The translations under genes were made by a program, and so were the position numbers. A DNA stretch of 64,000 nucleotides, taken from Octopus vulgaris (taxonomy: Eukaryota). The notes under the pieces were generated by a model that did not search any database, was not told where the DNA came from, and saw only the letters and a program-made list of their open reading frames with translations. The stretch spans positions 44,764,001-44,828,000 of the forward strand of contig OX597825.1 in NCBI GenBank assembly GCA_951406725.2, in the 5' to 3' direction. How positions within the stretch are numbered: position 1 is the stretch's first letter; the number at the start of each line of letters is the position of its first letter. Below, in pieces: positions 1-64,000 of the stretch.

Positions 1-1017
1 ACCCCAGTATTCATCTGGTACTTAATTTATCGACCCCGAAAGGATGAACGGCAAAGTCGATCTCGGCGGAATTTGACTCACAACGTAGCGGCTGGCGAAA
101 TACCTATTTCTTTACTACCCACAAGGGGCTAAACACAGAGAGGACAAACAAGGACAGACAAACGGATTAAGTAACTGGTACTTAATTTATTGACCACGAA
201 AGGATGAAAGGCAATGTCGACTTCGGCGGAATTTGAACTCAGAACGTAACGGCAGACGAAATACGGCTACGCATTTCGCCCGGCGTGCTAACGTTCCTGC
301 CAGCTCGTTGCCTCAGGAAAAATTGCATACTAAGAGCTAGAAAAGTAAAAATCAAAGTCATGCAAAAACGTTCGTTATCAAAAATACGAATATATTGCAT
401 CTACTCATAATTTTTGTTTTAGGTTCGATGAGGAACTAAACAAATGGTATTCTTTTCTCCTCTAGGCACAATGCCCTAAATTTTGAGGGAGGGGGCCAGT
501 CGATTAGATCGACCCCAGTACACTACTGGTACTTAATTTATCGACCGCGCAAGGATGAAAGGCAAAGTCGACCTCGGCGGAATTTGAACTCACAACGTAA
601 AGACAGACGAAATACCTATTTCTTTATTACCCACAAGGGGCTAAACATAGAGGGGACAAACAAGGACAGACATAGGTATTAAGTCGATTAGATCGACCCC
701 AGTGCGTAACTGGGACTTAGTTTATCGACCCCGAAAGGATGAAAGGCAAAGTCGACCTCGGCGAAATTTGAACTCAAAACGTAACGACAGACGAAATACC
801 TATTTCTTTATTACCCACAAGGGGCTAAATATAGAGGGGACAAACAAGGACAGACATAGGTATTAAGTCGATTATATCGACCCCAGTGTGTAACTGGTAC
901 TTAATTTATCGACCCCGAAAGGATGAAAGGCAAAGTCGACCTCGGCGGAATTTGAACTCACAACGTAAAAACAGACGAAATACCGCTAAACATTTCGCCC
1001 GGCGTGCTAACATTCCT
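1..1017 (-). mobile_element. Tandem/chimeric cluster of tRNA-derived SINE copies (about 5 cores, ~180-bp internal period)
   Basis: Repeated CTGGTACTTAATTTATCGACCCCGAAAGGATGAAAGGCAAAGTCGACCTCGGCGGAATTTGAACTC at ~15, ~175, ~526, ~710, ~893. The minus strand reads B-box-like GAGTTCAAATTCC. Same family on + at 18804-19210. Confidence 0.85.
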
Positions 1018-1086
1018 ACCCGAAGATGCACTTGTCTATTTCCATAGACAAGTGTTTGGAGTAGTGCAAGACGAAGAATTGAGGCT

Positions 1087-1200
1087 TTAGGGTTAATATT
1101 TATGGTTAGGATTAAGATTAGTTTGGGATTAAGGTTAGGTCTAAGGTTCGGGTTAAGGGTTACAGCTAAGGGTTAAGACTGGAAATAACGGTTTAGGATT
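1087..1200 (+). repeat. Degenerate TTAGGG-like (telomere-like) repeat tract
   Basis: TTTAGGGTTAA..GGTTAGGATTAAGATTAG..GGTTAGGTCTAAGGTTCGGGTTAAGGGTTA. Confidence 0.55.
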
Positions 1201-1859
1201 CTGACGGAGAAACGAAAATCACGGTCAAGTGTTCATATTCTCTGCCATCCTGCACATTTCAGTAATATTTCGGAATGATAAATGTCACAGGTGACTCGCA
1301 TGCACACCAATGTACTCTTTATATAACATATACAGTAAAAGTTCCCCAGGGAAGATAGATAAAACAAATGAGAATAAAAGCAAAATTAAAGGAAAGAATA
1401 AAATACAATTGTGTGTGTGGGTGCGTGTTTGTGTACGTATGTGTGAGTGAGTGTGTGTGTGTGTGTGTTTGTGTGTGTGTGTGCGCGAGTGTTTGGACAT
1501 GTAGAATTGTATGTGATTGAAACAAAATAGTTTGAAAGTTAAATGATAGATTTTAAATTGCACACCCGAGTAACCAAGCCCAGTTATACACGTTTCAATA
1601 ACATTTCGAAATGGTAAGTAATACGGATGATTTAAGTTTGACATAGAATAAACATTAAATACATTATATATTATGAAGATTTTCTATAAAAGTAATACCT
1701 AACAACAAATAACAAATAATAAAATGATACAAATTACAAATAGTATATGGGATTGTTTACAACATAAGTATTTAGCTAAGTGGTCGTAAGGCTTGTAATT
1801 ACCAAAATTATAAAATTGTGTATGTAACATATGTTCTTATTTCTTATAAATTTATATGA

Positions 1860-1953
1860 AATTATATATACATACACACACACACACACACACCCATACA
1901 CACACATGTATATGTATGTATACATACATACACACACATGTATATGTATGTAT

Positions 1954-2020
<67 letters not shown>
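1860..2020. repeat. Compound (CA)n/(TA)n microsatellite
   Basis: Direct reading. Confidence 0.95.
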
Positions 2021-2021
<1 letters not shown>

Positions 2022-2032
<11 letters not shown>

Positions 2033-2522
2033 GGCATCCTTTTTGTCTCGGGAGACAATGGAGTTGCGCATAAAATAGTTTAGTCCGGCTTTTACATTTC
2101 ACGTCCTGATACATTTCCTGCTGTGGCTATGTAGTCCTATCCTGGACAAACAGTCCCTCTGGCAGGTACCGCAAATGTAGCGAAGACTGTTCCTAGCTGG
2201 TTGTAATGCCATAGTTTCTTGTTGACGTCTTTTCTTGTCTTTCCATTTCTCTTCTCTCTCTCTCTGTCACTCCTTTGTATTCCCTCTTTTACGGTACGTC
2301 GCCAGTCTCCACGGTTGCCGGCAACTGCCTCCCAACCGTTAATGTTGATGTTGCAGGCCTTCATGTCCCTTTTGCAAACATCCTTGTAACGTAAGAACGG
2401 TCTGCCCACAGACCTAGTACCCCTAGCAAGCTCTCCGTAGAGTATGTCCTTGGGGATTCTGCCATCTTTCATACGGCTAACATGCCCAAGCCATCTCATA
2501 CGTCTTTGTGTGAGGAATGCAA
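2022..2522 (-). mobile_element. 3' fragment of an RTE (BovB-like) LINE
   Basis: ORF 2137-2550 reads RRMRWLGHVSRMKDGRIPKDILYGELARGTRSVGRPFLRYKDVCKRDMKAC, the typical RTE C-terminus. 3' hairpin TTGTCTC-CC-GAGACAA followed by a (CAA)n tail. Confidence 0.9.
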
Positions 2523-2840
2523 ACAAAGACGTATGAGATGGCTTGGGCATGTTAGCCGTATGAAAGATGGCAATATATATATTGATAGAAATGGCAAGAC
2601 AACAAAAGAATGAAAGAGAACTCGATATTATGTAAATAGAGGAATTTATCTGTAAATATATTATGTGACAATTATTCGGTAGCCATGATAAAACTCCGAT
2701 TATTAACGAACTAAGGAATATACTTCCTTCAAAGGGGTGTGTGAAACATCCAATTCACTGGTACGTCAGTATAATGTATAATGCAAATTACAAAGATAAC
2801 ATTAAATAGAGAGATACAATTGACAATCTAATAATAATTA

Positions 2841-3741
2841 TTTACTACATATGTGGGAAATTCTTTCTGTGGGTGTGTTTGTGGAGTTGTTAACTAACTT
2901 CTCCTACATCGTTTTATAGATTTTGAGGAAAATTGACACGTGAGTAGAACTCATGTCTGGAAACTTCATAGCATACTCTGTTAAAAAATTGATAAAAAGA
3001 CTCAAAGAAGGGATCTTTGTATACGTCTAATATATTTTATTTTAAAAACCAAGAGAGATAACCCATTCGCCCCTGGAAGGGATCCTTATATATAGCCAAG
3101 GGAAATAACCCATTCATTTTCCTAAATTATTTGGTAAAAGAGAAATTTATCAAGCTTATTAGTATTTGAACTGTTGGAGTTATTTTCGCAAATTATCCAG
3201 TACAACGCTTAAACAAGTAAATGCTATTCTCCTAAACAATAGATCCACTTATTTCGGTTAGTGACTTATTCACGAATATACCAAAACTAACGCTTCTGAG
3301 GGTAATGTTCTCTGGGAACGCACAAAATCCCTTTTCAGAGTTATTTACTTTGAATTGTTATCTATTATCTGAGTTGCCCGTTATTACGTAACATGCTTCA
3401 CGATTTTAGTATACATACCTTATTATTTCCTCATATGTTCTATATACTATGGGGACGCACTACAGCCCTTTTTAGGGCTACTTTTGTTGAATTCTTCCTA
3501 TCGGGTAACTAATTTCATGCTATTACATAACTGACCTCACAATTTGGGTATTCATAACTTATTGAGAATTCTTAAAAACAAGATCCTGTGCAAGACAGTT
3601 CGTTATTCTCTGTAAATGCCCGAAAACCGTTTTAAGGGCTACATATTTTGTATTGTTGTTATTGGATTAGCGAAACAATTATGAGAACGGAAATAAGGGA
3701 TAAACCCTGCTTTTCCGGGATTTACTGGGTACGTCAGCTAG
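2841..3741 (+). mobile_element. Non-autonomous Helitron-like insertion
   Basis: 3' end ...CCGGGATTTACTGGGTACGTCAGCTAG|T. Inserted between A and T with no TSD. It splits a sequence that is continuous in the inverted partner at 5311-5378. The 5' end reads TT rather than TC. Confidence 0.65.
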
Positions 3742-3815
3742 TAATATAATATAACATAATATATTATGAATATAATATAACATAAGATAAAATAAACAAT
3801 TATTAAAACATCAAA

Positions 3816-3894
3816 CAGCCAACAATTTGTTTCGACTTGTATGCATTTTTTAACATATAAATAATTTCCTTATATATAAGCCTCATCAGAGTCA
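3816..3894 (-). ncRNA. Type I hammerhead ribozyme motif (stem I partly degenerate)
   Basis: Minus strand: TGACT-CTGATGA-GGCTTATAT...ATACAAGTC-GAAAC-AAATT-GTT-GGCTG. Confidence 0.65.
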
Positions 3895-5183
3895 TAGTTT
3901 AAAGATAGACGAAATTCCGTGTGAAAGGACGGCTGGATTGTAAAGAAATAATTTAAATGCATATGTATTATGAGCGTGAGCGCTCACTATTCAATTACTT
4001 ATCAATTACAATTAAAAAGCAAAACAATTTAACGGACTAACTAATTAAGTACAACTATCGAAATATATTTCTATATATCACAAATAATATTAATCCAAAC
4101 TCGTTTATATCTAAGAGAATCTTTTGCTTTTATAACATAGAACAATGATATATATATGTGTATATAATTAAGTATCATGGTCTTGATTTATATAGAACTG
4201 TAATAAAACGTGTAAAAATATGAATAATTATATCCTTAATAACTCTTCTATTGATATAAAAAATTATTGTTTCAAGTAATTAATAGGAATGTTCTATAAT
4301 TATTGTTTATCGGAGGCATAATTCCGTAATAAATGTGAAATAGAAACCTATTTAAAATATTTTCTTTGTTTACTTAATTTATCATAGGGAGAATTCCGTA
4401 ATAAATATGAAGATAAACCCATGGCTGTAAACTCTATAACCTAAATGCTCCATAGATATAATGTTAGGCTGTAATAATGGATATCGACATATTACAATTT
4501 TTTTTTTTAGAATTACCCAAATTGGGAATTACCTGAATAAGGATTATTATTCGTTTATTATGGAAGGGAGAACTCTGTAGATAAGTAAAAATTAAATAAT
4601 ATAACAAAAGAAGTATTAAGGATTGCTTACGATGAAATAATTAATATTATCATTTTAAAATTAAATGATTATAAATAATATATATACAAATTATATTAAT
4701 TCTTTCCGAATTAACAAAATGATATTGTTGTAATAAGAACACAAGTTATAAACTATACAATATTATAATAATTATTCTGGTTATTAAATATATTTATTAA
4801 GTCAATTAAAACTATTTATTATTATCATTATTATCATTATTACAATTGTCATAGATTAATTAATAAATTAAATGAATGTATTTATACATATATTCATTTA
4901 TTATTATGAAGACATCTTATTTATAATGTGTAATTAATATTAATACTAATATAATGATGTATAAAAAAGTAACTACAAGAAGAGCATAAATGGAATCAAA
5001 TTTTCTAACTTTTCTAAATTGTTGTAGATTAAACCTACTTAATTATTTTGTCCGATAAAATTATTTAATGTTTTTAATTGTAATTGAATAGTGAGCACTC
5101 ACGCTCATAATGCATACGCATTTAAACTAATTTTTTACAATCCAGCTGTCCTTTCACACGGAATTTCGTCAATCTTTAAACTC

Positions 5184-5258
5184 TGGCTCTGATGAGGTTT
5201 ATATATATAGTAGGTGTTATCAAAAACATGTATATAAGTCGGAACAAATTGTTAGCCG
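5184..5258 (+). ncRNA. Type I hammerhead motif with GAAA mutated to GGAA
   Basis: TGGCT-CTGATGA-GGTTTATATATAT...ATGTATATAAGTC-GGAAC-AAATT-GTT-AGCCG; stems I and II pair. Confidence 0.65.
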
Positions 5259-5373
5259 TTTGATATTTTTAATAATTGTTTATGTTATCTTATATTATGT
5301 TATATTATATTGCATTATATTATAATATATATAAGTTATTGGATTGTCAATTGTATCTCTCTAGTCAATTTTA

Positions 5374-5377
<4 letters not shown>

Positions 5378-5453
<76 letters not shown>

Positions 5454-5547
5454 CATACATACATACATACATACATACATACATACATACATACATACAT
5501 ACATACATACATACATACATACATGCATGCATACATACATATATATA
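5378..5547. repeat. (TA)n + (TACA)n microsatellite
   Basis: Direct reading. Confidence 0.95.
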
Positions 5548-5939
5548 GGCAAATTTGTTATTGAAAATGCACCTAAATTTGAAAAACTTGTAATTGTTTA
5601 AAATAAGTTTATTTACATATATACCAAACAAGTTTCAACAATATTTTTTGTTTATCAATGGTAAAAATTTTGAATTATGAATCAGAACAACATCTTTAAA
5701 AGTTTCAACGTTGACTAATTTAAATGTTCATAACAGACAAATTTAGAATTATGAATTAGAAAAACATGTTCAAAAATTTCGATGTTGACAAGTTAAATAT
5801 TCATAACAGTCAATAGTATTAAAACTGTGCATCAATTTGTTTGAATGTACAAAACTCACTAAAGTTTGTAACGATCGACAAGAAATGAATATCATCAAAG
5901 TTTCAATACATTGGAAGTGCAAGAGGTAGCAGTAGACCT

Positions 5940-6594
5940 CAAGAAGTTTGGAAGTCACACGGAGCTGTTCCAGAAGGAGGTGGAAGGCAGTGACTGACAC
6001 CTCCAGAGGAAGTGACCAATGTAACCAGAAGAAGGACAGTGGTATACAGAACGCTGTCCCTATCCAGCAAGAAAATTGAGATGGCGACGGAGGAGGCTAT
6101 TGAAAAATGCCAAGAAAATGTGAAAAGTGTAACCACCAGAGGAAGAAAGTACGGCACAGTGGAGGTATGGTTTGCCACGGAAGAAGTCAAAATTTTGCAA
6201 GTCACAAGAATTAAGAAGCTGAATCGCTGAGGTGGAAATGGTGGTCCAAGCCAGCCAAGAAGAATTAAATTTCGTAACGGAAGAAATACTGTTGCCAGAA
6301 GATACGAAATTAAGAGTGATAGTAGAAGGTCGTTCACCCACCTGCTACCACTGCTGTGTAAAGGGGCACATGAAAGCAAAGTGCCCCGAGCTAAATAATG
6401 AAACAAGTAAAAGCCAACGTAAACTAGAGAGAAGTACCGAGACAACAGCCCCAATCTTGGAAGAAAATACGGAAGACACAGACGAAGAAGAATTCATTGA
6501 ACTTCCAAAAAGAAAGAGAGATGTGGCTGCAGGGTCACCTCCAACAACTACTAGAAAGAAAAGGAGAACCGTTAACACTGAAGACGACACATAA
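5940..6594 (+). pseudogene. Gag/ORF1-like fragment with CCHC zinc knuckle (retroelement relic)
   Basis: VIVEGRSPTCYHCCVKGHMKAKCP matches CX2CX4HX4C, followed by an acidic/basic low-complexity tail; interrupted frames upstream. Confidence 0.65.
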
Positions 6595-6959
6595 ATATTT
6601 AACAGAATAGACATACACGGCATACACCACAAGTAGAAACACAAAAAATAGTGATACCACCCTGGTTAGCTCCAGACCCAAATGATTGGTTTCCCTGTGG
6701 AGACGGTCGTAAGTCGTTCCGGTTGGTTGGCTCTCTTAAAGGGTCATTTCGGTTTTGATTGGTCTGGAGTTAGGTGACGTCAGCAACTGGTGTTTGTAAA
6801 ATTTCATTGGACTAGAGGTACGTGATGTCGGCAACAAGTGTTTGTATGACGATTCGGAGTTGCGGTTTCGGAACCCGGGTGGAAGTTTGTTTCTAAAGTT
6901 TTTTTTTTTTTATTTTTTGTTGTTCCTGGTTGTTTTTGATGTTGAAATTGAGTCTTTTT

Positions 6960-7721
6960 CTTATCTTTTTACAGTTTTTTTCTTCTTTCTAAAGGATATT
7001 TAACTGTGGTTTATATTTTTTAATCAGTATAATTTCCTTATTTAAAGAAAATTTGGTTGAAGTGTTTCCAGTGCATTAATAGAGAGGGAAGATTTAGTAT
7101 TTAGGGTTTATGTCTACGGGGCATTGGTCTAGGTGCTTGCTTACGGGAATTTTCCTAGTGATGGGGGTCCCAGATTTGTTGCCTGTGTACCGTAAGTCTA
7201 TCCCTCAAAGTTAAGCTAGTTTGACCTATGTAGTCCCCACTACAACCTCCACATTTGAGAACATAGATTAAGTTCTTCGAAGCACAGGTGAAGTCATAGT
7301 TTATGGTAAAAGTTTGATCTGACTTAAATTTCTATGTTGAGCCCTCTAAGAGGAAGATGCAAGTTCCGTAGTTAGAGCGGTTGCACTTTTAGTCTTATGG
7401 GGTTGTATTTTTGGTGGGTAATTTGGCGCTGGGGAGTAATTTTTTTAAGGATTGCGGTTGTCTCTTGCTTTTAATAATCCTATGTGTTTCCAGTACCTTT
7501 TTCATTCGTGGGTCCTTCATAAGGAGGGGTATGTTTTGGTGGACGATGTTGTATGCTCCCATGTTTCTTGGATTGTGTGCTGATACGTAAGATAGAGTTT
7601 TAAGTGTGTCATGGTGTTTTCTTGTTATCTGTAACCCTCGGATGTCTATCATTTTTGCACATTCTATTCCATTCATGATTAGACTGGCCGGGTATTTTCT
7701 TTCTAGTAATATAACTCTCAC
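6960..7721 (-). mobile_element. Penelope-like element 3' fragment (thumb region + GIY-YIG)
   Basis: ORF 7395-7721 (KYPASLI...YVSAHNPRN...SKRQPQSLKKLL). Downstream minus-strand frame reads FTCASKNLIYVLKCGGCSGDYIGQT...RLTVHRQQI. Confidence 0.85.
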
Positions 7722-7801
7722 TAAATATGACTAGGGTGTTATAACTCTCACTAAATATGACTAGGGTGTATATAACTCTCACTAAATATGACTAGGGTGT
7801 T
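7711..7801 (+). repeat. Three tandem copies of a 30-31-bp unit
   Basis: ATAACTCTCACTAAATATGACTAGGGTGT(T/A) x3 at the 5' truncation point of the PLE. Confidence 0.95.
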
Positions 7802-9874
7802 AAGAAACACCTACATTGCTAGAAATAGGAGCTAAAATGTTCTAATGCTGTAGTTAATGCACATTAATAAAAACATATACACAAACAGGGACCTGAATCG
7901 TTCGAAAAATACCGATCGAGTATTCTTAATACTGAAGTCAGTTTCGACAATTTCGTTACCTCATTGATTAAGTCCTGCTGAATCTCGGCTTTCTTCGGTT
8001 TGCTTCTCCATTAGTATATATGCTTTCGTCATCCAAATTAATAGATGATTTACCGATTCGATAATGTGTATACATAAAATTAATAGAAACAGCAGGTTGC
8101 AATATTCTACCACGAAGAAAAATTATTATTGTCACTAAATGTAACTAGCGCGTTAAGAAACACACATATATACTTGCAACAGCTTAGGATTTAAGGGACT
8201 CTACCTTTCACCATAGCCATGAGACTATGCTCTTCCCAATCAAAGGAGAACTGTGAGATGATTTTTACGATAGAGTCGGCCGATTGCCAGATCCTTTCTA
8301 CACACAATAGTCGCTGTTTGACATAACACCACAGGTCAGCAATGCTCGGGCACTATCCGTTCAGGTGCAGAACCGTTTCGTTTCCTCGGCGTGTATCTCC
8401 TGTAGACCCGACTGACGGCATTACCATGACTCTTGAGCTGACAATCCCTCCACTTCTGGTACGACTGTCAGTCCAGAGATTTCTGGAAATTATCAGTATG
8501 ACATGGACCAAAATTCTCTCGGAGAAGACTAACTAGTCGGTTCCTTTCGACGCCCAAATTTTTACCAAGTGCGTCTCGCTCTTGCTTGCCATTAATATTC
8601 AATAAGAACGCTATAGAAGAACTTCCACCGACATGATACCCGACTGTGAGCTCCTGACAACAACCCACGTGCCAAAGGCCTGGCTCGGTCAATTCTTCGT
8701 CCGAAACTGCTGTTCTACAAAAGGGACGAGCTATGGAGAAGCAATATTGACACGTGGCGACCACATTTACTCATCGTCAGGGAAACGCTAAATGTAATGA
8801 TCTATTTAAATTTATTATTGTGTTAAGGTTTTTTCATTCTTGTTACTCTCCAATTATTTTGTTTCAAAATTCTTTCTTTTTTATATTTTCTTCTATTTAA
8901 ACTTTTTTCTCTGCTTTGTCGTACGAGAACCGAGGAAGAAACTTCATTGCTTTATTTTTCTTTCCTCTTCATACCCTCTTATTTTTTGCTCCACAACTCA
9001 TTTTTCCTCTTCTTTTATTCTAATTTAGAATATATTTTTTTTGTGTAGCACGAAGTACAAGAAAGAGAATTATATCTAACAGTTAATTGACTCAAATGTT
9101 CTGTTTAAATATATTTTTTTTTATTTCGCCTTCGTTGCCAACATTAAAATTTTCTTTCTCTTCTTTCAGTCCAGCATTTGTTCTCTCTCCTCTTTTCCAC
9201 TGCTCACATCGGGGTATATCTTACGCCCTTGTCACGCTTAACGATACTGGCCTTGTCCTCACCTCACATTAACCTCTATTGCTATCACTATACGAGACAC
9301 TGGCATCTCTAACCACTCTACCATGATTCAATGTTATAGATCTATTACATACAGCAAAATTATAGGTCTATTACATACCACAGTTCTGGAAATTACTGGC
9401 TGCTAGCAGATGAACTGTATAGTTTTCTGAAGAAAAATCTATTACTAGAAGAGCAGAAGTAATGTAGAAAGAAGTCGAGGGAACTGCTTATCTGTCGTAT
9501 GTCACTAGTATATGAAGCGAAGCGCTAATAAGATCTTAACCATTCGTTGGATAGGCTACAAGTAAACATATGATAATGCACAACACTCTTGGCTTTTGGA
9601 ATGCCTGAGGACATCGGATTCGATGACAAGATTAACAATGTTTTAGAAAAATTTAGAGACTATCAGGTGTAGAATTAATGCAGGAATGAATCAATAAGAA
9701 GTGGGAAAATACAGAGGAGGTCTTTTAAGAAGACTCACGCTTTCCCTTACATTGTGTAATTGTATTAATCCCACTGACGAGCATACAGAGAAACTTCAAG
9801 CTTGTCTATGAGTTTTTTATGTAGATACATTCACTAACTACACCCGTGAAATTTCTACGGATTTTGCTTGTTGG

Positions 9875-10280
9875 TGGCGAGCTAACAGGTTCATTAGCGC
9901 GTCTAACAAAATGGTTAGCGGTATTTCTTTCGCCTCCTTACGTTCTCACTTCAAATTTCGTCGAGGTCTACTCTAACTTTCATCCTTTCAGGGTCGATGA
10001 AATAAATACTATTTGAGCACCAGGGTCGATGTAACCGAATGACCATCTCCCTGAAAATTTCGGGCCTTTTGGCTATAATAAGAAGGATTATTAGCTCACC
10101 AGACAAAATGCTTAGCAGTATTTCATCCGTCTTTACGTTCTAAGTTCAAATGCTACCGGGGCCGACTTTGCCTTTCATCCTTTCGAGATAGATAAAATAT
10201 GTACCAGTTGAACACTGGAGTCGATGTAATCGACTATTCCCCCATCTCAAATTTCAGACTTTGTGCCTATAGTAGAAAGG

Positions 10281-10282
<2 letters not shown>
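9875..10282 (+). mobile_element. Two degenerate SINE copies
   Basis: GGTGGCGAGCT...TTCAAAT...TTTCATCCTTTC..GTCGAT core occurs twice; (GTT)n tail. Confidence 0.8.
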
Positions 10283-10311
<29 letters not shown>

Positions 10312-10429
10312 CTACTGCTGCTTTAGTTCTCAGAGCGCTCGATCTTGTTTGCTCTGGTAGTTTCTGTCAGAGGTCTCCCAGGGTCTCTTTCTGCACGTTA
10401 TAAGCTTTGGTATTTGACTGTTAATTATC

Positions 10430-12335
10430 GTGGGAGACATTCAACATCCAAGTACCAATCTCAAAATCCTAGCTGTCCCCAGCAGCGCAGTTTGGGAGCT
10501 TGCTCAGCTCTCATGTCAATTCCGATTTCTCTGACATATTTCTCGAACTTGGTTGTTAGTGCTCCGAACGCCCCTACAACTGCTTGAATGACAGACACTC
10601 TCCTCATAGTCCACAATCTTGTAATTTAGTCTGTTAGTAGTCTGTACTTTTCAATTTTTTTCTAGTGTTTTGTCACGTACGCGTGCATCCCCGGATATTG
10701 CAATATCTGCAGTCTTGGTTTCCTTTTTTCGTCTATCATAATATCTAGTCGCCGAGACTCGATTAGGGAGTAACATTGGATTGTAGTATCCCACAGTATC
10801 TTATATTCCTTGTTCTCGGTGACTCCTTCTGGTTCATGTTCGTACCATTTCCGTGCTCTTTTGAGAGCATACTTTTCACATAGCCTCAAATGGACGAACT
10901 TAGCCACATTATCATGTCTCCTTTTGTAGTGCTTTTGAGCCAGCTTGCTACACTCACCCACAATATGTGAGATTGTTTCATTTCTGATGCCACACATCCT
11001 ACAAAGGGAGATTCGTTACTCTTATCTCTTTAGAACTTGGTGTAACTAGTTCTCAGAGCTTGTTACTGGGCGCTGCATATCAATGCCTCAGTGCATCCTT
11101 TCATATTTCTTTTTTTAGCCATCTCCAATTGTAGATCTTGTCTTTTCCTTTGATTTCTCTGAGGTTATTGCCCATGCAGTGGTTTCATTTTCCAATTGTT
11201 TACTCTTTCTTCTTCATCTTGTTTCTTAAATATTTGTGGATGCATCATATTTTCGGTAGGTATCGTATTGTTAATTCTAACAGCGTCAAGCAAGGATTTA
11301 GACTGTTTTCTCGTTGACAACATAGATCTTGCATTCTATGAGGCCTCTTCCTCCTCTGTTCCTAGGTATCTACTGTTTGATTTGTATGATACCCCTCACA
11401 CAGATACTAAGGAAAGTGACATTGGGGTATACCTTGAAAAGTGGAGAAAAATTAATTAGACCCAAATTACATTCCGATATCCTTACTGAATATCTGCACT
11501 GTTGAAACTATGTCATTTATTTCACGTTCGGTCTTCCCAAAAATCTTAAAGTTATCCATAAATAACAGTATCGCTTTTGGGGTGTAGTTCCGTGCTAATT
11601 GTCATCACTTTTCTGGTTTTCGTGTCCATTTCTTTATTTGTCCACCTAACAACACCTGCGCCATATCGCATTAAAGAAACAGCTCATGTGTTCATTGCCC
11701 TGATCTCATTTTTTCCATTGAGCCTACATCCCATAATTAATTTGGTTCTTCTGAGATATTCTCACGTAAAGCTTTCCTTCATTTCACTTTCCTTGACTTT
11801 GTCATTTTCCAAGATCCCAAGATATCTATATCCATTAGTTTCAATATCCTTAATTTTCTCGCCGTTGGGTAGCTCTACACCATCAGACTTTGCCTTTTTG
11901 TACCATAACTATACTCAACCTTTTGGTCACAAATTCCATTCCGATATCCTTACTGAATATCTACACTGTTGAAACTATGCCGTTTATTTCACGTTCGTTC
12001 TTTCCAGAACTATTTAAGTCATCCATATATAACGGATGGTTTAATTTTTCTCCACTTTTCAAAGTGTATACCAATGTCACTTTTCGTAGTATCTGTGTGA
12101 GGGGTATCATACAAACTAAACAGTAATGGTGATAGGCTATCTCCTTGAAATATGTCTCTCTTAATTTTAATCCTCGCCAAAACATTTAGACATGAAGTTA
12201 GCTCTGTATTCCAGTTTTTCATTGATCTCCTAATGCAATATATTTTATCAGACACCAGTATCAGCTCCAAATTTTCTACAGTCCAGGAATGGGGGATCAT
12301 GTCATACGATTTCTTATAATTGATTAACACCACGC
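10430..12335 (-). mobile_element. R4/Dong-like non-LTR retrotransposon relic (RT + CCHC + restriction-like endonuclease), internally rearranged
   Basis: YKKSYDMIPHSW, IFQGDSLSPLLF, LNHPLYMDDL, CRMCGIRNETISHIVGEC...RHDNVAK, KILWD...RRLDI. Confidence 0.88.
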
Positions 12336-12866
12336 AGAGGATTAGTAAGTCTTTTCTTGCAGTCGTTCAGTACCATTCTGTGCGTGTGGGGAGGAGGGAG
12401 ACAGAGAGAGAATGTAATTCACTCTCTCTCTTTTTCTCACACACACACGCACACATACGTACAAAAATATGTATGCGTATTTGTATATGTACGAATTCAT
12501 GACACATTCTGTCAGAAGTTGGTCTTTTGACCTTTGGTTTTTCCTTTTGCGTCCTTTTTGTTCTACTGGAAGTTTGTCATATGCATGAAGTAATAGACAA
12601 CATTAGATATTATTCTTGTCATCAGCTTCCACATCAGGAGTAGACAGGTGATAGGCCGATAATCATCCACTACATTGCCTTTACTAGAATCCTTTTAGCA
12701 AAGAATTATTTTACTTGTGGTCACTTAGAGACAAACTTTTTGTGGAAACTCTTCTGAGCATTCTATTCCAAACTCTTTCAGCCATCTGTCCATATCTTTG
12801 CTTACCGTTCCCAATGCACCAATTATTCTTATTCTTATTCTTATTCTTCTTATTCTTATTATTATT

Positions 12867-12911
<45 letters not shown>

Positions 12912-12914
12912 ATT

Positions 12915-13383
12915 GAGTGAGAGAGCAGTGCATACCATCAAAGTGACACTGAGGTAAAATATACGAAGCCCAGAATACCCATCATGACTAACCGTCTGAT
13001 TAGAGTACACCAGGCACATGCATCACAATCATATGTGCGCGGCACATATCAAGATAAACAGCACATGACCTTGCAGGTCGAGTTACCCATCCAACTCAAA
13101 AGGTCCCTGAATAAGTCCTTGAATTTGTTTAAGGATGTTGAACAAGACATTTTGCCAGAGGTGAATTATTCAAACCCCACTACTGCTCGTGATCAGAGAC
13201 GCACATATTGTCAGCCACTAAGATACATGCTCAACTGGTTAAGGCCAAACAACTGACAAGCAAATCTGTGGTATTTCTGTCGCCCATCTTTTATACCAAG
13301 ACAAAACGTTGTACATGACAATACTTCTATTCAGTTAAGATCAGAAGCCATGACAGCCAGTGCCTGGAACTACAACAGGGCTT
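12915..13383 (-). mobile_element. Non-coding interspersed repeat, copy 1 (internally deleted), flanked by (TAA/CAA)n
   Basis: Same termini as copies 2 and 3: GAGTGAGAGAGCAGT...CAGGGC(A)TTT. Strand inferred from the (AAT)n tail. Confidence 0.8.
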
Positions 13384-13387
13384 TATT

Positions 13388-13441
<54 letters not shown>

Positions 13442-13507
13442 GCTGCTGCTGCTGCTGATGTTGTTGTTGTTGTTGTTGTTGCTGTTGTTATTGTTGTTGT
13501 TATTATG

Positions 13508-13569
<62 letters not shown>

Positions 13570-13608
13570 CGGACGCTAAATGAATGAATGATTATGATGA
13601 TGATGATG

Positions 13609-13656
<48 letters not shown>

Positions 13657-14214
13657 GAGTGAGAGAGCAGTGCATGCCATCAAAGTGACACTGGGGTAAA
13701 ATATACGAAGCCTAGTATACCCATCATGACTACCCGTCTGATAAGGGTACACCAGGCACATACATCACAACCATATGTGCGCGACATGGTGATCTCATAT
13801 GAAGATAAACAGCACATGACCTTGCAGGTGGGGCCCAGTTAGAATTTTCTTCTGGTCAAGTAACCCATCTCGCTCAAAAGGTCCCTGAATAAGGGTTGTT
13901 TAAGGATGTTGAATGAAACACCTATGTTTCCAGAGGTGAATTATTCAAACTCCATAGAATCCCCCTCAACACATGGCTATGATGCTCCCCCACTACTTCC
14001 GCTCGTGATCAGAGAAGCACATATTGTCAGCCACTAAGGGACATGCTCAACTGGTTATGGTCAAACAACTGACAAGCAAATCTGTGGTATTGAGCAGAAT
14101 ATTTGCTGTAGCCCATCCATCTTTTATACCAAGACAAAACAATGTACATGATAACACTTCCAATCTGTTAAGATCAGAAGCCATGAGAGCCACTGCCTGG
14201 TACTGCATCAGGGC

Positions 14215-14218
<4 letters not shown>
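13657..14218 (-). mobile_element. Non-coding interspersed repeat, copy 2
   Basis: Highly similar to 14264-14820; bounded by (ATT)n on both sides. Confidence 0.85.
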
Positions 14219-14263
<45 letters not shown>

Positions 14264-14816
14264 GAGTGAGAGAGCAGTTCATGCCATCAAAGTGACACTG
14301 GGGTAAAATATACGAAGCCCAATATACCCATCATGACTACCCGTCTGATAAAGGTACACCAGGCACATGCATCACAACTATATGTGCGCGACATGGTGAT
14401 CTCATATGAAGATAAACAGCACATGACCTTGCAGGTGGGGCCCAGTTAGAATTTTCTTCAGGTTGAGTAGCCCATCCCGCTCAAACGGTCCCTGAATAAG
14501 GGTTGTTTAAGGATGTTGAAAGAACCACCCATGTTTCCAGAGGTGAACTATTCAAACCCCAAAGAATCCCTCTCAACACATGGCTATGATGCCCCCCACT
14601 ACTTCTGCTCGTGATCAGAGATGCACATATCGTCAGCCACTAAGGGACATGCTCAACTGGTTAAGGTCAAACAACTGACAAGCAAATCTGTGGTATTGAG
14701 CAGAATATTTGCTGTAACCCATCTTTTATACCAAGACAAAACAATGTACATGATAACACTTCCAATCAGTTAAGATCAGAAGCCATGAGAGCCACTGCCT
14801 GGTACTGCATCAGGGC

Positions 14817-14820
<4 letters not shown>
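14264..14820 (-). mobile_element. Non-coding interspersed repeat, copy 3
   Basis: Same sequence and termini as copy 2; bounded by (ATT)n. Confidence 0.85.
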
Positions 14821-14877
<57 letters not shown>

Positions 14878-14921
14878 TTTTTTTTTTTTTTTTTTTTTTT
14901 TTTATTATTATTATTATTATT

Positions 14922-15335
14922 GCCTTCGCACAGCTTCTAACGCTGGAGATGTACTACAGTGTCAGTTGTTCACTACTAAGGTAACACCTCTTATTTTTCG
15001 AGCACCTTCCAGAGTATTCGAGCGGTTCCAAGCAGTGCTGTTTTCTGCAAGTGCTCCACCCTTATTGCAACTCCTATTTTTTCCACGTACTTCTCGAGAT
15101 TTTTGCTCACTGTTCACAGGGCTCCGACAATTACTAGTACTACTGCTACTTTTTTCATCGACCACAACTGCTTAACTTCCCAAGCTAACCTGTCATATCT
15201 CTCAACTTTTCTGTCTTCCTTATCGCATACCGTGTTGTCAGCTGGGCATGCTATATCTATGATCCACCATAGTTTGTTTTCTTTCTCAATTAAGACTATG
15301 TCTGGCTTTGTTTTTTTTCTGAATTAAGACTATGT
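14922..15335 (-). mobile_element. R4/Dong-like 3' fragment (restriction-like endonuclease end + TAA tail)
   Basis: Minus strand reads PDIVLIEKENKLWWIIDIACPAD...EHLQKTALLGTAR, then a short UTR ending in (AAT)n. Confidence 0.85.
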
Positions 15336-15360
15336 CCAGTTTGTCATCATCATCATCATC

Positions 15361-15413
<53 letters not shown>

Positions 15414-15599
15414 TATTGTTGTTGTTGTTGATGTTATTAAACTTCCAGTAGAACAAAAAGGACGCAAAAGGAAAAACCAAAGGTCAAAAGACCAACTTCT
15501 GACAGAATGTGTCATGAATTCGTACATATACAAATACGCATACATATTTTTGTACGTATGTGTGCGTGTTATTATTATTATTACTAGTACTACTATTAT

Positions 15600-18130
15600 T
15601 ACTATTATTATTAAAATTAAATTAAATTCAAAGTTAGCAAACACTGAAATTTCAAAATTAAACCGGAATAACTGCGACGTCATCAGTCTTCGTTTTTTCA
15701 CAAAAGGTAGCAGAAGGAAGGAAAGGAAAAAAAAAACAAAAAGAAAGAAAAGAATTGAAAAAAAAAATTGTTCACTCAAAATTATAGTATAAATATGGTG
15801 GAATTCCTCCAAGCTGAGATGTCAAGAGTTCACAAATATATATTTATCCTCATGGGTTTTGAGGACTGAAAGTGCAGGGGAATGAGGGTGATTTTTGAGA
15901 ATGTGCACCTTCAGGTCCTCCTCAAATTTACACCCTTTTGATGTGAAATGCTCCACAAGTTCCGTGGATCGACTGTTATTGCACCTGACGTCGTACCTAT
16001 GCCCATTAAATCTTTTTTGTAATCGTTCTGTTGTGCAACCAGCATAAATCATTTTGTGTTTAATGCATTCCACTGCATGCACCAAATGGGAATCTCTACA
16101 GGTCTCTCCTTCTGTATCAATCATAACATTTGTTATAATTCTTGCTGGAATTGGTAAGGCTCGTGTTATTGCACAACGAGCAGGGTGTTTTGGGTGGTAT
16201 AGCGTTCAGAAACTCCAATGGACCTTTTATTAACGACACTGGTGAATATTTCTCTAATATTTCTATTACGTCTAAAGGCTACAATATGCAGAAGAGGAAA
16301 TATTTGTCGGAAATGAGGATATTTTTCTGAAACATGCTGGTAACTGTCATACAACACTTTTGAAATGCCAACGAAACTTCGGTGCCAGTTAATCAATAAA
16401 GGAATTCGGTCATAAACTCTTTTCTGACTGCTAAAATTAGGCGTGAAAATTTGATCACCACTAATTTCAGCTATGTCATTCGCAATTTCCTTTGATCTTG
16501 ATTCATTATAACCGCGCTTTACATAAAAGGCGCACCAAAGTATTTGCCTATTTCCAATAATCCCCAATGTCTTATCCTCAAAAACTAAGATTTTGGATTT
16601 TATCTGATTGTATAATGTGGATGATCATAGCGGCGGTGGAGATAAATATGGGATGACTGTTCGGCCTTCCGAAAACTTGACTTTTGTGTCCTAAAATTAG
16701 ACGCTAGTATTTGAAAAGCTCGACGTGAATTTTATCTTGGACTTAAAACCATAGTCTTCTGCGAAGCAGTCACAGAAATTTAAAAAATGACTAAACTAAC
16801 CTGTTTTCCTTCCCAGACAAAAGAAAGGCGTCGTCAATGAACCATAAGCAGAGTATAGGTTCGTGATCAGGCAGAGATTTAGATGTCTCCATTAATTGCG
16901 TTTCAAATTTTGTCATGAAGGCATTTGCGAAATTAACTGCCATAGGGGTACCCATGGCGCATCCCTTCGTTTGATGGAAACATTTTTTCTCCAAACTTCA
17001 TTGTGTTACTTTGTATGCACAAATTTTAATAATTCACAGAGAAACTTTGAAGGAATACTTTTCTTTGACGATTTTTCAAAGGCTTTCATGCATGCTTCCA
17101 CCCCAACATCGTGATCGATGTTGGGGTATAAGGAACAAACATCCATGGTTACAAAAAAAAAACGGTCTTTAACACTACTTCGGTGTTTAGAAAATTTGTT
17201 CAATTTGGAAACAAAATCAAAAGTTTCCCGAATGTAGGAATTTGATCTTTCAGCTACTGAGAGCAGAAAGCCATCCAAGCATTCTGAAATTTTAGCAATG
17301 CATTCATACCCAGTGCAAATTGGGCGCAATTATGGAAATTTTTCGAATTTTTTATGTATTTTTGGAAGACCGTAAAATACAGATGTTCTTCTTTCTGAAC
17401 GTAATAGCTTAGATTCCATGTCATTTATAAAATTCTTTTTCTACATTTCCAAAATTATAAGTTCCTCTCTGTAATTGGGGTTTGGATCTACAGGTAGTTC
17501 TTCATAAGTTTTGTCAATTAAAACTTCTTCACAAGCTGAAATGTACTCGTTCTTGTCCATAATTATAATAGCACCTCCTTTATCCACCATCTTAATAACA
17601 ATAGAATCATTGTTTGCTAGGCGACGGAGTGTGCTACGCTAGGAATCCGTAAGGTTAACCAGCTCTTTTTCCTACAGGAAATTCCTATCTAACAAGATTT
17701 GAGAAATTCCAACAGTGCTTGTGAACGTCCGGATACCAATTTGGATTCTTTAAAATCCAATTATGCCAGATCCGATCATCATCATTTCTTTCAACAAACA
17801 TGGGATTTTCAGACTCCCCGTTACCAATTCTTTCAAACAAAATGTTCTTGAAGCTTGTGACGGTGGACAAACTGATATAATCCTTGTGTTCATTTATTTT
17901 TGCCAAAATTCTTAGTGCTTGGGCAGAAACTAAGTCCAAGTTCTAAGACAGAGATATCGTCTGGTGAAAGTTTTAACTTTGATAAATTTATTGCCGTCTT
18001 ATTTTCTAACATGGTTGATTTTCTTGGTCTAGAGTTTTCCTTAGCATTACTTGCATCATATTTTTTACTCTCTTTTTGGGGGCTTTGATGGAAATCCTCA
18101 CTTAAAACATGGAATCTGTTAGGTGTCAAA
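15600..18130 (-). mobile_element. Penelope-like element (N-terminal region, RT, GIY-YIG), frameshifted
   Basis: AINLSKLKLSPDDISVLELGLSFCPS; VIKMVDKGGAIIIMDK; FVTMDVCSLYPNIDH; QTKGCAMGTPMAVNFANAFM; WFIDD; VECIKHKMIYAGCTTERLQKRFNGHR. Confidence 0.92.
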
Positions 18131-18225
18131 AATGCTGTTGATAATTTTGTGAAGGGTCACAACTTCTACTCGTCTTTGTCGATGTAACCCATATCTGGGT
18201 GGGTGATAAAAAGTGTGTGACTTTT

Positions 18226-18543
18226 TTAGTTTTTGTTGGCATTTGAAACATTTTCTTTTTTTAGAAAAGGAACAAATTTATTGTCCTCAAGCCATTTTTG
18301 ATTGATCAAATAGAAACTTTTTTCTGGTGAGTTTCCAATGACCTGTTCAAATGCGTATGCTAGCGCAAAAAGACCACAATCGTACGGACCAGCCTGGGGA
18401 TTAATTATTTCAACTTGTTTAATTGTAGGTGTTATGTTGTTTTGTGGCGAGTAGAGAGTAATTATCTGCGTGGTTAGTTCTTGTAAGATGGATAAATTTA
18501 AACTGTCATATACATAGACGTCTCCGAAAATTTTAATTTTCAT
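18226..18543 (-). pseudogene. Ulp1/SENP (peptidase C48)-like cysteine protease fragment
   Basis: VYVYDSL (catalytic Asp region) and PQAGPYDCGLFALAYA (oxyanion Gln + catalytic Cys). The catalytic His is not visible. Confidence 0.75.
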
Positions 18544-18803
18544 ATTATAATTTGGGCTTGGCTCAGGTTCAGTCTTATTCCTGGTAGGAATTATGTGGAT
18601 AGCTCATAGTTCATTGTTTTCTTGCTTTTTATTTTTTGTTTCATTTTTGTTTATATTTTTTCTTTTCGTCAAGTCATTTAGTGTCCAGTTAGGAATATTA
18701 TAACTATAACTTATAAATGGGACAGCGAGATTATTGATGCCTCTTACCTTATTTTTCTGACTTAAGCATTAATCTAATTCGCTTATAATATTCCTTCCTC
18801 AAA

Positions 18804-19210
18804 GGCGGCGAGCTGGCAGAAGCGTTAGCACGCCGGGCGAAACACTTAGCGGTATTTCGTCTGCCGCTACGTTCTGAGTTCAAATTCCTCTGAAATTTGC
18901 CTTTCATCCTTTCGAGATCGATTAAATAAGTACCAGTTACGCACTAGGGTCGACGTAATCGACTTAACCCCTTTGTCTGTCCTTGTTTGTCCCTTGTTGG
19001 CAATAAAGACATAAGAAACGTTAGCCTGCCGGGCGAAATGCTTAGCGGTATTTCGTCTTTACGTTCTGAGTTCAAATCCCGCCGAGGTCGACTTTGCCTT
19101 CCATCCTTTCGAGGTCGACAAATTAAGTACCAGTTGCATACTGGGGTAGATCTAATCGACTGCTTCCTCCCCTAAAATTTCGGGCCTTGTGTCTAGAGCA
19201 GAAAAGAATA
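18804..19210 (+). mobile_element. SINE dimer (same family as 1-1017)
   Basis: GGCGGCGAGCTGGCAGAAGCGTTAGC...GAGTTCAAAT...CATCCTTTCGAG occurs twice. Confidence 0.88.
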
Positions 19211-19549
19211 TTCCTTTCTCATCTTGTTTGCTTTGTGTTTGGTGTACACTGACTAGTCAATCCAGTTCACTGATTCCTGGGTATTTGTTTGAGTTTGGTC
19301 TAATTATCTTATTTGAATTTCTTTATCTAGTATGATAAAACTATAGTAGTTAGTTTTAGTCTCTTCAAGGTTGCTTTGGCGCATTTTTCTGATAGAAAAC
19401 CGTTAGTGGAGAGAAGGAGTCTCTTTGGATTATTCCTCTTCTAATGGGGATGGATTTAGCTTTATTTTATTTCCCTCTTTTGTCTTTTGCTGCTGAACTG
19501 ATCACCATTTCCTCATGATAAATGTTTTGTGTATTATTTTCCTCATGGC

Positions 19550-20570
19550 TAGTATTTTCAGAATCCACATGATGGCAGTGGGAAATGCTCAGAACATCTT
19601 TTGTTTCTGCAGTTTTCAATTGTGAGTTTCTCTTCTTCTGGAAACATGTTGTTTTCTTCCATATGTCTGCTTACTGTCAGTGATATTAATGCAGGTAAGA
19701 CTTTGTTAAGTGGCAGAGGTACATAATATGGGTTTGTAGTTTTGTGGGTGTGTGATTTCATTAGATTTGACAATTAAAATTATTTTCCTTTCGTTGTGTC
19801 TAGGGAGAGTCATTAAGCCAATATTAATAACACACGCACTTGTTCAATTCCACTCTTTTATTATTAGTCAATTGGTTAAATATCCGACTAACTAATCGAG
19901 TGTTTGTTTAACTTGGTTAAACAGTTAGTCGTTTGTTTGGGTTTTGTTTGTCTTGTTTTTTTCGTCAAAGGTCTTTCGTTGCTATCTGCAACCCTTCTAG
20001 TGGCTTTTATTTTAGTCTGTTACGCGTTTGTCGTCTGTCTGAGACCTTGATGCGTGCGAGTGTTTAACCAAGTTACACAAACAAACAAATAGTTAGTTGG
20101 ATATTAAACTAAATGACTAATGATAAAGGAGTGGAACTGGACCAGTGCATGTGTTATTAATATTGGTGTAATGACTCTCCCTAGACACCATAAAATTTGT
20201 TTGAACACACGAATTATCTCATTCCCGTCAGCGTATCACTAAACTTCTCGTCCAACTCCTTATCTGTCCTTGTTAAATAATTTAATCAAAAGTTGGGGAT
20301 CTTGTCGCTTCCTGGTGCCTTCCATTTGTTTGATTTTTGCAGAACCTGGTTTATTTATTCCGTTATTATGAGTGTCCAAGTTTGTTCAAGTGCTGAGTTT
20401 ATTGTTTTGTTCAATATTTTCCTGCGTGATTCCTTCGCAGCCTTTAATGCTTCCAGAAATACTTCTAATTTTGTTGGTAATATCTTCTGCATTGATCTCT
20501 CTATTTTATTTTAACCAAGTTAAATATCTGAGGGAGTATCGGCTTTCCTTTGTGACTACAGAAGTTGCTA
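19550..20570 (-). mobile_element. R4/Dong-like RT N-terminal relic interrupted by a MITE
   Basis: WKAPGSDKIPNF at ~20290-20325 and RHMEENNMFPEE at ~19630-19670. Confidence 0.6.
19795..20188. mobile_element. MITE-like element with ~130-bp diverged terminal inverted repeats
   Basis: GTGTCTAGGGAGAGTCATTA...ACTTGGTTAAAC versus GTTTAACCAAGT...TAATGACTCTCCCTAGACAC. Confidence 0.8.
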
Positions 20571-20714
20571 CATATTTTATTTAGCCTGTTTATGTTGATG
20601 TTTGTATCTGTTATCATTAAGCCTGTGAACGTCAAATTTATGTATTCCACTGTAACTAGGTACATAAAATCTTCGAACAGACGGTCAGTAGCGACACGTG
20701 CGGGTCTGACTACG

Positions 20715-20755
20715 CTGCATTGATAAAGGGCAACAACCCTGAAACATGTCTGCAG
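20715..20755 (+). ncRNA. Minimal type I hammerhead ribozyme, U3:A8 variant
   Basis: CTGCA-TTGATAA-AGGG(CAACAA)CCCT-GAAAC-AT-GTC-TGCAG; all three stems pair; GUC cleavage triplet. Confidence 0.85.
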
Positions 20756-20932
20756 ATGTCTGACTAGCAAGGTGAAGCGGCTGACCTCCCCTGTTCGAAG
20801 GTTGTAATATGGTAGTCTATAAATATAAGATTAAAGCTGTCGCTGATTAGCTAGCTATATGACACATGAACCTGTGTCCATTACAACCTTCGAACAGGGG
20901 AGGTGAGCCGCTTCACCTTGCTAGTCAGACAT

Positions 20933-20972
20933 CTCAGACACGTTCCAGGGTTGTTGCCCTTTATCAATGCAG
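20933..20972 (-). ncRNA. Inverted copy of the U3:A8 hammerhead, degenerate (GGAAC)
   Basis: Minus strand: CTGCA-TTGATAA-AGGG(CAACAA)CCCT-GGAAC-GT-GTC-TGAG. Confidence 0.65.
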
Positions 20973-21862
20973 CGTAGTCAGACCCGCAGGTGTCGCTACT
21001 GACCGTCTGTTCGAAGATTTTATTTACCTAGATACAGTGGAATACATCCACTGTTCGAAGGTTGTAATAGACGCAGGTTCGTGTGTCATATAGCTAGCTA
21101 GAGGCGATGGCCTCTTGGAGCTAATCAGCGACAGCTTTAGTGTTATATTTATAGACTACCATATTAGTATGGCGATAACTATTAATATCCAGTAACGCTG
21201 CCGTAATCTCCTTTAGAGAGACTTAGTAATTTTAATATTTCTATTATATATATATATATATCAGGAATTATATTCTCCTTGATTTGACAAGTCATCTGTT
21301 TACAAGCTGACCACAGACGGACACACAGACACGGGCTCCTATCAGCTGCCTGACCAACAAAATCAGCAGTTCTCTTTCTCTCTACCCGCTGCCTGACAGA
21401 CTCCCACACATACACAGGCGCGCACACACATACATGTAGGTAGGGTCCCACACCTATATAAGATAGCCTTAATTCTTAAAACAATCCGAACATTAACTTT
21501 AGTTATACAGAATATATTCACACCCTTTGGTTTTCAGTATTTCTTCCACTACCAGGGTTGACCGCAGTCTGACCTTGATTTATTCCAACGGACTTTTTCG
21601 TCGGCCTCCACCCCCCCCCCTGACGTCAACGCATATTGAGAGACAGTTTTGTGCTTTTTCATGGGCTCCTAAGGAGCGTTTTGTTCGAATACCTTGCTGC
21701 GCATTTGTTTTGGATTTTTAAATTCCTGGATTTTCCTGAAGAGAATGCTGCAAAATGGTCTCCTTATTCAATCCGAATTTGGAAATTTGCGGCCTTTGAA
21801 ACATGTGTAGAAAATAATAAAAGGAATTCTGTAGCATCTTCGTTCAGCTCCATTTCTTCCCT

Positions 21863-21908
<46 letters not shown>

Positions 21909-21979
21909 GGCGAGAATACTCGTTATAAATATCACCCCAGTGGCCTAGCATATATAAAAAGTCAATAGACAACATATTC

Positions 21980-22207
21980 GTATTTCAAAATAGAAAATTG
22001 CCCTTTAACAGGTAATTTTTACATGCTAGAAATAGCAGCCCAAACACAGCCAAAAGCCACAATTTTATAGCAAATTTCGAAGTAAAGGTTTTTATTTTTC
22101 ATTTACTTCCGAATTTGCTATAAAATTGTGGCTTTTGGCCGTGTTTGGCTGCTATTTCTAGAATGTAAAAATTACTTGTTAAAGGGTAATTTTCTATTTT
22201 GAAATAC

Positions 22208-22208
<1 letters not shown>
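21980..22208. repeat. Inverted repeat, ~107-bp arms with ~15-nt loop
   Basis: CGTATTTCAAAATAGAAAATT...CGAAGTAAA versus TTTACTTCCG...AATTTTCTATTTTGAAATACG. Confidence 0.9.
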
Positions 22209-22252
<44 letters not shown>

Positions 22253-22340
22253 CAAGGAAAAATTGTAAAAATGCAGAATGCTAAATTGAAAGAAAATTTT
22301 AATGAAATGAGAAATTCATAAAATATATAAATATATATTA

Positions 22341-22380
22341 ATTCAAACCGGTTTTCGTCATAATGTGACTTTTCAAGAAT
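22341..22380 (-). ncRNA. U3:A8 hammerhead-like motif
   Basis: Minus strand: ATTC-TTGAAAA-GTCA(CATTA)TGAC-GAAAA-CCGG-TTT-GAAT; weak UUU cleavage triplet. Confidence 0.6.
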
Positions 22381-23174
22381 TGTTAGGTAAAAATTTTTTT
22401 TTAAAGTGAGAAAGGGGAAAAAAGAAAATTGCATTGTTTTTTGCAAAAGAATAATAATAAATATGTACAAAAATTTTTAAATAAGTACTCCGATACATTG
22501 TGAATTCTTTGTGTATCTTGAGTTTAATGATTGTTCACGAAAAAATTACCTTGAAGTATTAGGATCCAATGGGATTAAAACCATGTGTTGTTTAGTTTAA
22601 TTAAGGATGTTGGCAAAACAGGAAGTAGTAGTAATTGTAGTTCTTCAGTTCCTGTGTTGTGAATAAGGGGAGACAACTCTTTTGAGTTCTTCACTTTGTG
22701 TTTATCAACTTTTTGTAATAATTTTTTGCATGCTTAAAACCGTTAATTGAAAGGACCAATGAAACAAATCCATTTTTAAAGGTGTCTACTTCTACTAGTT
22801 TTGATTATAACGTTATTTCTGTTCCATTACAACAAAAGTGTCCGACGAATGGGAACGTGAACCTCTGAATAACAGCTTTTGTTATATTTCTGCTGATTTT
22901 AAATAAAACATATTACTCTACCTCTGGTATTTGAGTACTCTTTTTTCCACCTTGTCCCACACATCTTATTTCACATTTATGTGCTTACTCCGGTGTATAT
23001 ATATATAACGTAAAGTATACTAGCCAACTCAATATGGCTAACCACTAAGGGTGGGTGTTACTGTAGCTTTTAGCCCCAGGAGATCATCGTCTCCAGCTGT
23101 CTTTAGGCACACTTTCTTTGCACTTATGGTATTTGCAAAGGAAGGTCATCCCTCTCTCGTAAACCCAAGTGATA

Positions 23175-23219
23175 CGCACGGACTGCAGTTTCGAGGTATT
23201 TGCCTCTTGTCAACGTACG
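23175..23219 (-). ncRNA. Minimal type I hammerhead ribozyme, U3:A8 variant
   Basis: Minus strand: CGTACG-TTGACAA-GAGG(CAAATA)CCTC-GAAAC-TGCA-GTC-CGTGCG. Confidence 0.88.
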
Positions 23220-23346
23220 GTAATCACCGGTTTTCGATGAAGAGAGACCTGTTTGCAAATATCTATTTAAGGTTTTTCCCAGTAACTACTGTCACTGATT
23301 TCGAAAAACTGTCTGCAAGCAATAATAAATCTCTGAACGTGATTAG

Positions 23347-23391
23347 CGTACGTTGACAAGAGGCAAATACCTCGAAACTGCAGTCCGTGCG
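23347..23391 (+). ncRNA. Minimal type I hammerhead ribozyme, U3:A8 variant
   Basis: CGTACG-TTGACAA-GAGG(CAAATA)CCTC-GAAAC-TGCA-GTC-CGTGCG. Confidence 0.88.
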
Positions 23392-23543
23392 TATCATTTA
23401 GGTTTACGAGAGAGGGATGACCTCCCTTTGCAAATACCATAAGTGCACAGAAAGTGTGCCTAAAGCCAACTGGAGACGATGGCTAGTATACTTTACGTTG
23501 TCGAGCGGTAAATGTTTACATCTCGTTCAGAGATTTAGTATTG

Positions 23544-23613
<70 letters not shown>

Positions 23614-23701
23614 GGAGAGCACAAGAATGAGACCTGGATATTAGATGAACAGAGGATTATTTATGTACGGTATAATTCAGAAAAGACAGTAAGTTATCAT
23701 T

Positions 23702-23760
23702 ATAGTACTCGGAGTCTCGAATGTCGGAGCGAAGAGATACGATGCATTCTCGTCGGCTAT
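23702..23760 (-). ncRNA. Degenerate hammerhead motif in a solo pLTR-like repeat
   Basis: Minus strand: ATAG-CCGACGA-GAATG...CATTC-GAGAC-TCCGA-GTA-CTAT; stems intact, core mutated at two positions. Confidence 0.55.
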
Positions 23761-24065
23761 TAACGGCAATAGATGCTATGAAAAACCGTTGAATAAAAGG
23801 GAAGTTACTCTATTAGGTAGGAAAATAAAGAAGATAAAAAATACACGCAAACTTATTCTCACAATACATAGACATAAACCGCCTGTGTACATAACGTCTA
23901 CATACGTAGACACACAAGCATGTATACCTACATATACATACATATCCACACACGCATATATGTATATGTATGCACATTGTACGCATATGTGTACACAGGT
24001 TTTTGCATACATACGCATAACATAAAACATATATTTAGAATCTTATACATATAAATATACGTATA

Positions 24066-24122
<57 letters not shown>

Positions 24123-24138
24123 GCATACATTCATACTC

Positions 24139-24244
<106 letters not shown>

Positions 24245-24729
24245 GCATACATTCATACTCCCGCAAGCACGTATATACATATATATATGTACACACACAC
24301 ATATAAATATATATACATCCTCCTATCACACACATACAACCGCACATATACAAACATATGCATATCCGCATAAATGAAGGGAACGTGTGCATGCAAGTTG
24401 CACTTATTCACCGGACACAGTCTTACACTCATATACATACACATACACATATATACACACGCACGCACATAAACATATAAGATATACACATACATATACT
24501 CACACACGTACACATTCACACAATTAATAAGGAAAAAAGAAAAAATGAAAAAATACATATAAAAAATAGAAAATTAAAAGAAGTTAAGACATATGGGATC
24601 CTTGTGTAAGAACATAGTAAAAATATGGAAAGATGGCTCATCTGCAAAAGTTCCTTGGACCCCGCTACATGTCTAAATTCAAGAACTGAACTTTTTAGAT
24701 CATGTCTATATGTTACAAATAACCTATTA

Positions 24730-25212
24730 CGTTTTGGGCCCCACCAAGATCACGGAAGAACGTCTCTGAAAGACGATGAGCGATCTTGAAGACCTGAGCG
24801 TCACCACCAGAAAATTTATCAGCTCGACCATGAGGATCGTCGGAAGACAATCAACGACGTTTTGAAGCGCTCGAAAGAAGGCATCCGGCGAAAGTGATCG
24901 GATCTGAGGAGCGCGAACAATTGGATTCTTCACGACGACAATGCACCTTGTTACCGAGCTCTCCTCACTCGTGAGTTTCTCACCACAAACAACATGGTAT
25001 CACTTTCGCACCCGCCCTATTCACCAGATTTAGCGCCTGCAGAATTCTGTCTCTTACCCAAGATGGAAAAGCAGCTCAAAGGTCGCCGTTTTGACACCGT
25101 TGTCGAGATCCAGAGCAATTCACAGAAGATCCTCGACTCGTTTTCGGAAAACAACTTCCAGTCCAGATTCAAAATAGAACGCTGCACAAGGTGACTATTT
25201 TGAAGGCGATGG
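24730..25212 (+). mobile_element. Mariner transposase 3' fragment
   Basis: WILHDDNAP...HPPYSPDLAPAEF..LPKMEKQLKGRRF...GDYFEGD. Confidence 0.88.
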
Positions 25213-26172
25213 AACTTGCTACTCAACAGAGTAGAAAATTCCATCGTTCGAAATTATGGTGTAACTAAGTATTTAAAAGCAATCCCCATGTAGAACCAAT
25301 GTGGTAAAATATGAAATTATTGGAACCATGAATCACAAAACATTCTCTCCGACGTTTTTCTATACGACTTCAGTCCACACAAATTGAATAGAACTTGAGT
25401 TGTGATGGAATAAATTCCTAGCATCGAAAGGTTGAATAATCTCCATTACATGTATTCAGGACATTTTTCTCCCTTTTGTATATACAAACGTATATGTGTA
25501 TGTTTGTATCACTCGAACACAGAAACACAATCTCAACCATCTCAATCATGAATACATAGGCATATGCATACTCGTGCACATATATAAACGAAAATAACAT
25601 GAGATATATTTCAATAAATTATCGTAACATTTCAAATAGAATAACATTATCTATATAAACATAACTGTGCATATCTGTATGTATGTGGCTGTTTGCGCCT
25701 GTATGTAGTTTTATGCTGCTATATGTTCAGAAAAATGTGTTAAATTTTGATGGGCCTGATGCAGTAAAGTCCTTGACACAACCCACTTCAGCCTGAATTA
25801 AATTAAGAATATGTTCGCGTGTACGTTGAAGAACGTGTTGTAAAGGACATTATTAAATGCTAATATTCAAAGTACTTCTCGAAATCAGCAATAAACATCT
25901 GCTGATACAGAATACATTAAATTTATAGCACATATTTAGATTCTTTTCAGCTTAGTAATTTTTATAGTACTATCTTATCGAAACCCTATTGCAAATACCA
26001 TACTACAGGTAAATATCATATTTTCTTTATGTATATGTAAACGAATGTTTATGAATCTGTATGCGTGTGTATATGTGTTATTTGGATTTAATATTTGTGT
26101 GTGAATGTGCATGTTGTAGGTGCTTTGCATACATTGCAATGTTTATGTGTTTAAATGTTTCTGTTTTCGTAT

Positions 26173-26225
<53 letters not shown>

Positions 26226-28829
26226 ACGATTGAGTATGTGCGCTGGCGGTTGAATATATGTGGCTGTGTGATTATAGTGGCTGTGATTGTGTGTGTGCGT
26301 TTGTGATTTTGAATGTGTGAGATTGTGCGTGTGTTGTGCGTCTGAAGGGGAATGTAGAGTGGGGTAGGAATATTTTAAGACAGTTATTTAAGGATTTAGA
26401 CATGTACTAGCCACGAGTAAATCACCTATGCCTCTCTCCCTGAATATCACTTGCAACAATCGATAACTTTTTATGAAGACCGAATAGTTTGCAATTTGGG
26501 TGAATCAGCACCTGAAGTTATGAATTTACGCAGCATACCAATCATTTGAAGTATCCTGTAATAAAGAATTTGGACTTCAATGGAAAATGTATTTATGTAA
26601 ATTTTGATCTGGTAAATTTTGATAAGTGATGATCTGAAACGCAGGTTTGTGTAATTATCAATGTGTTATTCTACCAGCTTAATCGGAAGAGCTCTCTTTT
26701 GAATTGTATGCAGGAAATAAAAGAAATGTGTATGTGTTTTGAATGCATATATATTTTCATCATTGTTGTTATCTTTAATGAATATTGTTTTAATTTCTTA
26801 CATACGTTTCAATCGTAATAGTGCAACGTATTAGTTGCAATCCGAAGTTCAAAAGCAAAAACTGAACGACAGCACAAATGTTAGAGATTATTACTTGATA
26901 TGGGCATAACTTCTAAAGAAATTTCTGATTAATATTTACGAGGCAAAACTGTATCAGGTGTTCAAGAGTAAGCCAAATGTTAATCGATTTGATCGCAAGC
27001 CATTTCCACTCTCAAAAAAAAAAAAGAGTTCACGCTTGAAAGAGAACTGAATCCTTGAAACCAAACCCTAAAAAAGAACACGTAAAGACACTCAGGATTG
27101 ACCGTATTAATGTCAAACAAAGAAATGCAGAAAACATTGAAAGATGTACGAAAAGGGCATATTCCATTTCCCAAAATGTTCAAGCGATAGTGACCAGCAG
27201 CTTTTTTCAGATAAACCCATAACGATGAAATTTCTTTTAGTATGTGTAGAGAGTAGGGGAATGTAGAGTGGAGTAGGAATATTTAAGGTAGTGGGGTAGG
27301 AATATACATGAAATGTATATAGTCGGAACAGAAGAAGGAAAAATCACGCGACAGTTGGCTGCCTGATACGTTGATGTCGTGGTGTTTGATTCAATCTGAC
27401 ACAGAGTAACTTAAATTATATTTCATAAGGAAGAATTGAACGAAGAATTCCTTCAAACAAATATAAGAGCCATTTATACATTATAAACAAATTGTTGCAG
27501 ATGAAGCTAATTAGACGACATTCCATTTGGAGACGAAAGAGAATTATATGGAATTGACAGACGGGAATCAATGGTAACATTGATCTGATTCAGAGTGGGA
27601 AAATCCTGGGCTGGTTGAACCTTTATCTCGTTAGAATTTTGTATTTATATCACGTTAAGAAGGCCAAATGATGACCAGAGAAAAAGTTGCAAATACATTG
27701 TTTGTTAGTTGACTCATGAAATGAATTCGTTTTTACTATGCTTCAATCTCATTTTGAAGCAAAGTTTTAAAAGATCTATTCGTCAATAGTTGCCACAACA
27801 CGATTCGGCACAAATCAAACAGATAACATTTACTATATGGTATCTTCAGAGTATGCATTGTGAATTTAAGATTTAATAGAGATTTCTGATTTCGAATCAG
27901 GTCCTTACATTGCAAACTTGTGTTGAAATATCGCAAGAATTTAGATATCAATGATAGGTTAATAGTGCAAAAATCGCAGCTGAGTACAAGGCAATACAAA
28001 TGATATGAGTTAATGAAATTCTCCTGAATGCAGGAGCAACTTTCTGCCAGTTTTCCTAAACACATAGGTCGACGACGAAGTAAAGTAAATCTTGATGAGC
28101 CAACAAATTGGTAGTTCAAGTTTCTAGAAGTAGCTGCCAAATATTACTCAAATTAAACCGTACAGTCTTGAGAAGGAAAAACAAACTCAATAATATATTT
28201 CTAGATATGCAATGGACTGGAGAAGGCCTTATTAGTTATTGCAGGAATGCTTTTCAGGATTACCTGGGTGCTAAAAAAGAATGGAAGTGTTAATTATGCT
28301 GTTTCTCAGCATGAATATATCTATTGAAACGCTACGACGATCAAACCTGCATAGAGCCAGTGACGAGATACGACCTGCCAAACTTTTGGCTGACAATTCA
28401 ATCCCCTTCGGGTCCGATACGATAAAATTTACATTCTGAAAATTTGGCAATCATTTGCAATCGATCAATAGTTTCTGTCTATTCAGTTGGTTTGCACACT
28501 AAGGTCACATGACTACTGGAATCTTCCGGATTCTTGTTATTTTATTTTCACAAATTACGGACCCACAGACTGTATATATGAAACATATGTTAGTATAGTT
28601 TACCGTCGTCAGCAACCTGGGCACTATGAAACTAACAAGTGTTTTATTACTTTGGTGTTCTATTTCAAGTCTTAAAATAAGGCGTTAGATGCTTCGATGC
28701 AAGTTTTAACTAAGGCGTTAGTTGCATTAGCTATAAGAATAAAGGTGTTATGTAAGGTATATGTATGATGTGAGCCAAATATTTAAACGTTCCGGTATGT
28801 CTATTAAATGAATGTATTGTTTTCTGACT

Positions 28830-29040
28830 CAGGTGCAGTTTTCAAGAGGAAGAGTTAGTCGATTGCACTAGCCCTAGTATTTGACTTGTCCTTTATGTTA
28901 TCAGCCCTGCAGGGATGAACGATAACGTTGGCATCTGCAAGATTTGAAATCATAAACGTTATGATTTCAAATCTTGCAGATCCCAACGTTATGTAGCAAA
29001 GCATTTTCTATGCTCTAACAATTCTTCCCACACGCCAACT
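28830..29040 (-). mobile_element. Degenerate SINE containing an internal foldback duplication
   Basis: AGTCGATTGCACTAGCCCTAGTATTTGACT...GGATGAACG...GATTTGAA; hairpin at 28922-28992. Confidence 0.6.
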
Positions 29041-29104
29041 TAATTGAATGAGGATAGCCTTCAGTAATTCAATTATTTAACTTTCTTTTATTTCTTAATT
29101 CTTT

Positions 29105-29435
29105 TACTTGTTTCAGTCATTTGACTGCGGCCATGCTGGAACACCACCTTTAGTCGAACGGATCGACACTAGGTCTTAATTTTTGTAAGCCTAGTACTTA
29201 TTTTATCGGTTTCTTTTGCTGAACCGCGAAATTACGAAGACGTACACACCAACATCGGTTGTCAAGCGATGACAGGAGGGGGTATTCTTTCAGTTTTCGT
29301 CTACCAAATCCACTCACAAGGCTTTAATCGGGCCGAGGCTATAGTAGAAGACACTTGCCCAAGGTACCATGTAGTGGGACCGAACCCGGAACCATGTGGT
29401 TGGGAAGCAAGCTTCTTACACAGCCACACCTGCAT
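29105..29435 (-). mobile_element. Second SINE family (tRNA head + CORE-like segment)
   Basis: Minus strand: GTGGCTGTGT...GGTTCCGGGTTCGGTCCCAC...CCTTGGGCAAGTGTCTT. Confidence 0.75.
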
Positions 29436-30349
29436 CTATTGTGAATGTTTTTCTCAATATTCTTCCTAGAAATTGATTAACCATACATTTGGCTATCCAT
29501 CAATGTAGTTATCTGACAATTAATCTCACAATCTTCTAATAAAATTTCCTTTTGTAATCAATTGGTTTCAGAGCAATCCAACTCGTCATATCGATACATT
29601 AATTACCATATCAGTTATAGGATTCCAGTTTTAATTAGCATGCTATTACACTAGTTGTAGCTATTAATAAAATGGATACAAATGAAGTTAGACTGATATG
29701 ATATGCATTGTATCATTATAACTAATGGAGAGTCAACGTCAAAAAGCACAGCATTCTTTATTGTGACTCACCCTTGTTGAGTGCACAAAATAGTATTAGG
29801 GCTCCCAACATTGACTCTAAGTGGAAAACTGTTGCCTTGTGATACACTATCGATTAGGTCTAACCATTTAGGGAGCCCCTATGTGTTCGAACGATCAAAT
29901 CAATTAAATTACATACTACCATTTTAAAAAGGGAAGGTGGTTTTGAAAAAAGAATTCCAGACACACTATGTCTGAACAAGATAGAACAGCCATGGCTGAA
30001 ATGCCTTTAATTATAGTCTTGCTGAGCAAGAGCTGATCTAGAGATAAATAATAATAATATCCATTCTGAAGAAACGGCAGTAGTCTTGTGATACATCAGT
30101 TACGATGATATAACACTATTTATCCATTCCAAAGTCATCGAAAGATCTACGGTTTAAAAAGTCTGACTTCCTGTAGTTGGCTGTCTCGTACGTTGTTGTT
30201 GGAAGACCGAAATTATTCCGTGTGCAGTTTCAACATAATGTCCTTCTGTTCAGCGAATCATTTTCATCTTTGTTATAGAGAAAGCAATATACATGAGAAA
30301 AGTCTGCAAGGAAATAAAATTGTATTTCAGCGAAAGGGGAAATATTAAC

Positions 30350-31300
30350 AAAGTCACATTTCCGAGGATCTCTAAAAGGCACAGAATCCTTTCCTGAGAC
30401 TGGTATGAAAGAAAACTATTTTTTTCACTTTGCTATGAATGATGGATTTCAACGGGACATTGTGGGGGTAGGAAGGAGGATGTGTTTTAGTATTTAGTTT
30501 GTAGAACACCGAAGACGACATTGCCTTTCCTCTTTCTGAGATCGAAATACCAGTAAAGAACTGGATTTGATCTTTTCCTCTCCCCAGTTGTGAGGCTTGA
30601 AGAAGGCAGGCTCTCTAAGGCAGTGAAATTGGTGTTTAACACGTTAACGTCTCCAGAAACAACACAATTTGTCTTACTTATGAAGAAGGTTTAAGCAAAC
30701 GAAACACAAAAGGGCAGACAATATGGGTGGTGAGATGAGAGGGTACTTTGTCGAGTTTTGTGGAGAGGCACGAGATTCAAGAAACATAGGCATATAGTAG
30801 CAATAGGCAAGGAAGAGCAAAGAACCTGCAGGTTAGTAACGGATATCGGAATTAGTGCAATTTCATTCTAATCACATGAGTGGCTTTCTTTTAAATTCGA
30901 TCTAGGGTTTTCGTGTACTGCAGTAGCACCTTCGGAGATGTGGGAGCAGCATACCAGTATTCTACTTGAGCTTTGTAGTCAGTCAGTTACTTTTGGACGT
31001 TGAAATATGCTCGAGTCCATGAGAGGACTGTCGACTTTTGTTATGCTTTTAGCTGTTATCCACGTAAAAAACATCAAAAGAGATCAGGAGGTTACGAAGC
31101 TGAGCTTTGTAACGAGGTTGGAGGTTTGGTTTTAGTTCCATGTTCCATGTTATTGATGTCAAGAGAGAATGGCGCACAAGATTTCTTCCTTCAGGTCACA
31201 GAACTTCGCTCTTCATTCAGTATCGAAACGAATGATACCAACAAATGTTCTACAGAAACTTCTGATGCTCTAGAAAGTAATTCAATCGGATATGATCTTT
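30350..31300 (-). mobile_element. Highly decayed CR1/Crack-like LINE 3' relic
   Basis: Minus-strand YKAQVEY...TKTLDRI*KKA resembles LYKAQxRPxMEY...LDRIQxKA. Confidence 0.45.
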
Positions 31301-31752
31301 CCTTTGGAATTAATTGCTTTATATCAATGTAAAATTCATTACTTGTGAACAGTTGAGCTGAATTTGCGATCTTGTGTCGATAGCCAGCTGGTATTTATCT
31401 TCAACTAGATGTTTCAAGTGTGATAAAACATTAACCGGAACGAAGCATTTATGGGCTACTGCCAAGTGGTGAACAACGCTTTTGTGGCGAGAATTTATAA
31501 GCATCTCTGCTGCCTGCAGCTAGCTTTGTTGAAAGTGTTGTGTGCCACCCACTTGAATGTATACAAAAGGAATAGTTTCATATGAAAATTTTATAATAGA
31601 TGGTGGGAGGAATGGAAAACACTGTTTCATTAAAAGCGCAGATATGAGATTTCAAATGTATTCTTTATTTTGAGTGTTATTATATTTAAAAAAGACGAAA
31701 AAGACTTACTTCCCTTTAGCAATGAAATTTATTTAGTTTCTGTTTCATTATT

Positions 31753-32975
31753 TAGAGAGGGCGGACGTTCATAAAAAATCACAAAATCATTCATTTTAGC
31801 TGCGAGCAAATTTTATTGACATCAGTGTATTGAATTATCATTTGTCAAAATCAAGTGTGGAAAACAACATTCATCATGTGGTGTCCATTTTCATTGACGC
31901 TTTTCAGAAGGCGTTCTTGGAAGTTGGCTTCCACTCTCTCCAGCATTGCTCTGTCGATTTAGGTGACTTCCACGAGAATAGCTTCCTTCAAATCGTCCAA
32001 TGTACGCGTCTTATGCGCATACATACAATTCGGAGGCACAATAAATAGTTACATATTGAACAAATCAGGGAACGGCGGGGGCCAAGGAATGTCAGCAAAC
32101 TAGGAAATGAGGAGGTCACCGAAGAGAGAGCGAAGAACATCCGTTGATGCTCTGGTTGTGTGGGCCGTCGCTCCAACCTGCTGAAACCACGCACATCGAA
32201 TAGGCATACGTTTTCGTTGTAGTTCAGGCACAAAGAAGTTGTTTATCATCTCGATGTAACGCTCGGAGTTCACAGTAACAACATTTCCATTATTGCCTTA
32301 AAAAAAGTAAGGATCAATGACAGCAATTTGTCCAACAGCACACCAGACCGTCACTTTTGGGCAGTGCAGTAGTCTTTCGTGCGGTTCTCTCGGATTTTTA
32401 AGAGCCCAATAACGACAGTTCTATTGATTCACCATACCACTGAGATGAAAATGAGCATCATCACTCATTAACAAAATTAGGTTCATTTGCCTCAAACATT
32501 GCTTCCACCTGATGTGCAAAGTTAACCCGCTGTCATAATCCCATGGTTTCAACTGTTGTCCAATGACCAATTTGTACGGGTGAAAATGCAGGTCTTCATG
32601 CAAAGTGCGCCTTATCTATTGTTAACCGATGCAAACTTCAGTGGAATTCCTCCGAGCAAAGTGTTTCGGACTCCGTATCAAAGTTTGTCTGACGCGTTCC
32701 GCATTTTCCAGGGTCCGTACTGTTCGTGGCGCCCCCACCAGTCTCCTGTTCATTAGTGTACCTCGTGTATGAAGTGCATTCACCCAACGTAAGATTGTGC
32801 TACAGGTGGGAACAGCCTCACTTCGGTGAATGTTGAAGTGGCGCCGAAACTCATGCAAAATAGAAAAATGTTAAGACACCACGGACCGAACGGTATCTGT
32901 CGGACATATGTCCCTTCCACTGGGAATGAGTAATAGCCATTTCAAAAACGTCCGCCCTCTCTACCACGTCCTGTA
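31753..32975 (-). mobile_element. Tc1/mariner-superfamily transposon (rosa/Visitor-like), disrupted
   Basis: TIR cores TAGAGAGGGCGGACGTT / AACGTCCGCCCTCTCTA; peptides EFRRHFNI, DLHFHPYK, SDDAHFHLSG, KVTVWCA, WFQQVGATAH, WPPRSPDL. Confidence 0.88.
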
Positions 32976-33839
32976 TCATAATGGTGATTTTTGCTTTCTT
33001 TTTCAATTGTACTTTCTAAAGCAAATAATCAAATGAATTATTGACGTGAGATTGTCATTGTTTTACTATATTGATTAAATTTTATTTTAATTATCATCAT
33101 CCTCATCATTATTACCAATAAATATCATCACCACAATTATCAAATAAACAACTTGTCTTTATTCGTTTATCCCATCTGCTTACTTGTAGCACGTTAAAGT
33201 GAACACACATATTTCATTATGAATCGAATATGGCATCATTGTTGATTTCGATTCCCCGTTTCTGTAATATCTTGCGGTAGAAATTATTTCAACCATCAAT
33301 TTTTAATAAATAGTAACTACAGCCTTTTACAGAGAATCTTTCACAAATTCCCTATCAAAAAAAGTATTTCCCCAGCCCTTTATTGTATTATTTAAACTTT
33401 AAATAAACTTAACTACTTACACATATACGACATGCCACCTAAGTTTCAAGATAAATGATTCATATGTTCAGATACACTATCTTTAATTAAATGCCCGTAA
33501 ATTAAACTAAAATAATATCAGTATCAATAATTTAACAAGGTTTCTATCTTCACCCGCTAAATTCCAAGAAAGTGGCCCCTATTGGATATAATTATTTCAT
33601 AATCTCTGCTTTTCTCTCTGTCTTTTTTTTTTATATAGACTAGACCAAGCACCACAACCCCAGCATTAGGTACATTGATCGATGCAAGCTCAAAGTTGGA
33701 ACCGAAAAGGTAGATTCGGCTCTTGGGCTATTCCAGACGAGAAATCGACGAGAAAACGACTCCAGTACGCAACTGGTACATAATTTATCGGCTCTGCATC
33801 TGGTGTCATTGTTACGTGTATTTGCCCATCTAGGAAAGC

Positions 33840-35965
33840 AAGGCATTCTGGAGAGGGATCTGGGAACAACTGTAGAGCATAATGATAAAGCAGAGTGGCT
33901 GCATGAAATCCCAGATAGATTAAGGAATATAGAAGTCGAAGAAGACATAAAAATAACTACAGAAATGATTTAAAAAATAGTTAACAAAATTTCCAAATTG
34001 GAAGAGCCCAGGGCCGGATAGGGGTCCATGGTTGCTGGATGAAGAAGCTGAGAGAGCTCCATGACAGGATAGCACAACAGTTAGATGAATGCTTGCTGGA
34101 AGGCGCAATACCCAGCTGGATGACAAAGGATCCTGAAAAGGGAAATGTTGCATCTATCTTTAGACTAATAACATGCCTTCCGCTAATGTGGAAACTAATG
34201 TCAGGTGCTTTGACCAGTGAACTACATAGATACTTGGGAAAAAGTATGGTGTGGAATATATAAGAGGCTTTATATGGAATAGCATGAGATACAGGAGAAC
34301 GGAATTGACAGACGGGAAGCAAGTACTAGGACAGGTGAAAATCAAGAGCGGAATCTTCTAGGGGATCAGATGTCCCCACTGATATTCGTGCTGGAAATGA
34401 TCCCCTTGAGTGAAATACTACAGAAAACAAAGTTGGAGTATGATCAGGGAAGAAGTAAAGGAAAACTGAACCATTTGCTATACATGGACAACCTAAAGCT
34501 ATTCACAAAAACTGAGGCAGAACTGAACAGCCTAGTTCAGTCTGTGCGGATTTTCTCCAATGATATTAAGATAGAGCTTGGACACTCAAAATATGCTACG
34601 ATGGTGATGAGACGAGGAAAGCTTGCTAGGACAGAAGGCATATGCTTGCCAATTGGTGAAATGGTGAAGGCAATTCAACCTTAGTCCAGCTATAAACACC
34701 ACGACATGAAGGAAAGGACAAAAAAAAGTAATAAAAATATTGCGGCGAGTGAGAAAAATATTGGCTCCAAAGGTGAATTCCTGAAACATAATTTCGGCAA
34801 TAAACTCGTGCGTAAGTCGCAGTAGTTCGGTATAGCGCTGAAGTCCCGAAGTGGACACAAGAGGAGCTAAAGGAGATGAACAGGACATCAAGAAAGCTCC
34901 TAACGATACATGGAGCCCAACATCCACGTGCAGGTACTGATCGCATATACATGAAGAGAGCAAATGGAGGAAGGGGACTGATAAGTGTGGAAGACTGCGC
35001 GCGTATCGAACTCGAGAGCTTAATGAGATACCTAGCCCAAAGTAAGGAAACCTTGCTCGAGGGAGTATTGAGAGCAGAGAAAAAGGGGAAACAAAGGAAG
35101 AAGTACAAAAACGACATGAAGAAGAATTACGCAACAAGGAACTACGCAATCAATTCCACGTAGCCACAACAGAAGTTGCTGGAAAAAATAGGTGAGACTG
35201 ACTTATGAAAGGAACCCCCTAAAATAAGAGACCAAGAGCACTATACTGGCAGCGCAAGACCAAGCTTTGGCTTCGAACTGGAGAGTCTTAAGAATGAGCA
35301 ATTGTCTCCTCTGTACCTCATCTGCAATAGAGTGGATGAAACCATGAACGAATGCCTTAGACTTACCCAAAACCACTACAAGTTGTGGCGAAACGGCCAG
35401 GTAGCGAAATTGCTACATTAGAAACTGTGCCAAAAGTGGGGGCTAGAGAGAGGTAAGACTTGGTATAAGCACAAACTGCAGAGGGTGGCGGAGTCGGAGA
35501 TTAGCAAAATCCTCTGCAATTTCCTAATCCAAATAAATCAGGTAATAGAACAAAACAGACTGGATCTAGTGGTGGTGGACACGGTGCACCACATATGCTA
35601 TATATTTGACGTTGCATCCCCTTTTGATCCACGAATAGTCAAGAAGGAAAGCGTAAAGATAGATACAGCCCTCTTAAGTACGAAATAGCTCGGCTATGGA
35701 AAATGAAGAAGGTGAAGATAGTGCCAGTTATTGTTGGATCCTTGGAAACGGGATCAGAAGGCATCAAGAGGAATATAAAGGAAATTGGAATTGAGTGCCC
35801 AGTAGAACTGTTACGATATGTTTGCCTCCTTGGCACAGCCAGAATAATCAGGAAAGTATTAGGTAGCTGAAAAGAACGAATAGCATGGTACCGTAGACTG
35901 CAGTTAGTAAGCCCATTACGCAAGACTCCAGAAGCTCCAACAAAACCTGTGAAAATGATGATGAT
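33840..35965 (+). mobile_element. R4/Dong-like non-LTR retrotransposon, internally deleted
   Basis: HNDKAEWL, NWKSPGPD, RLITCLPLMWKL, LNHLLYMDNLKLF, HPRAGTDRIYMKRANGGRGL, QDQAL, RLDLVVVD; (GAT)n-like tail. Confidence 0.9.
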
Positions 35966-36253
35966 GGTGATGAGGAGAAGGAGGAGGAGGAAGGGGAGGG
36001 GGAGGGGAGGAGGAGGAAACGGCTTGAATTAGATGAAGAACTTGAAACCACTGCCATCAAACAAGCAAAACGGATCAAACAGACTGCGAAAAGAAGGAGC
36101 AGAAACAAATTGAGGAGCGGTGGAGACTAGATAAATTGAGAAAAGGAGTTAAACGCATGTGTTATTCAAATATTTATACATCCGACATGTAATTTTGCGG
36201 CGTTAGGGAGATAACCGTTCCTTAAGACCCTTTTTACGTTATAAAAGTTAATA

Positions 36254-37460
36254 TACGAGGGGCGTTCAATAAGTAATGCCCCTGACCCATTTCCCATAGC
36301 AGTAGAGCAACGACACTTGGCACAGTTATTAGTCTTTTCCTACATAGAAACTACCCAGAGTTATGCATTTCTCCCATCGTTTGATACAGCTCTGGAGACC
36401 GTTTTTGTAGAAGACCCCAGCTTGGTCCTCCAGCCACGACGTGACTTCAGGAATCAAGGCTGCATCATCTGGGAAACGCTTTCCTTTCAAAATCAACTTC
36501 ATGGCTGGGAAGAGGTGAAAATCAGAGGGTGCAAGGGGAGGAGTTCATAGCTGCACGCCTGTGCTTCTGATCTGCCGACACGCGAGTTGTGGACCGGAGC
36601 GTTGTCCTGCAGGAGGAGGATGCCTTTGCTGATCTTGCCCCGCCTCTTGGTTTCGATAGCTTCTCTTAATTTCCTCAAAAGTGAAGCATAATAGGCTCCT
36701 GTAATTGTGGTACCCTTTGCCAGGAAATCTGTCATCACTACCCCTTCTTTGGAGGGGGTGAGTCACGGTGCTTCCACTGCATTGACTGGGCTTTGGTCTC
36801 TGGATCATCGTGATGGACCCAGGTTTCATCCTGTGTAATCAGTCTTTTGAAAAGTTTTGACTCATCTTCTTGGCACATCTCCAAATTCATCCTCGAGCAC
36901 TCGACGCGTTCTTGCTTCTGGAAAGGTGTGAGCAACCTGGAAATCTATCTGGCAGACACCTTTTGCATATGCAAATGGTCATGAATGATAGTTTCCACAG
37001 ACCCGGTACTAATCTTGACCTTATGGGCTATTTGGCGAATAGTTATGCGTTGACCTTCCAAAATGGCAGCCTCAACTTGACGGACAGACGTCTCATCAAC
37101 GGCAGAAGGGTGGGACCAGATCTGGGAGCTGTTTCCACAGAGTTACGACTATGTTTGAATTCACAATGCCAGCGTTTTACAAGGTCATATGATGGGGCAT
37201 CATCACCATAAGTTACTTTCATTTCATCAAAAGTTTCCCGTGGTGTGCGTCCTTTCAAATACAAAAACCAGATCACTGCTCGACACTCAACAGGCTCCAT
37301 TTCACACTTGACTCAGTTCAAACACCTGTAAATCAGAAACCACAGAGCTGTAATTCGCCACTTAATCTATAGAGGTATAAATAAGTACACATGCAAAATT
37401 TCAGCTAGATCAAACAACTGCAAGTGGGTCAGGAGCATTACTTATTGAACGCCCCTCGTG
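36254..37460 (-). mobile_element. Full-length mariner with TIRs, frameshifted transposase
   Basis: TA-CGAGGGGCGTTCAATAAGTAATGC...GCATTACTTATTGAACGCCCCTCG-TG; MEPVECRAVIWFLYLKG, ITQDETWVHH, LLQDNAPVH. Confidence 0.95.
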
Positions 37461-37830
37461 GGACCTTTAAAGATAATTAACCTTAATAACAAGGTATGTC
37501 CTAGTAAAACTGTTTAGTTGATAGTTCCATGTGGTAAGCAGATCAATTCCAAACTCCCTTACCAGTTTTGTGAAGCTATAGATAAATAGATAAGAAGTTT
37601 CCCCAAAATTCAAGACACCGAATTAGAATAGGATTTTCAAACAACAAAATCATTCACAAATCATCTCTTTGCATAGTAATAAGTTGTTAAATACAAATTC
37701 ACTTAATGAAAATAATAACATTAATATTATTAACACTAACCATTCTCTGAACAATAATAACAATATTAGTATTTCTAATACTAATATTGTTGTTATTATT
37801 TGGAAAGCTAATTTATACAAATATATAATA

Positions 37831-37885
<55 letters not shown>

Positions 37886-37993
37886 CGGAGATGTAATTGC
37901 ATAGCAAGTGACCTGATCTGAGAAAACAATTGCAGCGTGGAAGGTAAGTTATTTAAGAAACACACTGTAACATGACTGTTACTTTGTCTACGA

Positions 37994-38634
37994 TTAATTC
38001 TTTATGAGATATAGACAGTGACTGCTCCGTAATATAAGGGATATTAGCCAACCGAATATGGCTAGGGACAGGGCAGGGTGGTGGGGGTGTCACTGTTGCA
38101 TTTAGCCCCAGGCGAACATCAACGTCACCAGATAGGCCTGACGCCATCACGGCGTCCTTTATCTTGCAAAGGGAGATCACTCACCAAGAAGCCGATACCA
38201 CCTGGGGCTAAATGCAACAGTGACACCCCCACCACCCTGCCCTGTCCCTAGCCATATTCGGTTGGCTAATATCCCTTATATTACGGAGCAGTCACTGTCT
38301 ATATCTCATTTAGAGAATTATTATTGCTGTCGAACGGATTTTCGAAATCAGTAAATGTATTTACTTGAAAATCCTTATATGTATCTTGCAAAGTTGGTCG
38401 TTCATCGAGAAGCGATGCCTACCACACGTTGATAATAGGCAACACACCTTGAAACCTAGGTCCGTGTGTGGTATCGGCTTCTTGGTGAGTGATCTCCCTT
38501 TGCAAGATAAAGGACGCCGTGATGGCGTCAGGCCTATCTGGTGACGTTGATGTTCGCCTGGGGCTAAATGCAACAGTGACACCCCCACCACCCTGCCCTG
38601 TCCATAGCCATATTCGGTTGGCTAATATCCCTTA
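37994..38634. mobile_element. Non-coding foldback element related to 23007-23499
   Basis: ~37994-38111 is inverted at 38202-38320; ~38037-38201 is inverted at ~38467-38634; shares TAGCCAA..AATATGGCTA and TTTAGCCCCAGG with the 23-kb element. Confidence 0.85.
38423..38468 (+). ncRNA. Minimal type I hammerhead ribozyme, U3:A8 variant
   Basis: CACACG-TTGATAA-TAGG(CAACACA)CCTT-GAAAC-CTAG-GTC-CGTGTG; first pair of stem II mismatched. Confidence 0.8.
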
Positions 38635-38895
38635 GATTAATTCTTTATTTTGTATATTTTCATCTGTCTTACCCGCTTATGATCTGGTGTTTGCTAAATT
38701 TCTCTAGAGAACATTCTTTTCTTTGTGGTTAGATCGTAGGTGATCTTCTTCTAGCATATTGGATGTCCACTTACTGGTCATCACTTATTATACGCATGTA
38801 ATACAATTTTTCTGAATTTTCAGATTTTTCTATATGCTAGGCTACTGGTATCTAACTTGATGTTAATTATATTAATATTCAATTTATCACCTTCA

Positions 38896-39318
<423 letters not shown>

Positions 39319-39584
39319 AATAAATTATGAGATGCAATTGACATTCCAATAATTTATTTATGTTTTTCTTAATCTAGAAACTACAATAAAACGTGTAAAA
39401 AATATAAATGATACATTATTTATATATATAATAACTCTTCTATTTATTTAAAGATATTGAATTAAAAAAGATTGTTTAAAGAATATTCTTTATTGTTTAT
39501 CGGAGGGAGAATTCTGTGTGTAATAAATATGAACGGAAACCTAGCAAAAATATGCACACATACATACATATATAGATGCATGCA

Positions 39585-39986
39585 TGTCGTCGTGAAAAAT
39601 CCAATTGTTCACACTCCACAGATCTGATCGTTTTCACCGAACAACCTACTTCAGATGCCTCCAACGATACTCATGCACAAGCTGATAAATTTTCTCTACA
39701 TTTCCGAGGGTGAGCTTATGGCAGGTCTTCCATATCGCTCATCGTCTTCCAGAGACCTTCTTCCGCTTTTGAAGCGCCCGTACATTACGTATGACCCATT
39801 GCCTTGTCGCCGTAAGTATGGTCAATGTCTGTGTAGCAAACTTGCCAAGTTTAACGTAATATTTTATATTGGCTCTTTGTTCCTGTTGCATACTATTGCA
39901 TGCTAGCTGTCACGCACAACCGTATGCTGTCATCTGTTGCCGCACTACAGAGTTAGTCGGGGAACATTTCTTGATACCACCTCGTA
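39585..39986 (-). mobile_element. Mariner 5' fragment
   Basis: TIR-like TACGAGGTGGTATCAAGAAATGTTCC on minus; translation RFKSGRRSLEDDERYGRP. Confidence 0.75.
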
Positions 39987-40031
39987 AATATATATATATG
40001 TAAATATATGTGCATATATGTGTGTGTGTGA

Positions 40032-40073
<42 letters not shown>

Positions 40074-40110
40074 GAAAGAAGGTTTGAAAATGCAATTTAA
40101 AATATGTTTA

Positions 40111-40157
40111 TTTACTTTACCGGTTTCACTCTTTGGAAAAAGATTGTCAAAATAACA
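40111..40157 (-). ncRNA. Degenerate U3:A8 hammerhead-like motif
   Basis: Minus strand: TTATT-TTGACAA-TCTTT(TTCC)AAAGA-GT-GAAAC-CG-GTA-AAGTAA. Confidence 0.5.
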
Positions 40158-41027
40158 TGTAGAAGTTTGGTTGCGGTAATTATTGGTTGTTACAAATTGC
40201 TACATTACATATATACAGTCTTTGATAACAGGGAGATGTTAAGGACATAAAAAAGTTCAACAAGTTCCTTAAAATATTGGGCACAAAAGATTTCTACATA
40301 AATAATCGTTCTCAAGGACATGCTTAAGATAGTTTCCAGAAGGAATTGATATTGGTATTGGTATTGTATCTGTATATTCAAACATGCACAGAATATTGGT
40401 TGACACAGAGTACTACAATCCATATAAATATACATTCTTTGGTGACAAGAGCATGTTGAGAATATAAAAAAGTTTAACAAGCTCATTGAAATAATGGGCA
40501 CAAAAGATTACAACAAATATATTATACATTCTCAAGATAATTTCCAGAATTATTAAAAACGTTCAGTATACACGTACAGAATATTATAAGTTCAAAAAGA
40601 TTTACATTATAATAGTAGTGAAGCTAAAACTGACCTGTCCGCTATGGTAGCCTACAAGACATTTATAGCATTCAACAAATAATGACCAATTTATAATCCA
40701 TCGTAAAGTCTTGTGTAAGAAATTTCCCCATGAATTACAGCCATCTCAGCACGTGGGTCTGGTTGTTAATCGTAAATTTTATCACTAGAATTCAAGGAGT
40801 CAAGTAATTGGGATTGTATTAATATAGTAAAAAGCAACTTGCATTTGTGAAGTATATTATTAGCGTATTGTGAAATTATAGGAATATTCAGTTCATATTT
40901 TTCACATTTGTCTTCTAACCACGACACACGCCATTTGACTTTTCACCACTTATAAATTACTCTCTCTTTCTGACAAAATGTTTAAACTGTAGGGTTTAAG
41001 ATATATATATATACATATATATGAGTT

Positions 41028-41320
41028 TTAGTCTGTTTCTGACTCTATGTCCTGAAGCCTAAGTCGCCGTGAAGTTTCACTGGCCACAATTAAGTTGGTG
41101 TTGTCCAAGGAATGAGATCCTGGGAGATGGCAGCATTATAACTATCTTTCAAGGCGAACTGAACAAAACCAAATACACGGCTCATATCAGTTCTTCGATT
41201 GAACATCAGATTACTATTGCGAACGCCACCAAACTTGGAGAAATAGTCTTTCAGTTGCTGTTTGCCCACAGTCCAAGACAAATTGCCGACAAATAGACGA
41301 AAGTGTTTAACACTATTCAT
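41028..41320 (-). pseudogene. SLIRP: Intronless single-RRM pseudogene, SLIRP-like
   Basis: RNP2 LFVGNLSWTVG and RNP1-like SRVFGFVQF. A frameshift near 41120 continues HSLDNTNLIVASETSRRLRLQDIESETD*. The FVGNLxWTVG start resembles invertebrate SLIRP. Confidence 0.7.
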
Positions 41321-41370
41321 GTTTTAAGACCTTTTAACAAGTCCTTGAAAAGGTTACCAACACCGGTTGG

Positions 41371-41431
<61 letters not shown>

Positions 41432-41441
41432 ATATATATAT

Positions 41442-41548
<107 letters not shown>

Positions 41549-41553
41549 TGTAT

Positions 41554-44500
41554 GCCAGGTCTTTTTCGAGTGCTACTGGTAACATGTAACCCAGTACAAC
41601 TTGTTGCATGGTCGGATTGTCGGCGACTAAACCGGCAACCCCACCAAGCTTGCTTGGTGAGGTGGGTCTTTATTGGACACCCTGCGGGATGAAAACAAAA
41701 CCCGTCAAAGGGCGCAGGAACTCTTGAGAGTCAACGGCCATCCAATAAATGTCTTAAGGATGTATCATGCGCGGGGACATAGGAATAATCGGACTGAATA
41801 CCTGATCGCGCGGTTAAACCTTTGGAAGTGAAGGACTCCTAGCCTTTGTTAGGGCATCCTTCTAGGAGAAGGTAACTAAGGTAACTGGGATAACTCCGAC
41901 ATAAAACCTTCAGCTCAGTGGTTACCGATGATGTTGACTTGGTCTTCATTTCGGATTATGGCTGCTGTTGCTTAGTGAGTGGGATTGACTCAGTGCAAAG
42001 CCTTTCCTCTCTTTAAAAAAGACACTTCTTGTACAGGCATTGCACAATAACAACATTGATTGATTGATTGATTAAATTGATTAACTAATTCATGATTGTT
42101 GATGGCGCTGTGAGTCTCAACTGAATGGCTGGCTGTAGCCTTAAAAAGCAAAAAATCAATGATGTACCAAAACAGTATAAAAATAAATGGTAATAAGGAC
42201 TCTGGAACCACATCAGTTGAAAGAGTCTGGCCCAGCAGGAGCCCCAGAGCATCACAGTCTGAACCCGGCCGTCATCATGCTACTGTGATAAACCAAAGAA
42301 AATATTGAATATTGGCTGTTGGAATGTACGGACACTGCTTGACCGCAAGTCCTCTGAATGTCATGAAAGAAGGACTGCGCTTGTTGCGAAGGAGCTTCAA
42401 CGCTATGATCTTGACATCGTTGCTTTATCTGAGATGGGATTACCAGGAGATGGTCATCTTACAGAATCTTGTGGAAAATATACATTCTTTTGGAAAGGGA
42501 GGAATGAAGAGTTTAGAGGAGAAGCTGGAGTGGCATTTGCTGTTGACTACTCTTGTGGACAAGTTGGAAGAATTCCCAGTCGGAATTAACGAGCGTCTTA
42601 TGTCCAAGAGAATTCCTTAGGTTAAAGGAAATTATGTGACCTTGATGAGTGTGTATGTTCCAACTATGTGTTATACTGATGACGAAAAACTTTCTTTCTA
42701 CCATGCTTTGAAGGGCATTATAAGAAATATCCCTCGGGCAGACAAAGTCATTGTACTGGGTGACTTTAATGCTAGAGTGGGTAGGGATTTTAACACATGT
42801 AATTGAAAAGCATGGGGTTGGGAAGTGTAATAGTAATGGCATGCTTTTGCTGCAGATGTGTGAGGAGCTGCGTCTGTGTGTTTCAACAAAAGAATAAGTT
42901 TAAGACTACATGGATGCACCCTGCATCTAAAGAATGGCATATTCTGGATTACCTCCTTGTTAGGGTGCGTGACAGAGAGGATGTGCAGTGTGTTCGTGTT
43001 CTTCGTGGAGCTGAGTGTTGGACTGACCACCGCCTAGTACATGCAAATGTGAAATTAGTCACAAAACATAATTTCCGAGCTGCAGGGATCACCCTGCCTA
43101 AAAGACTGAATGTTGATCGTCTTAGGTGTAATAGTGTGAAGAGAACTGTACGAGAGGAAATGAATGCTACAGATATTGAGGAGGACTGGCCGAACTTTAA
43201 AAAATCAGTTTATGACGTAGGCAAGAAAGTTCTGGGATTGATACAAAGAAAGCATCACGACTGGTTCAAAGAAAATGATGAACATATAGATGATTTAATA
43301 GCTGATAAGAGACATACTTTGTCACGATATTTGTCAGCAAAGCCACAGGAAAGGGAAGTGTTGCATAGGGAACTCAAGGACGTAAAATCACGTGTGAGGC
43401 AAAGGTTCTCTCAGATGAGGAATACGTGGTGGGGTAATATGGCTAGAGAGATACAGGCGGCATCAGATTCCAACAACAAAAAGCTGTTGTATGGCCTCTT
43501 GTGAGAAGTTTATGGACTGACGTCTTCCCTGATGACACCACTTCGAAGCAGGGATGGTAAAGAACTTCGTGATTCACAAGGAATTCTGCGAAGGTGGCAA
43601 GAACACTTTGAAGAACTTCTGAATCAGCAGTCTGTAGTTAGTGAGGATGTTCTCAATATTATCCCTGGATTGCCTGGATTGCACTCGCAGAACCACCAAA
43701 GTTGAAAGAAGTTGCAATGGCTGTCTCAAGGTTGAATAATGGGAAGTCTCCGGGTATGGATGGTATACATGCGGAGTTGTTACAGCATGGTGGTGGGAAA
43801 CTTGTGCAGAAACTTCACTCTTTGTTTGGTAAGATATGGACTAGTGAATCTGTACCTGAGGACTGGAGAGATGCAGTGGTCTTGTACAAGGGAAAGGGCA
43901 ACAGGAATGATTGTGGTAATTATAGGGGAGTATCATTGCTGTCTGTCGTAGGAAAGGTTTTATGCAGGGTACTTCTGGATCGTCTGCTGAAATACGTTGC
44001 AGATTGTGTTCTTCCAGAAAGTCAATCTGGCTTTCGTGTTGGACGTGGCACTGCTGATATCATCTTTTCAGCTAGACAGCTTCAGGAGAAGTGTGTTGAA
44101 CAGGGTCTGGATTTGTATCAGGTTTTTGTCGATCTAACAAAAGCCTTTGATACCGCCAATAGAAAAGCATTGCGGAAAGTCCTCCAGAAACTTGGGTGTT
44201 GTGAAAAGTTCCTGGCTTTGGTTAAGTCGTTTCATGAAGACATGAATGATAGGGTGAATGTTAGGGGGAAAATGTCGGAGCCCATTTCAATACAAAATGG
44301 AGTGAAACAGGGGGATATTCTGGCACCGACCCTATTTGCCATATATTTCGCGATGGTGTTCTGTATTGTATTCAGAAACTGCAGATACGGTGTTTACATC
44401 CATTATCGAACCTCTGGCAGCATATTTAATATCAGGCGCTTTGCTGCAAAAACAAAGGTATTTACCTCTATCATAAGAGACCTTTTGTATGCAGATGATT

Positions 44501-45725
44501 GTGAGCTAGTAGCGCAACACAGATTGATATGCAACACATTTTGAATGCATTCTCTGATGCTTGCACTGCCTTAGGATTGACAGTCAATCTCAAGAAAACT
44601 GTTGTCATGCATCAACCTGCCCCTGGTAAGCAGTATAGTGTACCAAATATCTATGTGAATGGTAAACGACTTGATGTAGTGGATCAGTTTGTCTACCTGG
44701 GAAGCACTATTAATAGATATGGCAATGTTGATGATGAAATTCCATATAGAATTAGGAAAGCAAGTGTTGCTTTCGGAAGGCTAGAAACGCGCCTCTGGAG
44801 TCGGCGAGACATATGCAGAAAGACAAAGATAAAGGTGTACAAGGCATGTGTGCTCCTTTCTCTTCTCTATGCCTGCGAGACGTGGGCCACATATCGATAC
44901 CACCTTAAACAACTGGAACGTTTCCATCAGATGTGTCTCAGACGGATCTATGGCATTAAGTGGAAGGACCGCATCAGTGATCTTGAAATATTGGAAGGCT
45001 CTCGGTGTGAAAGTATAGAAGCTCTTGTGATCTCAGATGGAGTGGTCATCTGGTCAGGATAACGGATTCAAGGATGCCAAAACAACTCTTTCATGGAGAG
45101 TTAGCTAAAGGAGAACGACCTCCACATAAACCAAAAAAGAGGTATAAGGACTTGCTGAAGGCTTCCTTAAGAGATACTTGCATCTCTCCTGACACATGGG
45201 AAGACATAGCTATTGATCGTAGTAGGTGGAGAAGGATTGTGCACGAGGGTACAGCTACTTTTGAGAAATCTTGAGTTGCACATGAGAAAGTAAGGAGGGA
45301 TGTCAAGAAGGGCATCGCTGTTACACTTCCAGATGCGAAGGATCTTCCTATGATGCTGACATGCAGTGTCTGTGCAAGACCCTGCCTCACTAAAGCTGGA
45401 CTCAAGAGTCATCTTCGTAGTCGTAAAGCGAGACAGATAAGTGACAACCTGGCCACTGGTGGTGGTGTAACAGACCATACTAATTATACCTGTCGGGAAT
45501 GTGGAAGAGAGTGTAATTCGGCAGGAGGACTTAAACGACATGCAAAGGTACATGAAGCCCAGTTGCAACTACAGCCGGCTATTACCGGTAAAGCTTTTAG
45601 TTGCCAATTCTGTACAAGACATTGTAGATCTTTAGCTGGGCTAAAAAGTCACTTTCGATTACAGCACCAATAACAGTTAACCTTTGTGCAATGGCCATAC
45701 TCGATAACGAGGGGGCAGCTATCAT
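41554..45725 (+). mobile_element. Near full-length RTE LINE (APE + RT + 3 C2H2 fingers), frameshifted
   Basis: NIGCWNVRTL, DIVALSE, LGDFNARVG, TWMHP...LDY, TDHRLV; KSPGMDG, YRGVSLLS, ESQSGFR, FVDLTKAFD, GVKQGDILAP, LLYADD; 3' hairpin CTCG-ATAA-CGAG and (TATG)n tail. Confidence 0.96.
45350..45673 (+). pseudogene. Three C2H2-type zinc fingers at the RTE ORF C-terminus
   Basis: CSVC..GLKSHLRSR, CREC..GLKRHAKVH, CQFC..GLKSHFRLQH. Confidence 0.9.
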
Positions 45726-46099
45726 GTATGTATGTATGTATGTATAAATGTAACATAGGTAGGAAAAGGTTAAATGTAGATTCATCCTTTAATTTGGAGG
45801 TTTCCAATAGAGATTTCTAATGTTGATTCTTCATATTTTGCTGGTAGTTTACAGGCGTAAATTTCCGAATATGAAAATAATACTTGTATACGATATGTGG
45901 TGAATTTGTAGAAAGAAATCCCATAAAACTTCTCAATTTAGTCTAAAATGGAGAAGACAATTTGTTAAAATGTATAACATAATTCAAATTCATGTAGACG
46001 ATCGTCTCGTACAGAGATATAAAAATCATGCATGCAAATTGCATTAGATTAAATTAATGACATAATTATGTATGTATATATATATATATATATATATAA

Positions 46100-47942
46100 C
46101 GGGAAGCTTTATGAAAATAGACAAAAGACGAAGGCAGGTGGAAAACAAACGAACAATTGTATTAGTATGGCGCTCAGGAAATATAAATAAAACAAGTCTT
46201 TAACGTTTCGAGCCTACGCTCTTCAACAGAAAGATACACAGAGAGAAAAAAACACAGAAAGAAGGAGAGAAAAAAATGCGTGCAGTAGCTAACGAATCAA
46301 CATGGCGATCTGATTTCGGCCAGAGGTCAAAGATCAAACATGAGACGCGAGAGCGAAATAAGGGGAGATAATAGGGTTGATAATATGGTTGAAGGACCAG
46401 CTAATAGTGCGTAGGAGGGGTCTGGACGTGTATGTGTATAGGGTTGGTGTATGTATTAGTATGTATAAGGGTGTGTGTGTGTGTGTGTATGTGTGTGTGT
46501 GTGTGTGTGTGTATGAGAGAGTATTAGTGCGTAGGATTGGTGTGGACGTGCGTATGTATGGGGTTGGTGTATGTATTAGTATGTATTAGTATGTATTAGT
46601 ACGTATTAGTATGTATAAGTGTGTGTGTGTGTGTATGAGAGAGTATAAGTGCGTATGAGGGGTCTGGACGTGTGTATGTATAGGGTTGGTGTATGTATTA
46701 GTATGAATTAGTATGTATTAGTACGTATTAGTATGTATTAGTTGGTGTATGTATTAGTATGGCACATCATATATGATGTGATGTGTGAAGTCGTGTGGTG
46801 TAGTGAGGAGAAGAGGGGGGAGGAGGGGGAGGATGAGAGGGGGAGGAGAGGGGGGAGAGGAGAGGAGGGGGGAGAGAGGGGAGGGGGAGAAGGAAGGGGG
46901 GAGGGGGGAGGGGGAGGAAGGAGGAAAGAGGGAGAGGGGGAGTGGGGGAGTGAGGGAGCAGTGGGAAGGGGAAGAGGGAAGGAGGGAGGGAGAAAGAGGA
47001 AAGAAGGGAAGGGGAGTAGGGGTGAAAGGATGAAGGACTGAAGAAGTAGGGGTCGGGGGAAAAGATAGGTGAGGAGGTGGGAGAGGGGGTTAGATGAGGA
47101 GGGGGGAGAGTTGAGACCAAATGGCGTATAAGAGCGAAGAGAGAAGATTAATTCCTGTTCACGGCGCAAACGGGAATCCGGATGGCCTCTGTGTAAGGAC
47201 AAACCGAACACAGATAGGTGTTGCAAGGAGTGACCGGTGGAGCGGAAATGGCGTGAGACCGGTGTGCCGTTCGCAAGGTGGATGTCACGAAGGTGTTCCG
47301 CGAACCGGTCAGCCAAGCGGCGTCCCGTTTGTCCGATGTACAAGGAATTGCAGAGAGAGCAAGAGATGCAATAGATAATATTGCTGGAGGTGCAGGTGAA
47401 GGAGTGGATGATGGGATAGGGTCGATGGTGGGTGCTAGTGAGGCGGGTGGTGTTGGAGAGGTAAGGGCAAGTGCGGCAACGTGGGCGGGAGCAGGGGAAC
47501 GAGCCGGGTTGGGAGGTAGGGTCAGGGAAGGAGCTATGGACCAAAAGGTCTCGAAGGTTGTGGGCTCGTTTGAAAGAGGGGAGGGGTCGGTTAGGGAAGA
47601 GGTGTGAAGTGGACGGGTCGGACTGGAGATGACGGAAAGCTCGAAGAATGGTGCGTTGGAGACGTAGGGTCGTGGGGTGGTAAGTGAGGGGAAAAGGGAG
47701 GCGGGAGACTACAGGGCGGGTTCGGGGAGAGAGAGCAGATACACGGTCCACGGACCGTGCTCTGGCAAGGGCGGTGTGGATAGTGGTGAGGGGGTATCCA
47801 CGTAGGGTGAAGTGGTGAGCCATACGTTGAGACTGAGTCTCAAAGTCATGGTCGTCACTACAGAGCCTACGTAGACGGAGGAATTGGGAATAGGGGATGG
47901 AAAGTTTGGTGTGTTCTGGGTGGGAGGAAGAGAAGTTGAGGT
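46100..47942 (-). mobile_element. 5'-truncated Penelope-like element with GIY-YIG, low-complexity 3' UTR and pLTR
   Basis: [24 protein letters not shown]; CSRPRCRTC; [36 protein letters not shown]; GLN. Confidence 0.95.
46197..46233 (-). ncRNA. Hammerhead motif in the PLE pLTR (U3-G8 core)
   Basis: Minus strand: TCTTTCTG-TTGAAGA-GCGTAGGCTC-GAAAC-GTT-AAAGA; hairpin GAGC-GTAG-GCTC. Confidence 0.6.
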
Positions 47943-48022
47943 ATGAATATATATATATGTATGTATATGTATGTATATGTATATATATGTACATATATAT
48001 ATATATATATATATGTATGTAC

Positions 48023-48106
<84 letters not shown>

Positions 48107-48289
48107 ATGTACTCTTCAGTGCAGGAAGTATAAACACAATTTACAATGAACTTGAGAAAAAAAAAGAATCTAGGAGATTTATATTTATCCTTATGAGAAA
48201 GAGATGTGGGTCAAGTTATATATTAACTATGTATGTATGAATGTATGTATGTACGTATGTGTGTGTATATATATATAGGTGAGAAAGTT

Positions 48290-48950
48290 GGTGTGTGAAA
48301 GCACGTGGTTGGATGTATAAAAAATAGAAGAGTGAAAAAACTGCAGAAGGCTTGTTTTATAAAGTTAAAGAATATATTTAAGTTGTTATGTTAGAAAAAT
48401 GTTATAAAATTTTGTATATAGTAACATAGTTTTTGGAGAAATAACCGGTTTCGTGTAAACTTTTCAAATTTTTCAAATGTCTTTACCTACATCGTTTCAT
48501 GTCTTCGTTATGAAGTGCAAAGAAGAGTTCCGGGCAGGGGGGGTAATAAGGGATTTCTTCCGGTATAAGGGAGATAATCGCTTTATATTTCCTTTCCCCT
48601 TTTTTAATGAGATGAGTTTCTCTGTATAAGAATGTTACGATGTTTAAGTTTAGGCTTATATTTTTCAATGAATAATGTTTCCTTTTTTAATCTAATTTGT
48701 GTTGGTGTTCCAATAGCACATTGATAGAATGGAAAGATTAAAACTTGTGGTAGAAGTTGCTTTGCGCATTTCTCAATATGCTCACTAAAGGGTATCATTC
48801 TGTATTCTGGGAATGCAATCTGTTGTCGATGCAGAGTACATCTGCGTCGGAGTGATAATCCTGTGGACCCTACGTAGTTTTGGTGGCAGCCCGAGAATCT
48901 TATGACATAAATTATGTTTTCAGAAGCACAAGTAAAATTAGATCTTTCCA
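48290..48950 (-). mobile_element. Penelope-like 3' fragment (GIY-YIG + pLTR)
   Basis: FTCASENIIYVIRFSGCHQNYVGSTG...LHRQQI...ETLFIEKYKPKL. Confidence 0.88.
48438..48473 (-). ncRNA. Minimal U3:A8 hammerhead motif in a PLE 3' region
   Basis: Minus strand: AAAT-TTGAAAA-GT(TTAC)AC-GAAAC-CG-GTT-ATTT. Confidence 0.65.
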
Positions 48951-48962
48951 ATAAAACATGGA

Positions 48963-49191
48963 GGTAGACGATACAAAGAAAACAAGGACAGGTCATTCGA
49001 AGTTTTCTATCCTAGTCAAGCATCAGATTATCCTCGCAATTTCGGCTGATTATTCTTGATGTTGATTCTTCATATTTTGCTGATAGTTTACAAGCGTAAG
49101 AATAATCAGCCGAAATTGCAAGGATAATCTGGTGCCTGTCTGAGGAAAAAAAACTTCGAATGACATGTCCTTGTTTTCTTTGTATCGTCTA
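48963..49191. repeat. Inverted repeat, ~95-bp arms with ~40-nt spacer
   Basis: TAGACGATACAAAGAAAACAAGGACA...TTCGGCTGATTATTCTT versus AAGAATAATCAGCCGAA...TGTCCTTGTTTTCTTTGTATCGTCTA. Confidence 0.9.
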
Positions 49192-49273
49192 TCTGGATGG
49201 TTTGTTGTCCCTTTTTGTATCACCCAGCTGCCCGGATGTTTTGCGTTCTCATCCCATTTTTTATTATATATAT

Positions 49274-50312
49274 TGTTACAAATCACCTGCCATCGCCCAA
49301 ACTCTTCGGAAAACCCGGGACCCTACCAAGTCGAGCGACGACGATCGACCGGCTCGATCGAACAGTGAACTCGCCACAGACTCAGAGAGAGAGAATTCGG
49401 TGGGGGAAGGCGGCAGCGAACTCGGCAACCGGCGACCGGAGAGGACAACAACAAACAAACAACAGCAGGAAGAGACACAAAGAGAGACGGCGGAAGGCAA
49501 TTGGCTACATTTAACAACAGTAGTTTATAACAATTATTACATCAAATACATCAAAGAAAATACGTGCAAGAAAACAAAGAAACAACAAATCAAAGCATGC
49601 AGGTACAATAACAGTTCAGAGACAACAGTTCAAATCACTTTAACGTTCACATTATAGTTCAGAGACAAATCAGTTCTACATTAACGATACAGTTCAAAGT
49701 TCTTTAAAGTCTTTCTCCTTCTTTCTTTTCAACAACTCTTTTCACAATGTCTTTACATAGTTCTTTCTTTTTCCTCTTTCCTTCTTTCTCTTTTTTCAAC
49801 ACATCAATTCTTTTACATTTCAACAATTCTTTTTCCTTCTTTAACACATATCAAAACATAAATAAACATACCGTTACGAGCTACTACAATGGCCTGTGCC
49901 CTCATACCGTAGTCCCTCTCTCTTAGCTCCTTAATCCTATGTGTACGTCCTTCTCCACGTTCTCGTTGCCTCTTGCCGTAATCTTATCTGCCTGTCCTCC
50001 TCTTTCACATTCACTGTCATTCTCTCGCTTGTCATCCCTCAGATTGTCTGTCTGTCTTTCTCAACTGACCGCCTCCGTATCACTCCCGTCTCTGGCCAGA
50101 ACTGCCGGCCGACTGTCCAACAGACTCACAGTTCCTGCCTTTTATAGGGTAGCTTCCTCGACCTCTCTTTGACCGGAACAAGGCCAAAGGTCTCCTCAAA
50201 ACTCATTAATCCTTCCAGAATCTGACGGAACAAAGGACAATAACTTTGTGTTCCAGACTACAACGAGCAAAGTAGGTCATAGCATTTGTTTCCCAAATTG
50301 ACCCCCATTACA
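49274..50312 (-). mobile_element. Probable solo LTR (~1.04 kb)
   Basis: TGT...ACA termini with ATAT on both flanks (TSD-compatible); TATA-like CTATAAAAGG on minus at ~50139-50148; non-coding. Confidence 0.65.
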
Positions 50313-51849
50313 ATATATATATATATATAAGGGAGATTACTACCTATGTGGACACCCTAAAGATAGAAGTAGATCCGCTAAGAATTGTTCTCTAGAAAAT
50401 TTAGCAAACACCAGAAACGTAAACGAGCAAGACAGATGAAAAGTAACAAAAATATAGATTAATCATAAACAATGTTTCACTATTAACAAATTACGTAATT
50501 TTACTTACGCAATTTATCTGTAGATCTTCAGGATCGTCCATACAAATATAATTTTCAGAACAATACACAGGATATCCGAACGAGGTCGAATATGTATGTA
50601 GTTCTACCTATTACACTTGTGGTTATTTTTCAAAAGTCCTCGTTTTGGCGCGCTAAATTACCGGAAATAATACTGCATAAAATAATTTACTGCAGTAGCT
50701 TTTGCCGGTTTGAGAACGTATTAATTTAAAATTAAAATTAAAATGAGGGTGAAAAACTCGGATATTAATTTGATAACATCAATTTAACACCAGTGGTCTA
50801 GCATATTAAAAATCTGAGGTTCGGTAAATAGTATTACATACATATAAGAGGGATTACCACCTATATTATATATATATGCAAACAAAATAGTATTATTACC
50901 GTGATATATAGCAATAATAAGGTGGCTAGCAAGTTCACACCTTTGCAGGCACAATATAAAGTAATTTAAGATTAGGTAGGGTATATAATACCGGTTGCTA
51001 TAATCAGAACCATTGCTCCAAAAACCACCATAAAATTACGATAACGATACACACGAGCAATGCAATGAACATTTCAGAAATAGGCTTTATACTGGTCTGT
51101 AAAGGTGTGAACTTCCTAGCCACCTTATCATATATTATATATAAACATATACATAAATATATACACATACATACACACAAACATATATATCTATATTCAA
51201 ATACATACATACATAGGCAGAAATATACTAAGACATACGCATATATATCTATACATATGCTCGTATATATTCTCATGGGTACAATATAGAAACATTCTAA
51301 TGCTAAAGTATACTTTTACGATCGCATACTTATATGCATAAACACACGATCATATACATACACAAGAACATCGATAGACCCGAAACACATAATCGTATTC
51401 ACATACACATACTTACTTAAGCACATATACGTTACTGTTCATTCACAAAATATATACGAACAAGGGACGTAATAACTTAAAATGTCGTTATCGAAACGAA
51501 CTATAAATTGTGAGAGAAGTTGTATAGAAAGACTGGGAGGGGGAAAGAAAGGAAGGATAAAACAAAGCAAAGAGAGAGAGGGAGAGAGAGGGAGAGGAAC
51601 GGGAAAATTGTAAATATAAAAAAATTCATGAAAAGAAAAGAAAGAAGGGGAGAATGGGAACATTCTGGGAAGTAAGATGGAAAAAAAAAGAAAAGAAAAT
51701 TTGCAGAAATTATAATTAGGTTATGGGAGTTCACACATACAGAAGGGCACACACACCTCAAAACATCTACAAACACAAACACACCATAACAAACTCAAAT
51801 ACGCACTAAGCATATATGCATCATTGCGCACACTGAAAATATACATACG

Positions 51850-53125
51850 TATTGGGTTGGCCGGAAATTTTGTGCCGATTTATAGAAGCTTACCTTTCGA
51901 CTTATTTTAGAACATGGTTGAGTCCATAAAATAGGATTTGACTACACCTCCATTTAGAGCACAGTTTAAGCTATCTTTTCTTGGAAGAAGGTTTATGTTC
52001 CTATAACCTGAGTTAATTCTGTAACCCTTTAAAATGGAAGATAAGAAAGTTCATTTTCGGCACTTGATGCTTTTCTTTTTCCGTAAAGGGAAAAATGCCT
52101 CACAAGTAACCAAAGACATATGCGCAGTTTATGGTGATGTTTTTTTTTTATCCGAAAGAACTGTACGAAAGTGGTTCGCAAGGTTCCGAGCTGGAGATTA
52201 TAGTCTTATTGATAAAGAGAGATCAGACAGACCATCCACTACAAATGATGACCAATTCAAGTCGTTAATTGAGAATAACCCACATTGCAACCCGAGAATT
52301 GGCAGAAAGCCTCAACCTTTCAAAATCCGTCGTTCATGAGCACCTAGTAAAGCTTGGGTACACAAATCGCTACGATGTTTGGGTACCACATGAGTTGAGT
52401 GAGAAGAATCTTTTGGATCGCATTTCCATCTGTGATTCGCTTTATAAACGGAATGAAAACGTGCCTTTTCTAAAGCAAATTGTGACATGGTGATGAGAAA
52501 TGGATTATCTACCGAAATGTTCAGAGAAAGCAATCCCGGAGTAAGTGACATGAGCCACCCTTAGCCACCCCAAAAGCGGGTCTTCTCCCTAAAAACGTCT
52601 TGCTTTGTGTCTGGTGGGATTGGAAAGGAATTCTGTACTATGAGCTTCTCCCAAGTAACCAGACAATCAATTCTGAAAAATATTGCACACAACTGGACGA
52701 GTTAAAAGTAGTAATTCAAGAGAAACATCCAGAATTGGCCAACAAGAAGGGTGTTGTTTTCCAACATGATAATGCAAGACAGCACGTTTCTTTGGGAACC
52801 AGACAAAATTGCTGCAGCTCAGCTGGGATGTGTTACCCTACCCTCCATATTAACCAGATATTGCTCCTTCGGATTTCCACTGCAGAATAGTCTTAATGGT
52901 AAAAATTTCAATTCCTTGGATGACGTAAAAAGATACCTTGATGAATTCTTTGCCATGAAACCACCTAAATTCTGGGAAGAGGGTATTTTCAAGTTAAAGG
53001 AAAGATGGAGACGCATTGTGCATCAAAATGGTTCATATCTGGTTGATTAAAAATGTAATGGCAAGTATTTATTGACCTTTTTCTTTCCTTTAAAAATCGG
53101 CACGAACTTTCCGGACAACCCAATA
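51850..53125 (+). mobile_element. Full-length mariner with TIRs and TA TSD, frameshifted transposase
   Basis: TA-TTGGGTTGGCCGGAAATTTTGTGCCGATTT ... AAATCGGCACGAACTTTCCGGACAACCCAA-TA; WVPHEL, DEKWI, HDNARQH. Confidence 0.96.
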
Positions 53126-53253
53126 TTATAACAAAAACGGATATATAAGAATATATATATACAGAAACCCATGTAGTAACGGAACTCTAGAAATGTAAGA
53201 TGGTTTCAAAGAAATCGGCTATACGTGTGTGTGTGTATGCATGTATGTATGCA

Positions 53254-53295
<42 letters not shown>

Positions 53296-53444
53296 TGTGT
53301 GTGTGTGTGTCTGTGTATGTGTTCCTTTTCAACCTTCTACATATATACATATGTAGAAGGTTGAAAAGGAACACATGAGTTGATATGTATAAGGAAGATA
53401 AGACAAGATAGAAAATGCTAAAATAATTTTATCATGAAGAACAT

Positions 53445-53485
53445 TTTAGTACCGTTTTCAGTCTTTGCGACTTTTTCAATTTAGA
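53445..53485 (-). ncRNA. Degenerate U3:A8 hammerhead-like motif
   Basis: Minus strand: TTGAAAA-AGTC(GCAAA)GACT-GAAAA-CG-GTA; stem I poor. Confidence 0.5.
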
Positions 53486-53715
53486 GTAATGCATGAAAAA
53501 TAATTAAATTGTGGAAAAAATTAAATGAAATATTTTTGTTAAATGTTTCCATTGTTTTCAAATACAAAGGATATTTTCTTTTTTTTCTGTCTGTTTTTCT
53601 CTCCCTTTTTTACTCTTGTGAAGGCTTGGTAGCATGGAGTAGGTGGTAGCAGACTTAAAAGAATATTTTATATGAGTTCTTTGTGTTGATTGTTTAAGCA
53701 GCCGTAGTAGCCGAG

Positions 53716-53827
53716 GAAGAAGAAGACGAAAAAGAAGAAGAAGAAGAAGAAGAAGAAGAAGAAGAAGAAGAAGAAGAAGAAGAAGAAGAAGAAGAAGAAG
53801 AAGAAGAAGAAGAAGAAGAAGAAGAAA
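53716..53827 (+). repeat. (GAA)n trinucleotide tract
   Basis: Direct reading. Confidence 0.95.
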
Positions 53828-54074
53828 AGTGCGGGAGTGGTATGACAGTAGTAGGATGTTGGTGGAATCCTCTTAAATGGTCAAGTGTGTTTGTAATAGT
53901 AGTGTTTGTTGTGTTTGTAATAGTAGTGACTGAAATAGTTCTGAATAAATTCATGGGCAGTGACTGTTCTGAATATATCGTTTTTAATATTTGCATGGAT
54001 ATTATTCTAAGGCCCTTGTAGTAGTATCATTTGTGGTGGACACATTCAAAGAAGACATCATGCTTGAGCACCAC

Positions 54075-54160
<86 letters not shown>

Positions 54161-55344
54161 CGTGCGTGCAGACCAACGCATGCGTACACACTCTCATTTT
54201 CTCTCTCTCTGTCTCCCTCTCTTTCACTCTCGCGCGCGCTTTTCCCACTCAGTTATCTATCTCACACACACATTCCATTAGTGACAATACATCATGTCCT
54301 CTGAGGAAACTAATGCGTATTCATAATAGAATGTTTCCTTGTTAAACTGATAACTAATATTGGTCAACAATAATTTATATTTAAATCATATCAGCGCAAT
54401 GCTTAAGCAGAAGTCTATGGTACAAAAATAGCGAAGTGAAAGAAAGGTAATAGCTGAACGACAAAACAAAGGTCAGAGGTTAATATTCAATATGGGTATT
54501 ACTTCCAGAACATGATGTGATTCTGTTCAAGGACAAGCCGAATAACAAAACGATTTCATCTAAACTAAAGTTAAACTATCTTCAGTGCCCCAAAACATCA
54601 CACCTGAAAATAATAGGATACCGTTAACTTAAAGCCATATCCTGAAAAAGAACATGTCGAGGACATACGTGATGTATTTATAATTTAACAAAGAACTGGA
54701 CAGACCATTGAAAAAGGTGTTTGAAAATTACATTCTTCATCAAAATATTTCCAAGCGATAGTGAGCAGCTTATTCAGCAGTCTATAGAGAAAAACATGTT
54801 TAAAAAAGAAAGAATTTGGGGTTAAGTTATTTAAGAGCATCAAGAGTGAGCCACGTTTGGTCACCAACATCTTCTATGGTAGAACATCCATTTCTGTTGC
54901 CTGTGTTTTGAAATGTTGGTACTAGTGCATCAGCTTTGACGACAGAGAATGTATGATCTACCATAGAAAATGGAAATTTTAAGTTCATGCATAAATTCCT
55001 TCAAACGGGTGTATGGAACATATATACTGTATAAATACAAAAATTATTCGTGATCCAATTGTTATTTATTTTGGGGTAAAAAGAATTAGTTTTCATATCT
55101 CTTATCCGATGTTCACAATAGTAAATCCTTGGACGTGTTAAGCTTTTATCTCTTTGCGTTCTTGCATTTGATACCCGAATCAAGATTAGGAACGAAAAGC
55201 AAAAATATAGCATACTTTATATATCAGATGAATAAAATTAATCTTTTTTCTTTTCTGTTGTTGATTTTTACTGCTGTTGTTTTGTCGTTGTTTTTTTTTT
55301 TTTTTTGTGGGACGGGTGGAGTGGCTCTGAGCTTGCTTTGAAAC

Positions 55345-55740
55345 AGATATTTCTAAAATATCAAAGGTAATATATTATTCAATGGTAGTTGACGTAACGC
55401 CTGATTCTCCACAAACCGAACAAGACAACATTTTTCATATTTTACCTCTAGAGTATACATAGTGATATTATTTAATTCAAGAGATTTCTGAGGGTTTTTT
55501 TTCTTTTTTCTTCTTTTGGAAGATTTCAGGTGTCAAAGATAGGATATTGGTGAAAAAAATCGCAACTAGATACAAAAGCAGTTTAAATTATGTGAATTAA
55601 TGAAACTCTTCTCTTTCCTTAAAGAGTAGATTTCATACTTTGAATATGTGTGATAAGCATTTAGAAGAATCCAAGTAATTGCATTGTGCATCAACTGTTC
55701 AGTAGTCAGCCAGAATTTATTGCTTGAAGTCATTTGCCTC
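55345..55740 (+). mobile_element. hAT transposase relic
   Basis: From ~55373: YYSMVVDVTPDSPQTEQ, matching the hAT first catalytic-Asp motif DxTxDxSxxEQ. Confidence 0.6.
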
Positions 55741-56154
55741 AAAATCTCCGTAGTATTAAATTAGTCCTAAAAGAGTCCTGAAACTTAATTTGTCGCCAAA
55801 GTTCAGTAATTAAGTAACAAGTTCACTTTCAGATACTCATGTCATCGATGTAGTTCAACATTTCCCCATTCATTAATACCTATAACATTTCCTGTTGATA
55901 CTAATGCGAACAAAATCAACTTGTCGTTGATGACAGAATGAAAACAAGTTGTCAAGTCTACAAACTGAAATTACAAATAGAGAAAGACATTTTTATAAGT
56001 CTGTCACAGATTTTCGTTGTGTATGAAGAATCCTTCATTTGGAAATCTGTTTTCTGTATCATTGATGATTTTTGCTTTGGAGAAGAGATGAACTACAAAA
56101 AATATATACCTTTTTATTCTTCTAGAAATATCGGTCAACATCGGAAAGTCTTTT

Positions 56155-56320
56155 GACCACAAGTTACCATGTCCAGAAATTTACGAAAACTCCGTGCGGT
56201 TTATCGAGCTGTTGTGGTTTCTACGCTTCTGTGTGCCTCAGAAACCTGGACACTTTATCGTCGTCATGTCAAACTCCTCGAATCCTTTCATATCCGCTGT
56301 CTCTATCGCATTCTTCAAGT
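56155..56320 (+). mobile_element. Small RTE fragment
   Basis: YRAVVVSTLLCASETWTLYRRHVKLLESFHIRCLYRILQ. Confidence 0.8.
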
Positions 56321-56949
56321 AAGCAAAAGCAAGCAACAAAATACGTAACTGTAGTCTGGATAACATTATTACAAATCTGTCTATATCATTTCGAAATTTT
56401 CCACACAATTTCTATTACCTCAGTGGTGGTAGTAAGCTTAAACTGATAAAGAACGATCTCAAAAGAAGCGTATCAAATAGTCGTCTGTTAACTCTAACTT
56501 GACTTAGCACGAAAATCGAATTCATTTGAAATATTGATTCTAAAACTTTGCTCAAAAGAAAAGAACACCACTTCTAAGGAAGTGAAAATTCGGTTAGTCG
56601 ACTATGATCTTCGAAAATAAATGAAAATGGGAAATTAGATAATTTCTTATTGGTACTTGTGGTTTTATCCTAAGTGTAAATCATTTTGTCGAATAATAAT
56701 TGCTTATTATTTGTTAATATGTCAATAAGCAGTCTGTTATATTTCATTGCAAAGAAATATCTATAACTTAAACATCGTTGACTTCGCAATCATTTCCGAT
56801 AGAAAAAAATTCTTTTTCGAGTTGATAAGGAAAGTCTAAAACGAATTAACAGATGATATTACTAAAAAAATATTGCATGCAAATGCAACATCAGAAGTTT
56901 AAGTAATGTGACATGCTAATCACTGTATCAGTGTATCGCCCAGACTATT

Positions 56950-59680
56950 GAATGTTGTTTTATATATTGCTGGTCATAATGCGCTTCCAATTCTTACTTG
57001 ATTCTCTATTTTTTTTCCATCTTGACCTAAATTGTTAACTAAATGGTTTTCCTATCATCTTAAAGACCTTCCGAATGGCCTTCTCTGATCCCTTGGATAC
57101 AACTAAGCAACTGCACAGGTCCACCTGTTGTTTGTCACAGCGAAACTTGTGCTTTCGGGATTTGGTGATCACGATCTCGAATAAGCTCATTTCGAATGAT
57201 ATTCCTCGCAGAGATCTTTCCATGGTCCTTTGCATCGTAGCCAATCGATGTTCTTCTTTCTTCATAGTAGCTACGTCTCATTTACGTATTACGGCACAGG
57301 TAGAACAATGCTATTGAAGAGTCTAGTACGTATGGTCTTCTCCAGCATTACTTTGAACACATCCTTTACTGCCCTAATTCAATTTGAGATTTCAGCTTCC
57401 ATGCCTTGGTACATATTCACTGTGTGCTCTAAGCAGACGTACTCCTCAGCCTCCTCTATTTCGTTGTTTCCTACTTCTCTTTGGTCTTGTGCTGCCTTTT
57501 CGGGCCGTATCTATTTTGTTTCATGTGGTTTCTTTCAAGGCCTACTGCTGAGCATGAGTGTTCAGCTCTGTCACCGAGGAGTACGATGTCATCTTCGAAA
57601 CGATGTGTTAGTAGCTTATCGTTGATGTTTACGCCACCTGTCCAGTCAGTATCTCTAATGACCATTTCTAGACATGTGGGGGAAAAGGTTTGGTGAAACA
57701 CTGTTTCCTTGTTTGACACCCGGTATCTAGTCTTTATATCCCTGAGCAACTGGGTGTATCGTGCCTTGCATTTCCAGAGATTTCAGCACTGCTTGTATCT
57801 AGACGCTACCGAAGGCTTCTCATAATCAACGAAAACTATACATATAGGCAACTTATATTATTTCACTCGTTCTCTAAGTTGTTAGAGTGAATACGTGATT
57901 CGTCGTATTGTAACTCTTACATAAACGTGCTTGTTCCCCCTGGTCATCAAAATGTTTCGATAGTCAGATCACTATGACTCTTATAAAGGTGAGGCATGAG
58001 ACATATAGTGAGATAGCTTCTCAAAGTAAAATGATATTCAAATGATTTTCACAAGATATTTTACCTTTGTTCAGACAGCTTTTGAAGCGTAGAAAAAGGA
58101 ATTTGCATATCTCTTCAGCTCCGCACTTTAACATCAGTATTGTTATGCCATCTCTTCCTAGAGCTTTGTCTGCTTTTGTCATCCAGCATTTATGACGGTA
58201 GAGGATCGAGCTTTACTGATGATTTACAAAGGTTGGTGTAGGTTTTGCATGCCTCTTCCATATCCCCTTTGTCTGTAACCGTGAGCCCGTCCTTGTTCTA
58301 AGCACAGTAATCTCTGACCAATAGAGTGCCATCTCTCTGCAACACATATAGAAGCGTTTCTTTTGCAATCTGCCTCAGGTTCTTCAATTTATAATTCTCG
58401 AAGTCATTTTCCAGCTGTTGCCTGACCGTTTTGCAGAGAATGAAATATTCGAGATGATCTTTCAAGTTCTTCTTCGTAGTATTCCGTTTCTCAAGAATGT
58501 TCTTCGTCTCACCCGAGATTCTTCTGTCGGGTTCCTGTTGGTTTGCAGTTCGTGTCTTCCACATGCAGCTTAATTTTCTTGACTAGTAAATTGTAGCTTT
58601 CATCAACCTCTTCAAGCTCACTCGACACGCTGTTCCTTCATTGAGATCTGCAGAGCCTTCTCTATTATTTCGTTGATCGCAATTGTTGCCTATAGCAAGC
58701 AATTATCTCTATTATCGAGATGTCCTACAGTATATGCCGTTCGTAGACAAGGATGTTGTCAATTTCTTTTTATACTGTGCGCTTGTAGTTATCGAAGTCC
58801 ATTTCCTGGATAGCTTCCAGAATAGGCCTGTTCCAACATAAAACTTTTTGGACTTTGCCATGGTAGCCAAACATTCTCCTTTTTTCTCTCCCTCGATCCA
58901 AACTTTCGAACGTATTTCTCCTCCTGCCCTCCTCTTCTAATATTTGCGTTGAAATCTCCCATCGCTATGGTATCTGGTTTTGTAAGCTAGAGATTTTTCT
59001 AACTCTTGATAGATTCTTTCACATCATCGTCATCGCAAGCATTTGTAGAAATATAAGTCTGGATGGTTTTCAAGATGGCATTTCTTGAGAGGCAGCCGGC
59101 TAGCACTCCGATGAGTGAAGAAAACAACTGGCAGCAAACGATTTTCGATGCCCAGTCTTTGCTTACCACGAACCCTGTACCACTTATTGCTTTCACACTT
59201 TATGCTTTTACTAGTTTCCCGCCACTCCATTTATTTATTTCCTTCAACTTGTTTCGCAGTCATAGCACATCGCATTTATCTTCTTTTTCTCCTTCCTTTG
59301 ATGAGCCATTCTGGTTCTCTTTAGTAAAGACCTAAAGCTATACGTACCAGTTGTTATTCGACACCTTGTTGGCCTATGAATGCCTGAGATTCTTAGCAGC
59401 CTCTGGTCACTCGGGTTTCATTCCTCCGCCATGGGGCGGTCCAACTGATTTTCAGGAAATGAGGCCAATTTTCTTGCATTGTTGTAGCTGGCTTGGTGGG
59501 CAGGCCATGGTCATCTTTTTAGCTTAGCTAGCATCCAACCTCTAGCGATTAGACTACATGCTCGCTTCAGCGAGAGAGTTATCTGCAGGGTCAGTAGTCC
59601 GATGCATACGAGAGCATATGTCCCGCTACCATACATACCGAACAACTATTGTCACTGCTGCACCCCAATGAGTTACTGAA
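56950..59680 (-). mobile_element. Decayed RTE-clade LINE (APE + RT)
   Basis: GTGFVV, MGDFNANI, FVDYEKAF, THRFEDDIVL (from LRFADD), RLATMQRTMERSL. Confidence 0.85.
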
Positions 59681-61029
59681 GTCCAGTTTTGCAACATACT
59701 TACGATGGAATAAAATCTTTCCCTGAATGATTTGTAATACAAGATTGTAAATTATTTTATAATAGAAATTTGTTTCAATCTTTTTAATCGCTTATAAAAC
59801 TGTTATTGTTTTTTAAATTTTGTATTCCTTTCACAATGTTTTTGATCTGAAACGAGTATTGAGACCAATATTGTTGTATTCAGGAAGAATCAAAATTAAT
59901 AAACACACACCATTTGTTTCCTGTCTATATTTTACTTCTCTCTGCAAAGCAATTGATATAGGTTTATGTCTTCAAAATGATTTTTCGCTACTCCAATCTG
60001 CAGCTTTCTCTTTGGATACTTTTTTCCTTTTAAATGCTTAGTTTTTGTTTTGAACTGATTTTTTCTGTTATTAAATCTCAATAGTAACAAGTATGTGAGT
60101 TGACGTTTTTTGTATGCTTACTTTGCTTCCCGTATTTTGTCTTTTTTGTTTCCCAACAACAGAACATGTGTGTGTGTGTGTTTGACTCTGTGGGGTGAGT
60201 GTGTGTGTGAGTGTATGTGTGAGTATGTGGGTGTGTGTGTGTGTGTTGATCAATTATATTTGGACTTATTTTATCTTTACTCATGTATGATTGTAGGGAT
60301 GGGTTATCGTTGAGGGGTTTCTAAACCTATTTTTTCTTCATATTAAGTGTGTCGGATGTGCCTTCCATATTCGTGTAGATTTTGTAAGCTGTTATAAAGT
60401 TGGGTGTTTTAGGAGTTTGAAAAGAATTTACTTCAACATTTTTGTAAGATATTGTGTTTCTGTATGGCATGGAACACAATAGTGTGCAAGAAATACAACA
60501 GAAAAACAATCAGTTTAAAACTAAATATCATGCAATTAAAAGATATTTACACACATTCAGAAAGCAACATGTTGGTGTAGTGAAAAATATTTTTGAGAAC
60601 ATAAGCAAACCTTAACTGCTATGAGAAAAAGACAGAACTGAAATATAGACAACTAACAATTGTTGAGTATAAGTTTAACTTCTCGAAAACGTTTCCATTG
60701 AATACAGTTTTAAGCTCTTCTCACCAATCTTGGTCATACAACATCGCTAATGAAGATTTCCAGCTAGAATCCTTAGTTCTGTTCGATATATTGTTCTCTC
60801 TGTTGTTCTTTTTGCTCTTTCTTGTATATGTAGTTTTACTATCCTTATCATCTTTTCTATTTTCTCACTTCTTTCACGCACGAAAGTGAAGATATGAATC
60901 TGTTTCATTTGAAATAATATCTGAATTCCCTATTGATGTTACATTCGCGAACAGATTCGTTTCATTTTAATCCAATTTCTCATCCTTTTCTCAGCCATTT
61001 CTTGGCTGCCATGGTCCTGTTGCTAGTAG

Positions 61030-61060
61030 GTGTAGCAGCAGCAGCAGCAGCAGCAGCAAC

Positions 61061-61118
<58 letters not shown>

Positions 61119-61200
61119 ATAGTAGTAGTAGTAGTAGTAGGTGGTGGTGGTGGTGGCGGGTGGAGATGGAGGAGGAGATGGTAGTGCTGCTGCTGTCGTA
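61030..61200 (+). repeat. (GCA)n/(GTA)n/(GGT)n compound trinucleotide repeat
   Basis: Direct reading. Confidence 0.95.
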
Positions 61201-61313
61201 GAGAGACTAAATCACTTCAACTTAGCCACTAATTGAATTGAATCGTATTTCTTATAGGTAGCTGACTTGTGTATACAGGTTCCATATATAAAATATATAT
61301 ATACAGTATATAA

Positions 61314-61347
<34 letters not shown>

Positions 61348-61551
61348 ATACATACAGATATAGATACATGTATGTATGCGAATATATTTTGGGGTGCATG
61401 TGTGTGTATGCGCATGCGCATGTTTTAAGTGTTTATCTCAGTGATTCATTGTTATTTCGTTATTTCGTTCCCGCAGCAGTTCTAAGTAACTTTAATCAAG
61501 ATAAGTTTAAAATCCCCAGCGTCGGGCCTTCAGCCTAACAATTAAATGCAA

Positions 61552-61608
<57 letters not shown>

Positions 61609-61776
61609 CTTGCTAATGTATGTCTGCACGTCGTCAAAGGAGATTCATAGATATAAAAAGTATATGCGCATACATTTGTAGAAATATATATATGCTTATT
61701 CTTACATTCTTACTTGCATAGCTAAGTATATACATACGTATATATTTATATTCATACACACACACACACACATATA

Positions 61777-61849
<73 letters not shown>

Positions 61850-62940
61850 CCTCAGAAAAATTAGTTTATGGTTGTGGTAATGTGAGAGAAAACGTTGTTA
61901 CAAGTGCACTTTAGATTAATCAGGACAAAATTCAATTGTTTTAGCGTTTAGCAATTTTTCCAAGAACTGTGATAAACACGAACATAAAAATTATAAAAAT
62001 TGTAAAACTGATAGCTATCATAATAGATACTATGAAACAGCTAGCCTAATACACTAAAGGACAAAACAATATCAGTGTATATGCTTTTGTATGTCTGTGC
62101 AGTTATATATATGCATATGGTTCTGTATATATGGAAGAGTGCACGTATAAGTTTATACGTACAGTTACATACATGTATGTATATATATGCCATCATTCAG
62201 TGTTGTTTACTCATATTCACTGCACAATTATCAGACTTTGAAGCTTGACATTTTTTTAAATATCATTATTTGGCAATTATCTTCTCTTGTGTGAATATTC
62301 CTAAAGGCGTCCATCGTTCGAAATACAAGCCCTCGCTATCACAGAGGGTCTCTCCTAGCGAAAACACCTCCTTTGTATAGATAAGACCGCTCCTAACGTC
62401 CTTGTTTTCAGGCCAAAAAAAAAAATTTCAATCTCCAGTAATTATTGACACTTTACATAGTTCAGGTGTGGCATCTGAGAATATTCTGTCGCTGCACGTA
62501 CTGACATCCGCAACAGATAGGAATGCCCCACCATCACCACTTACATACTCCAGTCTCAAACTCACCTCTCTTCTACTCATCGCTCTTATTTTGTCCAAGG
62601 CCTTCTCTCTAGCTAAGCATTAACTTAATCCTTCTTTTCCAGAATTTTCAACCTCTTCGCTCATATTTTTTTCCGCGGGTCTTGATTTGTTCATTTCCTA
62701 GTCAAGAGTAACATTAAAAGCACCAGTTTCTCCATTTTAGGAGTACCTGTAATGGCTATGGGCACTGCTCGAACTTTAACTCCCAGCTAGTGAATTATTG
62801 CATATACATGTACGTTTTAGATCTTATATTTCATATTCCTGCGGGCCCAGTGTGATGCAAGGCAAAAAGTCTTTATAAAAGAGAAGTCTCTTTCAGAACA
62901 TTTCAAACTCTTTCTACAAGTCAACCACTTTCCTTTTGCG

Positions 62941-63943
62941 ATACTTTCGCTATTTCGTTGATATTTGGATACCTAATTACCCTCAACAGGCGAGCGCTAA
63001 TGCGAGTTTGAAAAGGGTTTTCATATAATTTCAAATGTAACAGGCTGCTAACTCTATTGCTAACTTTCTTTTAAATCATCTGTGACGTCACTAAGATTAG
63101 TCCTACACTCTTCGGTAACACATAATGTCACCTATTCATGCACCTGCATCTGGCAAGACAATGTTTAATCCTTAGTAAGAGTTTTGCATTAATATTACAT
63201 GTAAATGTAATTTCCCATTTGTAACTGAATGCATTACTAAAGCAACTAGCAAAATTAAAAAAATTTAATTTAAAATCACACCATTACTGCAACTAAATAT
63301 ATTTGCATTTATGCAGCTTTATGAACTTAAAGCAAAACTTAAAAAGTGAAAATGTTTAAGAACAGCAGCAAAATTATGCTGATTTTCACCTCAAAACTTT
63401 TAGTAATTAATTGTCTAGATTTACATTTATATATCATTTTTATATAACTAGCTTAAAAGTCCCACTCCATGTGGAGTTTTAAGGTAGCTCCTGCGGCCCA
63501 AGAGTAGAAAGACTATAACACGTCTATATTGATTATATGCCCCGGTGGTATTTGATCAGAGATTAAGGACGGATGAGAATTGGTTATGTAATGCAATCAT
63601 TCTATTGTTCTAGTGTTCCAGTCCCAATTTGAATTCCAACTGTCGGCCAGTTTGTCCCAAAGTTCTTATCTCGACGTAAAATTAACGAAGAGAATGTCAT
63701 TTATCTCCCCATTGATCTCCGACGTCATATGACAAACCCCAACCAAGATGGTGCGAATCATCCAAGCTTTACCTCTTAGAACTAACAACCTAAATGCTTT
63801 TAAATGTAATACTTTCGCTATTTCGGTCATATTTGGATAACTAATTACCCTCAACATGTGCACGTTGATGCAAGTTTGAAAGGGGGTTTCATATAATTTT
63901 AAATGTAACAGGCTGCTAACTCTTTTGCTAGCTTTCTTTTAAA
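62941..63943 (+). repeat. ~135-bp diverged direct repeat (62941-63075 and 63809-63943)
   Basis: ATACTTTCGCTATTTCG...AAATGTAACAGGCTGCTAACTCT...TTTCTTTTAAA occurs twice. Confidence 0.9.
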
Positions 63944-64000
63944 GGGCAGATTTCCAATCCCGAGGTCATCCTGTTTCCAAAAAAGTATAATATTTCTATA
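63448..64000 (-). mobile_element. Helitron-like element 3' end (continues beyond the window)
   Basis: Minus strand: hairpin ACTCCA-CA-TGGAGT, about 12 nt spacer, then CTAG|T. Confidence 0.6.

Follow-up and report, generated by a model that had tools for sequence, protein, structure and literature searches.

A clan CE (Ulp1/SENP-fold) protease appears to have been gained within the ORF of Neptune-type Penelope-like elements (PLEs), after the ancestral N-terminal helical domain and ahead of the RT, and from the sequence comparisons we put the probability of this at about 0.97. A decayed copy lies in the 64,000-nucleotide stretch of Octopus vulgaris DNA analysed here (contig OX597825.1, positions 44,764,001 to 44,828,000; hereafter the window), in which minus-strand positions 18525-15837 constitute one PLE with 10 stops and 16 frameshifts relative to the intact relative P0126. 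The frameshift-aware alignment over this interval is unbroken (P0126 residues 311-1244, 41% identity), and tblastn matches to 16 family proteins are colinear from the protease through to the endonuclease. The features, in the direction of the element, are as follows.

18600 to 20410, minus strand: LINE remnants with restriction-like endonuclease, outside the PLE (colinear but weak tblastn matches, at E between 3.5e-4 and 0.5)
18803 to 19210, minus strand: SINE-like repeat within the LINE remnant, outside the PLE (copies at 1-1017 and 9873-10281; target-site duplication of ~14 bp)
18226 to 18603, minus strand: stop-to-stop ORF, protease-derived only at ~18540-18260 and not in its first 20-25 codons
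18260 to 18540, minus strand: C-terminal half of a protease of clan CE (Ulp1/SENP fold) (family HMM iE 1e-25 at 18540-18298; alignment; hhalign 99.7)
18007 to 18275, minus strand: linker between protease and RT, frameshifted, its KWxxPK and NRF motifs decayed (linker HMM iE 2e-7 at 18275-18144; frameshift-aware alignment)
17718 to 18006, minus strand: PLE N-terminal conserved region, INLS...GLSFCP... (tblastn and family alignment)
16567 to 17671, minus strand: PLE RT core with stops and frameshifts, DKG, GTPMA and FIDD motifs visible (family HMM iE 4e-70; tree)
16190 to 16654, minus strand: RT thumb region (tblastn)
15825 to 16133, minus strand: GIY-YIG endonuclease with decayed Cys linker (family HMM iE 3.5e-24 at 16115-15834; Pfam GIY-YIG E 0.019)
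15649 to 15686, minus strand: 3' flank sequence resembling a hammerhead core (CTGATGA...GAAA), not established (pattern match)
15569 to 15613, no strand assigned: (TAA)n-like tract, probable 3' end of the PLE (Tandem Repeats Finder)

The earlier note had described an Ulp1/C48-like protease ORF directly upstream of a Penelope-like ORF. The ORF with YDSL...QAGPYDCGLFALAYA is present and runs stop-to-stop from 18603 to 18226 on the minus strand, although the end given for it, 18543, is an internal Met. The protease homology is likewise real, but the window holds only the C-terminal half: homology begins at ~18525-18540, neither the catalytic His nor any of the N-terminal helices is there, and the Asp (YDSL) and the oxyanion Gln and Cys (QxGxxDCG) are kept in a piece that marks the 5' truncation. 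The proposed Pfam check with Peptidase_C48 is weak taken alone (E 0.0097, 16.2 bits against a cut-off of 20.7), and Pfam gave sub-threshold matches only on 13 ORF fragments of the window, with RVT_1 matching one fragment of the RT core at E 0.008. Profile comparison (hhalign) gives a probability of 99.7 (E 1.4e-25, 93 columns), and a phmmer search of 1.84 billion proteins recovers 94 relatives at E<=0.001. Upstream of 18540, and in the rest of the window as well, family HMMs for leader, helical domain and N-terminal protease half have no match (best iE 0.68-0.98); the missing 5' part is therefore absent rather than displaced. As judged from these alignments, the window PLE is a 5'-truncated, pseudogenised fossil copy without leader or catalytic His.

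The order reported along the strand holds: NRFHVL starts ~105 bp past the ORF stop, AINLS...GLSFCP comes next, and fragments of RT and GIY-YIG follow. Nor does a microsatellite or TIR intervene, as Tandem Repeats Finder gives no array between 15613 and 18627 and self-blastn of 15000-21500 leaves 15570 to 18800 free of inverted and dispersed repeats. The protease and NRFHVL ORFs do share a frame, with 3 stops, but only because of compensating frameshifts (~18320, 18292, 18231, 18139). The position upstream of the PLE ORF did not survive, since in intact relatives the protease sits inside that ORF and the 100-bp 'gap' is a conserved family linker; the truncation and death of the window copy, the internal insertion and the StopGo-like leader described below had all been missed. 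The hammerhead-like core lies where a pseudo-LTR hammerhead would be expected, and the pattern is at chance level in the window (2 matches, 1.24 expected), with no hammerhead family among 13 Rfam rows and a folding z of -0.2. Two further PLE fragments of the window, one near 47000-48900 and one near 7200-7600, are without protease and have their best matches among PLEs outside the protease-bearing clade.

PLEs are usually described with an RT and a GIY-YIG endonuclease only. Among the 94 protease relatives, 24 extend at least 150 aa beyond the domain, and 19 of these run on into PLE RT sequence. As had been suggested, there is a PLE lineage that combines protease, RT and GIY-YIG in a single ORF: 35 proteins have all three, with the window RT placed among them, and 22 also have the leader and helical domain, forming single-ORF proteins of 1219-1520 aa in the order leader, helical domain, protease, linker, RT, GIY-YIG. 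The helical domain is common to the lineage and to 15 outside PLEs; with domain HMMs made from in-clade sequences, the protease follows it in 28/28 in-clade proteins having that domain and in 0/15 outside, and the distance from helical domain to RT is 253-566 aa in the clade but 29-81 aa in 11 of the 15 outside PLEs. No protease is visible in 27/68 in-clade proteins, which look N-terminally incomplete because none has the helical domain, and some of which may be true protease losses. The linker between protease and RT is probably disordered (P0125 residues 208-262, pLDDT <50). In an Atlas search with the N-terminal 460 aa all leads were below 0.9, with C48 clusters at 0.84; the closest cluster (61 members) is named 'hypothetical protein' and given no protease family.

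In a 120-tip RT tree, all 41 protease-positive tips fall in a single clade of 69 tips (FastTree support 0.991), a subclade of which, with 44 tips (0.999), contains the window RT; three of the 122 RT proteins were left out for short RT coverage, of which P0032 and P0144 carry the protease. Support for monophyly of the whole clade is weaker in a 40-taxon IQ-TREE fast run, which gives an SH-aLRT of 100 for the core including the window and 69 once the basal P0004/P0149/P0154 group joins. From its motifs, the nesting of the window and the best structural matches of the full P0125 model (telomerase RTs, ranks 1-8), the RT is of the PLE/telomerase-sister type. The endonuclease is C-terminal to the RT, with Pfam GIY-YIG above cut-off in P0015, P0024, P0033, P0034 and P0051, and full-length proteins have C-x2-C (8/22) or C-x2-H (14/22) between GIY and YIG, the downstream His residues being judged by eye. 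A CX2-5CxxC linker precedes the endonuclease in 19/59 in-clade proteins, mainly basal ones, versus 39/46 outside; it is gone from most of the subclade of the window, whose own linker is decayed. The DKG motif is modified in 11/22 full-length proteins (DKG 11, DKT 1).

We place the lineage as Neptune-type by motif comparison with Fig. S2 of PMC8557442 rather than by a tree with named references, Neptune being paraphyletic in that work. The lineage shares with Neptune-type C-terminal EN+ PLEs the single ORF, the PLE RT, the C-terminal GIY-YIG and, between its two motifs, a pair of Cys or one Cys with one His, and basal members have the CX2-5CxxC linker with long spacer of the Neptune rows. It differs in the inserted clan CE protease, the StopGo-like hydrophobic leader, the ORF length, the mostly lost linker and the modified DKG. 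The Hydra clade, which is marked by DKT and RWK motifs and a CxCX5C linker and lacks CCHH, does not fit, as DKT occurs in 1/22 and C-x2-C/H is kept in 22/22, and neither do Naiad/Chlamys, whose endonuclease is N-terminal to the RT.

An old LINE remnant adjoins the truncated 5' end of the PLE, directly upstream and on the same strand. We take this remnant (18600-20410) to be R4/Dong-like; Pfam on three frames of 18531-20700 returned 0 families. NeSL and Utopia-1_TSP LINEs have Ulp1-like domains (PMC4640811), and the window protease could thus be imagined to come from that LINE, or from a DNA transposon, and merely to adjoin the PLE. This is hardly credible. Homology is unbroken and colinear to single proteins through protease, linker and RT to the endonuclease, which excludes an adjoining DNA transposon, and with the protease part removed the window RT has a best score of 518 bits among clade members and of 213 among protease-free outsiders. 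Seven LINE-family proteins lack the protease (best E 0.095), and the NeSL/Utopia protease is N-terminal to the RT, whereas that of the window lies 3' of the RT remnants of the LINE. On these comparisons the intact fused proteins already refute such an origin.

The AlphaFold2 model of the protease (pLDDT 94.7; minimal domain of ~175 aa) has its best Foldseek match in SENP5 (E 9e-7). By VIA, Z is 16.8 for SENP3 (rmsd 3.0, 166 aligned), 16.3 for the NEDD8 protease, 16.2 for SENP1 and 15.8 for Ulp1, so that SUMO, NEDD8 and yeast SUMO proteases lie within 1 Z unit of each other; the top matches have rmsd 2.6-3.3 over 164-166 residues at 14-19% identity, and 29 chains reach Z>=8, the next being at 4.7. 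The fold is also that of bacterial deubiquitinases and of viral polyprotein proteases, at about Z 10-14 (adenovirus, ASFV and poxvirus proteases, 9.8-11.3). The model thus has the clan CE (SENP/Ulp1) fold, and by alignment the intact relatives carry the predicted His-Asp-Cys triad and oxyanion Gln in clan CE order. Counting RT-fused proteins that cover each column, His is present in 34/34, Asp in 34/34, Gln in 42/42 and Cys in 43/43; in the window copy, the His column being absent, the triad is incomplete. The protease is as conserved as the RT, even where RTs share as little as 32% identity (over the first 18 of 29 proteins, median pairwise identity is 48% for protease, 49% for RT and 26% for the helical domain). 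In SENPs the 'WLND' motif has a Trp that forms the substrate tunnel; here it is kept in only 3/32 proteins, and the residue after the catalytic His is Trp in 6/34, Phe in 25 and Tyr in 3. Against the PF02902 cut-off, RT-fused P0127 (16.0 bits) and P0149 (16.8) fall short like the window, and shorter relatives such as P0040 (22.6) and P0049 (23.3) exceed it. Related protease domains also occur without a PLE RT, in proteins with PHD fingers and at three loci by other transposon-like ORFs, and such domains therefore seem to shuffle among elements. The three loci come from a scan of prokaryotic genomes, and none has a PLE RT, endonuclease, helical domain or leader; as they resemble eukaryotic transposon-rich DNA, they lend no support to a bacterial source.

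The hydrophobic leader ends in a StopGo/2A-like xV/IExNPGP motif in 22/29 proteins (first position free). The published expanded core, (D/G/C/N)(V/I)ExNPGP (PMC12846837), fits 7/29 leaders exactly, the first position being Ser in most; N/H/Q-PGP is present in 27/29 and absent from 2, and on its own the motif does not suffice for ribosome skipping (PMC3708506). At the other end of the protein, Gly-Gly occurs at most 16 residues before the GIY motif in 43/59 in-clade proteins and 0/46 outside ones, with Ile or Val two residues ahead in 24/43; one in-clade row (P0100) is mis-registered by the pattern in this count, and the tips are not independent. In the model this Gly-Gly (residues 909-910) lies in a loop following a strand.

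On a slight balance of probability, the protease is a tethered SUMO/ubiquitin-like deconjugase acting in counter-defence. In intact elements it would be active as a tethered isopeptidase, which may take SUMO, ubiquitin or NEDD8 off the protein or ribonucleoprotein of the element itself, or off silencing factors of the host at the targeted chromatin; such deconjugation would protect the element against being degraded or silenced on account of these tags. If ribosomes skip at the StopGo-like motif, this could strip the hydrophobic leader or cut protein output. The PLE GIY-YIG endonuclease nicks DNA and the RT copies the element RNA by target-primed reverse transcription; incomplete copying would yield 5'-truncated copies like that of the window. 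Another PLE protein, P0160, has an OTU-like domain at E 0.0009, below cut-off. In Drosophila, piRNA-guided silencing needs SUMO (10.1101/533091).

We favour countering SUMO/ubiquitin-like tagging over self-processing, in which the protease would mainly cut its own polyprotein, for example at the clade-specific Gly-Gly, freeing the endonuclease. The Gly-Gly pattern and its place in a loop speak for such cleavage, and adenovirus, ASFV and poxvirus proteases, which share the fold, cut Gly-Gly-type sites. But the Gly-Gly is missing from 16/59 proteins, including the full-length, protease-bearing P0003, P0015 and P0098, and it can be a clade-inherited turn beside a zinc-binding Cys; cellular SENPs outscore the viral proteases structurally, and target-primed reverse transcription is normally the work of a fused RT-endonuclease. 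Cleavage between protease and RT is disfavoured because only 1/35 proteins has a Gly-Gly in that linker. Taken together, we regard self-processing as unlikely. A virus-like polyprotein strategy, with StopGo freeing the leader and the protease both deconjugating SUMO/ubiquitin and cutting Gly-Gly to free GIY-YIG from the telomerase-like RT, is quite doubtful; if true, it would mean that a retroelement with target priming matures by proteolysis.

Activity on an unrelated host substrate, such as a DNA-protein crosslink or a restriction factor at the integration site, or self-processing and deconjugation together, also seems rather improbable: the triad is invariant beside an altered Trp tunnel and the fold does not fix specificity, but the nearest folds are all ubiquitin-like deconjugases. 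That the domain rides along as a passenger, or serves for binding with no need of catalysis, is very unlikely; shuffling among elements would fit a passenger, but the four catalytic positions are invariant and conservation equals that of the RT.

Kaonashi Mutator-like elements reportedly carry a C48 peptidase in a DNA transposon, not fused to an RT, and we know of no demonstrated function for the Ulp1-like domains of unrelated transposons. NeSL and Utopia-1_TSP resemble the present lineage in having an Ulp1-like cysteine protease N-terminal to the RT in the same ORF, but they are nematode LINEs with a restriction-like endonuclease (PMC4640811), unlike the PLE-type RT and GIY-YIG here, and we infer that the protease was acquired independently. 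Crypton C48 peptidases (PMC3212892) are similarly transposon-borne Ulp1-family proteases with a role presumed to be counter-defence at most, but Crypton is a DNA transposon and its protease is not RT-fused. Deubiquitinase-type cysteine-protease-like domains occur in the PLE Chlamys-1_cBra (a Josephin-like motif) and in Dualen LINEs (PMC8557442); unlike here, the Chlamys domain is of another protease family, of weak homology and C-terminal, in an N-terminal-EN clade of green algae. APE-type LINEs (Rex1, Crack, L2, L2A, CR1, Ingi; PMC3708506) share an NPGP motif near the N-terminus of a single long ORF but differ from the mostly Ser first core position here; 'Penelope' and 'GIY' are absent from that text, and 'Penelope' from further 2A literature. 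Cellular SENP/Ulp1 and NEDP1 (Pfam Peptidase_C48, clan CE) have the same fold and His-Asp-Cys triad with Gln, in contrast to the low identity, ~175-aa size, mostly replaced tunnel Trp and RT-fused members below the Pfam cut-off seen here. The literature searched does not describe a protease-bearing PLE architecture (PMC8557442 has no peptidase, SUMO, C48 or Ulp1 in its text and no protease, Ulp1 or peptidase in its supplement), and an earlier annotation may exist in Repbase or Dfam, in subscription journals or among the 2A peptide lists of bioRxiv supplements.

Ulp1 domains in transposons were already known, and what appears new is a conserved SENP-fold protease inside a PLE ORF, catalytically complete in fused proteins where Pfam misses it. 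With the StopGo-like leader, PLEs would join the elements known for 2A recoding. With a single ORF and a compact 175-aa domain, the role of transposon Ulp1-like domains becomes testable, and if the protease proves to be a deSUMOylase, this would speak directly for a transposon encoding its own counter to silencing that depends on SUMO.

The earlier note had placed a Ulp1/C48-like protease next to a Penelope-like element (PLE) ORF and proposed a protease-RT-endonuclease polyprotein. The locus lies in AT-rich, repeat-dense, animal-type DNA, whose repeats may be similar to those of cephalopods, with the following features:

18603-18226, minus strand: ORF with YDSL and QAGPYDCGLFALAYA, from ORF translation
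to about 15825, minus strand: PLE N-terminal, RT, thumb and GIY-YIG fragments, 3' of the protease ORF, from comparison of the window
upstream of the PLE: LINE remnants of a different element, from weak colinear matches (E 3.5e-4 to 0.5)

When 16 family proteins were compared with the window by tblastn, matches ran colinearly from 18531 to about 15835, and a frameshift-aware alignment to P0126, a database protein, is unbroken across 18525-15837 (41% identity over 879 residues, with 10 stops and 16 frameshifts). Because both join protease, RT and endonuclease to single family proteins, it is extremely improbable that the protease merely lies adjacent to a PLE. Fused relatives also place protease and PLE in one element: a search of longer proteins with the protease-plus-linker frame gave three matches among 894 candidates, each with protease, RT and GIY-YIG in a single chain. 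With the protease ORF as query, phmmer gave 94 matches, 24 of which reach at least 150 aa past the protease domain; 19 of these run on into PLE RT sequence, two have the family linker and then end, and three are in other contexts. The proposed lineage with all three domains in one ORF is borne out by 22 complete leader-to-endonuclease proteins (1219-1520 aa). Short, partly garbled proteins with 47-60% identity to the window protease (P0005, P0007, P0018-P0020, P0031, P0047, P0066, P0071 and P0079) are probably more decayed family copies that were gene-called.

The protease does lie upstream of the PLE RT and on the same strand, as had been claimed, although in relatives it is inserted within the PLE ORF and not before it. 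Likewise, protease and RT share a single chain in relatives, but in the window the apparent common frame of the protease and the NRFHVL ORF is the product of compensating frameshifts. No microsatellite intervenes, as no tandem arrays were found across 15613-18627, and no repeats recurring elsewhere in the window fall within 15570-18800. The 5' end of this copy falls inside the protease, such that its N-terminal half and catalytic His are missing; family HMMs for the domains that should precede this point matched nowhere in the window. The upstream LINE remnants are broken up by a SINE-like repeat that has a target-site duplication. Other neighbors are as follows:

20640-21047 and 19796-20188: long imperfect palindromes, arms 86-87%, MITE-like, within the upstream LINE remnant
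15439-15569 and 12445-12575, same strand: identical 131-bp segment adjoining the PLE 3' tract, either a recent duplication or an assembly artefact
14994-15335 (minus; 76% identity to P0208, with (TAA)n tracts adjoining), 10450-12400 (minus) and 33870-35867 (plus): fragments of a restriction-like-endonuclease LINE, presumably R4/Dong-like
47077-48942 and 7170-7595, both minus: other PLE fragments (thumb and GIY-YIG), with protease-free PLEs as best matches
42803-45059, plus: long open frames from a LINE ORF2, with motifs resembling endonuclease and RT, which we take to be RTE-like

An RT-region search with the database protein P0015 gave 167 proteins; the best 120 of these together with earlier matches yielded 122 long RT matches, with the protease present in 43. 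In a FastTree phylogeny of 119 of these and the window, a single 69-tip clade (support 0.991) contains every one of the 41 protease-positive tips, and the window RT lies in a 44-tip subclade (0.999) close to P0009, P0126 and P0099. A fast IQ-TREE run with 40 taxa supports the core clade, including the window, at 100, and at 69 once the basal P0004/P0149/P0154 group joins; a single origin is therefore firmly predicted from these sequences for the core, and with moderate strength for the whole clade. Among the matches listed, the protease is missing from 27 of 68 in-clade proteins; the helical domain that precedes it in intact relatives is absent from all 27, and several of them start within the protease tail or linker, so we read them as probably incomplete ORF calls, although some may truly have lost the protease. 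Fifteen PLEs outside the clade also have the helical domain, with 29-81 aa between it and the RT region in 11, and in-clade the protease directly follows it (28/28), so the protease is an insertion within an ordinary PLE ORF. The linker and endonuclease motifs indicate a Neptune-type group; the Cys linker is gone from most of the window's subclade.

Intact N-termini carry, in order, an MxDxxxYRxRIGxF-type motif, a hydrophobic stretch, and DPxV/IExNPGP. Among 29 RT-plus-protease proteins with an N-terminus, the StopGo core as given in PMC12846837, (D/G/C/N)(V/I)ExNPGP, is matched exactly in seven and in 22 with the first position free; N/H/Q-PGP occurs in 27 leaders and is absent from two. RT proteins that lack the protease contain no NPGP over 66,120 residues; many of these chains are incomplete at the N-terminus.

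The Pfam match of the protease ORF to C48, the identity first suggested, falls below cut-off (E 0.0097) and is weak alone. Profile searching of the PDB recovered a Chaetomium Ulp1-like protease (E 3.8e-5), SENP1 and SENP5, and an AlphaFold2 model (pLDDT 94.7) matched SENP5, SENP2 and SENP1 by Foldseek. Structural matches to SENP3, a NEDD8 protease, SENP1, SENP5 and Ulp1 are tied (Z 16.8-15.8), so the fold does not single out one substrate; the SENP tunnel Trp is retained in 3 of 32 proteins. In a model of family protein P0125, confidence is high for the protease, RT and endonuclease folds but not for linker residues 208-262, and the best whole-model matches are telomerase RTs. Protease relatives in P0063, P0068 and P0080 are joined to PHD fingers, not RT. 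Others, without PLE RT, lie around 4700-5370 at three loci (L001, L002 and L003) on contigs of two bacterial MAGs, beside ORFs that we take to be integrase- and transposase-like; because this DNA looks eukaryotic, contamination is suggested, with a DNA-transposon source of the protease domain possible.

The intact element would make a single polyprotein, may shed its hydrophobic leader via ribosome skipping, and would be copied by GIY-YIG nicking and target-primed reverse transcription, as described for PLEs (PMC8557442). We infer, with a probability of roughly 0.55, that the protease acts as a tethered isopeptidase and strips SUMO or a related tag from the element itself or from silencing machinery. 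Self-processing, in which the protease would cut the element's own polyprotein, is a less probable alternative. Gly-Gly occurs in 1 of 35 protease-RT linkers. Ahead of the endonuclease it is present in 43 of 59 proteins of the clade and in 0 of 46 outside; this second Gly-Gly is not invariant, sits in a loop in the model and may have a structural role. Action on another substrate is rather doubtful, and it is improbable that the protease is a passenger; His (34/34), Asp (34/34), Gln (42/42) and Cys (43/43) are invariant in RT-fused proteins covering each column, and conservation equals that of the RT (median identity 48% vs 49% in the first 18 of 29 proteins).

Gain of a protease has precedents in other transposon classes: Ulp1-like domains are known from NeSL and Utopia-1_TSP LINEs (PMC4640811) and Cryptons (PMC3212892). 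A Josephin-like motif is known from one Chlamys PLE (PMC8557442), and 2A-like sequences from APE-type LINEs (PMC3708506; 10.64898/2026.06.17.732966). At its N-terminus (residues 18-110), P0160, a PLE outside the protease clade, has a cysteine protease of OTU-like type, with a Pfam match below cut-off (E 0.0009); this would be a separate, second acquisition of a deconjugase-type domain; P0158, P0159 and P0184, also outside, have N-terminal or internal extensions of about 330-700 aa with no Pfam match. Searches of openly accessible papers on Penelope and proteases turned up no account of this architecture; an earlier annotation may exist in Repbase or Dfam, in subscription journals or in supplements on bioRxiv. 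The protease-PLE observation is real. A clan CE protease combined with a PLE RT and a StopGo-like leader seems not to have been described before, and the combination can be tested directly.

Follow-up and report, generated by a model that had tools for sequence, protein, structure and literature searches.

The window analysed here, a stretch of 64,000 nucleotides of the Octopus vulgaris genome (contig OX597825.1, positions 44,764,001 to 44,828,000), contains a non-coding foldback with a hammerhead ribozyme motif on each strand. This arrangement raises the question of whether the foldback is itself the mobile unit, or whether it results from the way in which a smaller unit is inserted. We favour the second answer. 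With a probability of about 0.78, the locus is one insertion of a 355-bp retrozyme, two partial copies of which were joined head to head by the protein of a Penelope-like element (PLE) priming both cut target strands on the same RNA.

Structure of the insertion

The insertion proved longer than the ~490-bp unit (23007..23499) of the preliminary description. It spans 23007-23545 and consists of two partial monomer copies joined head to head, which we mapped on the natural monomer, m1 being the base after GUC. The left arm (23007..23343, - strand, 339 bp) is almost a whole monomer and runs from m195 round via the cut site to m174. Its outer end is tail-free and corresponds to the first of two fixed ends, E1. 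The right arm (23339..23545, + strand) runs from m308 via the cut site to m220, and its outer end is the second fixed end, E2. An internal deletion of ~56 bp (m97-m152) interrupts the right arm at a 4-bp GATG overlap (23478-23481). The last 46 bp (23500..23545, + strand) form a one-sided tail between E1 and E2, which had been overlooked. By alignment, the two arms meet in an imperfect overlap of ~5 bp (23339..23343). The insertion is bordered on the left by a (TA)n target remnant (22996..23006) and on the right by (TA)n (23546..23610), a microsatellite inside which a target-site duplication (TSD) is not resolvable.

Several features reported earlier take on another meaning with these boundaries. 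The ~140-bp inner inverted arms are real (23085-23227 and 23339-23481, 143 bp, 95% identity with 7 mismatches), and the 111-bp 'spacer' between them is left-arm sequence. The 20-bp inverted repeat is perfect, 23007-23026 being the exact reverse complement of 23480-23499, but it is not terminal, since its right copy is the right arm resuming past the ~56-bp deletion. The absence of coding capacity was confirmed (longest ATG-started frame in the insertion, 76 aa), as was the rod-like fold of 23007-23499 (-315 kcal/mol, z -26.6, none of 100 shuffles as good). The left flank (22830-23006) is another dispersed repeat, matching several loci at 75-88% and ending at the (TA)n of the insertion. A ~140-bp near-perfect hairpin further upstream, at 22023-22164, is probably a MITE-like element.

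Hammerhead motifs

A descriptor search found a complete type I hammerhead in each arm, one per strand, at 23346..23392 (+) and 23175..23219 (-), as had been described. On both strands the motif is made of a TTGACAA core with a U3:A8 pair, a 4-bp helix II (GAGG/CCTC), GAAA, a palindromic helix III and the GUC site. The predicted cleavage sites, after C17 at C23385 (+) and C23181 (-), agree with those named before. The two motifs, said to be identical, have 46 of 47 bases in common but differ in helix I, which is 7 bp long on the + strand and 6 bp on the - strand. An Rfam scan of positions 18000-28000 at E<=1 gave no hammerhead match. It returned 46 matches, none reaching its own gathering score and all of them to hairpin or microsatellite miRNA models; the identification therefore rests on the descriptor and on the covariation reported below.

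Helix III of the monomer was predicted to be unstable as a hairpin (+2.9 kcal/mol) and stable as a dimer duplex (-11.1 kcal/mol), the pattern expected for cleavage as a dimer. Helices I and II were predicted to form when either arm was folded by itself (P 0.85-0.99) or the monomer as a circle (P 0.96-0.98), as opposed to a P of 0.00 in the RNA of the whole insertion, whichever strand was folded. These predictions agree with the earlier suggestion that the antisense arm could mask the ribozyme. Because the head-to-head geometry places each ribozyme after its own antisense copy in the transcript, the locus is likely inactive. According to the folding model, the hammerheads of this foldback copy would be masked, which probably makes the locus a dead end.

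The spreading unit is a 355-bp monomer

The unit that spreads is a non-coding, single-polarity monomer of 355 bp, devoid of any ORF. On C4, in this genome of 2.8 Gb, a tandem array of 10.2 x 355 bp with 99% identity carries the hammerhead motif in 10 of 10 units and lies between the copies of a 12-bp direct repeat, part of which coincides with the element end. The exact 37-nt motif matches the genome 62 times and a looser superfamily motif at least 3,529 times, as against 0 matches for a control motif. We examined 85 distinct loci of the window family. Their arms are head to head at 38 loci, tail to tail at 0 and in a single direction at 47; these counts omit array loci, and the hammerhead- or motif-based searches from which the loci were drawn enrich for longer copies. 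One locus (L173) was left out as a segmental duplicate of L166, the two (C1:22.18 and 21.14 Mb, respectively) lying in an inverted segmental duplication of at least 2.7 kb at 98% with the same insertion aboard. TSDs of 7-14 bp that are not simple sequence were found at 21 of the 85 loci, compared with 1.9 when flanks were swapped (maximum 7). The family thus comprises non-LTR elements with TSDs longer than 4 bp, a short non-coding unit in the 150-450 bp range and consecutive tandem units with complete hammerheads, as retrozymes do.

The preliminary description had assigned the element to a non-autonomous retrozyme family, related to PLEs, whose hammerhead has a U3:A8 core and a palindromic helix III. 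The family type was correct; the foldback taken as its unit has to be replaced by the 355-bp monomer. It had also considered that the architecture might be a one-off inversion, and an inverted arm is indeed missing at 47 of the 85 loci, but the 38 head-to-head loci mean that inversion recurs. Junctions vary from one head-to-head locus to the next, except for one identical pair and one pair at a reference artefact, and that of the window occurs at 0 of the other 37. The motif is present on both arms in at least 14 of the first 78 motif-defined loci on C1. Of 72 loci, only 4, whose junctions all differ, have intact hammerheads in both polarities. These differing junctions, together with the rarity of intact hammerhead pairs, indicate that the foldback is a recurring insertion outcome and not a replicating unit.

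The same data bear on the idea that the ~490-bp foldback is the mobile unit, replicating as a viroid-like rod RNA of two polarities with a ribozyme in each strand. The stability of the rod speaks for it, as do the 4 loci with both motifs intact and the junction m69/m339, which is found at two loci with unrelated flanks. However, the monomer holds a single hammerhead, arrays are built from the monomer rather than from the rod, the terminal inverted repeat is a boundary artefact, the rod is predicted to mask both ribozymes completely, and the window junction is not shared. We therefore consider this reading largely refuted and highly improbable. At the two loci with the m69/m339 junction (L093/L150, C1:6.755 Mb; L152, C1:7.471 Mb) the E1 and E2 sides are swapped; the junction may be a hot spot, or a foldback may on rare occasions be copied again. 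Contigs assembled from runs guessed to be RNA cover the repeat and cross both cut site and unit junction; so do those of a run of unspecified type, which makes these contigs uninformative on expression or circles.

Ribozyme variation among subfamilies

Homologous subfamilies carry a C3:G8, U3:G8 or U3:A8 core, and their helix III palindromes are CTGCAG, CTCGAG, CTATAG, CCTAGG or CCGG, with CATG in L067 and in a separate 362-bp family. The 3:8 pair was maintained in 13 of 13 representatives (UA 7, CG 4, UG 2). Among these, 11 of 14 pairs had changed on both sides, and the covariation score was matched by 0 of 500 shuffles, a result that is not a probability, the 13 rows being related to each other and chosen by core pattern. 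Slid controls scored far lower than the hammerhead alignment. Each unit therefore has one structurally conserved type I hammerhead, as expected of a retrozyme. The literature search yielded nothing usable on the kinetics of a U3:A8 core; its presumed activity is based on work on the 3:8 pair and on the covariation observed here. Natural homologous ribozymes with C3:G8, U3:G8 and U3:A8 form a ready set for kinetics. The U3:G8 subfamily is present at L176, L177 and L186. A young sister subfamily of 353 bp with the canonical C3:G8 core was found at L185 and 57 other loci (for example C1:70535600-70538600); it is represented by 407 exact motif copies and is also arrayed in tandem, with a 353-bp period.

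Two fixed ends are paired one of each

The outward 3' ends of window-family copies (n=102) gather at two positions 46 nt apart, E1 (m169-175, 49 of 102) and E2 (m218-222, 34 of 102). At head-to-head loci with both ends canonical, one arm ends at E1 and the other at E2, without exception, in the window family (22/22) and in the C3:G8 sister subfamily (24/24). No E1+E1 or E2+E2 copy was seen among these 46 retrozyme loci, a count that leaves out loci with at least one non-canonical end (16 of 38 in the window family, 5 of 29 in the sister subfamily); end assignment is ambiguous at L026, L033 and L071. If each locus had a chance of 0.5 of showing one end of each kind, 46 out of 46 would be expected with a probability of 0.5^46 = 1e-14. 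Copies in a single direction favour E1 (31/44 and 22/27 in the window family and sister subfamily, respectively), which lowers the chance of one-of-each pairing to 42% and 30%. The rule extends to autonomous PLEs, at 6/6 loci where both ends could be seen (L296, L326-L328, L131 and L145). In all, 52 of 52 loci that could be scored obey it, from two subfamilies of retrozymes and two families of autonomous PLEs. A conserved stem-loop at E1 or E2 was not evident in the two monomer folds.

The two arms of an insertion appear to derive from one template. In the young sister subfamily they agree at 397 of 398 diagnostic comparisons, compared with 70.6% between loci, and they diverge by 0.68%, against 0.60% for tandem units and 1.63% between loci. 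In the window family, which is older, this test is weak, with 73% agreement between arms, 69% between tandem units and 57% between loci, and an arm identity of 95.5% versus 94.7% between loci. An origin of the two arms from different RNAs was rejected on the shared haplotypes of the sister subfamily. E1 arms read past the cut site in 51 of 56 cases in the window family and 46 of 49 in the sister subfamily. Because the cDNAs continue across the cut site and in many cases are longer than one unit, their template would have been either a circle or a multimer left uncut. The 5' ends did not accumulate at the cut site, nor at lengths of whole units.

Over-length arms are also informative about a different reading, which denies that a retrozyme replicates on its own and takes the copies for nothing more than 5'-truncated ends (solo pseudo-LTRs) left by an autonomous PLE yet to be discovered. 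All insertion marks are indeed PLE marks, and the PLE census scored only 150 of 6,136 GIY-YIG candidates. Yet the E1 arms that exceed one unit (17 of 56 for the window family, 35 of 49 for its sister subfamily) run into the next monomer and not into an ORF, a 10-unit array exists, and none of the loci read has a PLE ORF next to the element. We regard this reading as very unlikely.

A single template is equally compatible with fold-back or self-priming, whereby one cDNA (or an antisense RNA) doubles back to generate the inverted arm, after which the endonuclease resolves the intermediate at the second site, leaving a one-sided tail. Models of self-priming and of endonuclease resolution have been put forward for PLEs (Arkhipova 2013, PMC3846280; Craig 2021, PMC8557442). 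Under fold-back, too, the arms should be identical in haplotype and each insertion should have one tail; one arm could nest in the other at 26 of 46 loci, and breakpoints are nearly symmetric at L068 (155/155). At the other 20 of 46 loci (13/22 in the window family, 7/24 in the sister subfamily), however, neither arm can be copied from the other, each holding sequence that its partner lacks in contiguous form. A hand check placed the window's own arms in this non-nested class. Deletions in old copies may distort the nesting test; for the 7 of 24 loci of the young sister subfamily, resection after fold-back is the remaining escape. Junction breakpoints are asymmetric with short overlaps, and RT start sites observed in vitro already explain both ends (PMC11167929). 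The non-nested arms argue against simple fold-back copying, which we judge unlikely. Taken with the one-of-each end pairing and the shared arm haplotype, they favour priming of both target strands on one RNA.

Candidate mobilising elements

GIY-YIG and PLE protein searches revealed two young PLE families with intact ORFs encoding RT together with a GIY-YIG domain at the C terminus (781 aa and 775 aa, 46% alike), both with near-identical copies (L126-L145, L296-L330), and beside them a diverged fragment (L144). Copies of the 781-aa family are 95-99% identical and have a U3:A8 hammerhead-like core near the 3' end and a ~35-bp tail. The 775-aa family has many identical copies, and no hammerhead-like U3:A8 core was found in its 3' region. 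In both families the tail is one-sided and the ends are (TA)n. A terminal repeat homologous to the monomer was not found at any autonomous PLE in the set of GIY-YIG loci compared (150 of 6,136 candidates scored). Retrozyme matches near the PLE loci L138/L296 and L311 are located outside the PLE ends and have the appearance of independent insertions, and no PLE ORF is enclosed by the widely spaced same-strand hammerhead pairs at L256 and L257.

The window insertion comprises an inverted 5'-truncated copy, a one-sided tail and an AT-rich target, as found for copies mobilised by PLEs, and its unit lacks the RT and GIY-YIG ORF of an autonomous EN+ PLE. It was very likely mobilised by a PLE. We infer this partner without assigning it to a family, because no terminal sequence is shared and only 150 of the 6,136 GIY-YIG candidates were scored.

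Proposed insertion mechanism

In the priming scheme that we favour, a PLE RT-endonuclease, probably a dimer, would cut both strands of an AT-rich target. A single RNA, either circular or multimeric and uncut, would be the template for both target 3' ends, one of which would prime at E1 and the second at E2. The two cDNAs would then be extended toward the RNA 5' end via the ribozyme site, stop at variable points and be joined head to head by short overlaps; if a single cDNA survived, the product would be an ordinary 5'-truncated copy or a tandem one. For the hammerhead, a role in monomer or tandem copies is likely, through the predicted dimer cleavage followed by circularisation. More generally, it is on balance probable that an asymmetric PLE complex primes the two cut strands at two different fixed RNA sites (on a circle, in the case of retrozymes), the head-to-head repeat and the one-sided tail being marks of the same step. 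If so, retrozyme copies constitute a genome-scale record of the PLE integration step.

Priming of the second target strand on the same RNA is known from L1 twin priming, where it also produces a head-to-head 5' inversion. The second priming site is variable in L1 and the arms do not overlap, whereas in the octopus element both sites are fixed and the arms overlap, as would follow from a repetitive or circular template.

Comparison with published systems

Endonuclease-bearing PLEs share with the octopus element the head-to-head inversion, a tail at a single end, an AT-rich or (TA)n target, TSDs of ~8-12 bp and two start sites delimiting the tail (PMC3846280; PMC8557442; PMC11167929). The main text of Arkhipova 2013 (PMC3846280) and Craig 2021 (PMC8557442) describes inverted 5'-truncated pLTRs with a one-sided tail. 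According to the main text of Frangieh 2024 (PMC11167929), an anole PLE cuts and extends both strands in vitro, two RNA start sites delimit the tail, a dimer is predicted, the start site is alike on both strands and ribozyme cleavage is dispensable. The octopus element differs from these PLEs by the absence of an ORF, by its tail (46 bp vs 30-40 bp) and by the lack of sequence homology to the PLE families compared. Strict one-of-each end pairing or same-template arms were not found stated in the passages considered here from the PLE and retrozyme literature searched, subscription journals lying outside that scope.

The closest relatives are animal non-LTR retrozymes, to which the window element belongs; it is neither an autonomous PLE nor a viroid-like RNA of two polarities. 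Resemblances include a ~350-bp non-coding unit (350-390 in mussel, 331/353 in axolotl) with one type I hammerhead whose helix III is short and palindromic, copies that number in the thousands and occur singly or in tandem, long TSDs, co-resident PLEs and a stable predicted circle, with z -5.0 for the octopus monomer (PMC7229834; bioRxiv 10.64898/2026.07.22.740005). The octopus family is distinguished by its U3:A8 core and by frequent head-to-head insertions with two fixed ends, which the passages considered here from those reports do not describe. Animal retrozymes of similar size were defined, with cleavage and circles, by Cervera and de la Pena 2020 (PMC7229834), and retrozymes were tied to PLEs by Li, Clavereau and Pollet 2026 (bioRxiv 10.64898/2026.07.22.740005), who found that 1 of 9 tested dimers cleaved. 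RNA circles and cleavage have been demonstrated for those families; for the octopus family both are predicted. Both reports argue for mobilisation of retrozymes by PLEs from co-occurrence, shared motifs and phylogeny. The PLE-type insertion marks on retrozyme copies seen here also support it.

Neither of the two features that first drew attention to this locus is new, as the U3:A8 core and the opposite-strand pair were both published by Cervera and de la Pena in 2014 for PLE hammerheads of Schistosoma mansoni (PMC4209133), with ~1,300 hits for the U3-A8 covariant core and opposite-strand pairs 100-700 bp apart. The Schistosoma motifs are minimal with a long helix II, in contrast to the canonical helix sizes of the retrozyme monomer. 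The window element is ordinary for a PLE-rich animal genome, and its value is mechanistic, carried by the end-pairing rule. Self-priming, endonuclease resolution and two start sites compete as models for the origin of PLE head-to-head repeats and one-sided tails. One-of-each pairing, shared arm haplotype and non-nested arms discriminate among them and make a direct prediction for the in vitro PLE system.

Other hammerhead insertions in the window

A second hammerhead foldback insertion lies at 20640-21170 of the window. It belongs to an unrelated-looking family of ~362 bp with a U3:A8 core and a CATG helix III, and an intact hammerhead is present on the + strand at 20720-20750. This family has 138 exact motif copies in the genome and a tandem period of 362-363 bp at L235, L248 and L249. 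A diverged relative (68%) of the 355-bp family, likewise a head-to-head insertion, occupies the interval 37995-38640; its core is U3:A8 and its helix III CCTAGG.

Follow-up and report, generated by a model that had tools for sequence, protein, structure and literature searches.

A U3-A8 hammerhead on a likely non-LTR retrozyme of Octopus vulgaris, inserted with the architecture of Penelope-like elements

A recent insertion in the genome of Octopus vulgaris contains a 356-nt non-coding unit with a type I hammerhead motif whose core pair is U3-A8. This unit is likely a non-LTR retrozyme that was copied in trans by a Penelope-like element (PLE). The window, which is the whole 64-kb stretch of DNA that was analyzed, also contains two related hammerhead families, at 23 kb and 20 kb. 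PLEs have been proposed as the mobilizers of animal retrozymes, and PLE-specific ends on a short unit without an ORF provide a different kind of evidence. The U3-A8 core, the palindromic helix III, and the U·U at the base of helix II have each been published before, and no single feature is new; the added value lies in the combination of a canonical hammerhead with a fixed U3-A8 pair, an abundant retrozyme, and insertions with the full PLE stamp.

Architecture of the insertion at 38 kb

The insertion occupies positions 38006-38634 and lies inside an exact 14-bp AT-rich duplication. The preliminary description had given the span of the element as 37994-38634; the right end was correct, but the left end has to be moved to 38006. 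The parts of the insertion are:

37992-38005, no strand: left copy of the target-site duplication, 14 bp, AT-rich, an exact direct repeat of 38635-38648
38006-38034, minus strand: 29-nt tail corresponding to 38279-38307 (0/29 mismatches; mapped on a doubled unit)
38035-38201, minus strand: inverted, 5'-truncated copy of the 3' half of the unit, corresponding to 38468-38634 (1/167 mismatches), with a head-to-head junction
38201-38278, plus strand: end of the preceding unit, a partial tandem resembling a pLTR, corresponding to 38557-38634 (1/78 mismatches)
38279-38634, plus strand: one entire unit of 356 nt, non-coding, with a predicted fold that is highly self-paired
38635-38648, no strand: right copy of the target-site duplication, with which an unrelated flanking repeat begins

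In unit coordinates, the inverted arm comprises positions 190 to 356 and 29 nt of the next unit, whereas the direct arm comprises positions 279-356 followed by 1-356. The tail at 38006-38034 is the portion in which the inverted arm continues past the end of the unit into the start of the next one. The inverted arm is without a ribozyme because it begins 5 nt downstream of the predicted cut site. In total, the insertion consists of 1.2 units, a head-to-head inverted copy, the 29-nt tail, and the 14-bp target-site duplication. The duplicated parts differ from one another at 1/167, 1/78, and 0/29 positions, so the insertion is young.

The circular minimum free energy (MFE) of the 356-nt unit is -117.3 kcal/mol, with a z-score of -4.6 against 60 shuffles (-3.1 for the opposite strand). 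The unit contains no ORF, its longest stop-free stretch being 76-86 aa, and a tblastn search with 52 PLE-type proteins revealed no reverse transcriptase plus GIY-YIG ORF in the element. The 38-kb element is not an autonomous PLE. Within the 64-kb window, no locus has two or more hammerhead-bearing units in succession.

Four PLE remnants with similarity to the reverse transcriptase and/or the GIY-YIG domain are present in the window, all on the minus strand:

7083-7724, minus strand: PLE remnant
15876-17683, minus strand: PLE remnant
47116-47940, minus strand: PLE remnant
48640-48984, minus strand: PLE remnant

Pfam gave only weak matches for these fragments, and a homologue search settled one of them. 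No sequence common to the unit and an autonomous PLE was found among the four remnants. A 260-nt palindrome (48949-49207) forms the end of the remnant near 48.6 kb, and a frame upstream of the 16-17 kb remnant (18229-18603, minus strand) has a weak match to an Ulp1-like peptidase (PF02902, E = 0.01, below the cut-off). Further long palindromes or inverted pairs are located at 2460-2572, 19796-20188, 21974-22213, 28922-28992, and 53317-53376; none of these five had a hammerhead match with the covariance model described below. A 131-nt perfect inverted repeat (12445-12575 and 15439-15569, 2.9 kb apart) encloses a tandem duplication with a period of 607 nt (13609-14865).

The hammerhead motif and its relatives

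The motif at 38414-38475 on the plus strand was recognized by descriptor scan, pair comparison, and covariance model. It has the three helices of a type I hammerhead arranged around the conserved core, an open helix I, and an NUH cut site, with cleavage predicted after C 38462 (GUC). A UAC/U internal loop separates helix I from distal helix I. The parts of the motif are:

38414-38419 and 38470-38475, plus strand: distal helix I
38423-38428 (CACACG) and 38463-38468 (CGTGTG), plus strand: helix I
38429-38435, plus strand: core U3-U4-G5-A6-U7-A8-A9 (TTGATAA)
38436-38450, plus strand: helix II, with U·U at its base and the loop CAACACA
38451-38454, plus strand: GAAA box
38454-38461, plus strand: palindromic helix III, AC-CTAG-GT

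A descriptor for the full U3/A8 motif had four matches in the window, at 38423-38468 (+), 23346-23392 (+), 23175-23219 (-), and 20715-20755 (+), and none in any of 200 shuffles. In metagenome contigs, six pattern matches were rejected as chance, as on folding none of the six forms helix I around the core. The motif scan of viral contigs returned 0 matches. The related loci in the window are:

23007-23545, no strand: element of a related family, a head-to-head insertion with a period of ~357 nt (self-comparison, unit mapping)
23168-23228, minus strand: U3/A8 hammerhead of the 23-kb element, 20/20 pairs intact
23338-23398, plus strand: U3/A8 hammerhead of the 23-kb element (pair comparison, covariance model, Rfam Hammerhead_1)
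20705-20763, plus strand: U3/A8 hammerhead of a third family, helix III AC-AU-GU, without BLAST similarity to the 38-kb unit
20925-20982, minus strand: decayed second hammerhead of the third family, with an altered GAAA box and a 1-nt loss in helix I (29 bits, E = 5e-07)

The 38-kb element had been described as a diverged relative of the 23-kb element, again built from inverted duplications. Both points hold: in a comparison within the window the two elements are 68% identical over 348 nt (E = 4e-21), and self-comparison recovered inverted and direct duplications in each. The stem, loop, and core strings quoted for the two elements are all present, both 23-kb hammerheads having CGTACG/CGTGCG as helix I, TTGACAA as core, and AC-TGCA-GT as helix III. 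The unit is circularly permuted in the two families (356 nt at 38 kb, 357 nt at 23 kb). One end of the 23-kb element is at unit coordinate 356, as in the 38-kb element, and the other is ~50 nt further and adjoins a (TA)n tract, beside which a target-site duplication is not resolvable. We rejected the generalization that inverted arms always end at the cut site, which is nearly true at 38 kb but refuted at 23 kb, where the ribozyme lies within the arm.

A covariance model built from only the three 38-kb and 23-kb hammerhead copies, and thus without the 20-kb copy, found 20705-20763 with 43 bits (E = 6e-12). Among the 16 matches listed, the next best after the five hammerhead copies scored 14 bits. 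The surrounding locus (20640-21166) has a circularly permuted unit of ~270-290 nt; read in the sense of the ribozyme, its arms join tail-to-tail through an inverted stem that belongs to the unit itself (20880-20904), a plan opposite to the head-to-head plan of the 23-kb and 38-kb elements. No target-site duplication was seen at this locus.

In Rfam searches, the 38-kb motif matched Hammerhead_HH9 (RF02275) with 19 bits (E = 0.013; gathering score 52), and 23338-23398 (+) matched Hammerhead_1 (RF00163) with 21.7 bits (E = 0.0024; gathering score 34). Both matches, within clan CL00010, are below threshold and came from narrow scans only; the scan of the entire 64-kb window returned zero hammerheads at E-values up to 1. 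Because their Rfam scores fall under the gathering thresholds, U3/A8 hammerheads escape routine annotation, and searches that require a C3-G8 core can overlook canonical hammerheads even where these are abundant.

Every intact copy has a 3-nt bulge (UAC; UAG in one) opposite a U, past helix I, and loop II begins with CAA in all intact copies. The bulge and loop II align to the consensus of Rfam HH9 and Hammerhead_1; the motif is therefore read as a canonical hammerhead with tertiary contacts and a swapped core pair, not as the minimal PLE form. In a model without tertiary terms, the monomer MFE of the 38-kb motif favors a non-catalytic pairing by ~6 kcal/mol. A predicted non-catalytic alternative fold of the 38-kb copy pairs the 5' strand of helix II (UAGG, 38436-38439) with CCUA of helix III (38455-38458); this pairing is absent at 23 kb.

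Copies of the unit are not confined to the window. Part of the unit is present in 20 of the 24 listed public runs, under five organism labels; no run recorded as RNA is listed among them, which says nothing about expression. Four runs aligned to 38279-38860 yielded 1831, 1531, 616, and 22 contigs, counts that include contigs on the 226-nt flanking repeat; summed depth is not a copy number. No empty-site allele was seen in this alignment, which covers the right flank, itself a repeat. The 356-nt unit is an abundant, multi-copy repeat. One contig from run X3 joins 38634 back to 38285 head-to-tail, and loose contig ends in runs X2 and X5 read across the same 38634/38285 junction; the public contigs are too short to span two ribozymes. 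Contigs of the 38-kb family are also present in X6, an RNA run by guess. Within 38408-38482, the contigs have majority variants at 38415, 38473, and 38476 that still allow a long distal helix I, although in a shifted register, and the distal helix I of the 38-kb copy in the window is a minority form among public contigs.

Pair changes, the core pair, and helix III

We counted 20 pairs (six in helix I, six in distal helix I, four in helix II, two in helix III, and two that the palindromic loop would form in a dimer). When the 38-kb copy is compared to the 23-kb minus-strand copy, ten of these are unchanged, six changed on both sides and remained paired, three changed on one side and remained paired, and one is broken, G10.1-C11.1 being replaced by U·U. 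Half of the six double changes are in distal helix I. The preliminary description had reported compensatory changes in the ribozyme stems, and the six double-changed pairs bear this out; however, the 6-bp helix I it quoted contains just one of them (A-U/G-C), next to one change to a wobble (C-G/U-G). Its account of the stems also missed distal helix I and omitted the pair-breaking U·U at the base of stem II.

In simulations, the probability of the observed pattern was 0.002-0.03 when the changed sites were fixed and the bases redrawn, depending on the transition bias, and at most 2e-4 when the changes were placed at random sites. For the originally quoted stems alone, the corresponding values are 0.03-0.10 and 0.001-0.008; the finding is better supported than those two stems show. 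Six double-changed pairs were matched or exceeded in one of 500 shuffles, and slid controls gave 0-1. Among changed pairs, 9/10 were kept in the motif; outside it, the unit kept 8/28 changed MFE pairs (p = 0.002, Fisher test), although register shifts inflate pair loss in this control. In the comparison to the 20-kb family, nine pairs changed on both sides and still pair, and three are broken. These counts come from two lineages (three with the 20-kb family), take the structure from the same sequences, and are not an R-scape analysis. Selection on the hammerhead fold, as had been proposed, is supported by this comparison of sequences.

Pair 10.1-11.1 is U·U at 38 kb, A-U at 20 kb, and G-C at 23 kb, so that G10.1-C11.1 is not shared by the families. 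U10.1·U11.1 is reported to be compatible with hammerhead activity, and natural forms with it are known (PMC3088659, PMC4209133); the axolotl retrozyme family HHR_Amex2 has U·U at the base of helix II (PMC7229834).

U3 and A8 occur together in all five window copies, which belong to three families; the 3:8 pair is thus Watson-Crick in each of them. This supports the earlier contention that the core is not the product of decay from CUGAUGA. The cores TTGATAA and TTGACAA differ at position 7, as described. The single-stranded core bases are identical across the three families (chance 0.03, calculated for 12 sites, 75% identity, and two families). U3-A8 is a published natural covariation of hammerheads, reported to be compatible with activity (PMC3088659), and U3-A8 cores were described in Schistosoma Cercyon PLEs, with ~1,300 matches (PMC4209133).

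The variants in the public contigs were assessed from 40 of the 79 variant entries. Among these, only two sites vary within 38423-38468: 38443 in loop II, where the majority has T in place of C or is 1 nt shorter, and 38434, where A8 is replaced by G in 8%, 13%, and 23% of the summed contig depth in X2, X3, and X5 (DNA or unclassified runs) and in one contig from X6. A-to-I editing was rejected as the source of A8G, since the change is also found in contigs of runs guessed to be DNA. None of the same 40 entries affects U3 (including U3C) or the U·U positions; therefore, the A8G subfamily probably has the core U3·G8, and U·U is probably the family state of the 38-kb unit. The constraint on U3:A8 suggested by the preliminary description is consistent with the pair's presence in 5/5 copies, but there is no 3:8 covariation among them, and the A8G minority is the main result against a strict constraint.

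The loops of stem III, CTAG at 38 kb and TGCA at 23 kb, are unlike each other but both palindromic, as the preliminary description stated. By our own arithmetic, the chance of retaining a palindrome after all four loop bases changed is ~1 in 9. The energies favor dimer use: paired with themselves as 8-bp duplexes, the two helix III palindromes reach -11.4 and -11.1 kcal/mol, against +2.0 and +2.9 for the unfavorable hairpins of the monomers. In the folding model, the best support for dimer competence comes from the 20-kb family, in which the 2-nt loop of helix III is unable to close in a monomer. That dimer competence is under selection is plausible. A 2017 paper reportedly dealt with dimeric PLE hammerheads. 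Palindromic helix III has already been reported for PLE hammerheads (PMC4209133, PMC3088659). Monomers of invertebrate retrozymes with canonical hammerheads cut well, at 0.1-0.8 per minute (PMC7229834), so cleavage need not depend on dimers.

Mobilization, alternatives, and known systems

Like non-LTR retrozymes, the unit is non-coding and tandemly arranged, falls within 150-450 nt in size, and carries one type I hammerhead. Its size and rod-like fold also fit retrozyme circles, which are 170-400 nt (PMC7229834). The PLE signature consists of a partial tandem, an inverted 5' copy, a one-sided tail of 30-40 nt, and a target-site duplication (PMC3846280, PMC8557442); Pen2a, for example, has an inverted 5' copy, a 31-bp tail, and a 9-bp target-site duplication (PMC3846280). 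All four are present at 38 kb, where the tail is 29 nt, and the 23-kb element has an inverted arm and an overhang of ~50 nt. With the purified PLE protein of Anolis, the tail was equated with the span between two internal start sites of the reverse transcriptase (PMC11167929).

In the course of events that we propose, source loci holding several units likely give rise to tandem transcripts. The hammerhead of each unit would then cut after GUC. A contact of loop II with the UAC bulge is predicted to aid this step, and so may, within multimers, an 8-bp helix III formed by two neighboring palindromes. By analogy to other animal retrozymes, the monomers would be ligated to circles. A PLE protein with reverse transcriptase and GIY-YIG domains would nick AT-rich DNA, and copying would start at two internal sites 29-50 nt apart and ~170-220 nt downstream of the cut site, once per target strand; the insertion ends name these two likely start sites. 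Such two-strand copying would yield the architecture seen at 38 kb, with its direct arm of more than a unit, head-to-head inverted arm, one-sided tail, and 14-bp duplication. The direct arm crosses the cut site, so the template would have been an uncut multimer or a circle. With its single ribozyme, the 38-kb copy is itself likely unable to release a monomer.

The crossing of the cut site also fits an internally deleted PLE terminal repeat that was copied from uncut tandem transcripts, with a real but slow or dispensable ribozyme and no circular RNA. The insertion architecture is wholly PLE-like, and the Anolis PLE assayed in vitro mostly used uncut RNA as its template, with hammerhead mutants leaving insertion unaffected (PMC11167929). 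However, the 6-bp helix I, the 4-bp helix II, and the nucleotides for tertiary contacts are typical of retrozymes and differ from the minimal PLE form with its long helix II, and the unit resembles retrozyme circles in size and fold; we regard this origin as unlikely. After a loss of catalysis, the fold could have been kept as a structure that the reverse transcriptase uses for binding or priming, which would agree with the U·U that closes helix II, with the A8G minority, and with the decayed 20-kb minus-strand copy. This we consider improbable given the identity of the single-stranded core bases across three families, and both U3-A8 (PMC3088659) and U10.1·U11.1 (PMC3088659; HHR_Amex2, PMC7229834) are reported to be compatible with activity.

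The near-perfect inverted arms (1/167 mismatches) could also suggest a MITE-like DNA hairpin or an assembly artifact, with the hammerhead as a chance reading, and PLE loci are reported to be often mis-built in short-read assemblies (PMC8557442). The arms, however, are circularly permuted and unequal and are not terminal inverted repeats, the flanking 14-bp duplication is exact, and the same architecture is found in a family of 68% identity; the descriptor matched 0/200 shuffles, and the six pattern matches in metagenomes were without a hammerhead fold. An explanation of this kind is very improbable.

The preferred reading, a retrozyme copied in trans by a PLE, accords with published proposals. 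PLEs were named in 2020 as candidate mobilizers of animal retrozymes (PMC7229834), and a 2026 preprint supports them in this role by co-occurrence and pLTR similarity and derives retrozymes from PLE terminal repeats (bioRxiv 10.64898/2026.07.22.740005). In the same preprint, eight of nine predicted Xenopus retrozyme dimers were uncleaved in vitro. A repeat annotation of Octopus vulgaris includes PLEs; ribozymes go unmentioned in its main text (PMC13282606). The combination of U3-A8, palindromic helix III, and U·U was not found in the literature, although supplements of the retrozyme papers could list such families. Literature on hammerheads in octopus and other cephalopods yielded no account of the 38-kb family; supplements aside, neither did the hammerhead and PLE literature contain a canonical U3-A8 hammerhead on a retrozyme with the full PLE stamp.

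A broader reading is possible, though doubtful. A large animal retrozyme superfamily may have fixed U3-A8 on a canonical, tertiary-stabilized hammerhead and so go unnoticed both by descriptors for CUGANGA and at the Rfam thresholds. Copies of more than one unit that bear every part of the PLE fingerprint (an inverted arm, a target-site duplication, and a tail at fixed positions of the unit) would then be direct structural evidence of PLE enzymes reverse-transcribing retrozyme circles. In this view, the A8G subfamily may represent a still extant U3·G8 stage between the two core pairs.

With Rfam Hammerhead_1 and Hammerhead_HH9, the motifs share the topology, the GAAA and GUC boxes, and a loop II starting with CAA; the 23-kb loop II, CAAAUA, is identical to the RF00163 consensus, and the UAC bulge is as in the HH9 consensus. 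The window motifs differ from both in the U3/A8 core.

PLE insertions and pLTR hammerheads (PMC3846280, PMC8557442, PMC11167929, PMC4209133) share with the window elements the partial tandem, the head-to-head inverted 5'-truncated copy, the one-sided tail of ~30 nt, the AT-rich target-site duplication, and the palindromic helix III, as well as hammerheads on opposite strands 100-700 bp apart and, in Schistosoma Cercyon, U3-A8. In contrast to PLEs, the unit has no reverse transcriptase/GIY-YIG ORF and returns to its start after 356 nt, and its motif is canonical (short helix II, looped helix I), whereas the PLE form is minimal.

Animal non-LTR retrozymes (Cervera & de la Pena 2020, PMC7229834; bioRxiv 10.64898/2026.07.22.740005) likewise have a tandem non-coding unit of 150-450 bp in which the GC content is under 50% and which carries a single canonical type I hammerhead with a 2-bp helix III and a tetraloop, a strongly self-paired fold, and a long target-site duplication, with U·U as in axolotl HHR_Amex2. 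The main texts of these two sources do not mention inverted arms of retrozymes. The core is U3-A8 in the 38-kb element and C3-G8 in these retrozymes; moreover, the window copies are insertions of 1.2 units with an inverted arm and a tail, in contrast to plain arrays.
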